Below, piece by piece: positions 1 through 64,000 of a stretch of 64,000 nt of DNA. Below the pieces are notes generated by a model that did not search any database, was not told the DNA's origin, and worked only from the letters and a program-made list of their open reading frames with translations. How positions within the stretch are numbered: the stretch's first letter is position 1; each line of letters begins with the position of its first letter. Origin of the DNA: Pseudomonadota bacterium (GTDB lineage: Bacteria > Pseudomonadota > Gammaproteobacteria > Steroidobacterales > MnTg04); the NCBI GenBank assembly GCA_022572885.1, contig JACZVC010000016.1, forward strand, positions 2,646-66,645, written 5' to 3'. The position numbers were made by a program, and so were the translations under genes.

Positions 1-204
1 ATTCTTGATTTTGATCAGCGCATCCAGGACCATCGGCCCGCAGCTGTCCATATCCACTTCGTAGCTATCCATGCGCGGGTTGTCCCGGTTGTCCGGATCG
101 TAACGATAAACGAGCAAGCGGCGCACATTGCCGGTCGCAGCGGCCGCCGTATGGGTGTCCCCCTTGCGCACTTTTGAATTTGCCGGCAGTGTCAATTGAA
201 CCAT
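1..204 (-). CDS. sdhB: Succinate dehydrogenase iron-sulfur subunit SdhB, N-terminal 68 codons (gene runs off the window start)
   Basis: Not in the ORF track because it is open-ended. Reverse translation from ATG at 204 gives [68 protein letters not shown]. This is the N-terminal 2Fe-2S region of alpha/mitochondrial-type SdhB. It follows sdhA in sdhCDAB order. Confidence 0.85.
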
Positions 205-240
205 GAATGCTCCTCGTCAGTCCCGTTTCGGTTTGATCCT

Positions 241-2028
241 TTAGTAGACCCGCGCCATCGGCGGTATCGATTCTATTTCATCGCTCAGCGTCTCGAGCTG
301 AACGGGCCGGTAGTCCAGCCGGACCGTGCCATCGCCGGCCACCCAGCAAAGCGTGTGTTTGAGCCAATTCTCATCGTCGCGCTCGGGAAAATCTTCCCGC
401 GCGTGGGCCCCCCGGCTCTCCTGCCGGTTGGCCGCCGACTCGATAGCCGCCTTGGCTTGCAACAGCAGGTTCTCCAGTTCCATGGTTTCAACCAGGTCGG
501 TGTTCCAGATCAGCGAGCGATCGTGCACGCGAACATCGGCAAAACGCTGGTAAACCCGCTCCATCTTTTCGATCCCTTCCCGCAGGACCTCGCCGGTACG
601 AAAAACCGCAGCATGATCTTGCATGGTTTTTTGCATTTCCAGGCGAATATCGGCCGTCGGCGAACTGCCATTGGCGTTGCGCAAGCGGTCCAGCCGCTCG
701 ACTATGTGGCTGCAGGATTTATCCGCCAGCGGCCGGCGCCGCGACTTTGGCTGCACGGTTTCACTGCAACGCCGGGCAGCGGCCCGTCCGAACACCACCA
801 GGTCGAGCAGCGAATTCGAGCCCAGCCTGTTCGCCCCGTGTACCGAGACGCACGCTGCCTCACCGACCGCCATCAGGCCGGGCACCAGCGTATTGGCGTC
901 GTCGCCCGATTTTGTTACCACCTCGCCATGCAAATTGGTGGGTATGCCACCCATGTTGTAATGCACCGTCGGCAAAACCGGGATCGGCGCACGCGTTACA
1001 TCGACCCCGGCAAACACTCTTGCGGTCTCGGCGATGCCGGGGAGCTGCTCCTCGATCACCTCCGGACCGAGGTGCTCCAGGTGCAGAAAAATGTGATCCT
1101 TCTCCGGGCCTACGCCCCTGCCTTCGCGAATCTCGATGGTCATCGAGCGGCTGACCACGTCCCTGCTGGCAAGGTCCTTGGCGTTGGGGGCGTAACGCTC
1201 CATAAAGCGCTCGCCATCCGAGTTGGTCAGATAACCACCCTCGCCGCGTACGCCTTCGGTAATCAGCATGCCGGCACCGTACACGCCGGTCGGGTGGAAC
1301 TGGATAAATTCAAGATCCTGCAACGGCAGACCGGCGCGCAAGACCATGCCACCGCCATCGCCGGTGCAAGTATGCGCGGATGTGCAGGAAAAGTAGGCGC
1401 GGCCATAGCCGCCGGTCGCCAGGATCGTTTGCTGGGCAATAAACCGGTGCAGAGTTCCATCGTCCAGGCACCAGGCGACCACGCCTCGGCACTCACCGTC
1501 CTCCATGATCAGGTCGATCGCAAAATACTCGATAAAAAAATCGGCGTCGTGTTTCAGCGCTTGCTGATACAGAGCGTGCAGCATCGCGTGGCCCGTTCGA
1601 TCGGCGGCCGCGCAGGTACGCTGTGCCGTGCCCTTGCCAAAATGCGTGGTCATGCCGCCAAATGGCCGCTGGTAAATTCGCCCGTCTTCGGTCCTCGAAA
1701 ATGGCACGCCGTAATGCTCAAGCTCGATAACGGCGTCCGCCGCCTCCTTGCACATGTATTCGATGGCATCCTGGTCGCCTAGCCAGTCCGACCCCTTGAC
1801 CGTGTCATACATGTGCCAGCGCCAATCGTCTTCGCCCATGTTGCCAAGCGCCGCGCTAATCCCGCCTTGCGCCGAGACGGTGTGGCTGCGCGTCGGAAAC
1901 ACCTTGGTGATGCAGGCGGCAGAAAGGCCTTGTTCGACCAGGCCGAATGTAGCCCTGAGGCCTGCCCCCCCGGCCCCGACTACAACTACATCGTAATGAT
2001 GATCGACGAATTCATAATCCGCACTCAC
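241..2028 (-). CDS. sdhA: Succinate dehydrogenase flavoprotein subunit
   Basis: 595-aa ORF with an N-terminal FAD fold ([14 protein letters not shown]) and the [10 protein letters not shown] covalent-FAD histidine context. The full length looks like SdhA. The GTG start at 2028 overlaps the sdhD stop (GTGA). Confidence 0.97.
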
Positions 2029-2411
2029 GAAAGCCCTCCGACACTAATGCGCAATATGGAAATCACGCCGGCCATGGCCAGCAGCAAATGTACAAGAACG
2101 GATAACGAAAGACCGCCCGTTTTCAACCTGGGCGAACTGACATAGTCCTCGATCACGGCCTCCACACCGAGCTTCGAATGGTAGAGCAAGATCAGCACAA
2201 AGGCTGACAGCAACACGGCGTTGAGCGGACGAGCGAGCCAGGCCACTGTGCTGCCATGACCGAGATCGCCGGCAGCGGCGAGGGAAATCATGAACCAAAA
2301 GCCCAGCGGGATCAGCACGATCGCGGTGAGCCTCTGCCGCCACCAATGCCCGGTGCCCTTTTGCGCAGAGCCCGGGCCCATGACCTTGCCGAGCAGTGTA
2401 CGCAGACTCAC
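2025..2411 (-). CDS. sdhD: Succinate dehydrogenase membrane anchor subunit SdhD
   Basis: Small hydrophobic protein. [31 protein letters not shown] matches the conserved N-terminal motif of alpha-type SdhD. I place the start at GTG 2411, abutting the sdhC stop. The longest ORF reaches 2459 and ATG 2381 is an alternative. Confidence 0.85.
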
Positions 2412-2800
2412 AGCAGCGCCGCCGGCAGATCGGTGACCGCGGCCCAGAAAGCGGCCCACATCAGCAAAGTGGCGATAAGGACCAGCCAGCCGGTGAGATA
2501 GGTACGCGTTAGTTCAAACCCCATACCCAGGTCCCAGAACAGGTGGCGAATACCATTGTTCAGATGATAGAAAAACGCCAGCGTGACACCCGCCAGCACG
2601 ATCTGCCCGGGAACCGTGGCCAACATCCCCAGCCTCTGCAGCGCTTGCGGACCTTCCGCCAGCAACGCCAACCAGTAAACCAGGCCAACCGCCGAAACAG
2701 ACAACGCGATACCGCTGAGCCGGTGGGCAAACGAGAGCAGCGAAGTCAATTGGGGTTTGTAGTGATAAAATGGTGACAGAGGCCGGTTGTCTTTCGCCAT
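2408..2800 (-). CDS. sdhC: Succinate dehydrogenase cytochrome b556 subunit SdhC
   Basis: 130 aa with three hydrophobic helices. RPLSPFYHYKPQLTSLLSFAHRLSG is typical of the SdhC N-terminus. It is the first gene of the sdhCDAB order. Confidence 0.9.
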   Translation of the reverse strand: MAKDNRPLSPFYHYKPQLTSLLSFAHRLSGIALSVSAVGLVYWLALLAEGPQALQRLGMLATVPGQIVLAGVTLAFFYHLNNGIRHLFWDLGMGFELTRTYLTGWLVLIATLLMWAAFWAAVTDLPAALL

Positions 2801-2855
2801 TAGCTGGTTCCTTTGCTGCTAAAATCGGCGAGTCGATGTCGCCATCTGTACACGA

Positions 2856-3092
2856 CTAAAAATCGATGCAACGCCCCGCCTTTTCCCAGTCGCCGAAGCG
2901 CGTGGGTTCGGGGCCATCGCGACCGCCGATTTCTTTTGGCCCGGTTGCCTGCGGCTCATCGACCCGCGCCGCGCCGGTGGTTTCGCTCGCCATACCGGCA
3001 ACCGGTAATTCCCCCCCCACGTCAGAATTATCAACGCTCGAAGGCCTGTCCTGGTGGCGGCTTGACATGCCCGGATTTTGCCAGAAAGCCAT
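2856..3092 (-). CDS. DUF1674 / SDHAF4 (Sdh8)-like succinate dehydrogenase assembly factor
   Basis: The C-terminus GGRDGPEPTRFGDWEKAGRCIDF matches the conserved SDHAF4/DUF1674 ending (GPxxPEPTRYGDWExKGRxxDF). It lies directly upstream of sdhC on the same strand. The start is uncertain: ATG 3092 is chosen, and ATG 3068, 3128 or 3164 are possible. Confidence 0.75.
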   Translation of the reverse strand: MAFWQNPGMSSRHQDRPSSVDNSDVGGELPVAGMASETTGAARVDEPQATGPKEIGGRDGPEPTRFGDWEKAGRCIDF

Positions 3093-3167
3093 ATTGTTTG
3101 CACCCTGCAAATGAGCCGTTAGCGACATGATATGGTTAGCTTGTTCATGATCAGGGATCGGCAAACG

Positions 3168-4073
3168 ATGAGTCGAAAAATCAATTCAAACTGGCGCAGC
3201 CCGCTGTCCGGGACCAGCATCCTGTCGATCAGCGGCGCCGACACCGTCAGTTTTCTGCAAGGCCAGCTCAGCAACGATATGCATGCGCTGGACGACGCTC
3301 ACTGCCAGCGGTCCGCTTATCACCAGCCAGACGGCCGCGTACTCGCGGTACCCCTGGTCCTGCTGCAAGGCAGCGAGGCCAGCCTGGTCCTGCCGACCGA
3401 TATCGTCGAGGATATCCGCGAGCGCTTGTCGCGATACGTGTTGCGCGCCAAAGTGGAGTTCAGCGTCAGCGCCGGCCTGTGCGGCCTGAGCGGAGCGGAT
3501 CTCACCGCCAAGCTGCCATCCATGCCAATACCCCAACCCGGTTGCGTGACCCGCACCGCCGGCGGACTGCTGCTCGCAGCCTACAGCAGCCAGCGGATTC
3601 TTGCCTGCGGGCCACCGGACAATGCGGACTGGCAGCTGATAGACGACGCCCTGGCCGAAGAGCCGGAAGCAGTGTGGCAACTGGCAGATATCCGCGACGG
3701 TATCCCGCAAGTGACCACCGCCAACCAGACACGCTATACCGCGCAAATGCTCAACCTCGACCTGATCGGCGCAATCAGTTTCAGCAAGGGCTGTTACGCG
3801 GGCCAGGAAATCATCGCCCGCACCCAAAACCTCGGAAAAATAAAACGCCGCCTGTGCCGCCTGGGAAGCGAAACCGAAATCGCCGGCGACGAGGTCAGTC
3901 TTGCGAACGGCAACAAGGTCGGTGAAATATTGAACCGCCAGAAATCTACCGGCAACGGCAAGCCCGCCTGGGAATACCTGGCAGTCATTCGCCTCGATCA
4001 GCGACAGGCGGGTCTATACAACGACGGCACGCCGTTAAGCCTCCTCGATCTGCCTTACGCCATACCAGACTAG
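3168..4073 (+). CDS. ygfZ: YgfZ/CAF17-family folate-binding Fe-S cluster repair protein (GcvT-like)
   Basis: KGCYAGQEIIARTQNLGKIKRRL contains the KGC[YF]xGQE family signature, and the length is ~300 aa. The start is taken at ATG 3168. In-frame ATGs at 3132 and 3147 are also possible. Confidence 0.85.
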   Translation: MSRKINSNWRSPLSGTSILSISGADTVSFLQGQLSNDMHALDDAHCQRSAYHQPDGRVLAVPLVLLQGSEASLVLPTDIVEDIRERLSRYVLRAKVEFSVSAGLCGLSGADLTAKLPSMPIPQPGCVTRTAGGLLLAAYSSQRILACGPPDNADWQLIDDALAEEPEAVWQLADIRDGIPQVTTANQTRYTAQMLNLDLIGAISFSKGCYAGQEIIARTQNLGKIKRRLCRLGSETEIAGDEVSLANGNKVGEILNRQKSTGNGKPAWEYLAVIRLDQRQAGLYNDGTPLSLLDLPYAIPD

Positions 4074-4082
4074 AGCGGGAAA

Positions 4083-4284
4083 ACAGCGGTCCACGAAACC
4101 CCAATCTCATGCCGACCACGTTTCCCACCACCATCATTGCCCATCGAGCGATCAAGCCTGACCAGGGCCGCCATCTGCCAGCATCGTTTTGTGGGCCGCT
4201 GTATTACCCACAGCTCGATTCGGAACGCAGTTCATCTAGCAGTGGGTAATACAGCGGCCCGCAAAACCCCCAATCTCATCCCGA
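4083..4284. repeat. REP/MITE-like extragenic element with a ~33-nt direct repeat and a 25-bp inverted repeat hairpin
   Basis: The direct repeat is acagcggtccacgaaaccccaatctcatgccga (4083-4115) versus acagcggcccgcaaaacccccaatctcatcccga (4251-4284). The inverted arms are ttttgtgggccgctgtattacccac (4187-4211) and gtgggtaatacagcggcccgcaaaa (4243-4267). They pair over 25 bp with one G-U and enclose a 31-nt loop. The element sits between the convergent ygfZ and lysS. Confidence 0.7.
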
Positions 4285-4308
4285 AGGCGATCCACGATAA
4301 TAAGCCGA

Positions 4309-5793
4309 CTACGATTCAGGGCGCATATGCGGAAACAACACGACATCGCGAATCGATGCGGAATCGGTCAACAGCATGACCAGCCTGTCGATGCCAACGC
4401 CAAGCCCGCCAGTCGGGGGCATGCCGACCTCCAGCGCGCGGATGTAGTCACTGTCATAGAACATGGCCTCGCGGTCACCGGCATCTTTGAGCGCAACCTG
4501 CGCCTTGAATCTCGCCGCCTGCTCCTCCGGATCGTTGAGCTCGGAAAATCCATTGGCGATTTCGCGCCCGGCAATAAACAACTCGAAACGGTCCGTGAGG
4601 AACGGGTCGTTATCGTCGCAACGCGATAATGGCGATACTTCCGCCGGATATGAAGTGACAAAAGTGGGTTGTCGCAGTTTATCTTCAGCGGTCTTGTCAA
4701 AAATTTCAAACAACAGTTTGCCGGCGCCCGCTGCTTCGTCAACGGCGAGACCAAGCTCCGCGCAACGTGCCACCAGGGCATCACGGTTACGGGTCTTCGA
4801 TTCGAGCAGCGGATTCTCGCCGATCACAGCCTGCTCCACGGTAATCCGCCGGAATGGCTTGCCGATCTCGATGGTCTCGCCCTGGTAGTCGATCTCCTCC
4901 TTGCCATGCAGAGCATCGGCGAGGCTGTGTATCAACGTCTCGGTCAGCGCCATGATATCTTCCCAATCGGCATAGGCCTGGTACAGCTCGAGCATCGTAA
5001 ATTCCGGGTTGTGCTGCGTCGAAAGCCCCTCGTTGCGGAAATTGCGATTGACTTCGTACACCCGTTCGAAGCCGCCGACGACCAGCCTTTTCAGGTAAAG
5101 CTCAGGTGCGATCCGCAGATACAGCTCCATATCGAGCGCGTTGTGATGGGTGATAAAAGGACGCGCGACCGCCCCACCGGGGATAGCCTGCATCATCGGT
5201 GTCTCGACCTCCATGAACCCGAGGCTGTCGAGAAAATTTCGAATATGGGAGACGACCTTGGTGCGGGTCCGGAAGACCTGCCGCGACCGAGAGTTCATTA
5301 CCAGGTCGAGATAGCGCTGACGGTAACGTGTCTCCTGATCCTGCAGACCATGAAATTTCTCTGGCAAGGGGCGTAAACATTTGCTGAGGATGCGGCACTC
5401 GACCGCCCGCACGCTAAGTTCGCCGGTCTTGGTCCTGAACAGCGGTCCACGGGCCGCGACTATATCGCCGAGATCCCAGCTTTTGAAATCCTGGTAGACG
5501 CCATCCGGCAATTCATCGCCCGTGAGAAAAATCTGGATCTGGCCGCTGCGGTCCTGCAGCTTGGCAAAAGAGACCTTGCCAATAACGCGTTTTGCCATCA
5601 TGCGACCGGCAACAGCGACTTCGATATTTGCTTCCTTCAGTTTTTCACCATCGTGTTCGTCATACATTGCGTGCAACTGGCCGGCCAGCGCATCGCGGCG
5701 AAAATCATTCGGATAGGCGGGACCTTTTTCCCGCATCTGCTGTAACTTTCTCCGTCTCTCGGCAATCAGTTCGTGTTCGTTTTCTTCTGTCAT
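4309..5793 (-). CDS. lysS: Lysine--tRNA ligase (class II)
   Basis: 494 aa. It has an N-terminal OB anticodon-binding region and class II core motifs ([19 protein letters not shown]). It is immediately downstream of prfB, the classical prfB-lysS arrangement. Confidence 0.97.
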
Positions 5794-5811
5794 CTATTTT
5801 GAGCCTTGGTG

Positions 5812-6906
5812 TTAGAGTCCTTGTTTCAAACTCGCTTCAATGAACTGGTCGAGATCGCCATCGAGCACGGCCTGAGTGTTTCCTGTTTCCACCGAGGTTC
5901 GCAAATCCTTTATCCGAGATTGATCGAGGACATAGGAGCGAATCTGGCTGCCCCAGCCGATATCCGATTTTCCGGCTTCGAGTTCTTCCGCGGCCGCGTT
6001 CTTTTTCTGCATCTCCAATTCGTAAAGCTTCGCCTTCAACTGTTTCATCGCCGTCGCCTTGTTTTTGTGCTGCGACCGGTCGTTCTGGCACTGGACAACG
6101 ACTTTGGTCGGCAGATGAGTGATCCGGACCGCCGACTCGGTACGATTGACATGCTGGCCACCAGCCCCGCTCGCCCGATACACATCGATGCGCAGATCGG
6201 CCGGGTTGATCTCGATCTCGATTTCGTCGTCTATTTCCGGCGAAACAAAAACAGCGGCAAACGAGGTATGCCTGCGATTACCCGAATCGAAAGGCGACTT
6301 TCTGACCAGCCGATGGACACCGGTTTCGGTGCGCAACCAGCCATAGGCATAATCGCCCGAGACCCGGACGGTCGCGCTCTTGATACCGGCAACCTCACCG
6401 GCCGACAACTCGATGATTTCTGTCGTGAAACCGTGCGCCTCCCCCCAGCGCAGATACATTCGCAGCAACATATTGGCCCAGTCCTGGGCCTCGGTCCCGC
6501 CCGAACCGGATTGTATTTCGAGGAAAGCGTTGCTGACATCCAGCTCGCCGGAAAACATCCGCTGGAACTCCATCGCCGCCAACCGCCGGGTCAGTTCGCC
6601 AAGTTCCTCGGTGATCGACGAAACCGTTTCTTCGTCATCTTCGGCAACCGCCATTTCCAGCAATTCGAGATTATCCCGCAAGCCGCTGCTCAGGGCATCC
6701 AGGGTGCTGACGACCTCTTGCAGTCTGGCCCGCTCTTTACCCAGGCTTTGCGCCTTTTCGGGGTCGCCCCAGATATCAGGGTTTTCCAGCTCCCGGCTGA
6801 CCTCTTCCAGTCTTTCTACTTTGTTCTCGTAGTCAAAGATACCCCCTCAGAGCCCGGCTGCGGCTCTGCAGGTCTGCTATCTGTTCCCTGAGCGGATTGA
6901 TTTCCA
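5812..6906 (-). CDS. prfB: Peptide chain release factor 2, expressed through a programmed +1 frameshift
   Basis: The track ORF 5812-6681 carries the GGQ motif (SGAGGQHVN) and the RF2 body. Upstream, ATG 6906 opens [24 protein letters not shown], which ends at an in-frame TGA. A +1 shift continues [18 protein letters not shown] into the main frame. Confidence 0.95.
6832..6850 (-). other. prfB programmed +1 ribosomal frameshift site
   Basis: The minus strand reads AGGGGG TAT CTT TGA C. This is an internal Shine-Dalgarno-like AGGGGG followed by the slippery CUU UGA C, with the same layout as the E. coli prfB autoregulatory site. Confidence 0.92.
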
Positions 6907-6967
6907 TGGCGGTCGCCGACTCTCCGGTTTTCAAAGGCGCGAATGTTAGCACGCGCGGGCGCTCTGC

Positions 6968-8659
6968 TCACTCGAGAGCTTGCATCTGGATCACATTGAG
7001 CTGAGCCTCGCGGCGACCACGAAACTCATTGACCTCAAGCCGGTATACCAGGCGCAGCCGGTTGCCGACATTGTCGGGCAAGGACTGGCTGAAGGCGATA
7101 CCCCCCAGCGATCGTCCGCCCTTGGGTGCACGCAGCGTGAGCCGCAAGTGTGAGCCGCCAACGACCCGCTGCTCGATGAGTTCGAATTCACCGTCAAACT
7201 GCGGCTCCGGGAACCCCTGGCCCCACGGTCCGGCGTCTGCCATCAGTTCCGCCAGTGGCAGATCGAGATCACCCGCATCCAATTGCCCGTCGCTGAAGTG
7301 GAAGGCCTGTATATCCTCGATCCTGAGTTTCTCCCTGACCACCAGATCGAACGCCTCCGCGAACGACGCATACCGGTCACGCTCCAGGCTGAGGCCGGCT
7401 GCCATCGCATGACCACCGAACTTGCCGAGCAACCCGGGATGACTGGTCGCTATTTCATCGAGAACGTCACGTATATGCAGGGCTGGCACCGAGCGCGCCG
7501 AGCCTTTTAGTTCATCGCCCTGACCTGGGGCAAATGCGACCACCGGCCGGCTGAATTTCTCGCGAACGCGCGACGCGACCAGGCCAACCACGCCCTGGTG
7601 CCAGCCAGGATCGAACAGGCACATTCCCCAGGGGAGTTCGGCGCTTTGCTCCAGGGCCAGCCCATCGACGATAGCCAGCGCTTCCGCCGCCATCTTTTTT
7701 TCCAGTTCGCGCCGCTCCCGGTTCAATGCATCGAGACGGGCCGCAAGTATGCGGGCGGCCGGCACCTGGTCCGCCAGCAAACATTCCACGCCGATCGTCA
7801 TGTCATCCAGCCGGCCGGCGGCATTGAGTCGCGGACCCACCGCAAAGCCGAGATCGCTGGCCCTGGCGCGCGCCGGTTGCCTGCCCGCCACTTCCAGCAA
7901 GGCGGTAATCCCCGCGCAACAGCGACCGCCCCTGATCCGCCGCAAGCCCTGCTCGATCAGGATACGGTTGTTCCGCTCCAGCGGGACCACATCGGCAACC
8001 GTGCCCAGGGCCACCAGGTCCAGCAGGCCGGCCGCAACGGCGGTGCCCGAGCCCAGTCGCCGTTCACAGGCGGCCAGTAAATAGAACGCGACGCCCACAC
8101 CCGCCAGTGACTTGCCGCTGAAATTCTCTCCGCGAAGGTTTGGATTGAGAATGACATTGGCATCCGGCAACCGCGGCCCCGGCAGGTGATGATCCGTTAC
8201 CAGCACGTCGATACCCATTTTTCTTGCCAGGGCAACGCCGTCGATGCTTGAGATGCCATTGTCCACGGTAACGATCAGACCCGGATTCTGCTGGCCGGCT
8301 ATCTCGACTATTGCCGGCGTCAATCCATAACCGAGCAAAAACCGCTCGGGCAACAGGTAGCTTAGCCTGGCGAATCCCAGTTCCTTCAGGCCTCTCATCA
8401 ACAGGGCGGTTGCAGTCGCGCCATCGGCGTCGAAATCGCCAACGATCAAAACCAGCGAATTTTTTTGCCGGTGCGCAAGCAACAAGTCGACCGCCTGCCC
8501 GGTACCCCCGAGATCACCGACCGGCAACAAGCCGCTCAGCGACAAGTCCAGCTGGCGTGGCTCGCCAACGCCGCGCCCCAGGTAAATACGTTTCAGGACC
8601 GGATGCATGTCCGCCGGCAGGAGATCTTCGACGGCAAGCAGGCGGTTTCGAATTTCCAT
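6968..8659 (-). CDS. recJ: Single-stranded-DNA-specific exonuclease RecJ
   Basis: 563 aa with DHH-family motifs LIVGDFDADGATATALL, VTVDNG and LVTDHH, plus a DHHA1 region (GGHAMAAG). Confidence 0.95.
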   Translation of the reverse strand: MEIRNRLLAVEDLLPADMHPVLKRIYLGRGVGEPRQLDLSLSGLLPVGDLGGTGQAVDLLLAHRQKNSLVLIVGDFDADGATATALLMRGLKELGFARLSYLLPERFLLGYGLTPAIVEIAGQQNPGLIVTVDNGISSIDGVALARKMGIDVLVTDHHLPGPRLPDANVILNPNLRGENFSGKSLAGVGVAFYLLAACERRLGSGTAVAAGLLDLVALGTVADVVPLERNNRILIEQGLRRIRGGRCCAGITALLEVAGRQPARARASDLGFAVGPRLNAAGRLDDMTIGVECLLADQVPAARILAARLDALNRERRELEKKMAAEALAIVDGLALEQSAELPWGMCLFDPGWHQGVVGLVASRVREKFSRPVVAFAPGQGDELKGSARSVPALHIRDVLDEIATSHPGLLGKFGGHAMAAGLSLERDRYASFAEAFDLVVREKLRIEDIQAFHFSDGQLDAGDLDLPLAELMADAGPWGQGFPEPQFDGEFELIEQRVVGGSHLRLTLRAPKGGRSLGGIAFSQSLPDNVGNRLRLVYRLEVNEFRGRREAQLNVIQMQALE

Positions 8660-8757
8660 TATTTTAGCTCATCATAAAATCCGGCAGAACAATCCTGCAT
8701 TGGATAAAATAACCATGCTGTCACCAGGCGGACGGAGCATAGCAGAGGCAACATCGA

Positions 8758-9123
8758 TTGAAGATCGTTCCTGACAACGCTGGCGAAGGCTTGCTGGTGC
8801 GCTCATACGAGCGCGGCCGTATCCGTGTCCGCGACCAATACCATGACTGCCCGCTGATTATCGACCGGCAAGGCGTGCAGGCGTGGATCGCCGAGGCCAT
8901 TGAAACCCTGGACCTGGCGCAACTCGAATCCGCGCTGGCGCACCGGCCGGAGATTATCCTGCTCGGTTGCGGCCCGGTGCGCATCCAACCCCCCCCACGG
9001 CTGATTGCCGATCTTGCCGCCCGCGGCATCGGGCTTGAAGCGATGGACAGCGGCGCAGCCTGCCGCACTTATAATATCCTGACCTGCGAAAATCGAAGCG
9101 TGGTCGCCGCGTTACTGGCGTAG
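8758..9123 (+). CDS. Mth938/DUF498-domain protein (NDUFAF3-like)
   Basis: 121 aa. The pattern VRSYERGRIRVRDQYHDCPLII...EIILLGCGPV...GIGLEAMDSGAACRTYNIL fits the Mth938 family. The start is TTG as given by the track. Confidence 0.7.
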   Translation: MKIVPDNAGEGLLVRSYERGRIRVRDQYHDCPLIIDRQGVQAWIAEAIETLDLAQLESALAHRPEIILLGCGPVRIQPPPRLIADLAARGIGLEAMDSGAACRTYNILTCENRSVVAALLA

Positions 9124-9160
9124 GAGCCTCTGGCTCAGAAGCGTGGTTGCCAAACCAGCA

Positions 9161-10006
9161 TCAGTCGAACACGGCTTCGCTGCGGATTCCTTCTGATTCC
9201 ATGGCTTTGCGGAGCGTCGCCAGCGCATCCATCTGGATCTGCCTCGCCCGCTCCCGCGTCACACCGATCTCCGCGCCGACTTTCTCCAGCGTCGTACGCT
9301 CGTAACCGTGCAAGCCAAAGCGCCTTTCCACGACTGCCAGTTGCTTGTCGCTCAAGCATTTCAGCCAGTGCTCCAGCACGTCGTGAACATTCTGTTGCTG
9401 CACGCTGGCGGACGGATCGATTTTCTCTGCGCTGTCGGGTATGCGCTCGAGCAAACATCTCTCGCCCCCGTTTATCGATGGCAGGCAGGACGAACAGATA
9501 TTTTGATTGAGCTCCAGCACCCGTTCGACATCCGCCTGCTCTTTGTCCACCGAGGCGGCGATTTCCGCATTGGTCGGCGGCCGGTCCAGATTCTGGGCAA
9601 GCCGGTGGGAGGCCCGCAGACAGTTGTTGATTTGCTTGACAATATGAATGGGCAGGCGAATGGTCCGCGTCTGGTTCATCAGCGCTCGTTCGATGGTTTG
9701 CCTGATCCACCAGGTCGCATAAGTGGAAAATCGAAAGCCCTTCTCCGGATCAAACTTGCCGACCGCGTGCATTAGCCCGAGATTGCCCTCCTCGATCAGG
9801 TCCAGCAGCGGCAAACCCCGATTGATATATCGTCGAGAAATCCTGACCACCAGACGCAGATTGCTTTCAATCATCCGCTTGCGGGCAGCTTCGTCCCCGC
9901 GCAGGACACGGCGGCCAAAAAATACCTCTTCCTTGGCGCTCAGCAATGGGGAATAACCAATTTCGCTAAGATACAAGCGGGTTGCGTCTCGCTGTGACCG
10001 GGTCAT
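9161..10006 (-). CDS. rpoS: RNA polymerase sigma factor RpoS (sigma-38)
   Basis: Sigma-70 regions 2-4 are present ([55 protein letters not shown]). It lies directly downstream of nlpD. The start is set at ATG 10006 ([17 protein letters not shown]). The ORF stays open up to 10210, but that extension is Arg/Gly-rich and unlike sigma factors. Confidence 0.9.
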
Positions 10007-10209
10007 GATCGTTGCCGGCAGCCGCCCGGCCGCCCGCGCTCTTTCCCGGCCAATCGCACCGGCCGTACGCAGGGGGACGCCTCCGGCTAGCGTGGTCAGT
10101 GCAGTCCTGCCGCGACACGGGTTCGCCGCCAGTCTGGTGCGTTTTCTCGCCACTATTCCCACCCTGGTATTAATACCAGGCGGCACACCATGGCGCCTGC
10201 GGCCGGCCA

Positions 10210-10917
10210 CTATCGAGTTGGCAAGTATCTGGTCGGATCGACCGGTTTGCCATCGATCCGAATCTCGAAATGCAGCATCGGGCGCTTGCCTGGGCCTTTC
10301 CCCATGCGGGCAATTTGCTGTCCCTTGCTGACTTTGTCGCCCTGTGAAACGAGCAACTCGGAGTTATATCCGTATGCGCTGAGAAAGGTGTTGTTATGTT
10401 TGATGATAATAAGCTGGCCGTATCCTATAAGTCCACTGCCTGAGTAGACCACATGCCCCGCAGCGGCCGCTTTCACTGGCGCACGATCCGTGCCGGCGAT
10501 ATCGAGCCCCTTGCCGATTGCACCGACGGCGCCAAAACTGGACAGAATCCTGCCTTTGACGGGCCATATCCACTCCGGTGTGGCAGCTGCCGGCGGCGGC
10601 TTCCCGGGTAGCGGGGATTTTTCCCGTCCGCGCGCCGGCGGCCGCGTTTTTGCCGTGCTGGCTACCGTACTGCCCGGAGGCCGCCTGAGAACCAGGACCT
10701 GCCCCGGAAATATGCTATAGCCACCGCCAAGGCGGTTCCAGCGCGCCAGTTCACGGTAATCCAGCCCGTACCGCCAGGCGATCCCGTAAACCGTGTCGCC
10801 GGCACGGACCGTGTAACTGTCCCGCTCACGGTTTCGCCATTGCTCGCCGGCACAGCCTGACAACTCCGTAAAAACCAGCACGGCGGCCAACCAGAGGATG
10901 ATCCGTCGTTTTGTCAT
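10210..10917 (-). CDS. nlpD: Murein hydrolase activator lipoprotein NlpD (LysM + M23 peptidase domains)
   Basis: It has a lipobox signal ([22 protein letters not shown]) and a LysM segment ([27 protein letters not shown]). The M23 region is GLDIAG...GHVVYSG...GQLIIIKH...LHFEIR. The start is ATG 10917. Confidence 0.93.
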
Positions 10918-11489
10918 CGAAAATAAAAAAACGCCGCTACCACCAGTGCCACGCAGGTCCATCCGATGGTATCAATGTGTCGTCGCAGGCGGCGTTCCAT
11001 CGCTGGCCCACCCCAGCGGATCAGACCGGCGACCAGAAAAAACCGGCTGCTGCGGCCAGCCACCGATGCCATGACAAAACCGGCCAGCGGCATTCCCGTT
11101 GCCCCGGCGGCAATCGTAAAAAGCTTATAGGGAATCGGCGAAAACCCCGCTATCAAGACTGCCCAGAACCCCCATTGTTCAAACCAGTCACGCACCGTCT
11201 GATAATTATCCCAGTACCCCAGATCCCGCAGCAGCGGTTCCGCCAGGTCCAGCGCGTAAAAACCGATCGCATAACCGGCCAGGCCGCCGGCCACCGACGC
11301 CAATGAGGTGATCAGTGCGAAACGCAGCGCACGATCCGGCCGCGCCAGACTCATCGGCGCAAGCATCACATCGGGCGGTACCGGGAAAAAAGAAGACTCG
11401 GCGAAACTCAGACCGGCCAGGTACCACGGCGCGGAATCGTGGCGCGACCAGCGGAGGACGCGATCATAAATCGGCCCAAACAGCCTCAC
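10914..11489 (-). CDS. yqaA: YqaA/DedA-family inner membrane protein
   Basis: 191 aa and multi-TM. The N-terminus ...[27 protein letters not shown] is typical of YqaA. The GTG start overlaps the pcm stop (GTGA). Confidence 0.8.
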
Positions 11490-12172
11490 CGAATCTTACC
11501 TTCCAGCAAGGGCACGAAGCTCACCAGGCCCAGCGACTGTCTTTCGACCTTGCCATCGTTGCGCCGAGTCAACTGCAGCAACTCCTGCCCACCCCGACCG
11601 CCGACCGGGATGATCAGGCGTCCATCGATCGCCAGTTGGTCTATCAGGTCCTGTGGAATGGATGCGGGCGCCGCCGCAACCAGGATTCCATCGAACGGCG
11701 CCTCCTCCAGCCATCCATGCCAACCATCGCCGTGCTTGAAGCGGACGTTTTTGATGCCCAGCTCAAACAAGGTTTGCCGTGCTCTTTGCAACAGGGGCGC
11801 GAGCCTTTCAATGCTGTAAATCTGACCGACCAGCGGTGCCAGGACCGCGGTCTGGTAGCCACAACCGGTGCCCACCTCAAGAATTTTCTGCAACGGCCCG
11901 CCGCTTAGCAGCGCCTCGGTCATGCGCGCGACCACATAAGGTTGTGAAATCGTCTGGCTGTGGCCTATGGGTAGTGCGGTATCTTCGTATGCGCGGCTGG
12001 CGAGCGCCTCGTCGACAAACAGATGCCGCGGTACATTGCGTATTCTTTCGAGGACTTCGGTATTGGCAATCCCGCCGGCCTGCAGCCGTTTGATCAACCG
12101 GTCCCTGGTCCGCGCCGAGGTCATGCCAATCCCGCTGACATTACGCAAGCTCACGACGTTTCTTCCAGCCAC
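11486..12172 (-). CDS. pcm: Protein-L-isoaspartate O-methyltransferase
   Basis: It contains [14 protein letters not shown], the SAM-binding motif [16 protein letters not shown] and LIIPVG. It lies between surE and nlpD as in many proteobacteria. The start is ambiguous, either GTG 12172 or ATG 12124. Confidence 0.92.
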
Positions 12173-12900
12173 TGACCCAGCTTGTCGAGAGCCGCGTGCC
12201 GGGTCAGATCCACCTGCAACGGCGTAATCGAAACCCGACCTGCTGCGACCGCGTAAAAATCCGTACCCGGACCGGCGTCCTGACCGACACCGGGAGGTCC
12301 AACCCAGAAAATCTCTTTGCCTTTCGGATCCTTGCTGCGAATCACCGGTTCCGCGCGATGCCGGTAACCCAGGCGCGTCACCACCGAGGATGAGATTTTT
12401 TCGTAGGCCAGGTCGGGCACGTTGATATTCAATATGGTATCGGCAGGCAGCGGTTTCTCAGTCAGCCGAATCAGCAAATCCCTGGCGACCCGGGCGGCAG
12501 TCTCGAACAAGCGGCTGCCGCCGCCGACCAGCGACAGCGCCATTGTCGGCAAGCCTAGGAAACGCCCTTCCATGGCCGCGGCCACGGTGCCGGAATACAG
12601 CACATCGTCCCCGAGGTTGGCGCCATCGTTGATCCCCGAAATGACCATGTCCGGCTCGGTATCGAGCAAACCCGTAATCGCCAGATGCACACAATCGGTT
12701 GGCGTCCCCTCGACATAGAACACACCCGGCCCCGCCTGGTGCACACGCAGCGGCATATCCAGCGTCAGCGAGTTGCTGGCGCCACTGCGATTGCGGTCGG
12801 GTGCAACGATGGTGATCTCCGCCAGATCGGCAATAGCCTCCGCCAGGCAACGCAGCCCCGGCGCCAGGTAACCGTCATCATTGCTCAGAAGAATATTCAA
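12151..12900 (-). CDS. surE: 5'/3'-nucleotidase SurE
   Basis: [15 protein letters not shown] is the hallmark N-terminus and [24 protein letters not shown] is present. The start is TTG at 12900. Confidence 0.95.
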
Positions 12901-13059
12901 GCCGCGCGTCCCTTTGCGGTTTCATACGACGAACGCCGGGTGCGTATGGTCATGGTCATTGGCTGCCTACTATACTGGAAAGCACATCGGCCAACTATCA
13001 ACGGCGGTTGACGGCGGACCGATGACGCCAGTACGGGCACAGGATTCCCAGGTGACACG

Positions 13060-13587
13060 ATGAGCGGACACGATGACGAAAAATCCCGGTTTCACAAAGC
13101 GATGCAGGATGTACGTCAATTGGCGGACAAGCAGCGCGTCGAACACGGCAAGCCGAAACCCAAAGCGACCGCCAGATTCACCCGCCGCGACAACGCAGAA
13201 GTCATGCGGCAAAGCCTGAGCGGTCCACCGCTGCCCGGCGAGATACAGACCGGCGAAGAAATGATCTATGCCCGCCCCGGCTTGCCAGGCAAAGTCATGC
13301 GTAAACTGCGCCGCGGCCAGTATGCGATTGAAAGCGAATGCGATCTGCACGGGCTGACCGCCGAGCAGGCGAAACATGTGCTGGTGGAATTTATCGACGA
13401 GTGCCTGACCATGGGTTCGCGCTGCGTGCGCGTTGTCCACGGCAAGGGGCGCGGTTCAGGCGCCGCCGGCCCGGTGATCAAGCCACTGGTGGGTAGTTAC
13501 CTGCGTCGGCGGGCCGAGGTTCTGGCCTATGCCACAACACTGCCGGCCCACGGAGGCAACGGCGCAGTCTACGTACTGCTGAAATAA
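13060..13587 (+). CDS. smrA: Smr-domain protein (SmrA-like endonuclease)
   Basis: 175 aa with a C-terminal Smr domain: DLHGLTAEQAKHVLVEFI...VRVVHGKGRGS...YLRRR. Confidence 0.8.
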   Translation: MSGHDDEKSRFHKAMQDVRQLADKQRVEHGKPKPKATARFTRRDNAEVMRQSLSGPPLPGEIQTGEEMIYARPGLPGKVMRKLRRGQYAIESECDLHGLTAEQAKHVLVEFIDECLTMGSRCVRVVHGKGRGSGAAGPVIKPLVGSYLRRRAEVLAYATTLPAHGGNGAVYVLLK

Positions 13588-13650
13588 CCATTGACGTATC
13601 ACGGCTGTCGGGGTCGCCATCTGTCAGTATAGTCTCATGTCGACCGCGGG

Positions 13651-14409
13651 TTACCCCTTCTTCTTGGCAAGCGAAGAAACCAGCTCACCAAGGACCGTCT
13701 GGGTCTCCTCGCTGAACCAACCATCGGTGATCGCCTCGACCATGCTTTCATCCAGCCGATCAAAAATATCCAGTAATGGCTGACGGGCGATCTTGCGGGT
13801 CACCAGCATCGCGCGCCTGGGCACACCGAGCATCCTGCGTAACCTGCCAAGCGCAGTCGCCACCACATCGTCGGGTTCGACGAGCTCATCGACCAGCCCG
13901 CAGGCGAGCGCTTCAGCGGAGCTGATCAACTCGCCGACCACGACCAGCCTTTCCGCCTCTCGCTGGCCGAGCAGCAAACGATAGGCATAAAAAATCAACG
14001 GCGGCAGGGCCAGCCCGACCGCCACCTCATTGAGCCCCATCCGAAAATCGCCCTTGGCTGCGATGCGCCGGTCACAAAAAATTGCGAGAACCGTGCCTCC
14101 AGCCGGATTGTGGCCGCCGATCGCGGCGAAAACCGGTACCGGAAAACCCGCCAGCGTTTTCAGAACGCGAAAAAAACTCCGCCAGAATTCCGCGATCGCC
14201 TGCCGCTCCAGCAGCAACAGGGACGGAATATCGAGCCCGGCCGAAAACAAACCCTGCCGCCCGGACAGCACGACTCCCGAGACCTCGTCATCGGCTGCTT
14301 TTTTCAGCGCGGCGTGAATCGCCAGCATCATCGGCGCGTCGATCGCGTTGACCGGCGGCCGCGCCAGGCGGATTTCCCGAATATCGTCGTGATCAATCTG
14401 TTCCAGCAT
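13651..14409 (-). CDS. Enoyl-CoA hydratase/isomerase (crotonase) family protein
   Basis: 252 aa with a crotonase-fold pattern: IRLARPPVNAI, VVLSGRQGLFSAGLDI, AAIGGHNPAGGTVLAIFCDRRIA. The substrate cannot be inferred. Confidence 0.8.
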   Translation of the reverse strand: MLEQIDHDDIREIRLARPPVNAIDAPMMLAIHAALKKAADDEVSGVVLSGRQGLFSAGLDIPSLLLLERQAIAEFWRSFFRVLKTLAGFPVPVFAAIGGHNPAGGTVLAIFCDRRIAAKGDFRMGLNEVAVGLALPPLIFYAYRLLLGQREAERLVVVGELISSAEALACGLVDELVEPDDVVATALGRLRRMLGVPRRAMLVTRKIARQPLLDIFDRLDESMVEAITDGWFSEETQTVLGELVSSLAKKKG

Positions 14410-14480
14410 TCTTGGCTCCCCTTATCACCAGCCGCCGGTAATTTCTGCGCCCCGCGACACAAAGAATTATCGCCGAACAA

Positions 14481-14978
14481 TCAGACCTCGGCATCGGTTT
14501 TTCTGCGCAACAGCACGACCGCGTGCGCCGCAATGGCCTCGCCCCGACCGACCGCGCCGACCCCTTCCGCGGTCGTCGCTTTGACATTGATCCGGTCAAC
14601 CGTGACCCCCAGATCTTCGGCAATGCGCTCGCACATTCTGTTGCGGTAAAGGCCGATCCGCGGCGCTTCGCAGATCAACGTCAGATCGGCATTTTCCAAT
14701 TCGTAATTCTGGTGGCCCATCAGTTCCGCGATCAAGCACAGAAACTCCCGGCTCACGGTATCGCGCCAGTGTTCAGCCTGGTCCGAAAAATGCTGCCCGA
14801 TATCGCCCTGGCACATTGCACCCAGCAAGGCATCGCACAAGGCATGAATTAAGACATCACCATCAGAATGCGCTATAATCTGTTGATTATGTGGCATTTC
14901 TACACCCGCTAATCGAATGCTGACGGCCGTCCCGACCGCGCCAAAGCGGTGTAAATCATAACCATGACCGATCCGCAT
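14481..14978 (-). CDS. ispF: 2-C-methyl-D-erythritol 2,4-cyclodiphosphate synthase
   Basis: MRIGHGYDLHRF and SDGDVLIHALCDALLGA are present. ATG 14978 overlaps the ispD stop (ATGA). Confidence 0.96.
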   Translation of the reverse strand: MRIGHGYDLHRFGAVGTAVSIRLAGVEMPHNQQIIAHSDGDVLIHALCDALLGAMCQGDIGQHFSDQAEHWRDTVSREFLCLIAELMGHQNYELENADLTLICEAPRIGLYRNRMCERIAEDLGVTVDRINVKATTAEGVGAVGRGEAIAAHAVVLLRRKTDAEV

Positions 14979-15694
14979 CAATTCCTCCCTTGTCCGGCCA
15001 GTATGGCCTGCGCCAATGCCAGGTCCGCGGGCTCGGTCACCTTGATATTGTCGCGGCGGCCTTCGACCAGCAACGGCCGATGACCGGCCAGCTCCATCGC
15101 GGCAGCCTCATCGCCCAGCACTTTTCCCGCTTTCCGCGCGGCTTCCAGCGCCCGACGCAGCAGGCCATACGGGAAAACTTGCGGGGTCATCGCCTGCCAC
15201 AAACCCTGGCGGTCCATCGTCGACACCGCCCGCGCCTGGCTGCCGACGCCGGATGCTTTTTTCAGCGTGTCCATGACCCGGCTCGCCAGCAAGCCACCGG
15301 TGCCGTCAGCCCCGGTCGATTCGGTCAGTAGTCTACGCAAATCGTCCACGCAAAGGCAGGGCCTCGCCGCATCGTGGACCAACACCCAGTCATGCTCACT
15401 GGCCTCATCTTGCAAAGCCTGTACAGCATTGATCACGGAATGCATTCTCTCGGCGCCACCGGCAACCGTCCTGACCGGCAACGGCAGTTGCCCGCTGATG
15501 CCGGCAAACCAGCGGTCGCCGTCATCGATCGCCAGCACCGTGCCAGACAGGTTGCCCCAATCGGCAAAGGCCTGCAACGCATGCGCAAGCATGCAGCGGC
15601 CGCCGATCTCCCGGTATTGTTTCGGCAGCTCTGCGCCGAGTCGCCGGCCGGTCCCGGCCGCGGGCACCACCAGCCAAAAACGCGGCTCGTTCAT
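14978..15694 (-). CDS. ispD: 2-C-methyl-D-erythritol 4-phosphate cytidylyltransferase
   Basis: The VVPAAGTGRRLG nucleotide-binding motif is present, and ispD-ispF adjacency supports the call. The start overlaps the ftsB stop (ATGA). Confidence 0.95.
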   Translation of the reverse strand: MNEPRFWLVVPAAGTGRRLGAELPKQYREIGGRCMLAHALQAFADWGNLSGTVLAIDDGDRWFAGISGQLPLPVRTVAGGAERMHSVINAVQALQDEASEHDWVLVHDAARPCLCVDDLRRLLTESTGADGTGGLLASRVMDTLKKASGVGSQARAVSTMDRQGLWQAMTPQVFPYGLLRRALEAARKAGKVLGDEAAAMELAGHRPLLVEGRRDNIKVTEPADLALAQAILAGQGRN

Positions 15695-16020
15695 GGTTTT
15701 TCATCCGCCGCGTCCGCATTGCCCGTTGCGGGCTCTGTGGCCGGGTATTCATCGCCGACGATCTGAAAAAAGGTTTCCTGATCGCGAATCATGCCCAGAT
15801 CGCTGCGCGCCCGTTCCTCGACCGCGTCCTTGCCTTGTCGAAGATCGCGCACTTCCGCTTCCAGCGCGTCATTGCGTCGTTCCAGCTCGATGTTGCGTGC
15901 GGCTTGTTCACTGACCAGTTCCCGCAACCGCCACATTTCCTGCATGCCCTCATCGCTGATCCACAGGCGATACTGAAGCAACAAGAACAGCACCAGCAGG
16001 ATTACTAAGAGATAGCGCAT
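15691..16020 (-). CDS. ftsB: Cell division protein FtsB
   Basis: It has an N-terminal TM (MRYLLVILLVLFLLLQYRLW) followed by a coiled coil (LRELVSEQAARNIELERRNDALEAEVRDLRQG). It occupies the conserved eno-ftsB-ispD position. ATG 16020 is preferred over GTG 16029. Confidence 0.9.
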   Translation of the reverse strand: MRYLLVILLVLFLLLQYRLWISDEGMQEMWRLRELVSEQAARNIELERRNDALEAEVRDLRQGKDAVEERARSDLGMIRDQETFFQIVGDEYPATEPATGNADAADEKP

Positions 16021-16041
16021 AAATCCCACGCCGCCGGCTTA

Positions 16042-17322
<1,281 letters not shown>

Positions 17323-17379
17323 TCAGCCTTTTCCGAATCTCACTATGCGCCTGGCTATCAGGCTGGATCCGATCGACCC

Positions 17380-19952
<2,573 letters not shown>

Positions 19953-19999
19953 TCATGTGGTCGGTACTAGAAAATACCAGAAGCCGGCCTGCGCGACAA

Positions 20000-21379
20000 T
20001 CAGGAATTCACATCCGGCGCCCGCAACCAGCGAATAACCCGGCCATCTTCACCCGCTCTTGCCAGCCATTCTTCGGCGCAGCCTATACCCGGCACCCAGA
20101 CCAGCCGATCCGCGCAAAAAACCAGGGGCAGCCGGGACCTCATCCATGGCGGAATCCCTTTTTCCTGCAGCCATTTTTTCAGCGGCTTCCGCCTGCCGCC
20201 CGCGGGCCGGAAGCGCTCGCCGCCGGCCCGGAAACGCACCGTGCAGTGACGTTCGAGTAAGTGTTTCGCTATTACACCATTGCCGCAAGCCGAGTCCGCC
20301 GGAGCCAATTCGAGTTGTCCCATGGTTCCTGGCAGGGACAGCGGTTTGTCCGTATCCCAATCCAGCGCCTGGTCCGGCGCTTCGCCCAGGGAAGGCATCA
20401 GGTAAAGCCTGTCGCGATAGCGCCTGAGTTCCGTATCGCGCCACCGCACCACCGGCTCGGCATCGGCCCTGGCGGGAACCACACTATCGATGATTTCGGC
20501 CAGGCGACCGTGACCCGGCACCGGGTAGCCCTCGGTCCTGATCCAGTAACGCAGCAGGTTGCGTATCCGACCGGCACTGAGTCCGGCGAATTTTTCGGTC
20601 GGCAGCACGGCAGCGAGGTAAGCGGTCTCGGCCAGCGGGTCGCCAAGATCCTGCTTGGCCAACTCGGCCAGCACAGACTCAGCCTCGGCACAATGCGCCG
20701 CACTGCGGGCCGCGCTACCGGCAACCGCTGGCCAGCGTTCCCGCAGCAAGGGCAGGATCCGGTGACGCAGGTAATTGCGGTCAAACTGCTGGTTCTGGTT
20801 GCTGCTGTCTTCGCACCAGCTCACCGCGTTCCGCCGTGCCCAATCGCACAGTTCATCCCGGCTGACTGACAACAGCGGCCGCAGCAGCAGGCCCGGGCCC
20901 AGATCGCGAACCACCGGCATCGCGGCCAGCCCCGCCGGGCCGGCGCCGCGCATGAGTTGCAGCAGGAAAGTCTCCAGTTGGTCGTCGAGGTGGTGTGCGC
21001 AGACCAGGACTTCGCCGTCAGCCATGGCGTCTGCCAGCGCACGATAACGAGCGTCGCGAGCCGTGGCTTCCAGACCGCCTGGCGCATCCTCTGCAACAGT
21101 AATTCGGATCGCCGAAAAATCCACTGCCAGCTTTTGCGCAACAGCCTGCGCCGCCGACTGCCACCGGTCAGCGTCGGCGTACAGTCCGTGGTTGACATGT
21201 ATGGCTCGCAATGCGGCATCCGGCCATTCCGCGATGATCGATGTCATCAACGCCAACAACACGCTGGAATCGAGACCGCCGCTGAAGGCAATGCAATACC
21301 GGCTGCGCCGGGGATCGGCCAGATGCGCGGCGAGCACCTGGCGTAACCGGGCGGCCAGGTTTTCGCTGCCGGGGGTCAT
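20000..21379 (-). CDS. tilS: tRNA(Ile)-lysidine synthase
   Basis: 459 aa with the PP-loop FSGGLDSSVLL. It occupies the conserved position downstream of accA. Confidence 0.93.
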   Translation of the reverse strand: MTPGSENLAARLRQVLAAHLADPRRSRYCIAFSGGLDSSVLLALMTSIIAEWPDAALRAIHVNHGLYADADRWQSAAQAVAQKLAVDFSAIRITVAEDAPGGLEATARDARYRALADAMADGEVLVCAHHLDDQLETFLLQLMRGAGPAGLAAMPVVRDLGPGLLLRPLLSVSRDELCDWARRNAVSWCEDSSNQNQQFDRNYLRHRILPLLRERWPAVAGSAARSAAHCAEAESVLAELAKQDLGDPLAETAYLAAVLPTEKFAGLSAGRIRNLLRYWIRTEGYPVPGHGRLAEIIDSVVPARADAEPVVRWRDTELRRYRDRLYLMPSLGEAPDQALDWDTDKPLSLPGTMGQLELAPADSACGNGVIAKHLLERHCTVRFRAGGERFRPAGGRRKPLKKWLQEKGIPPWMRSRLPLVFCADRLVWVPGIGCAEEWLARAGEDGRVIRWLRAPDVNS

Positions 21380-21385
21380 GATTGG

Positions 21386-22351
21386 CTAATCCGCGGTTTC
21401 CTTGTAGAGGCCGAAGTTCATCAATCGCCGATACCGCTGCTCCAGTAATTCGTCCGTGTTATGACCGGTTAGTGCCTCGAGGTTGTGCAACAGGGAATTT
21501 TTCAAGGCTTCGACCATCGCATCGGGATCCCGGTGTGCGCCACCGAGCGGTTCGCCGATAATTTCATCGACCAGGTCCAGCTTGGCCAACCGGTCCGCGG
21601 TGATGCCCATGGCTTCCGCGGCAACCTCCGCCTTGTCCGCGGTCTTCCAGAGTATGGACGCACAGCCTTCGGGAGAAATCACCGAGTAAATGCTGTATTC
21701 GAGCATCAACAGGCGATCGCAAACGCCGATGGCCAAGGCACCGCCAGAGCCCCCCTCGCCGATGACAACCGCCAGGATGGGCGTACGCAGGCCAGCCATT
21801 TCATACAGGTTGCGCGCGATCGCGTCGCTTTGCCCGCGCTCTTCGGCGCCGACGCCCGGATAGGCGCCCGGCGTATCGATCAGCGTAATGACCGGCAGCG
21901 AAAATCGTTCGGCCATGCGCATCAGGCGCAAGGCCTTGCGATAACCTTCGGGCTTCGGCATGCCGTAGTTACGATACACCCGCTGTTTGGTGTCGCGGCC
22001 TTTTTGATGGCCAATGACCATGACCGGCCGGCCGTCCAGCCGCGCCAAACCGCCAACAATCGCGGGATCGTCCGCAAACATACGGTCACCGGATAATTCC
22101 TGAAAATCGGTAAATATTTTTGCCAGGTAATCGTTCGTGTACGGCCGTTGCGGATGGCGCGCAAGCTGGGTGACCTGCCAGGCGGTCAACCCGGAAAAAA
22201 TCGACTGGGTCAGCGAACGGCTCTTTTCCTCAAGCCGGTTTATTTCCTCGCTGATATTAATATCAGCGTCGCTGCCGACATGGCGAAGTTCTTCGATCTT
22301 CGCCTCGAGCTCGGCGATCGGTTGCTCAAAATCGAGAAATCTCAGATCCAT
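21386..22351 (-). CDS. accA: Acetyl-CoA carboxylase carboxyltransferase subunit alpha
   Basis: The N-terminus [19 protein letters not shown] is diagnostic, and the body contains [24 protein letters not shown] 22351 is preferred over GTG 22360. Confidence 0.97.
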
Positions 22352-22458
22352 GCTGTACACCGCAAAAAACAGACACCCACATTACCGATACAGCTAGGCC
22401 CGTACAAGCCCGGCTGGCGGGTCCGTTTTCCGGGCCAGCCCGGCCCTTTGAGGGTGTC

Positions 22459-25400
22459 CTACAACGGTGGCGGATAGACCAGCTTCAGGTGTTCCCCGCC
22501 AACCAGTTTATCCAGTTTGTCCAGCAATTCACGGGTTGGCCGGATCTGCCAGTCGTCGCCGAGCGCCAGCAAGGCCTTGGCGCCGCTACCGGTATATCTC
22601 ACCCAGACACCGCAATGGCCATCAAGATAGGGCCGCAACGTCCCCTTCAGTTCATGCACGAACTGCTGTCCGTCCTGCTGCCCCTGCCACTCGATGATCA
22701 ACTTTTTCGCCATTTGCTCCCTGGCTGCGTCGATATCCTGAATTTTCTTAGCGCTAATCTGCCAGCTATTGCTGAAATCGTCGTACCGCAGGCCGCCGTG
22801 AATCAACAGCACTGCCTTGACCTGCAAGAGATGCCCGAACTCCTGGTAAGCCTCTTCGAAAAGGGTTACTTCCACCCGCCCGCTACGATCATCCAGCTGC
22901 AAGGTAACCCGGTTGCCGCGCTTGCCCATTTTCAGCACCACCCCCGCGACCGTGACCTTGCGGACGATTGCGTATTGATGGCGGCCGTTTCCCACTGGCT
23001 GGCCATCGCCCAGGTCGGCAATCCGGCTGCCGACCAACTGCGGCAAGTCTCTTTCATAGCGCGTGATCGGGTGACCGGTGAGATAAAGACCCAGGGTGTC
23101 AAATTCGCCATCCAGCCGCTCTTTCTCGCTCCATTCAGGTGGGTGGTCCTGCTGATGCCTGCCAATCAGCGGAACCGGCAGCTCGTCGATTTGCGGGCCC
23201 GGCCCGCTGAACCCGAACATGTCGTCCTGACCGGCTGCGCTGGCTTTGGCATCCTGTACGGCGAGCTTCATCGCGGCCGGCAATTGCGCCAGCAGCGCGG
23301 CGCGGCCGACCCCCAGGCTATCCATCGCGCCCGAGCGGATCAGTGCCTCCATAACGCGCCTGTTGAGCTTTTGCAGATCGACCCGCTGGCACAGATCGAC
23401 GATACCGGCAAACGCGCCACCTGCCGATCGTTCCGCAATCAGGCCCTCGAGCGCGCCGCGCCCAACGCCTTTGATCGCGCCCAGGCCATAGCGGATGGTG
23501 CGCGGGCCGGAGACCACGAAGGCATAACCGGAATGGTTGATGTCAGGTACCGCGACTTCGATATCCATGGCTGCGCATTCATCGATCAGCGTCACCACTT
23601 TGTCGGTGTTGTCCATGTCCGTCGACAGCACCGCGGCCATGAATGCTGCGGGGTAATGCGCTTTCAGCCACGCGGTGCGATAAGCAAGCACGGCATAAGC
23701 GGCCGAATGGGACTTGTTGAACCCGTAACCGGCAAATTTCTCCATCAGATCGAATATGAATGTGGCGAGTTCCGTATCGACCCCTGCCTGCTCGGCGCCA
23801 CGCAGGAAAACTCCCCGTTGCTTGGCCATTTCTTCCGGCTTTTTCTTGCCCATCGCGCGCCTTAAAAGGTCGGCTTCACCCAGGCTGTAACCGGCCAGCA
23901 CCTGCGCGATCTGCATGACCTGTTCCTGGTAGAGAATTACGCCATAGGTGGGCTCGAGTATGGGCTTCAGGTCGGGGTGGAAATAATCGATCTTGGTCTT
24001 GTCGGCGGCGTGCTTGCGGTTGATGAAGTCATCGACCATACCCGACTGAAGCGGCCCCGGCCTGAATAAGGCCACCAACGCCACGATCTCGCCAAAATTA
24101 TCGGGCTGCAAGCGTTTGATGAGATCCTTCATGCCGCGAGACTCGAGCTGAAATACAGCCACGGTCCGACATTTCTTGAGCAAGTCGTAGGTCGCGGAAT
24201 CCTGCAGGTCGATCGCATCGATATCCAGCGGCGGCTCTCCCGACTCCCGCCGCTGACCGTTAATTATTTTGACCGCCCGATCGATGACGGTCAGCGTACG
24301 CAAGCCGAGAAAATCGAACTTGACCAACCCGCAGGCTTCGACGTCGTCCTTGTCGAACTGGGTAACCACATTGGCGCCGCCTTCTTCGCAATACAGCGGC
24401 GCGTAGTCGGTCAAGGGTCTGGGTGCAATCACCACGCCACCGGCGTGTTTGCCGGCATTTCTCACCAGGCCTTCCAACTGGCGCGCCAGGTTGATCAGGT
24501 TGTGCACCTCGTCATCGTTTTCGTAGAGATTCCGCAGTTCGTCATCCTGCTCCAGCGCCTTTTCCAGGGTAATGCCCAGTTCGAAGGGAATCAGTTTCGC
24601 GATTCGATCGACAAAACCGTAGGGATGACCCAGGACCCTGCCCACATCCCGGACCACCGCCTTGGCCGCCAGGGTTCCGTAAGTGATGATCTGCGAAACC
24701 CGGTCCCTGCCATAGCGACCGGCGACATAGTCGATCACCCGGTCGCGGCCTTCCATGCAGAAATCAATATCGAAATCCGGCATCGAAACGCGTTCGGGAT
24801 TGAGAAATCTTTCGAACAGCAATTCGTGCACTATCGGATCGAGATCGGTAATCTGCAATGCGTAGGCAACCAGGCTGCCGGCGCCCGAACCGCGACCTGG
24901 CCCGACCGGTATACCGTTCTCCCTGGACCAACGAATAAAATCCGCGACAATCAGGAAATAGCCGGGAAAACCCATTTCACAAATGACGTCTATTTCATGA
25001 TCGAGCCGCTGCTGGTACACATCCGGCAAGGCGCCGGATTCGGTCAGCCCGAGCCGCCGACGCAGACCCGCCATTGACGCGCCACGCAAATACCCAGCCG
25101 TGCTCTGACCATCGGGGATCGGAAAGTCGGGCAGATCGCTGCCCCCGAGTTTTAACTGGAGGTTACAGCGTTTTGCGATTTCGACGCCGTTTTCCAGCGC
25201 TTCCGGCAGATCGGCAAAAAGCTGCTGCATTTCTTCGGAACCGCGCAAATATTGCTGTTCACTGTAACGCCTTGGCCGGCCCGGATCGGTCAGCACCTGG
25301 CCGTCGTGTATACACACTCTTGCTTCGTGCGCACCGAACTCGCTGGCGCTGATAAAGCGGACGTCGTTACTCGCCAGCAACGGCGCGCACTGTTCGGACG

Positions 25401-25965
25401 ACAGTTGCACCGCTTGTTGCAAATAATCTTCTTCGCCCGGGCGACCCGTCCGGGTAATCTCAAGATAAAATCGGTCACCGAAAACTGTCCGCCATTCCGC
25501 CAGGCGCCTGTCCGCCAGATCGGTGTGACCCGCCAGCAAGGCCCTGCCGATATCGCCCTCGACGCCTCCCGAAAGGGCAATCAGGCCAGCGCAGTTTTCG
25601 CTGCTCAGCCAATCCGGGTCCAGCATCGGCACGCCCCGGTACTGGCCTTCCAGATAACTGCGGCTTACCAGGCGCGACAGGTTCCGATAACCAAGCTGGT
25701 TCTGACACAACAGCGTCAGGCGGCTGGGACGGGCCGGTTGGTCGATATCGCGCAGCAAGACATCGGCGCCGATGATGGGTTTGATCCCGCGGGCGAGCGC
25801 GGCCCGGTAGAACTTCACCATTGCAAAAAGGTTGCACTGGTCGGTCAGCGCGACAGCCGGCATACCCATCTCCGCCACCGCGGCCATCAGCGGTTTCACC
25901 CGCACGACGCTGTCGGACAAAGAATATTCGGTATGCAAATGCAAGTGTACGAAACTGGCGCTCAT
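22459..25965 (-). CDS. dnaE: DNA polymerase III subunit alpha
   Basis: 1168 aa. The PHP domain starts FVHLHLHTEYSLSDS. Polymerase core motifs (FLIVADFIRW, PDFDIDF) and a C-terminal OB region are present. Confidence 0.98.
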   Translation of the reverse strand: MSASFVHLHLHTEYSLSDSVVRVKPLMAAVAEMGMPAVALTDQCNLFAMVKFYRAALARGIKPIIGADVLLRDIDQPARPSRLTLLCQNQLGYRNLSRLVSRSYLEGQYRGVPMLDPDWLSSENCAGLIALSGGVEGDIGRALLAGHTDLADRRLAEWRTVFGDRFYLEITRTGRPGEEDYLQQAVQLSSEQCAPLLASNDVRFISASEFGAHEARVCIHDGQVLTDPGRPRRYSEQQYLRGSEEMQQLFADLPEALENGVEIAKRCNLQLKLGGSDLPDFPIPDGQSTAGYLRGASMAGLRRRLGLTESGALPDVYQQRLDHEIDVICEMGFPGYFLIVADFIRWSRENGIPVGPGRGSGAGSLVAYALQITDLDPIVHELLFERFLNPERVSMPDFDIDFCMEGRDRVIDYVAGRYGRDRVSQIITYGTLAAKAVVRDVGRVLGHPYGFVDRIAKLIPFELGITLEKALEQDDELRNLYENDDEVHNLINLARQLEGLVRNAGKHAGGVVIAPRPLTDYAPLYCEEGGANVVTQFDKDDVEACGLVKFDFLGLRTLTVIDRAVKIINGQRRESGEPPLDIDAIDLQDSATYDLLKKCRTVAVFQLESRGMKDLIKRLQPDNFGEIVALVALFRPGPLQSGMVDDFINRKHAADKTKIDYFHPDLKPILEPTYGVILYQEQVMQIAQVLAGYSLGEADLLRRAMGKKKPEEMAKQRGVFLRGAEQAGVDTELATFIFDLMEKFAGYGFNKSHSAAYAVLAYRTAWLKAHYPAAFMAAVLSTDMDNTDKVVTLIDECAAMDIEVAVPDINHSGYAFVVSGPRTIRYGLGAIKGVGRGALEGLIAERSAGGAFAGIVDLCQRVDLQKLNRRVMEALIRSGAMDSLGVGRAALLAQLPAAMKLAVQDAKASAAGQDDMFGFSGPGPQIDELPVPLIGRHQQDHPPEWSEKERLDGEFDTLGLYLTGHPITRYERDLPQLVGSRIADLGDGQPVGNGRHQYAIVRKVTVAGVVLKMGKRGNRVTLQLDDRSGRVEVTLFEEAYQEFGHLLQVKAVLLIHGGLRYDDFSNSWQISAKKIQDIDAAREQMAKKLIIEWQGQQDGQQFVHELKGTLRPYLDGHCGVWVRYTGSGAKALLALGDDWQIRPTRELLDKLDKLVGGEHLKLVYPPPL

Positions 25966-25976
25966 CAGGTCTATTT

Positions 25977-26612
25977 TTACAGGCTGGCCACGGCATTGTC
26001 ATTGTCAGTATCTGTTTTTTTCGCCACTACGACACTGCGCACGGGTGCAAACGAAACCCTGTGCAAGGGACAGGCGCCGTGGCGTATCAGAGCTTGCCGA
26101 TGCTCGGCGGTCGGGTAGCCCTTGTGGCGGGCGAAATTGTATTGCGGGTAAATCTGGTGCAGGCGCGTCATAAAGCCATCGCGCGCGACTTTGGCCAGGA
26201 TCGACGCAGCACTGATGGCCGGGACCCGGCCATCACCGCCGACCAGCGCCTCGCTGCTGCAATCGAGTCCGGTGCCCGCGAATTCCGGACAACGATTGCC
26301 ATCGATCTGCAGGTGAACCGGCCGGATATGCAAACCGAGCGTCGCCCGGCGCATCGCCAGCAGGGTCGCCCGCAGAATATTCAACTGGTCGATTTCCTCC
26401 GGGTCTGCCCAGGCGATCGCGTAACTCAGTGCGCACTTTTTGATTTCCATCGCCAGCACGGTTCGCTGCCTGGCCGACAATTTCTTGGAATCCCTCAATC
26501 CCGCGATCGGCCGCGCTGGATTCAGCACTACCGCCGCGGCAACCACCGGGCCTGCCAGTGGCCCGCGGCCTGCCTCGTCGATGCCCGCGACCAGCATCGG
26601 CATACTACTCAT
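25977..26612 (-). CDS. rnhB: Ribonuclease HII
   Basis: The [17 protein letters not shown] active-site motif and DSKKLS are present. The start overlaps the lpxB end. Confidence 0.95.
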
Positions 26613-27774
26613 CGATGCGTCCCGCCGCGAGATCCAGGATCGCGGCCGCGGCGCGCTCCGCCGCGTTGCGTCTCAACATCCGCTGTATTTCCCGAAACCG
26701 GCCATCCAGATATTGCCGGCGCCCGGCATCGTCCAGTTCACGCAGTATGGCCTGGCCAAGCGCCTCCGCGCTGATGTCGTTTTGTAAAATTTCGGGCACC
26801 AGGTCCTCGCCGGCAATCAGGTTTGGCAGGGCAAACCTGTCGGTCGTCAGCAAGCCCGGCCATTTCAACAGCAACCGGCTCGCCGGCGCCAACCGGTAGG
26901 TCACGACCATCGGCCGGCCTATCAACGCGGCCTCGAGGGTCGCAGTTCCCGATGCCACGAGGAGTACATCGGCCGCAATCATGACCTCATGCGATCGCCC
27001 CCGGATCATATGAATTTCGATCGGCGGCGCAATACGCCGGATCGCTTCGCGAAAAATCTTTTCGCATTCCGCGGTTGCCATCGCGGCGACAAAACGCATG
27101 GCCGGCCGGCGGTCCCGCAGCCAGGCTATGGTTTCGGCAAAATCATTCGCCAGCCTGGTTACCTCGCCATTGCGACTGCCCGGAAGCAGCGCGAGCCACT
27201 CGCCATCATCGGCCAGCCCGAGTTGTCGCCTGGCCGTGGAAGTATCCGGCTGTTGGGTTATCCGCTCGGCCAGGGGATGCCCCACAAACACCGCGCGAAT
27301 ATTGTGGTCGTCGTAGAACTGCTTTTCGAATGGCAACAGGCAAAGCACCAGGTCGGCGCTGCGCGCGATTTTTTTGACCCGCCCGCTGCGCCATGCCCAG
27401 ACCGACGGGCTGACATAATGGACCGTCGGGATACCCAGTCGGCGTAACCGGGATTCCAGGCCAATATTAAAATCCGGTGCGTCGATACCGACGAAGACAT
27501 CCGGCCGCCAGGCTGCAAACTGGCTTGCCAGATTCCGTCTGAGCCTGAGCAGCCGCGGTAAATGCGAGATCACTTCGACCAGGCCCATCACCGCCAATTC
27601 ACTCGCGTGAAACAGCGGCTGGCAACCTGCGGCTATCATTTCCTCGCCGGCCACGCCGATGGCATGGATGCGGGGTGCCCGGATGCGCATTGCCTGCAGC
27701 AAGCTGCCCCCGATCATATCGCCGGATGCTTCGCCGGCGACAAGGCCAACTTTTACGCCGGGCTCGTGCGCCAT
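26605..27774 (-). CDS. lpxB: Lipid-A-disaccharide synthase
   Basis: ~389 aa with an N-terminal [10 protein letters not shown]. It sits in lpxA-lpxB-rnhB order. The start is ATG 27774 or the adjacent TTG 27777. Confidence 0.95.
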
Positions 27775-27788
27775 CAACGCCTCCGGTA

Positions 27789-28559
27789 TCAGCGCGCGAT
27801 GCCGCGCGTACTGGATTTCAGGGACTCGACCAACGGCAACAGAACCGGCTGTTCGCCCAGTCGCTGCTCGAGTTCGGCGATCGCGTCTGCAAGTTTCAAT
27901 CCCTCACGATATATCAGCCGATACGCTGCCTGAAGTTGACGCAGCTGATCGCGGTCGAAACCACGCCGCTTGAGCCCTTCCTTGTTGATGCCTCTCGGTT
28001 GCACCGGATTGCCGGATACGATGAGGTACGCCGGGATATCCCGGGCGACCACGCTGTACATCGCCATGAAACTGTGTTCGCCGATATGGCAGAACTGATG
28101 TACCCCGGAGAAACCGCCAAAAATCGCGTGGTCGCCAACCAGCACATGACCGCCCAGGGTCGTACAATTGGCAAAAATCGTATGGTCGCCAATGACACAG
28201 TCATGCGCAATATGCACATAAGCCATCAGCCAGTTGCCATTGCCGATTCGGGTCAGGCCCTGTTGCTGCGCCGTGCCCCGGCTGATCGTGCAGAACTCGC
28301 GAATGGTGTTGCCATCGCCTATTTCCAGCCGCGTCGCCTCACCGCCATACTTTTTGTCCTGCGGGGCCTCGCCTATGGACGAGAACTGGTAGATCCGGTT
28401 GTTGCTGCCGATCCGGGTTTCACCTTTGATGACCGTATGCGGCCCAATCGTCGTGCCATTACCAATTTCGACATCGCCCTCGATAATCGCATATGGACCC
28501 ACCTCGACATCGTCCGCAAGGCGGGCCGACGACGAGACGATTGCGGTTTCGTGAATCAC
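27789..28559 (-). CDS. lpxA: Acyl-ACP--UDP-N-acetylglucosamine O-acyltransferase
   Basis: Left-handed beta-helix hexapeptide repeats are present. (V)IHETAIVSSSARL resembles the usual MIHPTAIV start. GTG 28559 lies just after the fabZ stop, and the ORF track start at 28583 overlaps fabZ. Confidence 0.94.
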   Translation of the reverse strand: MIHETAIVSSSARLADDVEVGPYAIIEGDVEIGNGTTIGPHTVIKGETRIGSNNRIYQFSSIGEAPQDKKYGGEATRLEIGDGNTIREFCTISRGTAQQQGLTRIGNGNWLMAYVHIAHDCVIGDHTIFANCTTLGGHVLVGDHAIFGGFSGVHQFCHIGEHSFMAMYSVVARDIPAYLIVSGNPVQPRGINKEGLKRRGFDRDQLRQLQAAYRLIYREGLKLADAIAELEQRLGEQPVLLPLVESLKSSTRGIAR

Positions 28560-28561
28560 TC

Positions 28562-29014
28562 TCAAACGCCTCCGGGCGCACACATCAACTCGGCGCTGGC
28601 CACCACTTTCCCATCGACCTCGGCGCGCGCCGAAAATTTCCAGATGGTGCGTATTTTTCGAATCAGTTCAACTTTCAAAATGAGTTGATCGCCAGGTTCG
28701 ACCGGTCGGCGAAAACGCGCCTTATCGATACCGACGAAATAGAAAATATTGTCTTCCGCGGGGGTGACGTTTGCGGTGACAAATGCCAGTAATCCGCATA
28801 CCTGGGCCAGCGCCTCGATAACCATTACGCCCGGCATCACCGGCTTTATCGGGAAATGCCCCTGAAAATACGGCTCGTTCACGGTCACGTTCTTATAAGC
28901 CACGATGTTTTGGCCAGGCTCGCAACTGATCACCCGATCGACCAGCAAAAACGGGTACCGGTGCGGCAGATAGCGCATGATTTTTTCGATGTCCATTTGA
29001 TACTCGTTACTCAT
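28562..29014 (-). CDS. fabZ: 3-hydroxyacyl-ACP dehydratase FabZ
   Basis: 150 aa with [13 protein letters not shown] and [19 protein letters not shown]. Confidence 0.97.
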
Positions 29015-30069
29015 TAGCTTTCGTCCTTTTCGCGTGCGCTGTTCGCAGTCTCATTTTTAGCAAGCTTTTCTTCCAGAACCCGCACTTTTTTCGCCAATTC
29101 ATCCAGATGGCGCAGGCGTACCGCATTCCGGCGCCACCGGGCTGCCTGATCCACCGGCATCGATCCGGAATAAACCCCGGCTTGGCTGAGCGAGTGGCTG
29201 ACAAAAGTAAACGCGGTAACGACCACGTCGTCGCCCAGCTCGATATGACCAACGATGCCCGCGGCACCGCCGATCATGCATCGTTTGCCAATCGTTACAC
29301 TGCCCGCAATCGCAACGCAGCCAGCGATCACCGTATGTTCTCCGATCCTGACATTGTGGCCAACCTGCACCTGGTTATCGAGCTTGACGCCGTTGCCGAT
29401 GACTGTGTCTTCGATCGCGCCGCGATCGATCGTGGTGTTGGCGCCTACGTCTACATCGTCGCCAAGTCGCACGCCGCCAAGCTGGGGCACCTTGATCCAG
29501 CGATCATCGTCCCTGGCAATGCCGAAGCCATCGGCGCCGAGAACCGCGCCCGCATGAATCACCACCCGGGCGCCGATCCTTGTATCCGCGCAAAGGGTGA
29601 CATTGGCGGTCAGACGCGCGTTCGCGCCGAGTTCGCAGCGGTCACCAATGACGCATCCCGGGCCGATAAAAACACCCTGGGCGAGCCTGACGCCGGAGCC
29701 AATGCAAACGTTTGCGGAAATACGGACACCCGAGGCTATTTCTGCGTCTTCGCCAACCACCGCACTGGCATGAACGCCTGGCGGCGCTTCGCTCGACGGA
29801 TTCAAATCCGCCGCGACGCGGGCGTACAATGCATAAGGATTGTCGGTAATCAGGCAACTGACCGGGCACTGTGCAGCATCTTCCGGCGCCAGGATGACAG
29901 CCGCGGCGTGCGTGGCGGCCAATTGTTTGCGGTACGCGGGATTGGCCAGAAAACTGATCGCCTCGCCAGCGGCGTTGAGCAAGGTGCCAACCCGGCTGAT
30001 GCGCACATCCGGATCACCTTCCACGGTGCATCCGTATCTGACCGCGAGCTCCCCCAGCGTCGTGGTCAT
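29014..30069 (-). CDS. lpxD: UDP-3-O-acylglucosamine N-acyltransferase
   Basis: 351 aa. An N-terminal LpxD domain is followed by many hexapeptide repeats. It sits in skp-lpxD-fabZ-lpxA order. Confidence 0.95.
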
Positions 30070-30082
30070 CCCGACATATGCC

Positions 30083-30622
30083 TTATTGTCCCGTATCGGA
30101 TGCCTGGAAGGCAGCTTCCAGCGCAGCCAGGACGGCTTCGGTGATGTCTATCGCCTCGCTGACAAACAGAATGCCCGGCTCGCCGACGATCAGGTCGTAG
30201 TTACGTTCACGGGCGTGCGCCTGCACCTGTTCGACCAGGGTTCGCTGCAGGATCGTCAGCTCTTCGTTCTGCCGAAGATTGAAATCCTCCAGAAACTCAT
30301 CCTGCCGTCTTTTGAGATCACGGCCGCCCTGGTTGAGGTCGCGCTCGAGGTTCCTGCGCTCCTGCTCGCCCATCAGCGCGCCATCGCGCTCCAGCCGCTG
30401 CGCCAACCCCTGCAAGGTCTGCTGTTCTGCGAGTATCTGACGTTCGCGCGGCGCAAACTCATCCTGCAACTGCTGGCGAATCCGATTGGCCTGCGGAGCT
30501 TGCTGCAAAAGCCTGGGCAAATTGACAAAACCGATTTTTGTTTCCTGCGCCAAAGCGGGGAAGGACAAAAACAGAGATGCCAGCAGCAACGCACTCCATC
30601 GATAAATCACGTGTTTTTTCAT
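30083..30622 (-). CDS. skp: Periplasmic chaperone Skp (OmpH)
   Basis: It has a signal peptide (MKKHVIYRWSALLLASLFLSFPALAQE) and then a Q/E/R-rich coiled-coil body. It is immediately downstream of bamA. The start is ATG 30622. Confidence 0.9.
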   Translation of the reverse strand: MKKHVIYRWSALLLASLFLSFPALAQETKIGFVNLPRLLQQAPQANRIRQQLQDEFAPRERQILAEQQTLQGLAQRLERDGALMGEQERRNLERDLNQGGRDLKRRQDEFLEDFNLRQNEELTILQRTLVEQVQAHARERNYDLIVGEPGILFVSEAIDITEAVLAALEAAFQASDTGQ

Positions 30623-30632
30623 TAATACACCT

Positions 30633-33014
30633 TTAAAAAGCAGAACCAATAGAAAATTGCAGTCGTTCGGTCTCGTCGCCATAAAAACGAAGTGTTGCCT
30701 TTTCCGAATTCAGCGGGATCGCGTAACTGAACTTGAAAAGGCCAATCGGAGCCAGCCACTCGACTGCCAGACCCGCAGAGTGCTTCAATCGGTTGGCATC
30801 CCATTCATACTTGATTGGGTCGCCAAGCTTGTCTACAAAACTCACATCGCCGGTAGAGAATACATTACCAATGTCATAGAAAACACTCAGCCTTGCGGAT
30901 CCCTTGATGGCCTCGGGGACCGGGACCAACAATTCGAACTGGGTCGCGACCTTCAGATTGCCGCCATAAGGACGGCCAAAAGTGTCCTTTGGTCCGAGCC
31001 TGTTCTCCTTGTAGCCACGAACGGTGTTCGGACCGCCGGCGAAGAAATTCCGGAAAGGCGGAATAGACGTCGTATCGCCAATCGCCTCACCAAGCCCGAC
31101 ATCCGCACTGATGCTGAATACCCACTCCCCCGAAATCGGAAAATATTTCTGGAAATCGTAATTTAAAAACCAGTACTCGACATCGCTTTGCGGCAAGGTA
31201 TAACTGACCGTTACCCGACTACGCGACCCGCGATCGGCAAACAGAAAACGGTTGCGCGAGTCGTATGTCCAGCCAAGCAGAATCTCAAAGGTTTTGAATG
31301 CCGTTTTGGAGAAAATAATGCCGTTGATGATTTCGACCGAAGAATCGCCATTGTTCTGCACCCATTCCTGGGACTGCAGGGTCTGAAAGCTGTTTGATGA
31401 CAATTCCGAATCGCTGGCTGAAAAGCCGAATCTGAATCGCTGGAACTCGCTGATCGGGATTCCATAATCGATCGAGGCATTGGTCGTCAGGGTGCTAAAA
31501 TCGGAAGCGCCGGAGGTAAACTGACTGAAATCCCGCAGTCCAACGGCAAGGGTTCGGCTGATCCCGTCCGGCGTTGCATACGGATTCGTGTGGGAAATAC
31601 TGTAAATCTTGCTGAATCTCCCGGATGACAGATCCATGGCAATCCGATTACCGGTCCCCATGAAATTCGTATGCACGAAATTTCCGTTGAGGATCAGCCC
31701 CTGGGCGTCGGAAAAACCGACCCCGCCACCGAACGATCCGGGCAAGCCTTCCTTGATCGTGTATTCGACATCCACCATGTCGGTAACTCCCGGCACCGGG
31801 ATGGTTTCCATTTCGACGCTCTCGACGAAAGGCAGCCTCTGGAGGCGCTGCTTGGACCGCTCTACGCCCGAGCTCGACAACCATGCCTGCTCCATCTGCC
31901 TCATCTCGCGACGAAATACATAGTCGTCGGTGGAGTGAGTGCCGGCGAATTTGATTTTCCTGACATAGACTCTGTTGCCAGGCTCCACATAAAAGGTCAG
32001 GCTGACCGTATTGTCATCCTCGTTGATATCGGGAATGACGTCGATGATAGCCAGCGAATAACCGCGTTCACCCAGCGCATAGGCCATCATTTCCGTGCTT
32101 TGGGTAATCCGCCTTTGTGAGTACGTGTCCCCGTCCTGCAAAAAGATCAGCTGCCGCAGCACGTCGGGCTCCAGGATAGTCTTGCCAGCCAGCTCGACAC
32201 CGGACACTTTGTAAAGGTCTCCTTCATCGATGTTGATCGTCAAAAAAATATCGTTGCGATCCGGCGAAATCGCAACCTGCGTCGAACGGACTTCGAATTT
32301 GACATGGCCGCGATCCAGATAAAATGAACTCAGCGCCTCCAGATCCCCGAGCAATGTTTCCTTCGAGTACCGGCAATCGCTCTTGATGAAACAGGTCAGG
32401 TGCGGTTGCCGCAAAGACATCTCCTTGCGCAATTCCTTATCTGAATATTCATTGTTGCCGACGATATTGATCTGGCGAATCGTCGCCCGTTCGCCTTCGA
32501 CGATGGTGATATCGATTTGCACCCGGTTCTTGCCGACCGTGGAAACCTCTGTAGTCACCGTCGCGCTGTATTTGCCCTGGCTGAAATACTGCTCGGTAAT
32601 CGCATCGGTAACGCCTTCGAGTACCGACCGATCGAAGGTCTTGCCCTCCGCCAGGCCAATCCGGCGCAACTCGGCTTCCAAGTCCTCGGTCTTGATGCTC
32701 TTGTTGCCGGAGATACTGAAACTTTCTATAGATGGCCTTTCCAGGACTACGATCAGCAACACGCCGTCATCGATCCTGAGCTCAACATCATCAAAAAACT
32801 TGGTTTCGTACAATGCACGGATCGCTTCCCGCACCCGCTGCTGATCGATGACGTCACCGACATTGATCGGCAGGTAATTAAATACCGTGCCATCGGTTAT
32901 GCGCTGGTTGCCTTCAACCCGCATGTCACGCACCAGGAAACCATCCTCTTCGGCGCCAGCCAGGCCAGTCAGAAAAATAGCCAGCGCCAAGAACATCCAT
33001 ATTCTTCTAATCAT
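30633..33014 (-). CDS. bamA: Outer membrane protein assembly factor BamA
   Basis: 793 aa with a signal peptide, POTRA repeats (VRDMRVEGNQRITDGTV...) and a C-terminal barrel ending RLQFSIGSAF. Confidence 0.97.
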   Translation of the reverse strand: MIRRIWMFLALAIFLTGLAGAEEDGFLVRDMRVEGNQRITDGTVFNYLPINVGDVIDQQRVREAIRALYETKFFDDVELRIDDGVLLIVVLERPSIESFSISGNKSIKTEDLEAELRRIGLAEGKTFDRSVLEGVTDAITEQYFSQGKYSATVTTEVSTVGKNRVQIDITIVEGERATIRQINIVGNNEYSDKELRKEMSLRQPHLTCFIKSDCRYSKETLLGDLEALSSFYLDRGHVKFEVRSTQVAISPDRNDIFLTINIDEGDLYKVSGVELAGKTILEPDVLRQLIFLQDGDTYSQRRITQSTEMMAYALGERGYSLAIIDVIPDINEDDNTVSLTFYVEPGNRVYVRKIKFAGTHSTDDYVFRREMRQMEQAWLSSSGVERSKQRLQRLPFVESVEMETIPVPGVTDMVDVEYTIKEGLPGSFGGGVGFSDAQGLILNGNFVHTNFMGTGNRIAMDLSSGRFSKIYSISHTNPYATPDGISRTLAVGLRDFSQFTSGASDFSTLTTNASIDYGIPISEFQRFRFGFSASDSELSSNSFQTLQSQEWVQNNGDSSVEIINGIIFSKTAFKTFEILLGWTYDSRNRFLFADRGSRSRVTVSYTLPQSDVEYWFLNYDFQKYFPISGEWVFSISADVGLGEAIGDTTSIPPFRNFFAGGPNTVRGYKENRLGPKDTFGRPYGGNLKVATQFELLVPVPEAIKGSARLSVFYDIGNVFSTGDVSFVDKLGDPIKYEWDANRLKHSAGLAVEWLAPIGLFKFSYAIPLNSEKATLRFYGDETERLQFSIGSAF

Positions 33015-33028
33015 ACTGACGGCAGCCC

Positions 33029-34396
33029 TCAGCCAAACAGCCGGTTGAAATCGTTATAGAAAGCAAGACCCATTATCATGATCAGCATTGCAATGCCGAG
33101 TTGCTGTCCGAGCAACTGGACTTTTTCAGACAGCGGCTTCCCCCTGATGCCTTCCGCCGCGACATAAACCATCTGACCGCCATCAAGAAGCGGAATCGGC
33201 AACAGGTTGACAATGCCGAGACTGATACTGAGTATCGCAAGCAGGCCGAGAAATTCTTCCAGACCAAGTGTGGCCGCGGCGCCGGCGTAGACGGCAATGC
33301 TGATCGGGCCAGAAATATTTTTCGCGGAAATCTGGCCGCTTATCATGCGCCCGACCAACCGCAGCGTCAGTATCGAAGTGTCCCACGTTCTCACCATGCC
33401 ATGGCCCAGCGCGCTGAAAACCGAATAACGCTCAACCATGCGCAGGTCGGCGTAAAGGTCTCCCGGCGGCACCCGAACCGAAGCGCCGATGCGCCCGATA
33501 ACGCCCTGCTCCGTTTCAACACGAGCGATGGTCATCGGCATCGTCAGGCGCCGGCCATCGCGCTCTATTTGCATGCTGATGTCCGCGCCTGGCCGCGCCC
33601 GGATAAACTCCACCCAGCTACGCCAGTCATCGATTCGCACGGCATCGGCAGATATCACGAGATCACCGGTTTTCAGTCCCGCCTGGTCCGCCGCCCCGCC
33701 GGGCGTAATCTCGTCGAGCAACGGCGGGATCAGCGGGAACCAGCGATTAAATCCCAGACCGCTGAACAGCAAGGATGGATCGCTGAGCTCGTTTTCGCGC
33801 CCGCGCACATCGATAGTCAGGCTTCGCTGATAGCCATCCGCACCGATGACGCTGATCGGGAGGTCACCCGAATCCAGCAACACCTCGATCAGGCTGAGCG
33901 GTACCTGCGCCCAGGACTTAATCTCCTGATCGCCGATCGATGTAATAATATCCCCTCTTTCCATGCCCGCCGTCGCGGCAGGCGAGTCCACGGCGATATC
34001 CCCGACCATCGGTTTAAGACCGCTGATGCCGATCACAAAAAGCAACCAGTAAATGAGCACGGCAAAAAGAAAATTGAACGCCGGCCCCGCGGACAATACC
34101 ACCAGCCGGCTGGCGACAGGCTTGCGGTTATAAGCGCGATGCAAGTCTGCCGGCGCCACCGGGCCTTCCCTCTCGTCCAGCATCTTGACATAGCCGCCCA
34201 GCGGAATAGCCGAGATCATGAACTCCACGTCATCGCGCCCTTTGTATACCCACAGTGGCCGGCCAAAGCCGATCGAGAATCTGAGTACCTTGAAACCCAG
34301 TTTTCTGGCGACCCAGAAATGCCCGAACTCATGTACCGCAACCAGCACCGAGATCGCCGCGACAAAAGCTACAATAGTGATTAGCAACTGGGTCAT
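33029..34396 (-). CDS. rseP: Sigma-E protease regulator RseP (site-2 zinc metalloprotease)
   Basis: 455 aa with the HEFGHF zinc motif at the N-terminus, PDZ segments and a C-terminal [12 protein letters not shown]. Confidence 0.96.
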
Positions 34397-35577
34397 ACCG
34401 CGATACTCACCTCATTGACTGTCCGGCCCGCTTTTTCGCGTGCCCATTGATCGGCCTTAATGACCGTCTCCAGGGATTCGACCACCCCTACGCTATGGCA
34501 TTCCATCGTATTACCGATTACCGCGGCAATTTCCGTATAGGGCAGGCGCCGGTCGAGGAACGCCTGTACCGCAATTTCATTCGCGGCATTCAACACCGCC
34601 GGGGCCGTACCGCCTCGTTCCGCAGCCGCCCTGGCGAGCGCCAGGCACGGAAAGCGATCCATGTCGGGCGCTTGAAACTCAAGCTTTGCGATTGCCACCA
34701 GGTCCAGCGCTTTCACCCCGGATTCCATACGCTCCGGCCACGCAAGAGCGTGGGCGATGGGCGTACGCATATCCGGGTTGCCCAGTTGCGCCAACACCGA
34801 ACCATCGCGATATTCGACCAGCGAATGCACGATGCTCTGCGGGTGGATCAGAATTTCAATGTCATCCGGCGACATTGCGAACAAATGGCTGGCCTCGATC
34901 AGCTCAAGACCCTTGTTCATCATCGTCGCCGAATCGACCGAAATTTTATCCCCCATGTCCCAGTTCGGGTGTGCGCAAGCCTGTTCCGGCGTCACTTTTT
35001 CGAGCTCACAAACCGGCGTATTCAAAAACGGACCACCCGATGCTGTCAACCATAATTTTCGAACCCCGTGTTTCGAGCGCCGGCCGCCGGGATCGGGCAG
35101 ACACTGGAAAATCGCGTTGTGCTCGCTGTCGATCGGGATCAAGGTTGCGCCGTTGTCTGCTACGGCCTCCATCAATAAATGCCCGGCGAGGACCAGCGAT
35201 TCTTTGTTGGCAAGCAACACCCGCTTGCCGGTCTGTGCAGCGGCCAGGGTCGGCAGCAACCCGGCGGCGCCGACAATCGCGGCCATGACAAAATCGGCCT
35301 GCGGAATCCTGGCCGCTTCGACCAATGCATCGGCGCCGGCGAGCAGCGCTGTTTTCAGGCCAGCTTGTTGCAGTCCTTCCCGAAGAACATCGGCCGCCCC
35401 GTTATCCGTCATTACCGCCAGCTCCGGCTCAAAACGGAGGCACTGTTGCAACAGGCGCTGGTGATTGCTCCTGGCAGTCAGCGCAACCACACGAAATGCA
35501 TCGGGGTTGCGGGCGATCACGTCCAGCGTGCTGCAACCGACGCTCCCGGTCGACCCCAGGATACTGACGCCTTTCAT
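34393..35577 (-). CDS. dxr: 1-deoxy-D-xylulose 5-phosphate reductoisomerase
   Basis: [14 protein letters not shown] is the NADPH-binding start, and LANKESLV and NAANE are present. ATG 35577 overlaps the cdsA stop (ATGA). Confidence 0.96.
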
Positions 35578-36374
35578 CAGACCAGTCCCTGCCAGCTCAG
35601 CCCCAGTACAAACACCGGGGCCGCCGCGCAAATACTGTCGATGCGATCGAGCATGCCGCCGTGACCCGGGAAAATTCGTCCACTGTCTTTCAGGCCATTA
35701 TGTCTTTTGAAAATACTGACGATCAGATCCCCGACCACAGAAATCGCCGACACGGCGACACACAAGGAAACGAAACTCAGCGGGTCTTGTTGGAAATACA
35801 TTGCGCCGGCAAAGCCAACGATTGCGGCCAGCACAATGGCACCGATCACGCCTTCCCAGGTTTTCCCCGGGCTGACCCTGGGTATCAGTTTGATTTTGCC
35901 AAACAGTTTACCCACGGCAAACGCGCCGATGTCGGTTGCCCAAACCAAAAGCAGCACAAAAACAACCCAGACTACGCCATCATCCGCGACCAGCAGGCGG
36001 CTCAACGCAAGCCAGGCTGGCGCCAGCACCAGGATTCCCGATAAAACGCCAACCGCCACCGGGATCGCGGTCGGATAACGCATGACCCACACAAAAGCCA
36101 CCAGCCACCAGGCCAGCGTAACCTGCAGTATCAGTTGCAACGCCCCGGGGTGAAAGCTGTAAAACCACACGGCAACCATCGACGCCAGCACCATGACGAC
36201 GTATAGCAACCGCCACGCCAAGGATTTTACGCCAAGGAACTGGCTCCATTCCCAGATGCCCAGACTTATTACCAGGGTCAGGGTAATCAATCCGGCCGGC
36301 GGCGGCAGGAGAAAAAACACGCCGGCGAGCACTGCCAGCAAGACCACGGCGGTGATGATTCTTTGCTTAAGCAT
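35577..36374 (-). CDS. cdsA: Phosphatidate cytidylyltransferase
   Basis: Multi-TM, 265 aa, with the C-terminal signature [27 protein letters not shown]. Confidence 0.95.
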
Positions 36375-37131
36375 GGTCGCCGCTCACCTGTGCCGATGTT
36401 TTCCCGAAACGCCGTTCCCGCCCATGAAAACTGCCGACCACTGCTGCCAGTTCCTTTGGCTCAAAATCAGGCCACAGCGATTCACTGAAATGCAGCTCCG
36501 TATATGCCAGGTTCCAAAGCAGGAAATTGCTGATGCGGGAATCGCCGCCGGTTCGAATAAAAAGATCCGGATCGCCAAGACCGGCCAGCTGTATCTGTGC
36601 CGCCAGGCGGTTTTCGTCTATATCCTCGGCCGACAGTTCGCCATCGGCAACCTGCCGCGCCAGGTATTTGCATGCGTTGACAATATCCCAACGACCCCCG
36701 TATGCGACCGCGACGACCAGGTTTAACCGGTCGTTGTCTGCGGTCATCGCTTCCGATTCCTCTATCTGCCGAACCAGATCGGCGGGCAACTGCTCCCGGT
36801 CGCCGATTATTTTCAGCCTGACCCCTTGCTCATTCAACTCCGGAACCTGTTGGTTCAGGGCCTCGATAAACAAGGCCATCAATTGTTGTACTTCATCCCT
36901 GGGCCTGCCCCAGTTTTCACTGCTAAAGGCGAATAGGGTCAGGGTGCGGATCCCCAGCGCACCGCAGGCCTCGACGGTGCGCCGCGCTGCCTTGACACCG
37001 GCCCGGTGACCCGCGTGCCGGGGCAACATCCGTTGCTTCGCCCAGCGACCGTTGCCATCCATGACGATCGCAACGTGGTGGGCGGCCATGGTGTCCTGAT
37101 GCTGGCTGGTTTTGTCTGCCTGGTCCGCCAT
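36367..37131 (-). CDS. uppS: Ditrans,polycis-undecaprenyl-diphosphate synthase
   Basis: HVAIVMDGNGRWA, FAFSSENWGRP and DLFIRTGGDSRISNFLLWNLAYTEL are present. Confidence 0.96.
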   Translation of the reverse strand: MADQADKTSQHQDTMAAHHVAIVMDGNGRWAKQRMLPRHAGHRAGVKAARRTVEACGALGIRTLTLFAFSSENWGRPRDEVQQLMALFIEALNQQVPELNEQGVRLKIIGDREQLPADLVRQIEESEAMTADNDRLNLVVAVAYGGRWDIVNACKYLARQVADGELSAEDIDENRLAAQIQLAGLGDPDLFIRTGGDSRISNFLLWNLAYTELHFSESLWPDFEPKELAAVVGSFHGRERRFGKTSAQVSGDHA

Positions 37132-37193
37132 GGTGACTCATCGGATACGGTTTATTGCTCCGGCACAAGTACCGAACCGTCGTGCCGAAGTCC

Positions 37194-37751
37194 TTATACC
37201 TCCAGCAATTCAGCTTCTTTTTTCGCGAGGATCTTGTCGATCCTGCCAACATGATCGTCGGTCATCTTCTGCACCTCGTCGTGCGCCCGATGATCATCGT
37301 CTTCGGTGATCATTTTTTCCTTGAGGAGCTCCTTGACGTCATGCAAGGCATCGCGGCGAATATTGCGTACCGCCACCCGCGCGTTCTCCGCCTCGTGACG
37401 CACCACACGAGTCATGTCCTTGCGTCTTTCCTCCGTCAGCGCCGGTAACGGGACTCGAATCACGGTGCCGGCAGTGGTCGGGTTCAAACCCAGATCCGCA
37501 GTCATAATGGCTTTTTCGACGGCCTGGATCATGGATTTCTCCCACGGGTTTACGGCCAGGGTGCGCGCATCCTCGACCGTGATGCTGGCAACCTGGGTGA
37601 GTGGAACCTCCGATCCGTAATACTCGACCGTAATGTGTTCCAACAGGCTGGTGTGCGCGCGTCCGGTCCGGAGTTTTTTCAGTTCCTGGACAAACGCTTC
37701 AACACTCTTGCCCATCCGAGTCGATGCGTTTTTTTCGATATCCTTAATCAC
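37194..37751 (-). CDS. frr: Ribosome recycling factor
   Basis: (V)[31 protein letters not shown] matches the Frr N-terminus. I place the start at GTG 37751, an 8-nt overlap with the pyrH end. The track ORF extends to 37781. Confidence 0.93.
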
Positions 37752-38499
37752 TGACTGCCTCCTGCATCTGCTCCAGGCCATTATCTACCAAGGTCCCCAG
37801 CGTCTCCCCGCGCATGATGCGCAGTAAGCTACCCACCTTCGTCAGATTGAACACGCGCAGCGGAATATTGTTGTCGCGACACATAACGATCGCGGTCGCG
37901 TCCATGACCTGCAACTTGCAGCGAAGCACCTCATCATAGCTGATCTGCGTATAACGCCGCGCGGAAGGGTCCTTGAGCGGATCGGCAGAATAGACACCAT
38001 CCACCTTGGTCGCCTTGAGCAGCACATCCGCGCCAATTTCAATCGCGCGCAAACTGGCTGCCGTATCGGTCGTAAAAAAGGGGTTCCCGGTACCGGCGGC
38101 GAAAATCGCTACCCGGCCTTTTTCCAGGTGCCGGATGGCCCTGCGCCGAATATAGTCTTCGCAAACCGCATTGATTTGCAGGGCCGACATGACGCGGGCC
38201 TTGACCCCCTCTCTTTCCAGGGCGTCTTGCAAAGCCAGGCTGTTGATCACCGTCGCCAGCATGCCCATCTGGTCGCCGGTGACCCGGTCCATTCCGGATC
38301 TGGCGAGGCCAGCCCCCCGAAAAATATTGCCGCCACCGAGCACCACGCCGATCTGCACATCCATGTCCCTGACTTCGGCGATCTCTGCTGCAATGCGACG
38401 AATCACCTCCGGGTCCACGCCGTAATCCAGTTGACCCATCAGCGCTTCGCCGCTGAGCTTTAGCAAAATTCGCCTTTGCACCGGTTCTGAATCGCCCAT
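37744..38499 (-). CDS. pyrH: UMP kinase
   Basis: [10 protein letters not shown] and [11 protein letters not shown] are present, and the protein is 251 aa. Confidence 0.97.
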
Positions 38500-38528
38500 A
38501 AAGCCCCTTTATTTTCCAGGTTCTGCGG

Positions 38529-38557
38529 ATACAAAGAACCCCGCGCTCGCGGGGTTC
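38529..38557 (-). terminator. Rho-independent terminator downstream of tsf
   Basis: The minus strand reads GAACCCCGC-GAGC-GCGGGGUUC, a 9-bp stem with a 4-nt loop, followed by UUUGUAU. It lies between the tsf stop (38705) and the pyrH start (38499). Confidence 0.7.
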
Positions 38558-38704
38558 CCGATATTACCCGATTTTGCGGCTTTGCCTGCATATTTTAGCC
38601 AGGATGGCGGATTCCTGGTGAGGGGGCGGGCGGCCAAGGCCTCAAAATACCTGATCCTTCAGTTCCCGACATCCCGGCGTCTACCGCCTTGGGTATATTG
38701 CAGG

Positions 38705-39580
38705 CTATGCCCCCTTCACCTGGGCCATTACCTCGTCTGCAAAATTCTCCTCGGCCCTGTCGATGCCCTCGCCCACCTCGAAACGAACAAAACGGGCAAC
38801 CGTGGCATTGTTCTGCTTCAGCAGTTTGCCGACGGTCAGATCGGGGTCCTTGACGAAGGACTGTCCGGTCAGCGTAATCTCAGCCAGGAATTTGCGCATC
38901 CGGCCATCGACCATTTTCTCCACGATCTCCTCTGGCTTGCCCTCGGTCCGTGCCTGTGCGGCGAGGATTTCCCTTTCCTTCGCCAGTTTCTCTGCCGGTA
39001 CGTCGGCGTCCGACACGCACTGCGGGTTGAGCGCCGCAACATGCATCGCGATATCCCGAGCGAGATCCACGTCCCCACCCTCGGCGCTGACGACCACACC
39101 AATCCGGATGCCATGCAGATACGACGCCATCACGCCAGCGCTTTCGACCAGCTCGAACCGCCTGACCTGGACATTCTCACCGATCCTGGCGACCAGGCTG
39201 CGGCGCGCCTCCTCGATGCTTTGGCTGCCGACCGACAGCGTCATCAGCGCATCCATGCTGTCCGGCTTGCCAACCAGCACGGCATCGGCGACCGCATCGA
39301 CAAAGCCGCGAAAGTCATCGCCACCAGAAACAAAATCGGTCTCGCAATTGATTTCGAGTATTGCCGCGAACTGATTGTCCGCGGATTGACGCACGATAAC
39401 AGCGCCCTCGGCGGCCACCCGGCCCGCCTTCTTGTCCGCCTTGGCCAGACCGCTTTTGCGCATGGCATCGACCGCGGCTTCCATATCGCCACCGGTTGCG
39501 ACCAGCGCTTTCTTACACTCCATCATGGCAGCGCCTGTGCGCTCGCGTAATTCCTTCACCTGTGTCGCAGTGATGCTCAT
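38705..39580 (-). CDS. tsf: Translation elongation factor Ts
   Basis: MSITATQVKELRERTGAAMMECKKAL is the UBA-like N-terminus. The start is ATG 39580. Confidence 0.97.
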   Translation of the reverse strand: MSITATQVKELRERTGAAMMECKKALVATGGDMEAAVDAMRKSGLAKADKKAGRVAAEGAVIVRQSADNQFAAILEINCETDFVSGGDDFRGFVDAVADAVLVGKPDSMDALMTLSVGSQSIEEARRSLVARIGENVQVRRFELVESAGVMASYLHGIRIGVVVSAEGGDVDLARDIAMHVAALNPQCVSDADVPAEKLAKEREILAAQARTEGKPEEIVEKMVDGRMRKFLAEITLTGQSFVKDPDLTVGKLLKQNNATVARFVRFEVGEGIDRAEENFADEVMAQVKGA

Positions 39581-39691
39581 TAAATCTTTCCTCAATATGA
39601 AAAAGCGCGGGCCGCGCAAACGCCAGCCCGCCTTGCAGATCGTGCCTTACCACGCTAACTCCTGGCGCGGACTTTTCATGAATGCTCCGCG

Positions 39692-41020
39692 CTAGCTGTC
39701 TTTCGCTTTCTTGGCTGCAACAGCTTTCTTGGTCGCGGTTTTCTTGCTCGTGGCCTTTTTCGCCGCCGCCTTCTTGGCAGGCGCTTTCTTCGCTGCAGCT
39801 TTCTTGGCCACCGCTTTTTTTGTTGTGGCTTTCTTGGCCGCTGCTTTTTTTGCCACCGGCTTTTGGGCGGGCGCCTTGGCATCCGCTTTTTTGACGGCCG
39901 GTTTATTGTCGGCCGCCTTGGCATCCGCTTTTTTGACGGCCGGTTTATTGACGGCCACCTTGGCATCCGCTTTTATAACGGTCGGCTCTTCCGCCACCGG
40001 CGCCGTTGCAGTATCGGTGCTGGCCTGCGCGGGCTCTGGCTTGGTTGCCACTGCTGCATCCGCGACGATCTCTACCGGTTTGGCCTTCGCTGCCGGTTCG
40101 GCTACGTCCGCGACCGGCTCCGCCGGTTCTGTCTTGGCCTCCCTGCCCAGATCGGCCTCCTTTGGATCCGCTATTTTGGCGACCGGCTTTTGCGCTTGTC
40201 CGGCCCTCCCAAGTGTCGTTACGATGACCTTTTTACCCGTTCTTTTGGGCGCAGGTTTCCCGGCTACGGCCTTTTTCCGGGGCTTGCCTTCGTCATCGAG
40301 CTCGACGAATTCGTCATCGCCGAGGTTAATTTCAGGCAACGAGGCTTTGCCGTCGAGAACCGCTTCCGCTACGCCGTTCGCATATAGCTGGATCGCACGC
40401 ATTGCGTCGTCGTTGCCAGGAATTATGTAATCGACGCCATCCGGCGAGCAATTGGTATCCACGACGGCGATTACCGGTATCCCCAGTTTGACCGCTTCCC
40501 GTATCGCAATATTTTCGTGGCCAACATCGACGATGAACAATGCGTCGGGCAGGCCCTTCATGTTTTTGATGCCCCCCAGGCTGCGGAACAGTTTGTCCAT
40601 ATCGCGCCGCAGACCAATGACCTCTTTCTTGGTCAGCGTATCAAACGCACCGCTTTCTTCCATCGCCTCCAGGTCTTCGAGCCGGCGGATCGATGCGGTG
40701 ATGGTCTTGAAATTGGTCAGCATGCCGCCCAGCCAGCGATGATTGACAAACGGCATGTCGCAGCGCGTTGCTTCCGTTTTGATCGCTTCGCGTGCAGAAC
40801 GCTTGGTGCCGACAAACATCACCGTGCCGCGATTGGCAACTATGTTCTTTACGAACGCGGCGGCTTCGCTGAACAACGGCATTGTCCGCTCGAGGTTGAT
40901 GATATGGATTTTGTTGCGCTCCCCAAAGATAAAGGGGGCCATTTTTGGGTTCCAGAACCGAGTCTGATGACCGAAATGCACGCCAGCTTCCAGCATCTGG
41001 CGCATTGATACGTTAGCCAT
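39692..41020 (-). CDS. rpsB: 30S ribosomal protein S2 with a ~210-aa Lys/Ala/Pro-rich C-terminal extension
   Basis: The first ~228 aa are canonical S2 ([36 protein letters not shown]). The same ORF continues to 442 aa as a low-complexity tail ending [52 protein letters not shown]. Confidence 0.95.
39874..39986. repeat. 42-nt in-frame tandem repeat (about 2.7 copies) inside the rpsB tail
   Basis: ccttggcatccgcttttttgacggccggtttattgtcggccg (39874-39915) repeats at 39916-39957 with 2 changes, and partially from 39958. It encodes the [14 protein letters not shown] units. Confidence 0.9.
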
Positions 41021-41110
41021 GTTGTCTCCTAAGGGTTAAGCCTCCATGTACCCCATACGACAACCCCAGAGGGCACCCAGCCGTATGTGCCGGTACATGT
41101 GTGGATTAAG
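41021..41110 (-). promoter_or_regulatory. Structured rpsB 5' leader (possible S2 autoregulatory element)
   Basis: The minus-strand leader contains a perfect 8-bp long-range stem, CAUGUACC (pairs with 41092-41099) and GGUACAUG (41045-41052). It encloses a 5-bp GGCAC/GUGCC hairpin (41072-41076 with 41087-41091), just upstream of the SD AGGAG and the ATG at 41020. The function is inferred only. Confidence 0.3.
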
Positions 41111-41414
41111 GAAGCTCCGATGCATTCATGAACTCGCATCTTGCGTCCAAAATGTCCAGCTTCCGCGTTGCAAATCTTCGCAATAGCCAGCTATTACGTG
41201 CGATTCGCGCCTTGAATCTGAACATTCTGGCTCACAACCTGCTTCGCCCATGAATGCATCAGAACTTCCATTTGCGAAAAAAGCGCGCGCTTTATACCAT
41301 AAAATGGCCTGGCGCAACAATCCCGCCGCTGGAGTATTTTCCGGCCATCAGGCAGGCACGCCTGGACCGGGCCCTGGCGCGCCGGCCACCGACTCACGGA
41401 GTATTACGCATCTT

Positions 41415-42179
41415 ATGACAGTAACCATCAAATCGCCCGCCGAGCAGGACCGGATGCGGGTGGCGGGACAGGCCGCAGCCGAGGTGCTCGATATGATAGG
41501 CGCACACGTCGTGCCCGGTATTACCACCGGCGAACTGAACCGCCTGTGTCACGAATATATCGTCAACCAGCAGCAGGCGGTCCCCGCGCCCCTGAATTAC
41601 CGGGGATTTCCGAAATCCATCTGCACCTCGGTCAACCATGTGGTTTGCCACGGTATCCCGGGCGAAAAAAAGCTGAAAAACGGCGATATCGTCAACATCG
41701 ACGTTACCGTCATCAAAGATGGCTTCCATGGCGACACCAGCCGGATGTTCATGGTGGGAAAACCCAGTGTCATGGGCCAGCGGGTAAGCCAGGTTGCGCA
41801 CGACGCCATGTATCTCGGTATCGAAATGGTTCGCCCGGGCGTGAGGCTGGGCGATATCGGCGAGGTCATCCAGCAGCATGTCGAGACTCACAACTGCTCG
41901 GTGGTGCGGGAATACTGCGGCCACGGCATCGGCCGCGAGTTTCATGAGGATCCGCAGGTCCTGCATTATGGTAAATCGGGAACCGGGCTCGAGTTGTGCG
42001 CGGGCATGACCATCACGATCGAACCGATGGTCAATGTCGGGCGCCGGCATGTCCATCTGCTGCCGGATGGCTGGACGGTCGTCACCAAGGACCACTCCCT
42101 TTCCGCCCAATGGGAACACACGGTGCTGGTCACCGACAACGGCTATGAAATCATGACCCGGGATCATACCGGCGACTGA
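41415..42179 (+). CDS. map: Methionine aminopeptidase, type I
   Basis: MTVTIKSPAEQDRMRVAG, CHGIPG, DIVNIDVT, REYCGHGIG, TIEPM and EHTVLVT are present. The start is ATG 41415. The track ORF begins upstream at 41250 with non-homologous sequence. Confidence 0.96.
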   Translation: MTVTIKSPAEQDRMRVAGQAAAEVLDMIGAHVVPGITTGELNRLCHEYIVNQQQAVPAPLNYRGFPKSICTSVNHVVCHGIPGEKKLKNGDIVNIDVTVIKDGFHGDTSRMFMVGKPSVMGQRVSQVAHDAMYLGIEMVRPGVRLGDIGEVIQQHVETHNCSVVREYCGHGIGREFHEDPQVLHYGKSGTGLELCAGMTITIEPMVNVGRRHVHLLPDGWTVVTKDHSLSAQWEHTVLVTDNGYEIMTRDHTGD

Positions 42180-42181
42180 AA

Positions 42182-44869
42182 GTGAGCCATCCGCCCGCTA
42201 CTGCCGCGCAGCCTGTGCCAGACAATGCCGCAGGGAAATGGACGTTTCTGGCGGGATTGGAAGCCCGCCTGGCGGCCACCTCCGCGCCGCAAAAAACCTT
42301 TCTTGAGTCCCTGCGCCTGGGCGACGAGGAACTCGCGCGCCGCTTCGACGACGGCGAGCAGGTGTCGAACCTGGTCCATGATCGCGCCCGGCTGGTCGAT
42401 GCGCTGGTCGTCTCGGCATGGCAACGGCACATTGGCAGTGAAGGCGAGGCGCTCGCGCTGGTCGCCGTGGGTGGCTATGGCCGGGGTGAGTTACACCCTG
42501 GATCGGATATAGACCTGCTGATCCTGTTGCCGGAGGGCGCCGGCTTCGCGGGCGATTCGCTCAAGGATTTCCTGGCGTTTTTGTGGGATATCGGCCTGGA
42601 GCCCGGCCACAGTGTCCGCACCGTAAAGCAGTGCATCGATGTGGCTGCGGACGACATCACTGTCGCCACAGCACTGATGGAATCGCGGTTATTGTCCGGC
42701 ACGATGCGCTTGTTCGAAGAAATGCGGAGCAAAACCGGGCCGGCCGGCGTCTGGCCATCGCGGGATTTCTTTGCCGCCAAACTGGCGGAGCAGGAAAAAC
42801 GGCACCACCGCTACCACGACACCGCATACAACCTGGAACCCAACATCAAGAGCGGTCCGGGTGGTCTGCGCGATATTCAGATGATCGGCTGGGTGGCAAA
42901 ACGCCATTTCAAGGTTGACGACCTGCAACAGTTGGTGCCCCTGGGTTTTCTGACCACCGGTGAGTACCGACGCCTGCGGGCTGGCCAGGCTTACCTTTGG
43001 CGGGTCCGGTTCGCTCTCCACAAGCTGACCGGCAGGCGGGAAGACCGGCTGCTGTTTGACCACCAGGTCCAGCTCGCCAAACAGTTTGGCTTTAGCGATG
43101 GCCCGCAGAACCTGGCGGTCGAGAAATTCATGCAGCGTTACTACCGAATGGTTATGCGGCTGAGCCGGCTCAACGAGATGCTGTTGCAGTTTTTCCAGGA
43201 GGCCATACTGCTGCCGCCGGATCCGCAACCGAAGATCATCAACCCACGTTTTCAATCCCGCAACGGCTTCCTGGAAGCCAGTTCAGCGGAGGTTTTTGTC
43301 CGCCAACCGTCCGCCCTGCTGGAGATATTCCAGATCCTCCAGCAACAAACGGGGCTGCGCGGAGTGAGCGCAACAACCATCCGCCTGATCCGTCGCAACC
43401 TGCGCCTGGTAGACGTTGGCTTCAGGGCCAACCCGGCGCACCGAAAGCTGTTCATGGACATCATCAGGGCGCCGGCCGGCGTGACCCACGAGCTCAGGCG
43501 CATGAACGACTACGGGATTCTCGGCCGCTATATCCCGGCTTTTGGCCGGATCGTCGGGCGCATGCAATACGACCTGTTTCATGCCTATACCGTCGATGCC
43601 CACACCTTGTTCGTGGTCAGCAATCTGCGGCGCTTTGCGCTACCCAGATTCGATCACGAGTTCCCCGACTGTAGCCGGATCATGCAAGCGCTGGAATACC
43701 CGGAGATCGTCTATCTTGCCGGCCTCTTTCATGACATTGGCAAAGGCAGGGGCGGTGACCACTCGACGCTCGGCGCCGCAGAAGCGGAAGCATTCTGTAC
43801 GGCGCACGGGATGAGTGAGTATCAGTCGCAGCTGGTCGCCTGGCTGGTGCGCCATCACCTGTTGTTGTCGGTCACATCGCAGAAAAAAGACATCTCCGAT
43901 CCGGCAGTCATTCACCAGTTCGCCCGCCAGGTAGGCGATCAGCTGCACCTGGATTTTTTGTACCTGCTGACCATTGCCGATGTACGCGGAACCAATCCCA
44001 AGCTCTGGAATTCCTGGAAGGACAGCCTGTTCAGGGAGTTCTATTTGCGCGTCAGCCAGGCCTTGCGCAGTGGTCTGGAAACCCCGCAGGACCAGGGGGA
44101 ACTGGCGGCGGGCCACCGTCAGGAAGCCCTGGCCATACTGCGCGACCTGGGCAACGTCCACTTGCCCGCGGACTCCACGCCGCTGCCATGGGACCTGCTG
44201 GACGATGAGTATTTCCTGCGCCACTCGCCGGCAGAAATCGCCTGGCACACCAGCGTCCTGCTGCTGGCCGGCGACACCGCCAGCCTGATCACCGCGGTGG
44301 GTGAAAAAGAGATGCGCGGCGGCACGCCCTTGCTGGTACGCGCCACCCGGCGGCAGGACAGTTTTGCGCTGGCCACCGCCGCACTGGATGACATGGGCCT
44401 CAATATCGTCGATGCGGTAATTTCCCCAACCGGCGACAATGGCACGCTGGATTCCTACCTGGTGCTGGATCACGACGGCCGGCCGTTAACCGATACCCAC
44501 CGCCGGCAGGAAGTGGCGAACCGGCTGCGGCGGGTGCTGGGCAGCGACCAAACCAGGCCGCGGGTATCGCGCAAGGCGCCGCGGCAGGTACGCATGTTCA
44601 GCACGCCGACCGAACTGCGTTTCTTCGCTGACAGCCGGGGCGACGGCACCATCATGGAACTAACCACCGGCGACCGACCTGGCTTATTATCCGAGGTGGC
44701 GCAGTCGTTGCAGGCAGTCGGCGCCCATATTCGGACCGCGAAAATCATGACCATCGGCGAACGCGCCGAAGATGTTTTTTATATCACCAGCGTGGGCGGC
44801 GGACCCCTCAACGAAGAAAAGCAGGAACAACTGAAAAAGCAACTTACCACCGCGCTAAACCGGCACTAG
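42182..44869 (+). CDS. glnD: Bifunctional [protein-PII] uridylyltransferase/uridylyl-removing enzyme
   Basis: 895 aa. It has a nucleotidyltransferase motif (VGGYGRGELHPGSDIDLLIL), an HD domain (LFHDIGKGRGGDHS) and two C-terminal ACT-like segments. The GTG start falls right after the map stop. Confidence 0.95.
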   Translation: MSHPPATAAQPVPDNAAGKWTFLAGLEARLAATSAPQKTFLESLRLGDEELARRFDDGEQVSNLVHDRARLVDALVVSAWQRHIGSEGEALALVAVGGYGRGELHPGSDIDLLILLPEGAGFAGDSLKDFLAFLWDIGLEPGHSVRTVKQCIDVAADDITVATALMESRLLSGTMRLFEEMRSKTGPAGVWPSRDFFAAKLAEQEKRHHRYHDTAYNLEPNIKSGPGGLRDIQMIGWVAKRHFKVDDLQQLVPLGFLTTGEYRRLRAGQAYLWRVRFALHKLTGRREDRLLFDHQVQLAKQFGFSDGPQNLAVEKFMQRYYRMVMRLSRLNEMLLQFFQEAILLPPDPQPKIINPRFQSRNGFLEASSAEVFVRQPSALLEIFQILQQQTGLRGVSATTIRLIRRNLRLVDVGFRANPAHRKLFMDIIRAPAGVTHELRRMNDYGILGRYIPAFGRIVGRMQYDLFHAYTVDAHTLFVVSNLRRFALPRFDHEFPDCSRIMQALEYPEIVYLAGLFHDIGKGRGGDHSTLGAAEAEAFCTAHGMSEYQSQLVAWLVRHHLLLSVTSQKKDISDPAVIHQFARQVGDQLHLDFLYLLTIADVRGTNPKLWNSWKDSLFREFYLRVSQALRSGLETPQDQGELAAGHRQEALAILRDLGNVHLPADSTPLPWDLLDDEYFLRHSPAEIAWHTSVLLLAGDTASLITAVGEKEMRGGTPLLVRATRRQDSFALATAALDDMGLNIVDAVISPTGDNGTLDSYLVLDHDGRPLTDTHRRQEVANRLRRVLGSDQTRPRVSRKAPRQVRMFSTPTELRFFADSRGDGTIMELTTGDRPGLLSEVAQSLQAVGAHIRTAKIMTIGERAEDVFYITSVGGGPLNEEKQEQLKKQLTTALNRH

Positions 44870-44891
44870 ACAAACAAAGGACATCGGGACC

Positions 44892-46085
44892 TTGAACCCA
44901 TACCTGGAAAAATTGCACCGCTATCCGTTTGAGCGCCTGGCGCTGCTCAAGGATGGCCTGCAACCGCCCGCCAAGCCGCACATTGCGATGTCGATCGGCG
45001 AGCCGCGGCATGAGCCGCCCGCGTTCATCGCCGAAGCGCTGGTCGGCAACCTGGACAAGCTGGGGAGTTACCCGGTCGCCCTGGGCCTGGCCGAGTTACG
45101 CGTGGCCGCCGCCGGCTGGCTGGAGAGGCGTTTCGGGCTTGGGGAAAATGCGGTCGACCCCGAGACCATGGTGTTGCCGTTGAACGGCACCCGCGAAGGG
45201 CTGTTTGCCTTCGTGCAGTCGGTAGTCGACGGCCACAGCGAATCGCTGGTCGCGATGCCGAACCCGTTCTACCAGATCTACGAAGGCGCGGCGCTGCTGG
45301 CCGGTGCGCAACCGTTCTATCTGAACACGCTGGAGGAAAACGGCTTTCTGCCCGATCTCGAAGCCGTCAGCGCCGATACCTGGCGCCGAACCGCGATCTT
45401 GTTCCTTTGCTCGCCGGGCAACCCGACCGGCGCGGTCATGGATCTGCCCTACCTGGAGCGGGCCTTGGAACTGGCGGAAAAACACGATTTCGTCATTGCC
45501 GGTGACGAGTGCTACGCCGATCTGTATTTCGATGAAGACCGCCCGCCCGCCGGGCTGTTGCAGGCCTGCCAGGCCATGGGCCACGATCGTTTCCAACGCT
45601 GCGTGGTTTTTCACAGCTTGTCGAAGCGCTCCAGCGTGCCCGGCATGAGATCGGGATTCGTGGCCGGCGATCCCGAACTGATCAAACCATTCCTCCTCTA
45701 CCGGACCTACCACGGCTGCGCGGTGCCGTTGTTCATCCAGCTCGCCAGCGTACCTGCATGGCAGGACGACCGGCACGCGGCCGAGAATCGCCACCGGTAC
45801 CAGGCCAAACTCGCAGCCGTATGGCCGATCCTCGAACCGGTCATGGATCTGCCCAGGCCGCAAGCGGCGTTCTACCTGTGGCCGCGTACCGAGCAGGATG
45901 AGGAAAGTTTTACCCGGGAGGCCTACCGGCAGCAGAATCTGACGTTGTTGCCCGGCAGTTACCTGGCCCGCGATACCGCGGAGGGCAACCCCGGCAAGCA
46001 CCGGGTGCGCATCTCGCTGGTCGCCCCGCTTGCCGATTGTGTGGATGCGGCCGAACGTTTGCACCATCTCGTGAATCAACTTTAA
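44892..46085 (+). CDS. dapC: Succinyldiaminopimelate transaminase (class I aminotransferase)
   Basis: 397 aa with the N-terminus [18 protein letters not shown] and the PLP-lysine context [14 protein letters not shown]. It sits in a glnD-dapC-dapD context. The start is TTG. Confidence 0.85.
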
Positions 46086-46102
46086 TATTAAACATTAACT
46101 TT

Positions 46103-46927
46103 ATGATAAATTTAGAGAAAATTATTAATGCCGCTTTCGATCATCGGGAATCCCTGGGTGCGGATACCCCGTCTTCCGAGCTCACGCAGGCGGTCGAATT
46201 GACCATCGACAGGCTGGATTCGGGAAAGTTGCGGGTGGCGGAGAATTTTGGCGGCGACTGGCTGGTCAACCAATGGGTCAAGAAGGCTGTCTTGTTGTCT
46301 TTTCGCCTCAACCGCAACGTCGTTTCGGATGGCGTGTTTACCCGCTACTACGACAAAGTGCCGATGAAATACGTCGACTACGACGAACAAATGTTCATCG
46401 ATGACGGCGCCCGCATCGTGCCGCACGCGCTGGTCCGCAAAGGCGCTTTTGTCTCCCCCGATGTCGTGCTGATGCCCTGCTATGTCAACATCGGCGCGTG
46501 GATCGGTCCGGGCACGATGGTCGATACCTGGGCGACGATCGGTTCCTGTGCGCAGATCGGCAGCAATGTGCATATCTCCGGCGGCGCCGGGATCGGTGGT
46601 GTACTGGAACCGCTGCAGGCCGCACCGACCATCATCGAAGACGACTGTTTTATCGGTGCGCGCTCGGAAATCGTCGAAGGGGTGATCGTCGAGAAAGGCG
46701 CGGTGATCTCGATGGGCGTGTTCATCGGCCAAAGCACGCGAATCTATGACCGTGAGCGCGACCAGGTCAGTTACGGGCGGGTTCCCGCCGGTGCCGTCGT
46801 GGTGCCGGGCAGCCTGCCGGCGAAGAACGGCAAATATCAGCTGGCCTGCGCCGTGATCGTCAAACGGGTGGACCAAAAAACCCGGGAGAAAATCGGCATC
46901 AACGAATTGTTGAGAAACGCAAGATAA
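46103..46927 (+). CDS. dapD: 2,3,4,5-tetrahydropyridine-2,6-dicarboxylate N-succinyltransferase
   Basis: 274 aa from ATG 46103 ([16 protein letters not shown]). Hexapeptide repeats are present ([41 protein letters not shown]). Confidence 0.94.
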
Positions 46928-46989
46928 ATGAGTGAGCGGCAGGTGACGCAGCTTTTACCGGATAAAGAATTGCGCCAAAAAAACCAGCG

Positions 46990-48159
46990 ATGAACCAGGC
47001 AAGCAAAAAAACAATTGAGTTGTGCCGGCAACTGGTGCGGCGGCCATCGCTGACGCCGGACGATGCCGGTTGCCAGGGCATAATATCGACTCGCCTGGAG
47101 CATCTTGGATTCAAGACAGAGCCGATGAACAACGGCGAGGTAAGCAATCTATGGGCAACCCGCGGCAATGGCGGGCCGCTTTTTTGTTTTGCCGGTCATA
47201 CCGACGTCGTTCCTCCGGGCGACCCGGGAAATTGGTCGACCGACCCTTACTCTGGCGAAATCAGGCACGGATTTTTATTTGGTCGTGGCAGCGCCGATAT
47301 GAAAGGCGCACTGGCGGCGATGGTGACTGCCACCGAAGCGTTCGTTGCGGAAAATCCGTCCCACCGGGGAACGATCGCGTTCTTGCTGACCAGCGACGAA
47401 GAAGGCCCAGCAATAGACGGTACAGCGAAGGTCATGGAAACATTGGTGGACAGAGGCATCGCCATCGATTATTGCCTGATCGGGGAGCCGTCGAGCCAGG
47501 AAAAACTGGCGGACAATATTCGCACCGGCCGGCGAGGATCGTTAACCGGGAAACTGACTGTCGTTGGCGAACAAGGTCATGTGGCCTATCCGGAACTGGC
47601 GCGCAACCCGATCCACCACGTCGCCCCGGTGCTGAGCGAACTGCTTGGCCTGGTATGGGACGACGGCAACAAGGACTTCCCGGCGACCAGTCTGCAGATT
47701 GTTGCCATTGACGCCGGCAGCGGCGCCAGCAACGTAATCCCCGGTCGATTGGAGCTGCTGTTCAACTTTCGTTACTCGCCGGAAACAAACCGGCAAAGCC
47801 TGGTTGCACTTTGTGAGGAGATCCTCGATCGCCACGGTTTGAATTACCAACTGGAATGGGAGCACGGCGGAGCGCCGTTCCACACCCGGGGCGGCAAACT
47901 CATTGAGGTCGTTTGCGAAGTTATCGAAAAAGAGACCGGGCGGGCGCCGCGGACATCCACCTGCGGCGGGACGTCGGACGGTCGTTTTATCGCGCCGCAT
48001 GGGGTCGAGGTCGTCGAGCTTGGCTTGCTCAACAAGTCGATCCACAAAGTCGATGAATGTACGCCGGTTGACGACCTCGAACGACTCAGCAATTTCTATC
48101 GCCAGATCCTCGAAAGAATTCTACTTGAGACCACGTTGAAGGACCTTCAGGCCCGATAA
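46990..48159 (+). CDS. dapE: Succinyl-diaminopimelate desuccinylase (M20 peptidase)
   Basis: 389 aa with LVRRPSLTPDDAGCQ, FAGHTDVVPPG, GRGSADMKG and the SDEEG metal-binding motif. Confidence 0.95.
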   Translation: MNQASKKTIELCRQLVRRPSLTPDDAGCQGIISTRLEHLGFKTEPMNNGEVSNLWATRGNGGPLFCFAGHTDVVPPGDPGNWSTDPYSGEIRHGFLFGRGSADMKGALAAMVTATEAFVAENPSHRGTIAFLLTSDEEGPAIDGTAKVMETLVDRGIAIDYCLIGEPSSQEKLADNIRTGRRGSLTGKLTVVGEQGHVAYPELARNPIHHVAPVLSELLGLVWDDGNKDFPATSLQIVAIDAGSGASNVIPGRLELLFNFRYSPETNRQSLVALCEEILDRHGLNYQLEWEHGGAPFHTRGGKLIEVVCEVIEKETGRAPRTSTCGGTSDGRFIAPHGVEVVELGLLNKSIHKVDECTPVDDLERLSNFYRQILERILLETTLKDLQAR

Positions 48160-48184
48160 AATTTGCCGCCACCGCCAAATTCGC

Positions 48185-49294
48185 TTATTCAAAATCCAAC
48201 GATATTCTGAGCTGAAAAATATTCGGCGTCTCATCGCCATTGATGCCGTTTTCAATATCCGCGCGGACATAATTGGCCATGAATCGCAGCTGCGGATTGA
48301 CGTAATAATTAACGCCCAGCGTAATATTCTTCTCTTCGCCGCCATTGAACACGCCGTCATCCAGATCGATGCTGCTGAAACGGATCCCGAACTCCCAGGC
48401 CCTGGTCGCCTTTGCCCGGCCGAAAGTCCCGTTTTTGTATGGCCGGAATTCGCCGCCTGGAAACCAGCTGAGGTGGGCGTAGTAACCGCTGAAACCCGGA
48501 TCGCCGATGCCCGCTGCCACCTGGTCCACGTCGACCGAGATGAATTCCGCCTGGGCCGACAAGCCGCCCCAACGGGCCGCCAGCTCGATGCCCAGGCTGG
48601 TCGATGAGCTGGCCTGGGTGATCGTGGTGTCAACCAGGCGCGCGCCGGCGACATGCGACTCGGGACGTACCCGGTATCGAAAGGTGTCGTCTTCGGTGCT
48701 CGGGGGTTCCAGCCACATAGCGGCCAGGCCGACATGATACAAAGTCGAATCGGTCTGGGTGTTCCAGGCCCCCCGGCTGGCAAAACCGATCCCCTGGTCG
48801 CCATTGATACTCTGGTTGGCTTCCTTCCCGAACAACATGGCTGACAGCGTCCAGTGCGGTATCGTGCGGTCCCAGCCGATCCCGATGCGTCTGCCCGGGG
48901 CAAAACCTGTCGGCGCCATCGCCCGTTCCATAAAAGGGATTAAATTGCTGCTGGTCAGCACGGCCAGGCTGAACGGCGGTCTTTTGTTGCCGATGGTCAA
49001 CGACCCCCAGTCCGCCGAATACTTTATCCAGGCATCCTTTATGTCTGAGTTACTGGCGAAATCGTACTCAGCCTTGTAGCTCCATTTCTCATCGATTTCG
49101 CCACTGACACCGAGACGAGCCCGACGCAATTCGGTACCGCTGTCCAACGCGGTGACATCTTCGTCGAAGATCGCTGCATCGACATGGACTCTGCCGAAAG
49201 CACTGACGGTCATTTCCCCTGCATGGCCGGCAACGGAAAACGCGCATAACATGACGATCCCGAACCATCTCGGGAAGCAAAACCCTTTGTTCAC
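48185..49294 (-). CDS. Phosphate-selective porin O/P (OprO/OprP) family outer membrane porin
   Basis: It has a signal peptide (VMLCAFSVAGHAGE). GRVHVDAAIFDED...LRRARLGVSGEIDEKWSYKAEYDFA is typical of the Porin_O_P family, and the C-terminus is an aromatic-type ending (RISLDFE). The start is GTG at 49294 with GAGGAT upstream. Confidence 0.85.
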   Translation of the reverse strand: MNKGFCFPRWFGIVMLCAFSVAGHAGEMTVSAFGRVHVDAAIFDEDVTALDSGTELRRARLGVSGEIDEKWSYKAEYDFASNSDIKDAWIKYSADWGSLTIGNKRPPFSLAVLTSSNLIPFMERAMAPTGFAPGRRIGIGWDRTIPHWTLSAMLFGKEANQSINGDQGIGFASRGAWNTQTDSTLYHVGLAAMWLEPPSTEDDTFRYRVRPESHVAGARLVDTTITQASSSTSLGIELAARWGGLSAQAEFISVDVDQVAAGIGDPGFSGYYAHLSWFPGGEFRPYKNGTFGRAKATRAWEFGIRFSSIDLDDGVFNGGEEKNITLGVNYYVNPQLRFMANYVRADIENGINGDETPNIFQLRISLDFE

Positions 49295-49405
49295 TCATTT
49301 ATCCTCAAAAGACAGTTCGTCTCGAACCGCGTTTCGGATGCGGAATGGGCGGCATTTTCTCCCAATACCGCAACAATTGCATCAGTATTTTCCGCAACCG
49401 GCAGC

Positions 49406-49900
49406 TTACCGAGTACTCGGGCGCAAGTTGTTAAAGGTCCCTGCCGCACCCAGAAAAAGGAGGGAAATCAATACCCATGCGGGCATGCTCAGGCCAGCAA
49501 AGCTCCAGTCCACGACCGCGCATTCGCCCGATCCTTCAAAGATCATCGACAAAGCCTGGGTTAACGGAAAGGCATCAAGAATGTATTCCAGGCCGGGGCC
49601 GCAGACAGGCACCTGATCGGGTGGCAGACTTTGCAGCCACAGGTGTCTGCTCGCCACCCCAATACCACTCCCCGCAACCACTACGATCATCGCGGCATAA
49701 ATTCTTTTTCCCAGGCGGCCAGGGTCATGGATTGCCGCGGCAAGAAAAACCAGGCCAACGCCGATCACCGCGAAGCGCTGGAAAGCGCACAGCGGACAAG
49801 GATTCAGGCCATCGACATACTGGCTGTAAAGGGCAAAAGCCATCATCGATAGGCAGGCTGAAAACCCCACCAGGTTTAGCAATCTCTGACTCACCGACAT
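49406..49900 (-). CDS. dsbB: Disulfide bond formation protein B
   Basis: 164 aa with 4 TM. The first periplasmic loop carries CxxC (NPCPLCAFQR) and a second Cys pair lies in loop 2. Confidence 0.9.
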   Translation of the reverse strand: MSVSQRLLNLVGFSACLSMMAFALYSQYVDGLNPCPLCAFQRFAVIGVGLVFLAAAIHDPGRLGKRIYAAMIVVVAGSGIGVASRHLWLQSLPPDQVPVCGPGLEYILDAFPLTQALSMIFEGSGECAVVDWSFAGLSMPAWVLISLLFLGAAGTFNNLRPSTR

Positions 49901-49907
49901 TCTCCAG

Positions 49908-50579
49908 TCAACCGGTAACCTTGTCGCGCAAATAAACCGGCAAGGCCTGCTCGGGTCTTAGCGGCTCCTGATGCCCAACCAGGGCAACCGCCAGCAGCGC
50001 TATTTCCGCGGCCCGCGGCAGGCAATCGGCATCTTCGCCGGCCAGTTTTTTGCGTACCGCGCCAAGCTCGGCGACATAGGCCGAAAAACCATTCCCCGCA
50101 CCATACCAGTCAGCTTCCTCGGGTACCTTGACATCCGCCGGAAGGTTGACCGATTCCTGCCCCACCAACTCGACCAGGTCCTGCTCAGCAGAAACCCGGT
50201 AGCTAGCCTGATAGACCTCTTGCATCCTTGCATCGGTCAACACCAGCACTTTGTCCCAACCATGTTTTTTGCCTGCTTGCAGTGCCAGCGCTGCCAGGTC
50301 GGATACGCCAAACACCGGGATATCCTGACTCAGCGCAAGGCCCTGTACCACGCCGGCCGCAATACGAACGCCGGTAAACCCACCCGGCCCACGACCGAAG
50401 GCCAGGTAGTCCAGCTGTTTTAGCTGGACGCCGGAGGCAGACAACAACTCGTCGATCATCGGCAGGATCAGCTCGTTGTGGCGGCGTGGCGCAACGACAT
50501 AACGATCGGTGATTTCCCCATCCAGCAGCAAAGCCGCCGAACAGGCTTCGGTCGCTGTATCGAGCGCAAGAATTTTCAC
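49908..50579 (-). CDS. tsaB: tRNA threonylcarbamoyladenosine biosynthesis protein TsaB (YeaZ)
   Basis: (V)KILALDTATEACSAALL and FGRGPGGFTGVRIA are present. The GTG start overlaps the helicase stop (GTGA). Confidence 0.92.
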   Translation of the reverse strand: MKILALDTATEACSAALLLDGEITDRYVVAPRRHNELILPMIDELLSASGVQLKQLDYLAFGRGPGGFTGVRIAAGVVQGLALSQDIPVFGVSDLAALALQAGKKHGWDKVLVLTDARMQEVYQASYRVSAEQDLVELVGQESVNLPADVKVPEEADWYGAGNGFSAYVAELGAVRKKLAGEDADCLPRAAEIALLAVALVGHQEPLRPEQALPVYLRDKVTG

Positions 50580-52483
50580 GATCCGGCTTCTCCTTCTGCC
50601 AGCAAATTAATGGCTCGTTCGATATCCTCGGTCACCGGCATATCGGGCAGACTTTTCAGGAACAGTTTACCGTATGGCTTGCTTTGCAATCGCGGATCCC
50701 CGAGCACCACGACGCCGGTGTCGGTTTCCGAGCGTATCAACCGGCCGACGCCTTGCTTGAGTGCGAGTACGGCCTGCGGTAATTGATGCTCGAAAAAAGC
50801 GTTGCCGCCCGCTTCGGTGATTGCCGCGATGCGTGCCCGCGTCAGCGGATCGTCCGGTGAGGCAAACGGCAGCTTGTCGATTAGCACCAGGCCGAGCGCC
50901 GGCCCGCGCACATCGACGCCTTCCCAGAAACTGGCCGCACCCAGCAACATCGCGTTGCCCTGGCGTCTGAATTCCTGCAGCAGCAGGTTACGCGGCATCT
51001 GGCCCTGGACGAGTACCGCCCGCTCAGGATTTTCTCCCCAGCGCTCCTCGAGCAACGCTGCCACCTCGCGTAATGCGCGGTGGCTGGTAAACAGGAAAAA
51101 GACCCCGCCGCGGCAAGCATCGATCAGCGGCAGACACTCCTCCAGCAATAACCTCGTAAACTGTGGATCAGCAGGAACTGGCAGGTCTTTTGGCATAAAA
51201 ATCAGAGTATTGTGCTGATAATCGAAAGGACTTTCCAATTTCAGGTCGCTGGCCTCTTCGAGCCCCAGCCGACCCTTGAGATGAGAAAAATCGTCACCGA
51301 CGGCCAGCGTCGCCGAGGTGAAAATCCAGCCGCAATCGAGGCTGTTTACGAAGCGCCCGAGGCTCTCCGACACATCGTACGGGGTCAGGTTCAGGCTAAA
51401 TCCACGCGCCGTGGTTTCCAGCCAGCGGATGCCTTTTTGATCGCTTTTGCGGATCGTCTCGATGCGTTCCAGCGAGACGACCAGCCGCTGATAGCACTGC
51501 GCCAGCCCCGGTGTTTTTTCCGCTATTTCATCCAGCTTCGCAATCAACTCGCCGAGCCTGTCATCGAGCCTGCCCAGTGCCAGTTCGCTTTCGGTATCCA
51601 GGTTTTCGTAATCGCTGCGTCCTTTTTGCAAAGTCAGGCGAAGATCGGCGAGCCGCGCAGGCAGGCCGTCGAGCAAGGATTCGGTTTCAGCATCGTGAAT
51701 CGCCGCCGCCAGTAATTCGGCGCGGGTATCGCGGGCGATATTTTCCAGTTGCCTGCTGCTGACGCTGAGCCCGAAAAACTGGCCGGCTATTTTTGGCAAC
51801 TGGTGCGCTTCATCGACGACCACCGCATCGACACCCGGCAACAATTCACCGAAGCCTTCTTCTTTCAACACCATGTCGGCCAGCAACAAGTGGTGATTGA
51901 CGATAACGATATCCGCGTCCATCGCCTCGCGTCTGGCCCTGGCCACGCAACAACCGGAATACACCGGGCACTCCTGGCCCAGGCAGTTCTCGCTGGTCGA
52001 GGTTACCTGCGGCCAGACCGGCGATTGCTCCGGCAAGCCGGACAATTCGGCAATGTCTCCGCTTTGGGTACTCAGCGCCCAGGCCCTGATTTGCTGCAAG
52101 TGGCGCCCCGGCCTGCCCCGCATGTCCTCCGCCAGGGACAAGCGGTGATGGCACAGGTAGTTGGCTCTTCCTTTGAGGATCGCCACTTTGACCGGCCGGC
52201 CGAGCGCGCGCGACAGTTCGGGCATGTCCTTGTCGAAAAGCTGGTCCTGCAGATTGCGCGTGCCGGTCGAAATAACGATGCGGATACCGGACAGCAGTGC
52301 GGGCACCAGGTAAGCGAAAGTCTTGCCGGTACCGGTGCCGGCTTCGACCAGCAGCCGTCCGCAGGAAGCCAGCGCAGCGCTGACCGCCATCGCCATTTCC
52401 TGTTGCGCCGGGCGCGGCGTGTAGCCTTCTATGGCATTCGACAACGGGCCATCGGCGGCAAAAATGTCGCTAAGATCCTGCAT
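50576..52483 (-). CDS. yoaA: DinG-family ATP-dependent DNA helicase, YoaA-like
   Basis: 635 aa with Walker A (EAGTGTGKTFAYL) and a DEAH box (VVVDEAHQL). A Cys cluster in the Fe-S insertion reads CHHR...CLGQECPVYSGCC. The N-terminus is alignable by eye to E. coli YoaA. Confidence 0.85.
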   Translation of the reverse strand: MQDLSDIFAADGPLSNAIEGYTPRPAQQEMAMAVSAALASCGRLLVEAGTGTGKTFAYLVPALLSGIRIVISTGTRNLQDQLFDKDMPELSRALGRPVKVAILKGRANYLCHHRLSLAEDMRGRPGRHLQQIRAWALSTQSGDIAELSGLPEQSPVWPQVTSTSENCLGQECPVYSGCCVARARREAMDADIVIVNHHLLLADMVLKEEGFGELLPGVDAVVVDEAHQLPKIAGQFFGLSVSSRQLENIARDTRAELLAAAIHDAETESLLDGLPARLADLRLTLQKGRSDYENLDTESELALGRLDDRLGELIAKLDEIAEKTPGLAQCYQRLVVSLERIETIRKSDQKGIRWLETTARGFSLNLTPYDVSESLGRFVNSLDCGWIFTSATLAVGDDFSHLKGRLGLEEASDLKLESPFDYQHNTLIFMPKDLPVPADPQFTRLLLEECLPLIDACRGGVFFLFTSHRALREVAALLEERWGENPERAVLVQGQMPRNLLLQEFRRQGNAMLLGAASFWEGVDVRGPALGLVLIDKLPFASPDDPLTRARIAAITEAGGNAFFEHQLPQAVLALKQGVGRLIRSETDTGVVVLGDPRLQSKPYGKLFLKSLPDMPVTEDIERAINLLAEGEAGS

Positions 52484-52593
52484 AAGTTTCTATGCGCATT
52501 CAAGCATCGCCTGTGAATCTGAACCAGTGGAATTTCCCAGCGATATATCTGCTTACAAATACTCGCGGATTGAATGATGCGGATTGACTGCTA

Positions 52594-55500
52594 TTAGCGC
52601 AAGCCGGTAGCGCTTTGTTTTAACCCTCGTTTCAGCCAGTCTTTCAGCGAATCCTGGTCGAGCTTGATGCGGAACTTGAGGTACGGCCCCTGCGCCGTGT
52701 AACGGGCTTCGGTGAAATCTGCGTCGTGGAAACCGATGATGTTGTAGCCGATGCTGAGCCAGGCGTTCTTCATCACCATGTGACCGATATCCGCGCCGAG
52801 GCCATATTTCACGACCTTCGACTTCCATGTATGCAGGACACTGGCATGCAGGCCCCAGTCCCATTGCGGGTCAATGTCCCGGCGCATGCCGATGCCAAGC
52901 AGATCGGTAAAGCCGGTGTAACCGGTATCCGAATAATTACTGCGCACGTATTTTGCGGCGTACTGGAACGAGAACTGGACATCCAATGCCGGCTTCCAGT
53001 TGGCATTGAAATTGTTGACGACTTTCCAGCTACGCTGGTCGATGCTGCCCAGGTGCTGTTCCTCGTAAATCAGATCGAGCCGGTCAAATATGATCCAGCG
53101 GCTCAAGTCGGGCCGGTAAGCCCAGTTCAGCCGCAGATCACTGGTCGTCGTGCGCCCGCCGGCGGTCGGTTTGTCGCTGAACAAATGCAGACCGACCGAG
53201 AAACCATGACCCGCGATTTCTTCCCGGTACAAGCCGCCGAGAATGCCGAACCGTTCGCCGCTGTCGGCGTTACGATATTCAACCCGTCCGGTCGCCGACC
53301 AGACTTCCGCCCGGTAGGTCGCGCCGGCCCAGGTCGCGACGAAGTCGTCATTGCTGCCGGAAGCCAGCGGGAAATCGCTTTGCAGCGGCTGCACGCTCGC
53401 GCCGGCGATGGTGTTGGCATGGTCAACGCCGAAATCCAGCAACAGCTTTTCGGTCAGTTGCACGCCCTGGGTCAGTCCCAGCGTCGCGAAAGTGCGCGGC
53501 CCGTACTCGCTCGACTGCTGGTTGAGCGTGCTGCTGAATTCAGCCTGGTTCCACGGCTTGGCCCTGATCCCGACGCGCGTCATGTCGGTTTCGATATCCG
53601 CACCTTTGGTAGTCTCATATTCGGTGAACACCGTGATGCTGTCGCGCAGCTTGAAATCGACGCCCAGCGTCTTGCGCTGCGGGAAATCGGCATTGGCGTC
53701 GTTATCAGAGAGGACGATTTCGGTCGAGCCGCGCAAGGTCACCCGCCGGTCCAGCACATCGATCGACCCGCCCAGGTAAAGCTGCTGCGAGTCCTGGGTG
53801 TTGCCGAGGGCGTCCTTGTCGGACGCGTCGATAAAGCCAATCGTCGCGCTCCGGTTGCTTTGCCGATAAGTCAGTTCGGTCAGAATCGCGTCCCGGGTAA
53901 CGCCGGACTGCAGGTTTTTCTGGCGGAACACATCGGCGGTCAGATCGAGATGCTCGTTGAGCTTGTAACGGCCGTCGAAACCGGTTTTCCGGGTGCCGCT
54001 TTCGCTGGCAAGCTGATGGCCCAGGCCGAATCCACTTTCCTGTTGGCGGAAATACGCGCGACCGGTAAGACCTGCGCTCTGGTGGCTCAACTCAGCCAGG
54101 TAAGCGTCGCCACCGACATCGATACCCGCACGGGTTCCATCGCTGCGCGCGACCTCCAGCTTCAGTTGGGTCGCTTCACCCATCTGCCAGCGCAGATCGA
54201 CGGCGCCGAGGTCGCCTTCGTTACCACTGTCGCCCTGGTGAATATAACTGGCGCCGATTTCGATCAGGCCATCCGCCGAGCGCAGTGATGCGCGCCCACC
54301 GCCGCTGGTGTCTGTACCATTTGCGTTGCGGCTTTCGTACTCGACGATGATGAATAACGGGTTAAAGAGTTCGTCTCGGCTCGGTACCGGTTTCTTGAAG
54401 TAGACCGTACCCGCCAGGTAGTCGATGTTGTAATCGAGATAGCGGGTCAGCGTTTTCGTGCTGATGATCTGTTCGCTGCGGAAACGATCGCGCACCACCA
54501 GCCTGATTTGTTCGCTGTTGAGCACGATGTCTGCCGCGCTGAGCCGGTACAGGCCCGAGGTCCCGTTACCCTGGATCTCGTCTTTGACAAAAATCTGATC
54601 GGTCCGCGCGGCAAACGCGCTGTAGGCGAGCGTGCGCCCGCGATACTCGGAGCGAACACCATTGAGACGGCGGTTGTAACGCGCCAGCTCGGTGACCGTC
54701 AGAGCGGTTTCGTAATCGCCGAACAAGGCATAGAACTGGTTTCTTTCCAGCTTGAGGTAGAGTTTTTCCTGGCTGGATGCTTCGTAGCCTTGCTCGGTGC
54801 TATCGCCGTACAGGGTATAGAACTGCCGCGGGTCGATGGTGCCGAACAATTTCCGGCGGGCTTCGTCTTTATCTTTTGCCGTGTCATAAGCCATCGTCAG
54901 CAGGTATTCACCCTTGATGCGGCCCTTGGCAAAGAATGCGATGCGGCCATCCTCATAGAAATCGTCTTCAATCCCGCTCAGGTCAGCGAGTTGTGCGTTG
55001 TCCTTGATGTCGTTGTAGCCCAGCGTGGTTTCGGCAAGACCGACCAGGATCCAGTCACGGATTTCCGGTTTGAGCCAGACGCGGATCTCTTGTTCGCGCT
55101 GGTCGGCGAATTTGAAATGCAACACCGCCTCACCGGAAACCGTCGTCGGCTCCAGTTCGATTAGCGCGACACCATCGTCGCCAACCGTGTAAACCGGCTC
55201 CCGCTCGCCGATGGCAACCAGCGGGTTTTCTTTGAGCGATTCCACTTCCCACCATGACCGGCGCGGCGGATTGACATAGAAATTTCCGATCGTGCGCGGT
55301 CGCGCGGGCTCGCCCCAGCGATCGTACATCTGTATGGCAATAACCGGGCGGGTCCGGCCATCGGCGATCAGCACCGATGCCTCGACCCGAACCTCGGCCC
55401 GCTGCGGCCCACCGGCGTAATGGATCTTGCGAGTCAGGCGTTTGACCTCATTGCCATTCTTATCACGGAACACAGCATCGAGTTCATTGCTGCCGTCGAT

Positions 55501-58500
55501 CAGGTTGATACCGCGCCAACGACTCAGGCTCACCGATTTGCTTGCCGTCGTCCGCGTGCCTTCAAAACTCAGAGCACTGATTTGCAAGCCGTTGACGAAC
55601 AGTTCGACGGTCTGCTGCGGGTCGTGTTTGACCGCAACCTTGAGGCTGGGGATCGGCGGCCGGTAGCCATCCTTCGGCCAGACCCAGCCGATGCCCGGCG
55701 CCAAGCTGTCAAGCAGTGCCGGGTCGTCGTATAGCGCATCGGGATCGGGCAACGACTCCTGCTTCCGCTGCTCGCCAGTCAGATACTCTTCGCGCGACGA
55801 CCGCTGGACGGTGTCCACAGCCAGGATACCGCTGCTGGCCTGGGTCACCTGCGCTTTTTCCGGGCTCAGCATTCTTTCACCCCAGACATGCAATTCGACC
55901 CGCCGGTTAACGCGTCTGTCCTCTGCGGTTCTTTCCACGACCAACGGCTGATCGGCGCCTTTGCCTTCGACGCTGATCTGATCCGGGGAAAGGCCCAGCT
56001 GGGCCGCAATGTAATCCGCGACGCTTCTCGCCCTCGCTTCTGAAAGCGCGTAATTGTCAGCGAACAAAAAACGGCTGCGCGCGGCAATTCTTGTATTGTC
56101 CGTGTGGCCAACGGAGCGCAGGTGGAGATTGGTCAAACCCTCCCAGTCGGCTACGACAATGTCGAGTTCAGCCTCGTCCTGCTCGCTCAAGATCGTTTCC
56201 AGTGTCGGAAAATGCGGAGTAAATATATAGTCAAACCGGTCCACTGAGGCTGGCGACAGTTGCAACCGGTTTTCTGCAACCGGCGTGCGTAATTTCTTTT
56301 CGAGCGGCGAGTCAAAATTGATCAACGCCTTGCTGATCAGTTCACCATCCAACTCGGGTCCGATCGCGGCGCGGAAACGGATCTCCTGCTGCCAGTCCTT
56401 GCCGTCGGGCAATGGGAAATTGAGCATGCGACCACTTTGCGCGTAATCGCTGACCGGCTGGCCGTCTATGCGGGCGGTCCCGGACACATAAGTGAGGCCT
56501 TCGGGCAACAGCACTATCACCCGGACATTGGTCACCGGCACATCGGTGACAGTCGCGCTCAGCCGGTAATCGACCTGGCGTTTTTGCGATAGCAATCGGC
56601 TGTCCATGCTGACGCTGACCTGTCCTTTCGCCGGTTCGAGTTCGCGCAGATAAAAATCGGCGCGCCACAACGAGCCTGGCTGCAACTCGACGAACTGCGT
56701 CGATTTGCTGCCGGCGAATCGAGTGTTGTCCTCACAGGCAATCAGTTCGACGTATGGCGGTATCGTGACGGTGTCAACCTGCACGACATGCGTGCCGGGT
56801 TTCAGTCCTTCGAAGTGGTAACGGCCATTCTCATCGGTGACCACGTAACGCCCGTCTTCCAGGTATATACGCACACCGCCGATGCCGGTTTCCTCATCAC
56901 CGGAATCGTTCTTGCAACTTCCAAGCAGGACTCGGCCGGCCAGTAAACTCTCACTGCCAAGCAGATCTTCGGCGATGTTCACGACCGCGGTGGCGGCATT
57001 GGACAGCAGGCCACCGTTGGTAGACGCCTGTGCCTGGTTGATCGCCTTGCCAAGTGGGGCCCCGGCCGCGACTTCGACGACATAGGCGATAGCGACGCTG
57101 CCAGCCGCCGGCAGCACGCCGATATCGATGGTCATCTGGCGTCCATCGGGACCGATCAGCGGGTCGGCGGCGGCGATGCCATCGATGGTCAGCGAGCCCG
57201 CCTGGTATTTGAAACCGACCGGCAGCTGATCGGTGATCACGGTGCCCGTCAGGTTCCCAAGCGCCGAGGTATTTTCCAGCACCAACTGGTACTGCACAAA
57301 ATCACCGATCGCGGCAACGCCGTTGCCGGTGGTTTTCTGCAGGAACAGCTCGGTGCTTAGCAGGTCCAGTGGCAGATCCACTGCGAAGCCTGGCTCCGGC
57401 CCGCTGGCGAGCACGTTGCCAAACGAACCCGGACCCAGCGCGTACGGTGCGCCCGGCAGTAATTGCAATTCGGCGATCGTCCGTGTCGAGGGCGCGACAA
57501 ACCCCGCCGACGGTATCACCTGAATCCGGTAATTCCCCGGCGGCACGACCGGGAAGCGGTATTCACCGCTGGCGAAATTGTAACTGGTGCCGCCGCTGTC
57601 GGTGACGGTACCGCCTGAAAGAACAGTCGACGGAAAAATACTGATGCCATCGTCGCCAAACACTTGTGCTGGCAAGCCGCTGGCATCGTCCAGCAGCGTA
57701 ATGCTGGCGCCGTCGATCGGCTGGCCGAGCTGCGAATCAAACACGCGACTGTATGGATCGACCCTGACGTTGTCGCCAGACTGGTCGCTGGCGTCCGCCG
57801 GATCGACATAGTCGGCAGAGACCTGGCCGCCGGCCGATAACTGGAGCACACAATCTCCCGGCACTGGATTTCCGGACGCGCTCTGCAGATAACCCGCGAA
57901 TACACCGCTGTCCACCGCGGTTTCGGTCAGCAGAATCTCTTCATTGTCACCAGCCGGAGAACCCTGCAAGATCACGCTCACCGTTTCCCGCACCAACGGG
58001 TCCAGGTTTTGATCCGCATCGGCGACCCGCACAAACACCGCTTCGCCGACGTGATACGAAAGACTGTCCACGACGGTTTGCGGCTGGTTCGGGTCGATGC
58101 TGATGCCACCGGTCAGCAACGGATCCGGCAACGCAACGAAGCCGGTACCCGATAAGTTACAAGACGCCGGCCCGATCGCCTCCACGAGCCCCGGGGCGCC
58201 AGGCAGCACCCGTGTCAGGTCGAGAATACTGGCGGTCCTGGGCACTACGGTGACAATTTCAACCAGATTGCTGATCACTGTTTCCGGCAGACCAGATGGA
58301 GCCTGATAATCGAGGGTTGCGAGGTTCGGAATAATCGTTCCGGGCGGGGTCTGAGCCACCGCCGGCAACGCCGAAAGCAGTCCCAATAAAAGCAAAAAAG
58401 CCCGGACCGGGCGAATTAGAGACGACGATTTTTTCGTCGGTTTCTGATCAGGTGGCGGTCTCCTCCCGGAACCTGAGCCCCGGTCTGAACGCAAGCCGGG

Positions 58501-58575
58501 GCCGCCGACCGAACCACCGGAATTTCCGGTGGTTCGGCCGCGTCCCCGTAACGAGTATGCGCCCAAGAAGATCAA
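52594..58575 (-). CDS. Giant (up to 1993 aa) secreted/outer-membrane protein with Ig-like repeats, an internal OmpA-like domain and a long barrel-like C-terminal region
   Basis: A single uninterrupted ORF. A signal-like segment ([22 protein letters not shown]) lies at aa ~53-75. DUF11/TIGR01451-like segments are present ([81 protein letters not shown]). CarboxypepD_reg/SdrD-B-like segments are also present ([50 protein letters not shown]). An OmpA_C-like motif lies at aa ~795-900 ([13 protein letters not shown]...[16 protein letters not shown]...GKGADQPLV...NRRVELHV). The last ~800 aa have alternating-polarity strands rich in aromatic and Gly residues. The start is uncertain because there is no ATG before the signal segment, and the listed start is TTG. 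Confidence 0.8.
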   Translation of the reverse strand: [1993 protein letters not shown]

Positions 58576-58591
58576 GAGGAGAATTCCCGGG

Positions 58592-59737
58592 CTACTGTAT
58601 CGTGACCCGGAAGCTCACCGTGGCGACATCGGCCGGGTTCAGCGTGACAGCGTTGACTGTCACGATGTTCGCGGCGAATACGCCCTGATCAGCATCAGCC
58701 TCTTCCGTCAGATCGGTAACGACTGCGTTGATATCGAGCTGGATATCAAACACATTGCCAACACCGTACTGATTGGACGTGAACGCAATCCTGCCGGCGC
58801 CGATTTCAACCGACAAATCATCGGCAATCGTGACAGTGGTCGCTTGCGCGGTGCCGGTATTCGTCACCGTGATCGTGTATTCGACGATCGCGCCGGGAAC
58901 GGCCAATGGATTGGTCGTGCCGTTGAACGGATCCGAGATTACAGTGGACGCTTTGACAATCGTCAGCACCGCCGCCTGCACCAGGAATGCATCCCGGTCG
59001 GAAGCCTGACCATCCACAGCACCGTCATCGGTCGAGGTGACCGCGGGGAAGTCGTCGGCAAACACCACATCGACCGATCCGGGCGTATCCGCACCGACAG
59101 TCTCCGCCGTCAGCGCATCCAGTACCCCCGAGGTCGAATCATGCGTCGTCGCCTGCAGCGAAACACCGATCACCGCGCCATTGACGGCGCCAACGGGAAT
59201 ATCCGCAACCACCCAGACGGTGCGCGTTTCATCGGCAGCCATCGCGTTGAGGAAGGTCACGACCACGTCAGCACCATCGAATGTGTTGCTGCCATCGTCC
59301 AGGTATATGGTGATGGTGGTTGCGTCACTGGTTGCGCTGTCGCTGTCGGTCAGCGCTGCGCTGAACGGCACGGAAGCACCGTCACCCAGGTTGACCGCTG
59401 CCAGGGCATAGTCTTGCTCCGTATTGCCTTCGTTGGTCACCGTAAACCCCAGTATCTGCGGGTCGACAAAACCGGCGACCAGCTGGCCGGGAACGACCAC
59501 TGCCGCGCTGTCGCTGATTTCGGCAACCAGCACGTCGACCATGTTGTCCACGACAAAAACCGCGGGCGCGCTGGTGACCGGCGTTTGCGCGACGCCGCCA
59601 CTGGAAAAGTTGACCGTGGCGTCGTTGGAGATCGACGTCCCCGAAGGCGTACCGACCGCGAAGGTCGTCTGGGCAAACATCAGACCCAGCAGACCGACAA
59701 GCACGCCAAGGCGCGTTATCTTTGCTTGAGTTTTCAT
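58592..59737 (-). CDS. Secreted DUF11/TIGR01451 repeat-domain protein (381 aa), candidate fibre subunit
   Basis: The ATG has a GAGGAG SD. A signal peptide is present (ITRLGVLVGLLGLMFAQTTFA). The composition is Thr/Val/Asp/Ala-rich beta type. The C-terminal DUF11 pattern reads PGAIVEYTITVTNTGTAQATTVTIADDL...VSFRVTIQ. It is a paralogue of the 323-aa protein. Confidence 0.8.
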   Translation of the reverse strand: MKTQAKITRLGVLVGLLGLMFAQTTFAVGTPSGTSISNDATVNFSSGGVAQTPVTSAPAVFVVDNMVDVLVAEISDSAAVVVPGQLVAGFVDPQILGFTVTNEGNTEQDYALAAVNLGDGASVPFSAALTDSDSATSDATTITIYLDDGSNTFDGADVVVTFLNAMAADETRTVWVVADIPVGAVNGAVIGVSLQATTHDSTSGVLDALTAETVGADTPGSVDVVFADDFPAVTSTDDGAVDGQASDRDAFLVQAAVLTIVKASTVISDPFNGTTNPLAVPGAIVEYTITVTNTGTAQATTVTIADDLSVEIGAGRIAFTSNQYGVGNVFDIQLDINAVVTDLTEEADADQGVFAANIVTVNAVTLNPADVATVSFRVTIQ

Positions 59738-59915
59738 TTCTTTCTCCTCGTTTCATAACCCTTGCGGGCGCATACAGGTATAAAAACCGGCGCACGAATA
59801 CCTGCACTCCGTGCACCATCCCCCGTTCAAAAATGAAATTTTCTAAATCTTTCTTGTTATTTTTTAGCTACCGCCAGCACCGGCTTCTTGCCGGCAGCGG
59901 CGGTTAGCTTGTTGT

Positions 59916-60422
59916 TCACTGCAGCCGCGTGCGAAAACGGGCAAAACCCTGCGCACCCGGTTGTAGTTCGTTCCTCAGTATCCAGCGTATATCCGTATAG
60001 TCGGATGCCTGCGCCGGCCGCTGGCTGCCATCTGGCGCAGTCACCACCAGTTCTTCGGGCGTACCCCAGCTCTGTCCGCCATCGATCGAAAAACTGATAT
60101 CGGCGCCGGGTCCGAAAGCGGTCCCATCCACGTATTCCATGTGCCGCGGCACCGGGTTGGTAATCACGACGCTTTCCGCCGGCTCGCTGCCGGTATTGGA
60201 AAAACTGACGGTGTAGATGACGATATCGCCAGGTACGACCTTGCTGGCCGGCTCAAGACGGGTAACCGTTTCACCATTGGCGTCGGTCTCGATGATTTCC
60301 ACATCGGCCGAAGTCTGGATCTGAATAACCCCGGTTTCCTGTGGCGTCGCGACGAATGACATCAGAAACAGCGCCAGCAAGCCGAGCGAGCGAGCGATAA
60401 TTTTGTTGTTGAAAGTTTTCAT
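59916..60422 (-). CDS. Small secreted single-DUF11-domain protein (168 aa)
   Basis: A signal peptide is present (IIARSLGLLALFLMSFVATPQ). There is one TIGR01451-like domain (PGDIVIYTVSFSNTGSEPAESVVITNPVPRHMEYVDGTA). The start lies 11 nt after the stop of the upstream gene. Confidence 0.8.
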   Translation of the reverse strand: MKTFNNKIIARSLGLLALFLMSFVATPQETGVIQIQTSADVEIIETDANGETVTRLEPASKVVPGDIVIYTVSFSNTGSEPAESVVITNPVPRHMEYVDGTAFGPGADISFSIDGGQSWGTPEELVVTAPDGSQRPAQASDYTDIRWILRNELQPGAQGFARFRTRLQ

Positions 60423-60433
60423 GGTTTATCCCC

Positions 60434-61405
60434 TTAGTTGATGACCACGGTAAATGCGATGGTTTGCGGTCCATCCGCCGAATCCAGATCGCCCAGCGAC
60501 ACGGTTACTGCGCCACCGACAAACGCGCCGGCATCGGCATCCGGTGCATCGGTCAGCGGACCGCCGTTCAATGTCAAAGAACCTGCCTGGTAGGTGGTAA
60601 AAGGCGGAATCGGATCAGTGAAAGTCGCGTTGATTGCCGTGCCCGAACCACTCGCGGTCACCACAATCTGGTAGGTGATCTGTGCGCCCGGTATTGGCTC
60701 GGTCCCGCCAAACGGATCGACAACCGATGCTGACTTGACGATTGACAGCGAAACGTTGCTGACGATGTAGGTGCCGGTATCGGCATCATCGCCGCCATTG
60801 GCACCGACCACCGCATCGGTACCCAGATCGCCCTGGCCACCAAAAACATCGCCCGGGGCGCCGGTTCCGGTCAGGGAAGTCGCGGTCAGCTCGCTAAAAC
60901 CCTGGTTGCCGTCGACCAGCCCGAGCGGGATATCGTTGACCAGCAGAATATTGACCGAGGCGTCCGGCGCCAGTTGCGGGTCATTGACCCCGGCATTGTA
61001 CGGGGTGTCGCCGGCGGACAGGTCGCCGCTGCCATCGCTGTCAAAAAAGATCGATGGCGCCGCCGGGACCGGATCGAAATCATCGCCAGGCAAGGCGCTG
61101 TCGATAGCCAGGGTGAAATCCTCGGTGCCGTTACCGGTGTTGGTCACGGTAAACAGCAACGAGCGATTGGCGTCGCCCGGCGTCACCGGGACGATCGGGC
61201 TCTGCAACAGGACGTTGACATCGAGGATCTCGGCCACGGTGACCACCAGGATGTTCGAGCTCTGCGACACCGGCGTGCCGGCGATCAGGTAATCGACCTG
61301 GGCGGAATTCGCGATATCCGTACCCGCAGTGGTACCCACTGCGTATACGGGTTGCGAACCGATCAGGGCTCCCAGCAAAAGCAAAAACATCGGTGTCCGT
61401 CTCAT
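60434..61405 (-). CDS. Secreted DUF11/TIGR01451 repeat-domain protein (323 aa), candidate fibre subunit
   Basis: ATG 61405 is preceded by AAGGAG. A signal peptide is present (MRRTPMFLLLLGALIGSQPVYA). The C-terminal DUF11 pattern reads PGAQITYQIVVTASGSGTAINATFTDPIPPFTTYQAGSLTLNG...IAFTVVIN. The track ORF starts 11 codons earlier at 61438. Confidence 0.8.
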   Translation of the reverse strand: MRRTPMFLLLLGALIGSQPVYAVGTTAGTDIANSAQVDYLIAGTPVSQSSNILVVTVAEILDVNVLLQSPIVPVTPGDANRSLLFTVTNTGNGTEDFTLAIDSALPGDDFDPVPAAPSIFFDSDGSGDLSAGDTPYNAGVNDPQLAPDASVNILLVNDIPLGLVDGNQGFSELTATSLTGTGAPGDVFGGQGDLGTDAVVGANGGDDADTGTYIVSNVSLSIVKSASVVDPFGGTEPIPGAQITYQIVVTASGSGTAINATFTDPIPPFTTYQAGSLTLNGGPLTDAPDADAGAFVGGAVTVSLGDLDSADGPQTIAFTVVIN

Positions 61406-61605
61406 TATTGGCTCCTTACGCCGCCTTGCACTTGCCATCTGTTTATGGACGCGGGTACAAGCTGCAAAAACCCCCGCGAATTGAGTGTGTTACCGGAGCG
61501 AATATAGGTTAATCCGCGAAGTAACATAATGGTTTGGTGCTTATTTTCCCGAATTATTTGACAGTTATTTCTGAAATTGTGAACGGCGTCACAAGCATTC
61601 GCGTC

Positions 61606-61845
61606 ATGCCAAACACTGGCGACACTGGAAAAAAAGAATCGGGGGCAAAACGGCCTTGTGCCAAAGCGGGGAAGAAAGCCCGGGCCAACAAAAAAACAGC
61701 CGGTGCGCCCCGGAAACCGGCTACTACAAAAGCGAAAAAAACCCGAACTAAGCGGAAAACCAGCGGCCAGGCCGCGCCGGCCTCCGTGTATGCCCTGGAT
61801 CAGGTGCCGAACCGCGCCAACACGGAAGAGGTGCCGCACCTGTGA
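61606..61845 (+). CDS. Small lysine-rich basic protein (79 aa), hypothetical
   Basis: The product is MPNTGDTGKKESGAKRPCAKAGKKARANKKTAGAPRKPATTKAKKTRTKRKTSGQAAPASVYALDQVPNRANTEEVPHL. Third-position G+C is better in this frame than in the overlapping alternatives. There is no clear SD. It may be the 5' part of a frameshifted relic (see findings). Confidence 0.35.
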   Translation: MPNTGDTGKKESGAKRPCAKAGKKARANKKTAGAPRKPATTKAKKTRTKRKTSGQAAPASVYALDQVPNRANTEEVPHL

Positions 61846-61983
61846 ACAAGTACTCGGTGCCAATCCGCTCATCGGTTTTGACGGTCGTGAAGTCCTTGGC
61901 GCCATCGGTGGCTTGTTCCGGATACTCTCAGTCAGAGCGGACTTCGTCATCCGCGAACAATACTGCTACCCATAGCGTCTCGG

Positions 61984-63147
61984 TCAGGCAGATACCTGGC
62001 TAAATCTGATCTTTAAGCATCCCTTACCAAGACTTTGATCGTTCCGTCCGCGGAGCGTGTAGCCGATCGACACTGTCTTTCCCTGCATGTCGGGCCCCAC
62101 CGCCAGCCGCAAGTCGCTTTCAAAAGCCTGCTCCGGGCTGTCAGGGGGGAGCAAGCCGAGCGAGCTGCGCACCAGTATTTTGTCATCGCGGCGCTGTACC
62201 TCCGGGTAGCCTGGCTTTTCGACCTCATGCCGAGAGCGTTTGTCATCCGGGCTGATATACAGGCGATCGGCCACATCCAAATCCGGAATTCGCGGAAAAG
62301 CGAGTACAATGCTCACATCCTTGATGCCCTTTGCACCCTTGTTGCAAACTGTCAGATTCAGTTTCACTGCTCGTTCTTCGAAAAAGTAGTAGTTATCGGC
62401 GTCGGCAAACTTTTTTTCGGGCTCTTCGTATACGCCAATCAACGTATCCATGCCACGCGCATCGAATTCGGCATCAGGACCATATTCACGTACGTGCGTC
62501 ATTCGCATAATTTTTGTGTTTAGCGTACCGAAACTATCTTTAATCGCCTTTTTGAAATCCAAGCTCTTCTTAACTTTCCGTTTTTCCCCGGCAGATGGCG
62601 GATTAGAGGTGTCAGGCACGGGCGACTCGAACAACGCACAGTCCGGCCGGCCATTGAAACCCACCATAATCGTGGGTTGATTGGCCGCCTCGTGCGCGCT
62701 GATCTGAGCGAGCTCAGTGCAATCGACGGCGCGAAGTTGCCGGCCCTCTCGGATCCAGGACTGACCGCGCGAAAGCTTTTCGGAGAAATCCTGCCTGACG
62801 ACATACGGCCCGTCATCGCAACCGTCAATTTCCAGAGCGCCAACGAGCTTGTTGTTAATCCTGTCGTAGATGAATGCCAGGTGGAGAACCGGTTCGATCA
62901 GTGCCGATGACAGCCGATGGGCTTTCTTCAGATCGGTCATGACGCTGTCAGCGATACCGACGATACGGCTGCCAGCCATGGCTCCCGCATTGATCCCAAA
63001 CAGGATATACCGGGGGCCATCGACATCGGCGTTGGCCAGGCCGATGACCTCCTTGACCAACTCCTCCTGATCCTGCTCCCGGAAAGGATCGCAAACGAGC
63101 AGGTTTGCGGAGGTTAGTGATCGTTCTAGCAATTGCTTCAGGAGCAT
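61984..63147 (-). CDS. Hypothetical protein with an N-terminal Schlafen/AlbA_2-like (divergent AAA) domain
   Basis: 387-394 aa (ATG 63147 or GTG 63168). EELVKEVIGLANADVDGPRYILFGIN...RIVGI...LEIDGCDDGPYVVRQDF...SWIREGRQLR follows the AlbA_2 layout by eye (conserved ANxxGG-like loop, IGV strand, P-Y-V strand, IR-G). The C-terminal ~220 aa are unassigned. The gene has lower G+C than the core region. Confidence 0.55.
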   Translation of the reverse strand: MLLKQLLERSLTSANLLVCDPFREQDQEELVKEVIGLANADVDGPRYILFGINAGAMAGSRIVGIADSVMTDLKKAHRLSSALIEPVLHLAFIYDRINNKLVGALEIDGCDDGPYVVRQDFSEKLSRGQSWIREGRQLRAVDCTELAQISAHEAANQPTIMVGFNGRPDCALFESPVPDTSNPPSAGEKRKVKKSLDFKKAIKDSFGTLNTKIMRMTHVREYGPDAEFDARGMDTLIGVYEEPEKKFADADNYYFFEERAVKLNLTVCNKGAKGIKDVSIVLAFPRIPDLDVADRLYISPDDKRSRHEVEKPGYPEVQRRDDKILVRSSLGLLPPDSPEQAFESDLRLAVGPDMQGKTVSIGYTLRGRNDQSLGKGCLKIRFSQVSA

Positions 63148-63568
63148 GACATTGACCGGAAATCGCACTTACCGATAACTCTAGATGCTACGCCTTACAT
63201 GATTCTGCGATGGCAGTCTCAGTTTCCTGATCTGATCCGTTCGGGTATCCAGCCTTTTTTGCCACTTGGGCTTCTACCGGCGTGGACCTGTCTGGCATTC
63301 CAGATGTTTCCTTAACTTCATAAAATATTCCGATGATGTGAACCGGATCACACTGTCGGTCGGACCTTCCTCTCGAACCGGCATGCCGTTCACATCCAAA
63401 ACGCCACTAACTCTCTAATATTTCGAAAGTGATCGTGTCTGGCGAGAGTTGATCCAGGCCTGAAATCCGCGATACTGAGGGAACGACACTGCCACGAATT
63501 AGCAATGAGTCGATAGGTGACCCTTTTTCGTATACGTTATTGGGATGGCAATAAATAGCTTGAATACC

Positions 63569-64000
63569 ATGATGGTGACTACTGCGAAAGCCAAAAACGC
63601 GAGCCCGAACAGCGGCAGTCGCTGCAGGTCCGGTCGCGATGCCGGCTGGCTGCGGCTAGGTAGCGCATGGGCGCTACTAGCTGCCCTCTTCGTTTTCGTG
63701 CTTGTCCCCGGGACCTCGGCGGCGGACGTACTGACGTTCCAGCAGGGCGACGGTAAAGGGGCTCCTTCCGATACGGATGATGCCGAGATCAGAGAGACCT
63801 CGACGGTTTTTACTAAAAGAGTCATTGCGTCAACGGATGATGCTGAACAGCAAACAACAAGTACTTTTGGGATGAATTTGACAAGTTTAGATTTAGAATT
63901 ACATGACAGAGGCGGAACGAATGACGGATATGTGGGAATGCGCTGGACCAATGTCACCATCCCACAAGGCGCAACGATTGACAGCGCCAAGATTCAATTT
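63569..64000 (+). CDS. Secreted protein, N-terminal 144 codons (runs off the window end)
   Basis: Not in the ORF track because it is open-ended. ATG 63569 gives MMVTTAKAKNASPNSGSRCRSGRDAGWLRLGSAWALLAALFVFVLVPGTSAADVLTFQQGDG...STDDAEQQTTSTFGMNLTSLDLELHDRGGTNDGYVGMRWTNVTIPQGATIDSAKIQF. It has a hydrophobic signal segment with an AxA-like cleavage site. No stop occurs before the window end. Confidence 0.6.
   Translation, partial: MMVTTAKAKNASPNSGSRCRSGRDAGWLRLGSAWALLAALFVFVLVPGTSAADVLTFQQGDGKGAPSDTDDAEIRETSTVFTKRVIASTDDAEQQTTSTFGMNLTSLDLELHDRGGTNDGYVGMRWTNVTIPQGATIDSAKIQF

Follow-up and report, generated by a model that had tools for sequence, protein, structure and literature searches.

Truncated CLIPPER domains and matching N-terminal extensions in a conserved four-gene cluster point to a possible chaperone-less surface fibre

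The four-gene cluster considered here encodes three small secreted proteins (g1, g2 and g3) and one giant protein. Its key feature, newly found in this analysis of the sequences, is a set of CLIPPER (DUF11, CnaA-like) domains that appear to be split between polypeptides, namely truncated C-terminal domains in the small proteins and matching N-terminal extensions in g1, g3 and the giant. From this pattern we infer a chaperone-less surface fibre, or at least a stalk of several proteins, assembled through trans-complementation of the split domains, a reading whose chances we put at about even.

Organization and conservation of the cluster

The window, that is, the whole 64-kb stretch of DNA that was analysed, carries all four genes on its minus strand (Table 1), as the initial annotation had described, and the gaps given there of 11 nt (g1-g2), 178 nt (g2-g3) and 16 nt (g3-giant) are correct for the starts chosen. 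An alternative ATG at 61438 would lengthen g1 to 334 aa. The giant probably does not begin at the TTG at 58575, because the stem-loop between g3 and the giant falls within the first 80 nt of that ORF. The signal peptide of the giant (...RAFLLLLGLLSALPAVA followed by QTPPGT) starts about 55 codons into the ORF and precedes a mature protein of approximately 1,919 aa from Gln75; with its start placed further in, the true g3-giant gap is probably about 100 nt. Signal-like N-termini, judged by eye from the translations, are present on every product, again as first described. The cluster is flanked on one side by a DinG/YoaA-type helicase, TsaB, DsbB and a porin, and on the other by a 181-aa ORF, which drew no matches, and a Schlafen/AlbA_2 protein. 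Profile searches of the cluster and its flanks likewise found no chaperone, usher, sortase, pilus ATPase, secretin, TpsB or T1SS component, in agreement with the earlier claim that canonical machinery is missing from this neighbourhood. Related loci do not share a nearby chaperone, usher, sortase, ATPase or secretin either.

At least 549 bacterial species share the cluster, the relatives having been confirmed by a genome scan with at least 549 matches. Among 80 related loci, almost all of those with enough upstream DNA for a judgement have the genes in the order g1-g2-g3-giant, and the four genes are therefore co-conserved. Full-length orthologues of the giant occur at 65 of the 80, g1 orthologues (E 1e-68 to 1e-114) hold the first position in related loci, and the barrel module of the giant comprises 4,539 clusters at 50% identity. 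The names given to homologues are all generic (hypothetical, OmpA family, TIGR01451 repeat), no NCBIfam equivalog fits the cluster proteins and no description of the cluster was found in the literature, all of which upholds the earlier view that it does not belong to an already characterised pathway.

Table 1. Features of the cluster, with positions in the window
Feature	Position	Strand	Details
g1	60434..61405	(-)	ORF and translation; secreted two-domain protein, 323 aa
g1 donor extension	61232..61339	(-)	aa 23-58, VGTTAGTDIANSAQVDY...SSNILVVTV; strands 8' and 9' of CLIPPER
g1 acceptor, truncated DUF11/CLIPPER	60437..60763	(-)	aa 215-323; ends at strand 7, TIAFTVVIN*
g2	59916..60422	(-)	ORF; secreted single-domain protein, 168 aa
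Stem-loop directly after g2 stop	59866..59909	(-)	sequence; best 60-nt hairpin -30.5 kcal/mol
g3	58592..59737	(-)	ORF and translation; secreted two-domain protein, 381 aa
g3 donor extension	59546..59656	(-)	aa 28-64, VGTPSGTSISNDATVNF...APAVFVVD
g3 acceptor, truncated DUF11/CLIPPER	58595..58981	(-)	aa 253-381; ends TVSFRVTIQ*
Stem-loop between g3 and probable real start of giant	58497..58548	(-)	15-bp stem; best 60-nt hairpin -46.1 kcal/mol
Giant	52594..58575	(-)	ORF, 1,993 codons
Giant donor extension	58240..58353	(-)	aa 75-112, QTPPGTIIPNLATLDYQ...ISNLVEIVTVV
Complete DUF11/CLIPPER of giant	56956..57348	(-)	aa 410-540; Lys (LFLQK), Asp (VITDQ) and Asn (AINQAQAS) in cis
OmpA_C-like peptidoglycan-binding domain	55903..56202	(-)	aa 792-891; PF00691, 44.7 bits vs cut-off 27.2
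Two Ig-like beta-sandwich domains before barrel	55063..55644	(-)	aa 978-1171; AlphaFold2 model residues 53-246, pLDDT mostly 70-90
Predicted very large outer-membrane beta-barrel	52666..54360	(-)	aa ~1406-1970, ~32 strands, then short C-terminal helix

Truncated acceptors and N-terminal donors

The CLIPPER fold is comprised of nine strands, and the isopeptide bond of CnaA-like domains links the first and penultimate of these; in the CLIPPER crystal structure the bond joins Lys715 to Asn806, and Asp748, which lies close to it, is presumed to be the catalyst (PMC12617251). The complete domain of the giant, with a Pfam DUF11 score of 37.6 bits over profile positions 2-98 and a TIGR01451 score of 51.4 bits, served as the internal reference for the full fold. 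The C-termini of g1, g2 and g3 all stop at strand 7, the strand matching ...VAIAYVVEV of this reference, and strands 8 and 9 are absent; it is on strand 8 that the Asn of the isopeptide bond would normally lie. Indeed, hhalign places the three C-terminal domains on columns 14-98 of the 150 in the cis template (12-98 for g3), and their Pfam DUF11 matches end at profile position 53-57 of 114 (57 for g1). The equivalent of strands 8 and 9 (GTxIxNxAxVxY...SN..V.V) lies instead at the N-terminal end of mature g1, g3 and giant, and a six-frame translation of the window contains exactly three such donor motifs, each 10-11 residues past a signal-peptide cleavage site. When a donor N-terminus is appended to an acceptor, the DUF11 match extends colinearly to position 96-97, where the complete cis domain reaches 98, with small score gains (+2 to +4 bits for DUF11, +3 for hhalign), and the donor Asn aligns with the Asn of the cis domain by hhalign and profile. 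A concrete subunit-subunit interface emerges from these sequences, giving substance to the interacting subunits that the initial annotation had envisaged.

The TIGR01451 pattern noted previously scores above the NCBIfam cut-off in all four proteins (36 bits in g1, 44.9 in g2); with Pfam DUF11, g2 (28.5 bits) and residues 410-519 of the giant exceed the gathering score, and g1 and g3 fall below it. Conservation was counted across 52 sequences or loci. The g1 donor, colinear by hhalign with strand 8 of the complete domain, has G24, G28, T29, I31 and A35 invariant or nearly so and Asn33 in 40/52, and its acceptor bears Lys224 and Asp230 in every sequence and Asp264 in 51/52. In the g3 donor, Asn38, Gln51 and Tyr/Phe44 are each present in 52/52 and Ala40 and Val42 in 49/52; its acceptor has Lys262 in 52/52 and an acid at position 306 (Asp in 47, Glu in 5), and appending the donor lengthens both the DUF11 and the DUF7619 profile matches. 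The donor Asn of the giant occurs in 50/52 loci and in 48/53 motif-positive diverse family members. The single domain of g2 has no N-terminal donor and ends GFARFRTRLQ* at strand 7; its canonical Lys position is variable (K 19/52, Q 13/52, T 12/52; non-Lys in 33/52), Asn89 replaces the catalytic Asp, with Asn there in 48/52, and the g1 donor Asn and the g2 Lys, each often absent, show no clear covariation. The description of g1 and g3 as two paralogous mid-size subunits understates their key feature, the donor/acceptor polarity. Judged from these sequence features, g1 is a candidate adaptor that both donates and accepts, g3 a candidate major shaft subunit that does likewise, and g2 a candidate tip or cap that only accepts.

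The giant protein

The giant, which donates only, is the candidate for both the basal anchor and the conduit across the outer membrane. Its stalk contains CnaA/CnaB-like domains, and the cadherin domains found in the stalks of relatives suggest an extracellular location. Pfam confirms the OmpA (PF00691) and CarboxypepD_reg/SdrD_B matches expected in this protein; the OmpA stretch is also matched by many OmpA/MotB/TssL-type NCBIfam models and is undetected in some family members. The last ~1,070 aa are covered by no Pfam model, the Ig-like domains included, although PF13505 is recorded for some homologues. In the AlphaFold2 model, a region of low confidence separates the Ig-like domains from 32 consecutive strands by DSSP (model residues 481-1045, pLDDT mostly 80-90). 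Foldseek matched this C-terminal module to large outer-membrane barrels only, namely BtuB (top), SlpA, LptD, MtrB and SprA, at probability 1.0 and TM 0.13-0.3, in line with the barrel proposed at the outset.

Expression signals around g3

On the 3' side of the stem-loop after g2 come a stretch rich in AT and the ribosome-binding site of g3 (AGGAG), an arrangement that may include a promoter of g3's own. The 121-nt stretch around the stem-loop between g3 and the giant folds with -62.6 kcal/mol (z = -4.9 vs shuffles), and among 51 loci the best hairpin after g3 has a median of -31.5 vs -23 for coding controls, with values of -30 or lower in 57% vs 8%. The probable role of this hairpin is that of an attenuator or a stabiliser of the mRNA, which would keep expression of g3 higher than that of the giant. 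Together with the AT-rich upstream region, the AGGAG site and the high divergence of g3 (mean pairwise distance 0.60-0.64, the highest among the subunits), the conserved hairpin hints that g3 is the abundant subunit.

A proposed fibre and its alternatives

In the proposed fibre, the N-terminal extension of one subunit would enter the open C-terminal domain of its distal neighbour, so that two polypeptides together make up a normal junction of tandem domains. Where g1 or g3 is the acceptor, the joint would probably be locked by an intermolecular isopeptide bond that forms spontaneously under catalysis by the invariant Lys and Asp. As g2 accepts only, it would form the distal tip cap, and the giant, which donates only, would lie at the base, making g2 (tip), g1, repeated g3 and the giant the likeliest order. 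No giant domain lacking its last strands was found (residues 113-280 carry no domain assignment), and g2 mostly lacks the Lys and Asp; the conserved Asn of the giant would therefore pair in trans with g1 or g3. The stalk of isopeptide-type Ig domains would pass load to the OmpA-like peptidoglycan-binding domain, and the ~32-strand barrel in the outer membrane would be the sole candidate conduit for folded subunits and for the giant's own stalk, although the position of the OmpA domain between stalk and barrel counts against a folded stalk passing through. With no periplasmic chaperone encoded, the subunits may chaperone themselves by staying closed around their own N-terminal strand until its displacement.

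Such closure might instead be permanent. The g1 and g3 extensions would then complete their own C-terminal domains, making each protein a circularly permuted two-domain monomer with an intramolecular isopeptide bond. Only the giant donor and g2 would pair in trans; the giant would act alone as a fibrillar adhesin with g2 as its cap, and g1 and g3 would be separate soluble or surface proteins. The AlphaFold2 monomer of mature g3 is compact and very confident (pLDDT 93.4, pTM 0.83), including an N-terminal extension at pLDDT 90-97 that appears docked in a sheet, and it fits a permanent cis arrangement of g1 and g3 equally well; antiparallel, side-by-side domains, as Ig-domain topology would suggest, would permit cis closure even with zero-length linkers. 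However, AlphaFold2 tends to self-complement donor-strand pilins, so the g3 model cannot discriminate cis from trans. The 'closed' TafA model is an example of such a self-complemented prediction (PMC11821415). Residue coevolution by DCA gave no informative signal at an effective sequence number of 93, and in distance-matrix correlations each donor mainly tracks the acceptor of its own protein (0.27 and 0.33), as cis closure would have it, with no signal for heterotypic joints. Against permanent closure, the 96% conserved donor Asn of the giant would be left partnerless by the g2 residues described above, and there would be no explanation for the hairpin conserved behind g3 or for the strict co-conservation and order that tie g1 and g3 to g2 and the giant. 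We consider this arrangement unlikely, though worth weighing.

To a similar degree improbable is a fixed 1:1:1:1 envelope complex, in which the same strand complementation would occur once at each joint to give a short stalk or tether on the barrel, possibly partly periplasmic, with a role like that of Deinococcus SlpA or OmpA. The tally of exactly three donors and three acceptors fits this stoichiometry, and the giant, like SlpA (8ae1, Foldseek TMt 0.28), pairs a peptidoglycan-binding domain with a barrel of ~30 strands. The covariation of the g3 donor with the g3 acceptor is nonetheless compatible with homopolymerisation, the attenuator-like hairpin, separate ribosome-binding site and AT-rich leader suggest overproduction of g3 relative to the giant, and the acceptor-only proteins that outnumber donors in variant loci fit alternative polymer tips better.

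That the giant serves as an outer-membrane channel for large substrates or as an uptake receptor, and the three DUF11 proteins independent secreted adhesins or substrate-binding accessories using general export, seems very improbable: BtuB, a TonB-dependent transporter, is the top Foldseek match and TonB-dependent receptors often have CarboxypepD_reg domains at their N-terminus, but the TM values reflect barrel shape alone, Pfam gives no plug or TonB-dependent receptor hit, the small proteins lack the lipobox of SusD/E/F-type lipoproteins, and the truncated-domain/extension pattern with its invariant Lys, Asp and Asn would be ignored.

The initial annotation's reading of the cluster as a fibre with a dedicated platform is supported on computational grounds, with the genes co-conserved, a barrel predicted and a subunit interface suggested by the sequences.

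Comparison with known systems

The proposed fibre shares several features with the chaperone-usher pili of E. coli (Fim/Pap): an accept-only tip (FimH, comparable to g2), a donating last subunit that cannot be extended (PapH, comparable to the giant), a large outer-membrane barrel at the base, no ATPase, and a hairpin after the gene of the major subunit, as behind papA. Unlike these systems, the cluster has no PapD-like chaperone or Usher-family protein, its fold is CnaA-like CLIPPER, two strands rather than one would be donated, the Lys/Asp/Asn triad suggests a covalent lock, and the barrel has ~32 strands rather than 24 and is fused with the terminal subunit, the stalk and the OmpA domain.

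In B. subtilis, TapA is a donor-only nucleator anchored to the cell, a parallel to the base of the proposed fibre. BsaA of C. perfringens sets a precedent for donor-strand exchange with an isopeptide lock (N35-K74/E56), and in BsaA and TasA/TapA, as proposed here, an N-terminal strand enters the neighbour, a donor Asn bonds an acceptor Lys with an acidic catalyst, and the closed monomer may chaperone itself (PMC11580942); these proteins differ in fold family, are Gram-positive, need the SipW signal peptidase and have no outer-membrane component. The archaeal thread Saci_0406 likewise combines head-to-tail donor-strand complementation with proposed intermolecular isopeptide bonds and has no known assembly machinery, but its bond links Asp24, through the N-terminal amine, to Asn57 in the n+2 subunit rather than Lys to Asn of a split domain (PMC9715654), and it is archaeal, has no outer membrane and is unrelated to the cluster in sequence.

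Sortase pili (SpaA, BcpA, Spy0128) have CnaA/CnaB Ig-like shafts with Lys-Asn isopeptide bonds, covalently joined subunits and a peptidoglycan-anchored base, and BcpA is among the Foldseek matches of g3. The cluster, in contrast, has no sortase or LPXTG motif (C-termini end ...VTIN*/...VTIQ*), its inter-subunit bond would be autocatalytic within a reconstituted domain, and the OmpA-like domain would attach it to peptidoglycan without a covalent bond. Deinococcus SlpA and OmpA-type tethers also combine a large barrel (30 strands in SlpA) with a cell-wall-binding domain in one protein, whereas SlpA matches the giant at TM ~0.25-0.28 only, uses an SLH domain together with a coiled coil, and lacks both a donor strand and partner subunits. 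The CLIPPER/DUF11 fibrillar adhesins belong to the same domain family, and the giant has a complete Lys/Asp/Asn domain in its isopeptide-type stalk; the domains described in those adhesins are intact with intramolecular bonds, whereas that of the cluster would be split between polypeptides (PMC12617251).

Concluding remarks

A parallel to the proposed joint is found in SpyTag/SpyCatcher and SnoopTag/SnoopCatcher, in which a strand bearing a reactive residue is split from an isopeptide domain and ligates to it spontaneously in trans. Those pairs are laboratory constructs, whereas the cluster, if the proposed fibre is true, would represent a natural, genome-encoded split isopeptide domain.

Organization of the gene cluster

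Open reading frame (ORF) calls on the minus strand agree with the initial annotation in placing four genes here, those for three small secreted proteins, g1, g2 and g3, followed by one for a giant protein, and the signal-like segments it described open all four translations. The DUF11/TIGR01451 pattern that it recognized is borne out as well: TIGR01451 scores over its cut-off in all four proteins (NCBIfam profiles), and PF01345 (DUF11) lies over its gathering score in g2 and in residues 410-519 of the giant and just under it in g1 and g3. The signal peptides of the small proteins end A-x-A and have no Cys at +1. The TTG codon that starts the giant ORF sits 5' of a 15-bp stem-loop, and the signal peptide begins about 55 codons further in, so that the true start probably lies near 58494 or later.

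Positions of the cluster genes and of associated features in the window and in related loci
Feature	Sequence	Positions	Strand	Remark
g1	window	60434-61405	minus	ORF
g2	window	59916-60422	minus	ORF
g3	window	58592-59737	minus	ORF
giant	window	52594-58575	minus	ORF, TTG start at 58575
Terminator-like hairpin	window	58400-58412	minus	GCCCGGTCCGGGC, then TTTTTTGCTT
181-aa ORF	window	61405-61950	minus	5' of g1
Schlafen/AlbA_2 protein, 394 aa	window	61984-63168	minus	5' of g1
Recurrent downstream genes	window	46990-52483		
Protein in place of g1	locus L025	3112-6300	minus	divergently transcribed
Protein in place of g1	locus L027	3145-6120	minus	divergently transcribed
Protein in place of g1	locus L081	2388-3755	minus	divergently transcribed; DUF3344 and CLIPPER
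Giant called as abutting ORFs	locus L081	7148-13012		363, 587, 1,003 aa; junctions 8239/8241 and 10004/10001

Split CLIPPER domains

The crystal structure of a CLIPPER domain has nine strands, and in CnaA-like domains, CLIPPER included, an isopeptide bond links the first strand to the last but one; in the crystal this bond joins Lys715 to Asn806, and the neighbouring Asp748 is presumed to catalyse it (PMC12617251). The giant contains one such complete domain (residues 410-540), which ends ...VAIAYVVEV-AAGAPLGKAINQAQAS-TNGGLLSNAATAVVNI and served as an internal reference, the cis template. The small proteins, with the C-termini ...TIAFTVVIN (g1), ...GFARFRTRLQ (g2) and ...TVSFRVTIQ (g3), each followed by a stop codon, all end at the position equivalent to ...VVEV, which, set against the nine-strand structure, indicates that strands 8 and 9 of the fold are missing from g1, g2 and g3. 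Orthologue alignment reveals a motif, GTxAGTxIxNxAxVxY...SN..V.V, shared by mature g1, g3 and giant directly after the signal-peptide cut, and six-frame translation of the 64-kb window contains exactly three occurrences of it, namely these three N-termini. The extensions that bear the motif (donors) look like the strands missing from the open C-terminal domains (acceptors).

Profile comparisons are consistent with this assignment. The DUF11 match of the isolated C-terminal domains extends only to profile position 53-57 of 114 (Pfam); with a donor appended, that of the g1 and g3 domains reaches 96-97 (79 for g3 with the donor of the giant) and that of the intact domain 98, the accompanying gains in score being small. 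In hhalign comparisons with the intact-domain profile, the truncated g1 and g3 domains span columns 12-98; chimeras of domain and donor continue the match colinearly as far as columns 113-128 and align their donor Asn with the cis Asn. No hhalign match to the DUF11 template was detectable for the N-terminal domains of g1 and g3, and a sequence search of the PDB with the chimeric and complete cis domains returned no useful match and none to the CLIPPER structure 9IFR.

At the sequence level, the full triad of Lys (strand 1), Asp and Asn (strand 8) is found within one domain only in giant residues 410-540. In g1 and g3 the Lys and Asp are kept, and strand 8 and its Asn are absent in cis; g2 has mostly lost both Lys and Asp. 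The donor Asn of the giant recurs in 48/53 diverse family members. These conserved residues are candidates for a Lys-Asn isopeptide bond that would join adjacent subunits. Among the g2 orthologues, Cys occupies alignment position 32 in 27/52 and position 78 in 27/52 (Val32 and Gly78 in the g2 of the window), and probably forms a disulfide in one sequence subgroup.

Conservation of candidate bond-forming residues, computed over 52 sequences
Protein and part	Residue	Sequences
g1 acceptor	Lys224	52/52
g1 acceptor	Asp264	51/52
g3 acceptor	Lys262	52/52
g3 acceptor	Asp/Glu306	52/52
g3 donor	Asn38	52/52
giant donor	Asn	50/52 (96%)
g1 donor	Asn33	40/52
g2 acceptor	canonical Lys	19/52
g2 acceptor	Asn where catalytic Asp expected	48/52

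Pairing of donors and acceptors

The donor extension of one subunit would fill the open C-terminal domain of another, as strands 8 and 9. The argument for such pairing in trans, rather than in cis, rests on architecture: the open domain of g2 is not accompanied by a donor, and the giant has a donor and no identified domain without its last strands (its residues 113-280 have no domain assignment). Further, the donor Asn of the giant is 96% conserved though g2 mostly lacks the Lys and Asp needed, which g1 and g3 alone provide. With g2 only accepting and the giant only donating, the polarity would be that of chaperone-usher pili, in which the tip accepts and the base donates; g2 would then be the tip and the giant the base.

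AlphaFold2 modelled mature g3 with a pLDDT of 93.4 and a pTM of 0.83, including an N-terminal extension at 90-97, and Foldseek retrieved only generic tandem-Ig matches for this model. A closed g3 monomer is thus possible, in keeping with an alternative in which the monomers are closed in cis and the giant and g2 alone pair in trans; weighed against the architectural argument, this alternative is considered unlikely. Under exchange in trans, the closed g3 monomer may represent a periplasmic self-chaperoned state, analogous to the one proposed for TasA. A closed self-chaperoned monomer has also been proposed for TafA (PMC11821415).

Mean-field DCA was uninformative: run on 125 g3 sequences (effective number 93), it did not show predicted contacts concentrated between the extension and the C-terminal domain. 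In distance matrices, an apparent pairing of the giant donor with g2 had a partial r of 0.47, which dropped to 0.09 after correction for the divergence of the giant itself; same-protein donor/acceptor pairs alone survive this correction, and no subunit order is therefore claimed from them. Covariation of g1 Asn33 with the g2 Lys was likewise discarded, as it depends on counting a Lys that lies five residues from the canonical position, which itself has no association.

Signals of expression and stoichiometry

A hairpin 3' of g2 is followed by AT-rich sequence and by the ribosome-binding site of g3, AGGAG, and a strong stem-loop lies 3' of g3 (best 60-nt hairpin -46.1 kcal/mol; z = -4.9 for the enclosing 121-nt stretch). 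The position of the latter is conserved in the 51 loci compared, with a median best hairpin of -31.5 versus -23 kcal/mol in coding controls and 57% versus 8% at or below -30 kcal/mol. Its own ribosome-binding site and AT-rich leader, the conserved hairpin that follows it and its standing as the most divergent subunit suggest that g3 would be the abundant, exposed shaft subunit. Set beside these signals, a fixed complex of the four proteins in the envelope is regarded as improbable. The terminator-like hairpin at the head of the giant gene, within the codons of its signal peptide, could be a second site of attenuation separating g3 from the main part of the giant gene. A scan for promoters and terminators gave nothing above shuffled expectation.

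The giant protein

The N-terminal half of the giant is a string of isopeptide-type Ig domains, comprising one complete and one weak CLIPPER and two CnaB-like domains, and Pfam also detects CarboxypepD_reg/SdrD_B-type domains. The OmpA domain and barrel that the initial annotation attributed to this protein are both recovered, the barrel as a structure prediction. An OmpA_C-like domain at residues 792-891 (PF00691, 44.7 bits versus a cut-off of 27.2) is proposed to anchor the protein to peptidoglycan. An AlphaFold2 model of the C-terminal 1,068 residues, built from 30 sequences (mean pLDDT 67.5), displays two Ig-like domains, a low-confidence stretch, 32 consecutive β-strands (pLDDT mostly 80-90) and a short helix. 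The sole Foldseek matches of this predicted barrel in the PDB are the large outer-membrane barrels BtuB, SlpA (30 strands), LptD, MtrB and SprA, with a probability of 1.0 and a TM of at most 0.3; the ushers PapC and FimD are absent from the top 50, and the Usher profile PF00577 has no match in the giant.

Three relatives of 2,600-3,000 aa (P0361, P0343 and P0305) bear far longer N-terminal stalks. Those of P0361 and P0343 contain cadherin domains, which suggests that the stalk is extracellular, and an OmpA domain is detected in neither at E <= 1e-4; P0305 has two DUF7933 domains and three OmpA stretches. In locus L081, the giant is called as three ORFs; either frameshift errors in the assembly account for this, or the stalk, CLIPPER-OmpA and barrel parts are genuinely encoded by separate genes. 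Apparent stand-alone barrel genes of about 1,000 aa, P0118 (L082) and P0036 (L083), start 64-169 nt from a contig end and are truncated gene calls.

Conservation and gene neighbourhood

The last 1,068 residues of the giant retrieve more than 2,000 proteins, all with generic names, and a profile search of 1.84 billion representatives yielded 4,539 clusters at 50% identity, 2,391 of them at E <= 1e-30; the best 150 of the 4,539 are all close relatives with the module at the C-terminal end, their full-length members being mostly 1,600-3,000 aa. A genome scan confirmed at least 549 matches as relatives, chiefly from Steroidobacteraceae and Woeseiaceae, with some delta-proteobacterial bins, and the cluster is present in the cultured strain Povalibacter uvarum DSM 26723 (L032).

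The co-occurrence of the four genes holds across the 80 loci retrieved: wherever upstream DNA suffices, they lie on one strand in the order g1-g2-g3-giant, except in L025 and L027, where g1 is absent. All four are complete in 51 loci. The notion that the four proteins have unrelated functions is considered very improbable. In L025, L027 and L081, a protein of 455-1,062 aa (about 1,000 aa in L025 and L027) takes the place of g1 and may be a large adhesin that serves as another kind of tip; the L025 and L027 versions likewise have a C-terminal DUF11 that stops at strand 7 (...SFTIRLRVRVR, then stop) and lack the N-terminal donor motif.

Genes for a DinG/YoaA-type helicase, TsaB, DsbB, an M20/DapE-like peptidase and a phosphate-selective porin recur downstream of the giant (27-42 of the 80 loci; also L083), in a synteny shared across Woeseiaceae and Steroidobacteraceae. 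The cluster thus occupies a fixed chromosomal site and is vertically inherited, rather than being a mobile island. In the window, the giant side holds the helicase, TsaB, DsbB and the porin, so that the expected yoaA flank stands; the other side, described as a small basic ORF, consists of a 181-aa ORF without a family match, which overlaps the alternative start of g1, and then the Schlafen/AlbA_2 protein, both without counterpart in the 80 loci. Clustering of the ORFs that flank the cluster in these loci revealed no neighbour that recurs and resembles a chaperone, usher, sortase, ATPase or secretin. Together with Pfam/NCBIfam searches of the cluster and window flanks, this upholds the view that no canonical Gram-negative pilus machinery lies in or beside the cluster.

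Comparison with known surface fibres

A pattern analogous to that of pilins with an incomplete Ig fold and a donor extension is seen here in an unrelated fold, as domains cut after strand 7 and corresponding extensions that would insert in trans. The cluster would work like chaperone-usher pili but is not a member of that class, as it lacks their chaperone and usher; neither the four proteins nor eight ORFs next to them in the window match the Pfam profiles of a PapD-like chaperone (PF00345/PF02753). Unlike those of sortase-dependent pili, the C-termini of the small proteins lack an LPXTG signal, and the window flanks lack a sortase. The type V pili of Bacteroidota (FimA/Mfa1) are distinguished by a lipobox Cys, absent from these signal peptides, and a protease-released N-terminal strand, and do not include the cluster. 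Autotransporters, whose Pfam domains have no match in the cluster proteins, place a translocator of 12-16 strands beside the passenger, whereas the predicted barrel of the giant has about 32 and appears separated from the stalk by the OmpA domain and two Ig domains. The proposed mechanism resembles that of TasA/BsaA fibres but the family does not, with neither a TasA-like fold (Pfam/NCBIfam) nor any signal peptidase gene, SipW or other, in the cluster. Precedents for donor exchange with an isopeptide lock exist in Clostridium perfringens BsaA (PMC11580942) and archaeal threads (PMC9715654). The literature searched contained no description of this cluster.

Proposed assembly and significance

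Every test that the initial annotation put forward supports its reading of a candidate surface-fibre system in which the giant may be both pore and anchor. The mechanism favoured here, donor-strand complementation of split CLIPPER domains with a probable covalent lock and the giant as anchor and pore, is given an even chance; the giant would be load-bearing stalk, anchor and exit pore in one protein. More tentatively, the cluster may represent an unrecognised class of Gram-negative pilus, in which split CLIPPER subunits exchange two strands and ligate themselves through intermolecular Lys-Asn bonds without a chaperone, usher, sortase or ATPase, and a single giant acts as terminal subunit and stalk, binds peptidoglycan as anchor and provides a secretion pore of about 32 strands. 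The same tentative reading would make the cluster core to Woeseiaceae and Steroidobacteraceae, families known here mainly from metagenome-assembled genomes. The self-ligating split domain would in effect be a natural counterpart of SpyTag/SpyCatcher.

The proposal is directly testable in Povalibacter uvarum. If true, it would mean that diderms have a further way to make surface fibres with covalent links, without a dedicated chaperone, usher, sortase or energy source and with pore, anchor and terminal subunit united in one protein. A natural trans-acting isopeptide domain might furnish new orthogonal protein-ligation tags, and an uncharacterised family, which numbers more than 4,500 clusters at 50% identity and occurs in at least 549 species, would gain a role.

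Follow-up and report, generated by a model that had tools for sequence, protein, structure and literature searches.

Gene D, which closes a conserved four-gene cluster, encodes a giant protein that we propose, with a probability of roughly 50%, to be the basal subunit of an A-B-C-D surface fiber built from four proteins, acting as both its anchor and its conduit. The gene lies in a stretch of 64,000 nucleotides of gammaproteobacterial DNA, here called the window. All four proteins would be exported by Sec, and the hairpin of one would fill the truncated CLIPPER (CnaA-type Ig-like) domain of the next, building a head-to-tail chain with A and C as the shaft, D as the final link, and the distal end capped by B or, in certain phyla, by a large adhesin-like protein. 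The joints may lock covalently and enzyme-free, giving a fiber that is possibly isopeptide-locked. In D, a stalk of six beta-sandwich domains would run straight into an OmpA-like domain that grips peptidoglycan, followed by a flexible linker, two Ig-like domains, and a ~36-strand barrel with a gate-like insert, which would be the route by which the folded subunits, as well as D's own stalk, pass the outer membrane. No published description of this fiber system was found, and it looks like an undescribed but widespread bacterial surface-fiber system.

Conservation of the A-B-C-D cluster

The cluster in the window consists of the following genes:
60434..61438, (-), gene A, 334 aa: signal peptide, donor hairpin, middle beta domain, truncated CLIPPER acceptor
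59916..60422, (-), gene B, 168 aa: signal peptide and one truncated CLIPPER domain
58592..59737, (-), gene C, 381 aa: signal peptide, donor hairpin, middle region, truncated CLIPPER acceptor
52594..58575, (-), gene D, putative giant anchor-pore protein: open reading frame of 1993 aa, colinear orthologs

The same gene order, with D as the last gene, was present in 54 of 54 phylogenetically related loci, which span Gammaproteobacteria, Desulfobacterota, and Nitrospirota. That the four genes keep this strict order across three phyla speaks for a physical complex. Genes for a chaperone, usher, sortase, or ATPase are all absent from the conserved cluster. The D orthologs in these loci are colinear and 1890 to 2057 aa long. 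Searches gave at least 300 matches to the family of D, with its barrel module reaching at least 580 species genomes and at least 3,457 clusters (50% identity) in the same three groups; the module is invariably C-terminal, in proteins of 1.8 to 2.8 thousand aa.

A CLIPPER domain apparently divided between gene products

The C termini of A, B, and C each consist of a CLIPPER domain that stops after the seventh strand and lacks the last two, while the mature N termini of A, C, and D consist of exactly those two strands (GTxIxNxAxVxY...SNxVxxxV). A and C are donor and acceptor, D is donor only, and B is acceptor only. The parts outside B are located as follows:
61214-61339, (-), donor hairpin of A, aa 34-75 (donor HMM)
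60437-60790, (-), truncated CLIPPER acceptor of A with invariant Lys and Asp, aa ~217-334 (profile comparison)
59528-59656, (-), donor hairpin of C, aa 28-70 (donor HMM)
58595-58984, (-), truncated CLIPPER acceptor of C with Lys and Asp, aa ~252-381 (profile comparison)
58231..58356, (-), donor hairpin of D, aa 74-115 (donor HMM, profile-completion test, divergent representatives)

The donor-hairpin HMM matched A in 51/54, C in 53/54, D in 53/54, and B in 0/54 loci, always at the signal-peptidase site. The D hairpin is the counterpart of the last two CLIPPER strands, Asn included, and this Asn and the hairpin motif are still present in divergent D representatives. The exact cut point between subunits is visible from the complete tandem CLIPPERs of a neighboring protein, which read ...lxIxAtVdAG/xAGTtIxNxAxIsA...sgNdsssvaltV (the slash marks the cut point). 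When the real hairpin was appended to an acceptor, the score against a complete-CLIPPER profile rose by 5.4 to 7.0 bits for A, 3.3 to 4.2 bits for C, and 2.4 to 3.5 bits for B, a modest gain, compared to 0.3 to 2.0 bits for shuffled or reversed hairpins. For A, the end of the match moved from position 79 to 100-108 of 119, and Pfam PF01345 and DUF7619 behaved in the same way.

Lys and Asp are 80 to 100% conserved in the acceptors of A and C, and the donor Asn hardly varies in C and D and is Ser or Gly in some A orthologs. Since the acceptor Lys, the catalytic Asp, and the donor Asn are kept, the joints may self-lock covalently. In B, which is small, highly conserved, and devoid of a donor hairpin, Thr and Asn stand for Lys and Asp.

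A doubtful alternative is that A, B, and C are monomers completed in cis and form no fiber, with D being a self-contained envelope tether or porin (SlpA-like, or a giant OmpA in reverse) whose barrel sits in the outer membrane, whose OmpA-like domain binds peptidoglycan, and whose stalk stays periplasmic. In its favor, AF2 docked A's own hairpin in a single chain at pLDDT >90, a prediction equally compatible with self-completion as a circularly permuted monomer domain. DCA on A (Neff 80) did not distinguish which domain the hairpin contacts, and natural C-D or A-C fusions were absent among 144 representatives. However, the D hairpin is conserved although D harbors no truncated acceptor; both of its CLIPPER domains are complete, which leaves the hairpin without a partner in cis. 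Conversely, B and large accessory proteins have a truncated acceptor and no donor, and their acceptors therefore cannot be completed in cis. The synteny described above likewise speaks against isolated monomers, and the lumen of a ~36-strand barrel would be left without a rationale.

In the window, the donors A, C, and D exactly balance the acceptors A, B, and C, as would fit a short B-A-C-D cap with one copy of each protein instead of a polymeric pilus. D would then be a giant autotransporter-like fibrillar adhesin that exports its own stalk through its C-terminal barrel and is clamped in the periplasm by its OmpA-like domain, with A, B, and C only decorating or lengthening its tip, which we consider unlikely. 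At loci with an extra acceptor-only adhesin, acceptors outnumber donors, suggesting repeated use of A or C, and, as both carry donor and acceptor, homopolymerization would be possible in principle.

The earlier note on this DNA, which had dealt with D, is supported on its OmpA-like domain and barrel-like C terminus, while the unusual membrane crossing that it considered is not required, and it missed the A-B-C-D context. The operon and the shared N-terminal hairpin, which mark D as a link in a multi-protein chain, are the decisive context added here.

Start and signal peptide of D

The open reading frame of D comprises 1993 codons and begins with TTG. Its 5' part contains two features:
58497..58548, (-), stable RNA hairpin after gene C and ahead of the D start, -46.1 kcal/mol, z -7.3
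58357..58494, (-), Sec-type signal peptide of D with a long basic n-region (read off the sequence)

Because the very stable RNA hairpin fills codons 9 to 27, the true start is probably TTG 58494 (codon 28), yielding a product of 1966 aa (numbering here follows the full frame). The signal peptide is probably cleaved after AVA (aa 73), and an AxA-type site directly precedes the donor hairpin in all orthologs.

Stalk, OmpA-like domain, and Ig-like pair of D

Between the donor hairpin and the barrel module, D contains the following segments:
56242..58230, (-), N-terminal stalk, aa 116-778 (Pfam and alignment conservation)
55876..56232, (-), OmpA-like peptidoglycan-binding domain, aa 782-900 (PF00691, NCBIfam, AF2/Foldseek, PDB profiles, motifs)
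55696..55872, (-), flexible linker, aa ~902-960 (pLDDT 29-41)
55066..55689, (-), two Ig-like beta-sandwich domains, aa ~963-1170 (AF2, Foldseek, profiles)

The stalk is arranged as aa 116-270, CarboxypepD_reg, CLIPPER-1 (aa ~405-530, complete, with conserved Lys, Asp, and Asn), CarboxypepD_reg/SdrD_B, and CLIPPER-2 (aa ~650-778, complete). Pfam matched DUF11/CLIPPER (PF01345) in two stretches, best at aa 410-519 (37.6 bits, cut-off 24.6), CarboxypepD_reg (PF13620) in two stretches (44.3 bits, cut-off 32.3), and SdrD_B (36.5 bits, cut-off 29.7). The Ig-like or carboxypeptidase-regulatory-like repeats read there previously are thus largely borne out, except for aa 116-270, which had no match in the Pfam search. 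CLIPPER-2 abuts the OmpA-like domain with essentially no linker, and the stalk must therefore be periplasmic at least at its base, as the tether or porin reading would also have it; that the remainder is surface exposed we purely infer.

PF00691 matched aa 792-891 with 44.7 bits (cut-off 27.2), in agreement with the mid-chain OmpA-like domain proposed earlier, and NCBIfam OmpA/MotB/TssL-type models and PDB profiles matched the same region. Among the 54 orthologs, the motifs that contact peptidoglycan (GH.D, LS.ARA, and NRRV) show at least 80% conservation. An AF2 model of aa 781-1975 (pLDDT 83.7, pTM 0.74) gave a pLDDT of ~90 for this domain, with TM scores of 0.66 to 0.85 to 3td5, 5u1h, 5m38, and 6jfw. 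The domain is a bona fide member of the OmpA/MotB/Pal family with its ligand-contact residues kept but, unlike in OmpA, it stands N-terminal to the barrel and after a ~700-aa stalk, i.e., in reversed order. The linker is the least conserved segment of the protein and is predicted to be disordered. The following two predicted beta-sandwiches, where Ig-type strands had been noted at aa ~960-1160, match GH2 Ig-like domains in Foldseek and profile searches and are presumably periplasmic, adjoining the barrel.

Predicted barrel module of D

The C-terminal module was divided into three parts:
54601..55050, (-), predicted barrel strands 1-7, aa 1176-1325 (AF2, strand analysis, covariation)
54328..54597, (-), predicted two-stranded ribbon and small beta domain (AF2 secondary structure, covariation ladders)
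52666..54312, (-), predicted barrel strands 8-36, aa 1422-1970 (AF2, strand analysis, covariation)

AF2 predicted with high confidence ~36 long antiparallel amphipathic strands at aa ~1176-1970 (7 plus 29, with an insertion), which alternate hydrophobic and polar residues and are joined by turns of 2 to 6 residues. Strands 1-7 hold the near-invariant motifs RDWILVG and FFAKG.IKG, and the sole break in the 29 later strands is a disordered loop at aa 1674-1700. By mfDCA (Neff 288), most consecutive strand pairs showed antiparallel ladders, most with z 3 to 10. The C terminus is thus predicted to be a beta meander of the membrane-barrel type that greatly exceeds a type Va barrel in size, as the earlier note had suspected; a solenoid or a run of Ig repeats was rejected by the AF2 strand meander. 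We infer one closed barrel of ~36 strands; the covariation signal for closure between strands 1 and 36 is weak, and strands 8 and 22 share a ladder (z 3.1) that was not expected and misfits a simple single meander. The turns are short on either side, unlike in typical outer-membrane proteins with surface loops, a trait that would suit a tether or porin.

Between strands 7 and 8, a predicted ribbon (aa 1327-1335 paired with 1406-1416) bears a small beta domain (aa 1342-1393), and this insertion is a candidate for a plug or gate. Its covariation ladders 1331-1412 and 1335-1408 have the same register as 1317-1430 and 1324-1423, and it falls in the best-conserved stretch of D (aa ~1268-1427). In ushers, too, the plug is an early insertion, between beta6 and beta7. 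This position, together with the soluble Ig-like domains adjoining the barrel, would be consistent with D as an usher-type platform whose periplasmic N-terminal region, hairpin included, recruits, orders, or primes A and C, the only proteins to exit through the barrel, while B, being acceptor-type without covalent-bond residues, holds donor hairpins as a periplasmic chaperone. We regard this as very unlikely, since kinship to ushers or PapD-like chaperones was absent by sequence and Foldseek, a subunit-like donor hairpin would be odd on a platform that stays outside the chain, and an OmpA clamp midway in a recruiting arm lacks an explanation.

The D barrel had no family match in Pfam, NCBIfam, or PDB sequence searches, and Pfam revealed neither PF03797 nor another type V barrel signature. 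Foldseek TM scores were at most 0.26; the top non-Ig, non-OmpA matches were the outer-membrane barrels BtuB, ZnuD, LptD, MtrB, SprA, and SlpA, of which SlpA/SDBC scored highest (0.21 to 0.26), a point for the SlpA-like tether. These searches detected no relation to usher, LptD, BamA, FadL, or autotransporter barrels, and ~36 strands is well above the usher (24) and LptD (26) sizes to which the barrel had been likened.

Comparison with known systems

The proposed A-B-C-D fiber resembles chaperone-usher pili (Fim/Pap, with FimD/PapC) in that an incomplete Ig-like fold is completed in trans by the N-terminal extension of the next subunit, in its large outer-membrane barrel exit with an inserted domain, and in its order of tip, shaft, and terminator without an ATP source at the outer membrane. 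In contrast, it has no PF00577 usher or PapD-like chaperone homology and no chaperone gene, its C-terminal CnaA-type (CLIPPER) domains would be completed by a two-strand donor hairpin, its predicted barrel has ~36 strands versus 24, and the pore protein D is itself the last chain link, with a peptidoglycan-binding domain.

In type Va autotransporters, the chain runs from the outside through the lumen to the periplasmic face and into strand 1. D shares with them a C-terminal barrel behind an N-terminal beta-rich passenger, as would fit the adhesin reading, and the OmpA-like and two Ig-like domains would sit at the corresponding periplasmic turn; the unusual order of membrane crossing considered earlier is not needed. 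As in type Ve intimin/invasin, where it is LysM, a periplasmic peptidoglycan-binding module adjoins the barrel. However, D has a predicted ~36 strands versus 12, about 3 times the type Va size, no PF03797 or intimin signature, and extra secreted subunits in its operon.

CLIPPER is a proven isopeptide domain (Lys-Asn, Asp-catalyzed) that forms tandem stalks in Gram-negative fibrillar adhesins, and the Acinetobacter silvestris adhesin B9T28_05395 has an OmpA-like anchor (PMC12617251). This precedent, with the same Lys/Asn/Asp and anchor, would also suit the adhesin reading. In these adhesins and in Gram-positive sortase pili, the isopeptide forms within one molecule, and the stalk consists of a single polypeptide or is sortase-polymerized, whereas here the domain is split across gene products, a sortase is absent, and the OmpA-like domain lies mid-chain before a giant barrel.

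Archaeal threads (Saci_0406) assemble head to tail by donor-strand complementation. Isopeptide bonds via the N-terminal tail, which apparently form spontaneously, link Asn57 to the N-terminal amine between subunits n and n+2, and an operon partner was proposed as the cap (PMC9715654). Complementation, isopeptide potential, and a cap are proposed for the A-B-C-D fiber as well. The threads, however, have another fold and belong to a monoderm archaeon without an outer-membrane pore or peptidoglycan anchor, and the triad here is the Lys/Asn/Asp of a CnaA-type domain divided between chains.

In size, the predicted barrel is comparable to the giant single-chain barrels of SprA (the T9SS translocon, 36 strands), Deinococcus SlpA (30), LptD (26), and MtrB (26). 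It differs from them in domain order and partners, without sequence similarity and with the low TM scores given above. Like D, SlpA joins its barrel to a wall-binding domain (an SLH peptidoglycan anchor), and SprA passes folded proteins, a role that we propose for the D barrel.

Conserved four-gene cluster

The open reading frame claimed for the giant protein, here named D, proved to be real. Immediately upstream of it and on the same strand, we found three genes (here named A, B, and C) for secreted proteins of the CLIPPER type, i.e., with the CnaA-type Ig-like domain DUF11 (PF01345).

60434-61438 (-): gene A, secreted CLIPPER-type protein of 334 aa
59916-60422 (-): gene B, secreted CLIPPER-type protein of 168 aa
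58592-59737 (-): gene C, secreted CLIPPER-type protein of 381 aa
52594-58575 (-): gene D, giant protein with an N-terminal stalk, an OmpA-like domain in mid-chain, and a barrel-like C-terminal region

The order A-B-C-D is conserved in 54 of 54 loci with enough flanking DNA, which come from three phyla, and the flanking genes vary from phylum to phylum. No chaperone, usher, sortase, or ATPase gene travels with the cluster. Scanning the operon for promoters and terminators revealed nothing exceeding shuffled expectation.

Using the barrel module of D as query, we retrieved more than 300 proteins with 42 to 78% identity, annotated as "hypothetical" or "OmpA family protein." When 1.84 billion cluster representatives were searched exhaustively for the module, there were 3,457 matches at an E value of ≤1e-3, including 1,391 at ≤1e-30; in the best 150 of the 3,457, the module is C-terminal every time, in proteins of about 1.8 to 2.8 thousand aa. 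Scanning a single genome for each species, we identified at least 580 carriers, with Woeseiaceae, Steroidobacteraceae, Desulfuromonadales and Geobacter, Desulfatitalea, and Nitrospirota among the carrier taxa, and with Povalibacter uvarum DSM 26723 (Steroidobacteraceae) as a cultured carrier.

In several long-read MAG assemblies, in-frame stops or frameshifts break D, and public annotation therefore lists spurious pieces of it as "OmpA family protein" and "hypothetical protein." An apparent split of D into two genes in a Nitrospirota MAG (locus L003, 9900-10010; 1,024 aa plus 1,011 aa) was rejected: an in-frame stop stands in place of a conserved Trp codon, and the second part is without a signal peptide. 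Fragmentation of D in two further loci (L001, 8312-10305, and L002, 6785-9974) was judged to reflect frameshifted assemblies.

Domain content and start of D

Pfam domain positions showed that the segment boundaries proposed in the earlier note were essentially correct. The OmpA-like segment passes the gathering threshold of PF00691 (aa 792 to 891, 44.7 bits versus a cutoff of 27.2), and the stalk contains two CLIPPER stretches (best aa 410 to 519, 37.6 versus 24.6 bits), two CarboxypepD_reg stretches (44.3 versus 32.3 bits), and an SdrD_B match. In NCBIfam, D matches solely OmpA/MotB/TssL-type domains (1e-17 to 1e-5) and DUF11-repeat domains. The C-terminal ~1,100 residues have no match in Pfam or NCBIfam.

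Downstream of the gene C stop codon and ahead of the region for the D signal peptide, a very stable RNA hairpin is predicted within codons 9 to 27 of D (58497-58548, minus strand; -46.1 kcal/mol, z -7.3), with a perfect, GC-rich core of 12 bp (58510-58538). Since no canonical start codon follows codon 28 ahead of the signal peptide either, the true start of D is most likely the TTG at 58494. Judging from the sequence, the Sec signal peptide would then be cut after ...ALPAVA (aa 73). The hairpin might serve in processing or attenuation, and it could set the ratio of subunits to anchor.

Predicted structure of the C-terminal region

We modeled aa 781 to 1975 of D with AlphaFold2 (AF2) using an alignment of 120 homologues and obtained a mean pLDDT of 83.7 and a pTM of 0.74 for these C-terminal 1,195 residues. 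The model comprises an OmpA fold (model residues 1 to 120), a disordered stretch (122 to 161), and two β-sandwich domains (about 183 to 390), followed by seven long strands, a small β domain, and another 29 long strands. Predicted turns of the barrel are 2 to 6 residues long, with the exception of two loops, and hydrophobic residues alternate with polar or charged ones in the predicted strands, e.g., in two stretches of 14 and 12 residues. When the model was compared with the PDB using Foldseek, the β-sandwiches matched GH2 Ig-like domains, and the remainder matched only outer membrane barrels (BtuB, ZnuD, Cir, LptD, MtrB, SprA, and Deinococcus SlpA; TM score, ≤0.26), which argues for an outer membrane barrel as its fold class. 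No solved relative of the barrel was found in this comparison, and a profile search of PDB sequences returned OmpA-like domains only.

As a check of the topology independent of AF2, we applied mean-field direct coupling analysis (DCA) to 333 sequences (Neff 288). Antiparallel ladders link nearly all consecutive strands, most with z values of 3 to 10. Residues 1316 to 1335 and 1406 to 1432 form a long ribbon, with the pairs 1317-1430, 1324-1423, 1331-1412, and 1335-1408 in nearly one register, and a small domain (aa 1342 to 1393) sits at its tip. The predicted meander then has 7 + 29 = 36 strands, and the insertion comes after strand 7 and before strand 8. The earlier note had named a soluble β-solenoid or Ig repeats as the reading opposed to a barrel; both are excluded by the covariation ladders, which are of the hairpin type (i + j constant) between consecutive strands. 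One further ladder, between aa 1422 to 1432 and 1662 to 1672 (strands 8 and 22; 52666-54312, minus strand), comprises four pairs in one register at z 3.1 and is at odds with a simple single meander.

OmpA-like domain

The predicted OmpA region superimposes on the solved OmpA-like domains 3td5, 5u1h, 5m38, and 6jfw with TM scores of 0.66 to 0.85 and root mean square deviations (RMSDs) of 2.4 to 3.3 Å (Foldseek), and the model thus has the α/β fold of this family in mid-chain. Among 54 full-length D orthologues, conservation reaches at least 80% for the motifs GH.D and LS.ARA and extends to the third ligand motif, NRRV. We take GH.D and LS.ARA to correspond to D271 and R286 of AbOmpA, the Asp and Arg that contact DAP. 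Peptidoglycan binding by aa 782 to 900 is a prediction. The orthologues give a gap-free alignment over aa 68 to 1987, and the linker following the OmpA-like domain (aa ~902 to 960) is the sole poorly conserved stretch; on the N-terminal side, the second complete CLIPPER domain of the stalk (CLIPPER-2) adjoins the OmpA-like domain without a linker. This colinearity over the full length, together with the retained motifs, indicates that the mid-chain OmpA-like domain is an ancient, fixed feature. We assign a probability of roughly 0.9 to the reading that the mid-chain OmpA-like domain is real, that the C terminus is of a giant barrel type, and that D belongs to a conserved, uncharacterized four-gene system.

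Split CLIPPER domains

The mature N termini of A, C, and D carry the motif GTxIxNxAxVxY...(G)...SNxVxxxV, at most a few residues from the signal peptidase site. A profile of this two-strand hairpin (the donor) matched A in 51, C in 53, D in 53, and B in none of the 54 loci. At their other ends, A, B, and C stop abruptly on a strand of the type [IV]xFxVxI[NDQ]. Complete tandem CLIPPERs in a neighboring large protein read ...lxIxAtVdAG / xAGTtIxNxAxIsA...sgNdsssvaltV; this indicates that the subunits are cut exactly before the last two strands of the domain, which are found at the head of A, C, and D. The truncated C-terminal domains are here named acceptors.

We scored the acceptors with and without hairpins against a profile of 109 complete CLIPPERs from within D orthologues. 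Real hairpins raised the score of acceptor A by 5.4 to 7.0 bits (shuffled or reversed hairpins, 1.5 to 2.0), that of C by 3.3 to 4.2 bits (0.3 to 1.0), and that of B by 2.4 to 3.5 bits (0.3 to 0.6); these gains are modest in size and come from related loci but are consistent. With a hairpin added to acceptor A, the end of the match moved from profile position 79 to 100 to 108 of 119. With the sequences of the window itself, Pfam PF01345 and DUF7619 showed a similar effect. On their own, A and C score 19.9 to 25.7 bits against PF01345, borderline to the cutoff of 24.6 because their domains are truncated; B scores 28.5 bits. The CLIPPER crystal structure 9IFR was the top PDB match for the acceptor profile, a weak one (E value, 0.028) in which strands 1 to 4 alone were aligned.

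In CLIPPER, which is of the CnaA type, Lys and Asn form an isopeptide bond with an Asp as catalyst (PMC12617251). The Lys, Asp, and Asn triad is conserved within the first complete CLIPPER of the D stalk (CLIPPER-1). Acceptors A and C retain the strand-1 Lys and the Asp of ".D.IP" at 80 to 100%, and the Asn on the donor hairpin is near-invariant in C and D and still recognizable in very divergent D proteins. The chemistry of these residues would suit a split domain. Covalent locking of the joints is a doubtful proposition at this stage. B, an acceptor-type protein highly conserved across the 54 loci, shows conserved Thr and Asn residues at the positions taken in A and C by the isopeptide Lys and Asp, and it could act as a noncovalent cap or a hairpin-holding chaperone.

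Pairing within or between chains

A donor could complete the acceptor of its own chain or that of another. AF2 modeled mature A with a pLDDT of 94.7 and placed its own hairpin at 90 to 97; since AF2 is unable to tell intrachain from interchain contacts in homo-oligomers, this confident placement fits both alternatives. In DCA of the shallow A family (Neff 80), pairing was seen just between the two strands of the hairpin itself. Foldseek with A gave generic tandem-Ig matches only (TM score, ≤0.3), one of which, ranked 10th, was a Saf donor-strand complex. Among 144 representatives, no natural C-D or A-D fusions were found, and the hairpin is still N-terminal in the longer D proteins.

The case for pairing between chains is a combinatorial one. 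D has a donor, yet each of the two CLIPPERs in its stalk is complete, and B is an acceptor without a donor. Furthermore, a large protein of 850 to 1,560 aa is encoded upstream of A in Desulfobacterota and Nitrospirota loci (L075, 551-4675; L003, 1-3888; L081, 732-4886; L082, 3-4697; L084, 2216-4804; L076, 2264-4804; L071, 1063-4713). In each of the seven, the final strand is of the acceptor type, and the donor hairpin is absent. The L075 protein, the only one read over its whole length, consists of a non-CLIPPER N-terminal domain, several complete tandem CLIPPERs, and, at the very C terminus, a truncated acceptor like that of C. The large protein is likely a tip adhesin; the window contains no gene for a protein of this kind. 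The orphan donor of D and the orphan acceptors of B and the large protein can be satisfied only between chains. Read from sequence, acceptor-only (tip), donor-plus-acceptor (shaft), and donor-only (base) proteins would be the grammar of an ordered head-to-tail fiber, and we consider it fairly probable that the split CLIPPER domain links A, B, C, and D into a hetero-oligomeric chain.

Comparison with known systems

In their working, chaperone-usher pili come closest; they combine incomplete Ig folds and N-terminal donors with an outer membrane barrel that carries an insert. However, D has no match to the fimbrial usher PF00577 in Pfam or NCBIfam, no PDB sequence match to an usher, and no usher among its top 50 Foldseek hits; the usher barrel has 24 strands plus a plug and N- and C-terminal domains, whereas about 36 strands are predicted for D. 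No PapD-like chaperone is encoded in the operon, where the neighbors of D are of the CLIPPER type only. Type Va autotransporters have a 12-strand C-terminal barrel (PF03797) with a helical pore linker, an arrangement that D lacks: there is no Pfam match to PF03797 and, as the earlier note had supposed, the barrel-like part is far larger, by a predicted factor of about three. Kinship to LptD, BamA, FadL, or TonB-dependent receptor barrels was not borne out (no HMM match; target-normalized Foldseek TM score, ≤0.26; RMSD, about 20 Å). With the 36-strand translocon SprA (6h3i, 8gl6, and 8gl8; TMq, 0.14 to 0.17; 6 to 7% identity), D has the size class alone in common.

Archaeal threads resemble the proposed fiber in combining donor-strand complementation with spontaneous intermolecular isopeptide bonds (PMC9715654), and Gram-negative CLIPPER fibrillar adhesins use the same domain and may end in an OmpA-like anchor (PMC12617251). 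We found no description of the A-B-C-D cluster in the literature searched, which covered CLIPPER (DUF11) domains, isopeptide bonds in donor-strand systems, TIGR01451 with ushers, and 36-stranded structures. The cluster appears to be a new rendering, from unrelated parts, of the theme of a donor-strand fiber and an outer membrane pore.

Proposed assembly

After Sec export, hairpin complementation would connect either B or the adhesin with A and C and lastly with D, driven by folding of the completed CLIPPER domain and possibly made irreversible by spontaneous isopeptide formation. The six-domain stalk of D runs straight into the OmpA-like domain, so the base of the chain would be clamped to peptidoglycan. 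From there, a flexible linker of ~50 residues would lead to the two Ig-like domains and the giant barrel, the putative outer membrane passage for stalk and fiber, with the inserted ribbon domain as candidate gate. From barrel geometry, we estimate that a lumen of ~36 strands is wide enough for folded Ig-like domains. Like that of type Va autotransporters, the chain may pass from the outside through the lumen, reach the periplasmic face, and continue into strand 1, which would place the OmpA and Ig domains at the periplasmic turn. The earlier note had posed a choice between a periplasmic stalk and an unusual crossing order; its mid-chain OmpA-like domain stood, and an unusual order would not be needed with such a path.

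We regard the full model of an anchored fiber through the barrel as evenly balanced. That the cluster represents an unrecognized class of diderm pilus, with hairpin-swapped split CLIPPERs, Lys-Asn self-locked joints, and D as both peptidoglycan clamp and ~36-strand exit barrel, is a speculative extension that we think rather unlikely; if true, it would be a natural SpyTag/SpyCatcher-like chain and a wall-anchored covalent fiber as in Gram-positive bacteria, but sortase-free and crossing the outer membrane.

If the model holds, present catalogues of pili and secretion systems lack a surface-fiber pathway encoded by a cluster very common in bacteria of sediment, soil, and groundwater (Woeseiaceae, Steroidobacteraceae, Geobacter relatives, and Nitrospirota). 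It would be a new way to build a fiber that spans two envelope layers, and to anchor it, with no need for ATP, a chaperone, or a sortase; D would be among the largest single-chain barrels known, and the naturally split, possibly self-ligating Ig domains would be useful as protein-engineering tags. D-type proteins exceed the length limit of most of the AlphaFold database, and Pfam has no model for their C-terminal 1,000 residues, which may explain why they were overlooked. With P. uvarum DSM 26723 in culture, the model is open to direct test.

Other features of the window

Directly upstream of the cluster lies a gene for a Schlafen/AlbA_2-domain protein (61984-63168, minus strand; PF04326, 29.4 bits). 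The region from 62 to 64 kb has a GC content of 0.528, below that of most of the window (mostly 0.56 to 0.63). The gene for ribosomal protein S2 (39692-41020, minus strand) encodes 442 aa, in which a normal S2 is followed by an Ala/Lys/Pro-rich tail of ~190 residues with AKKA-type repeats.
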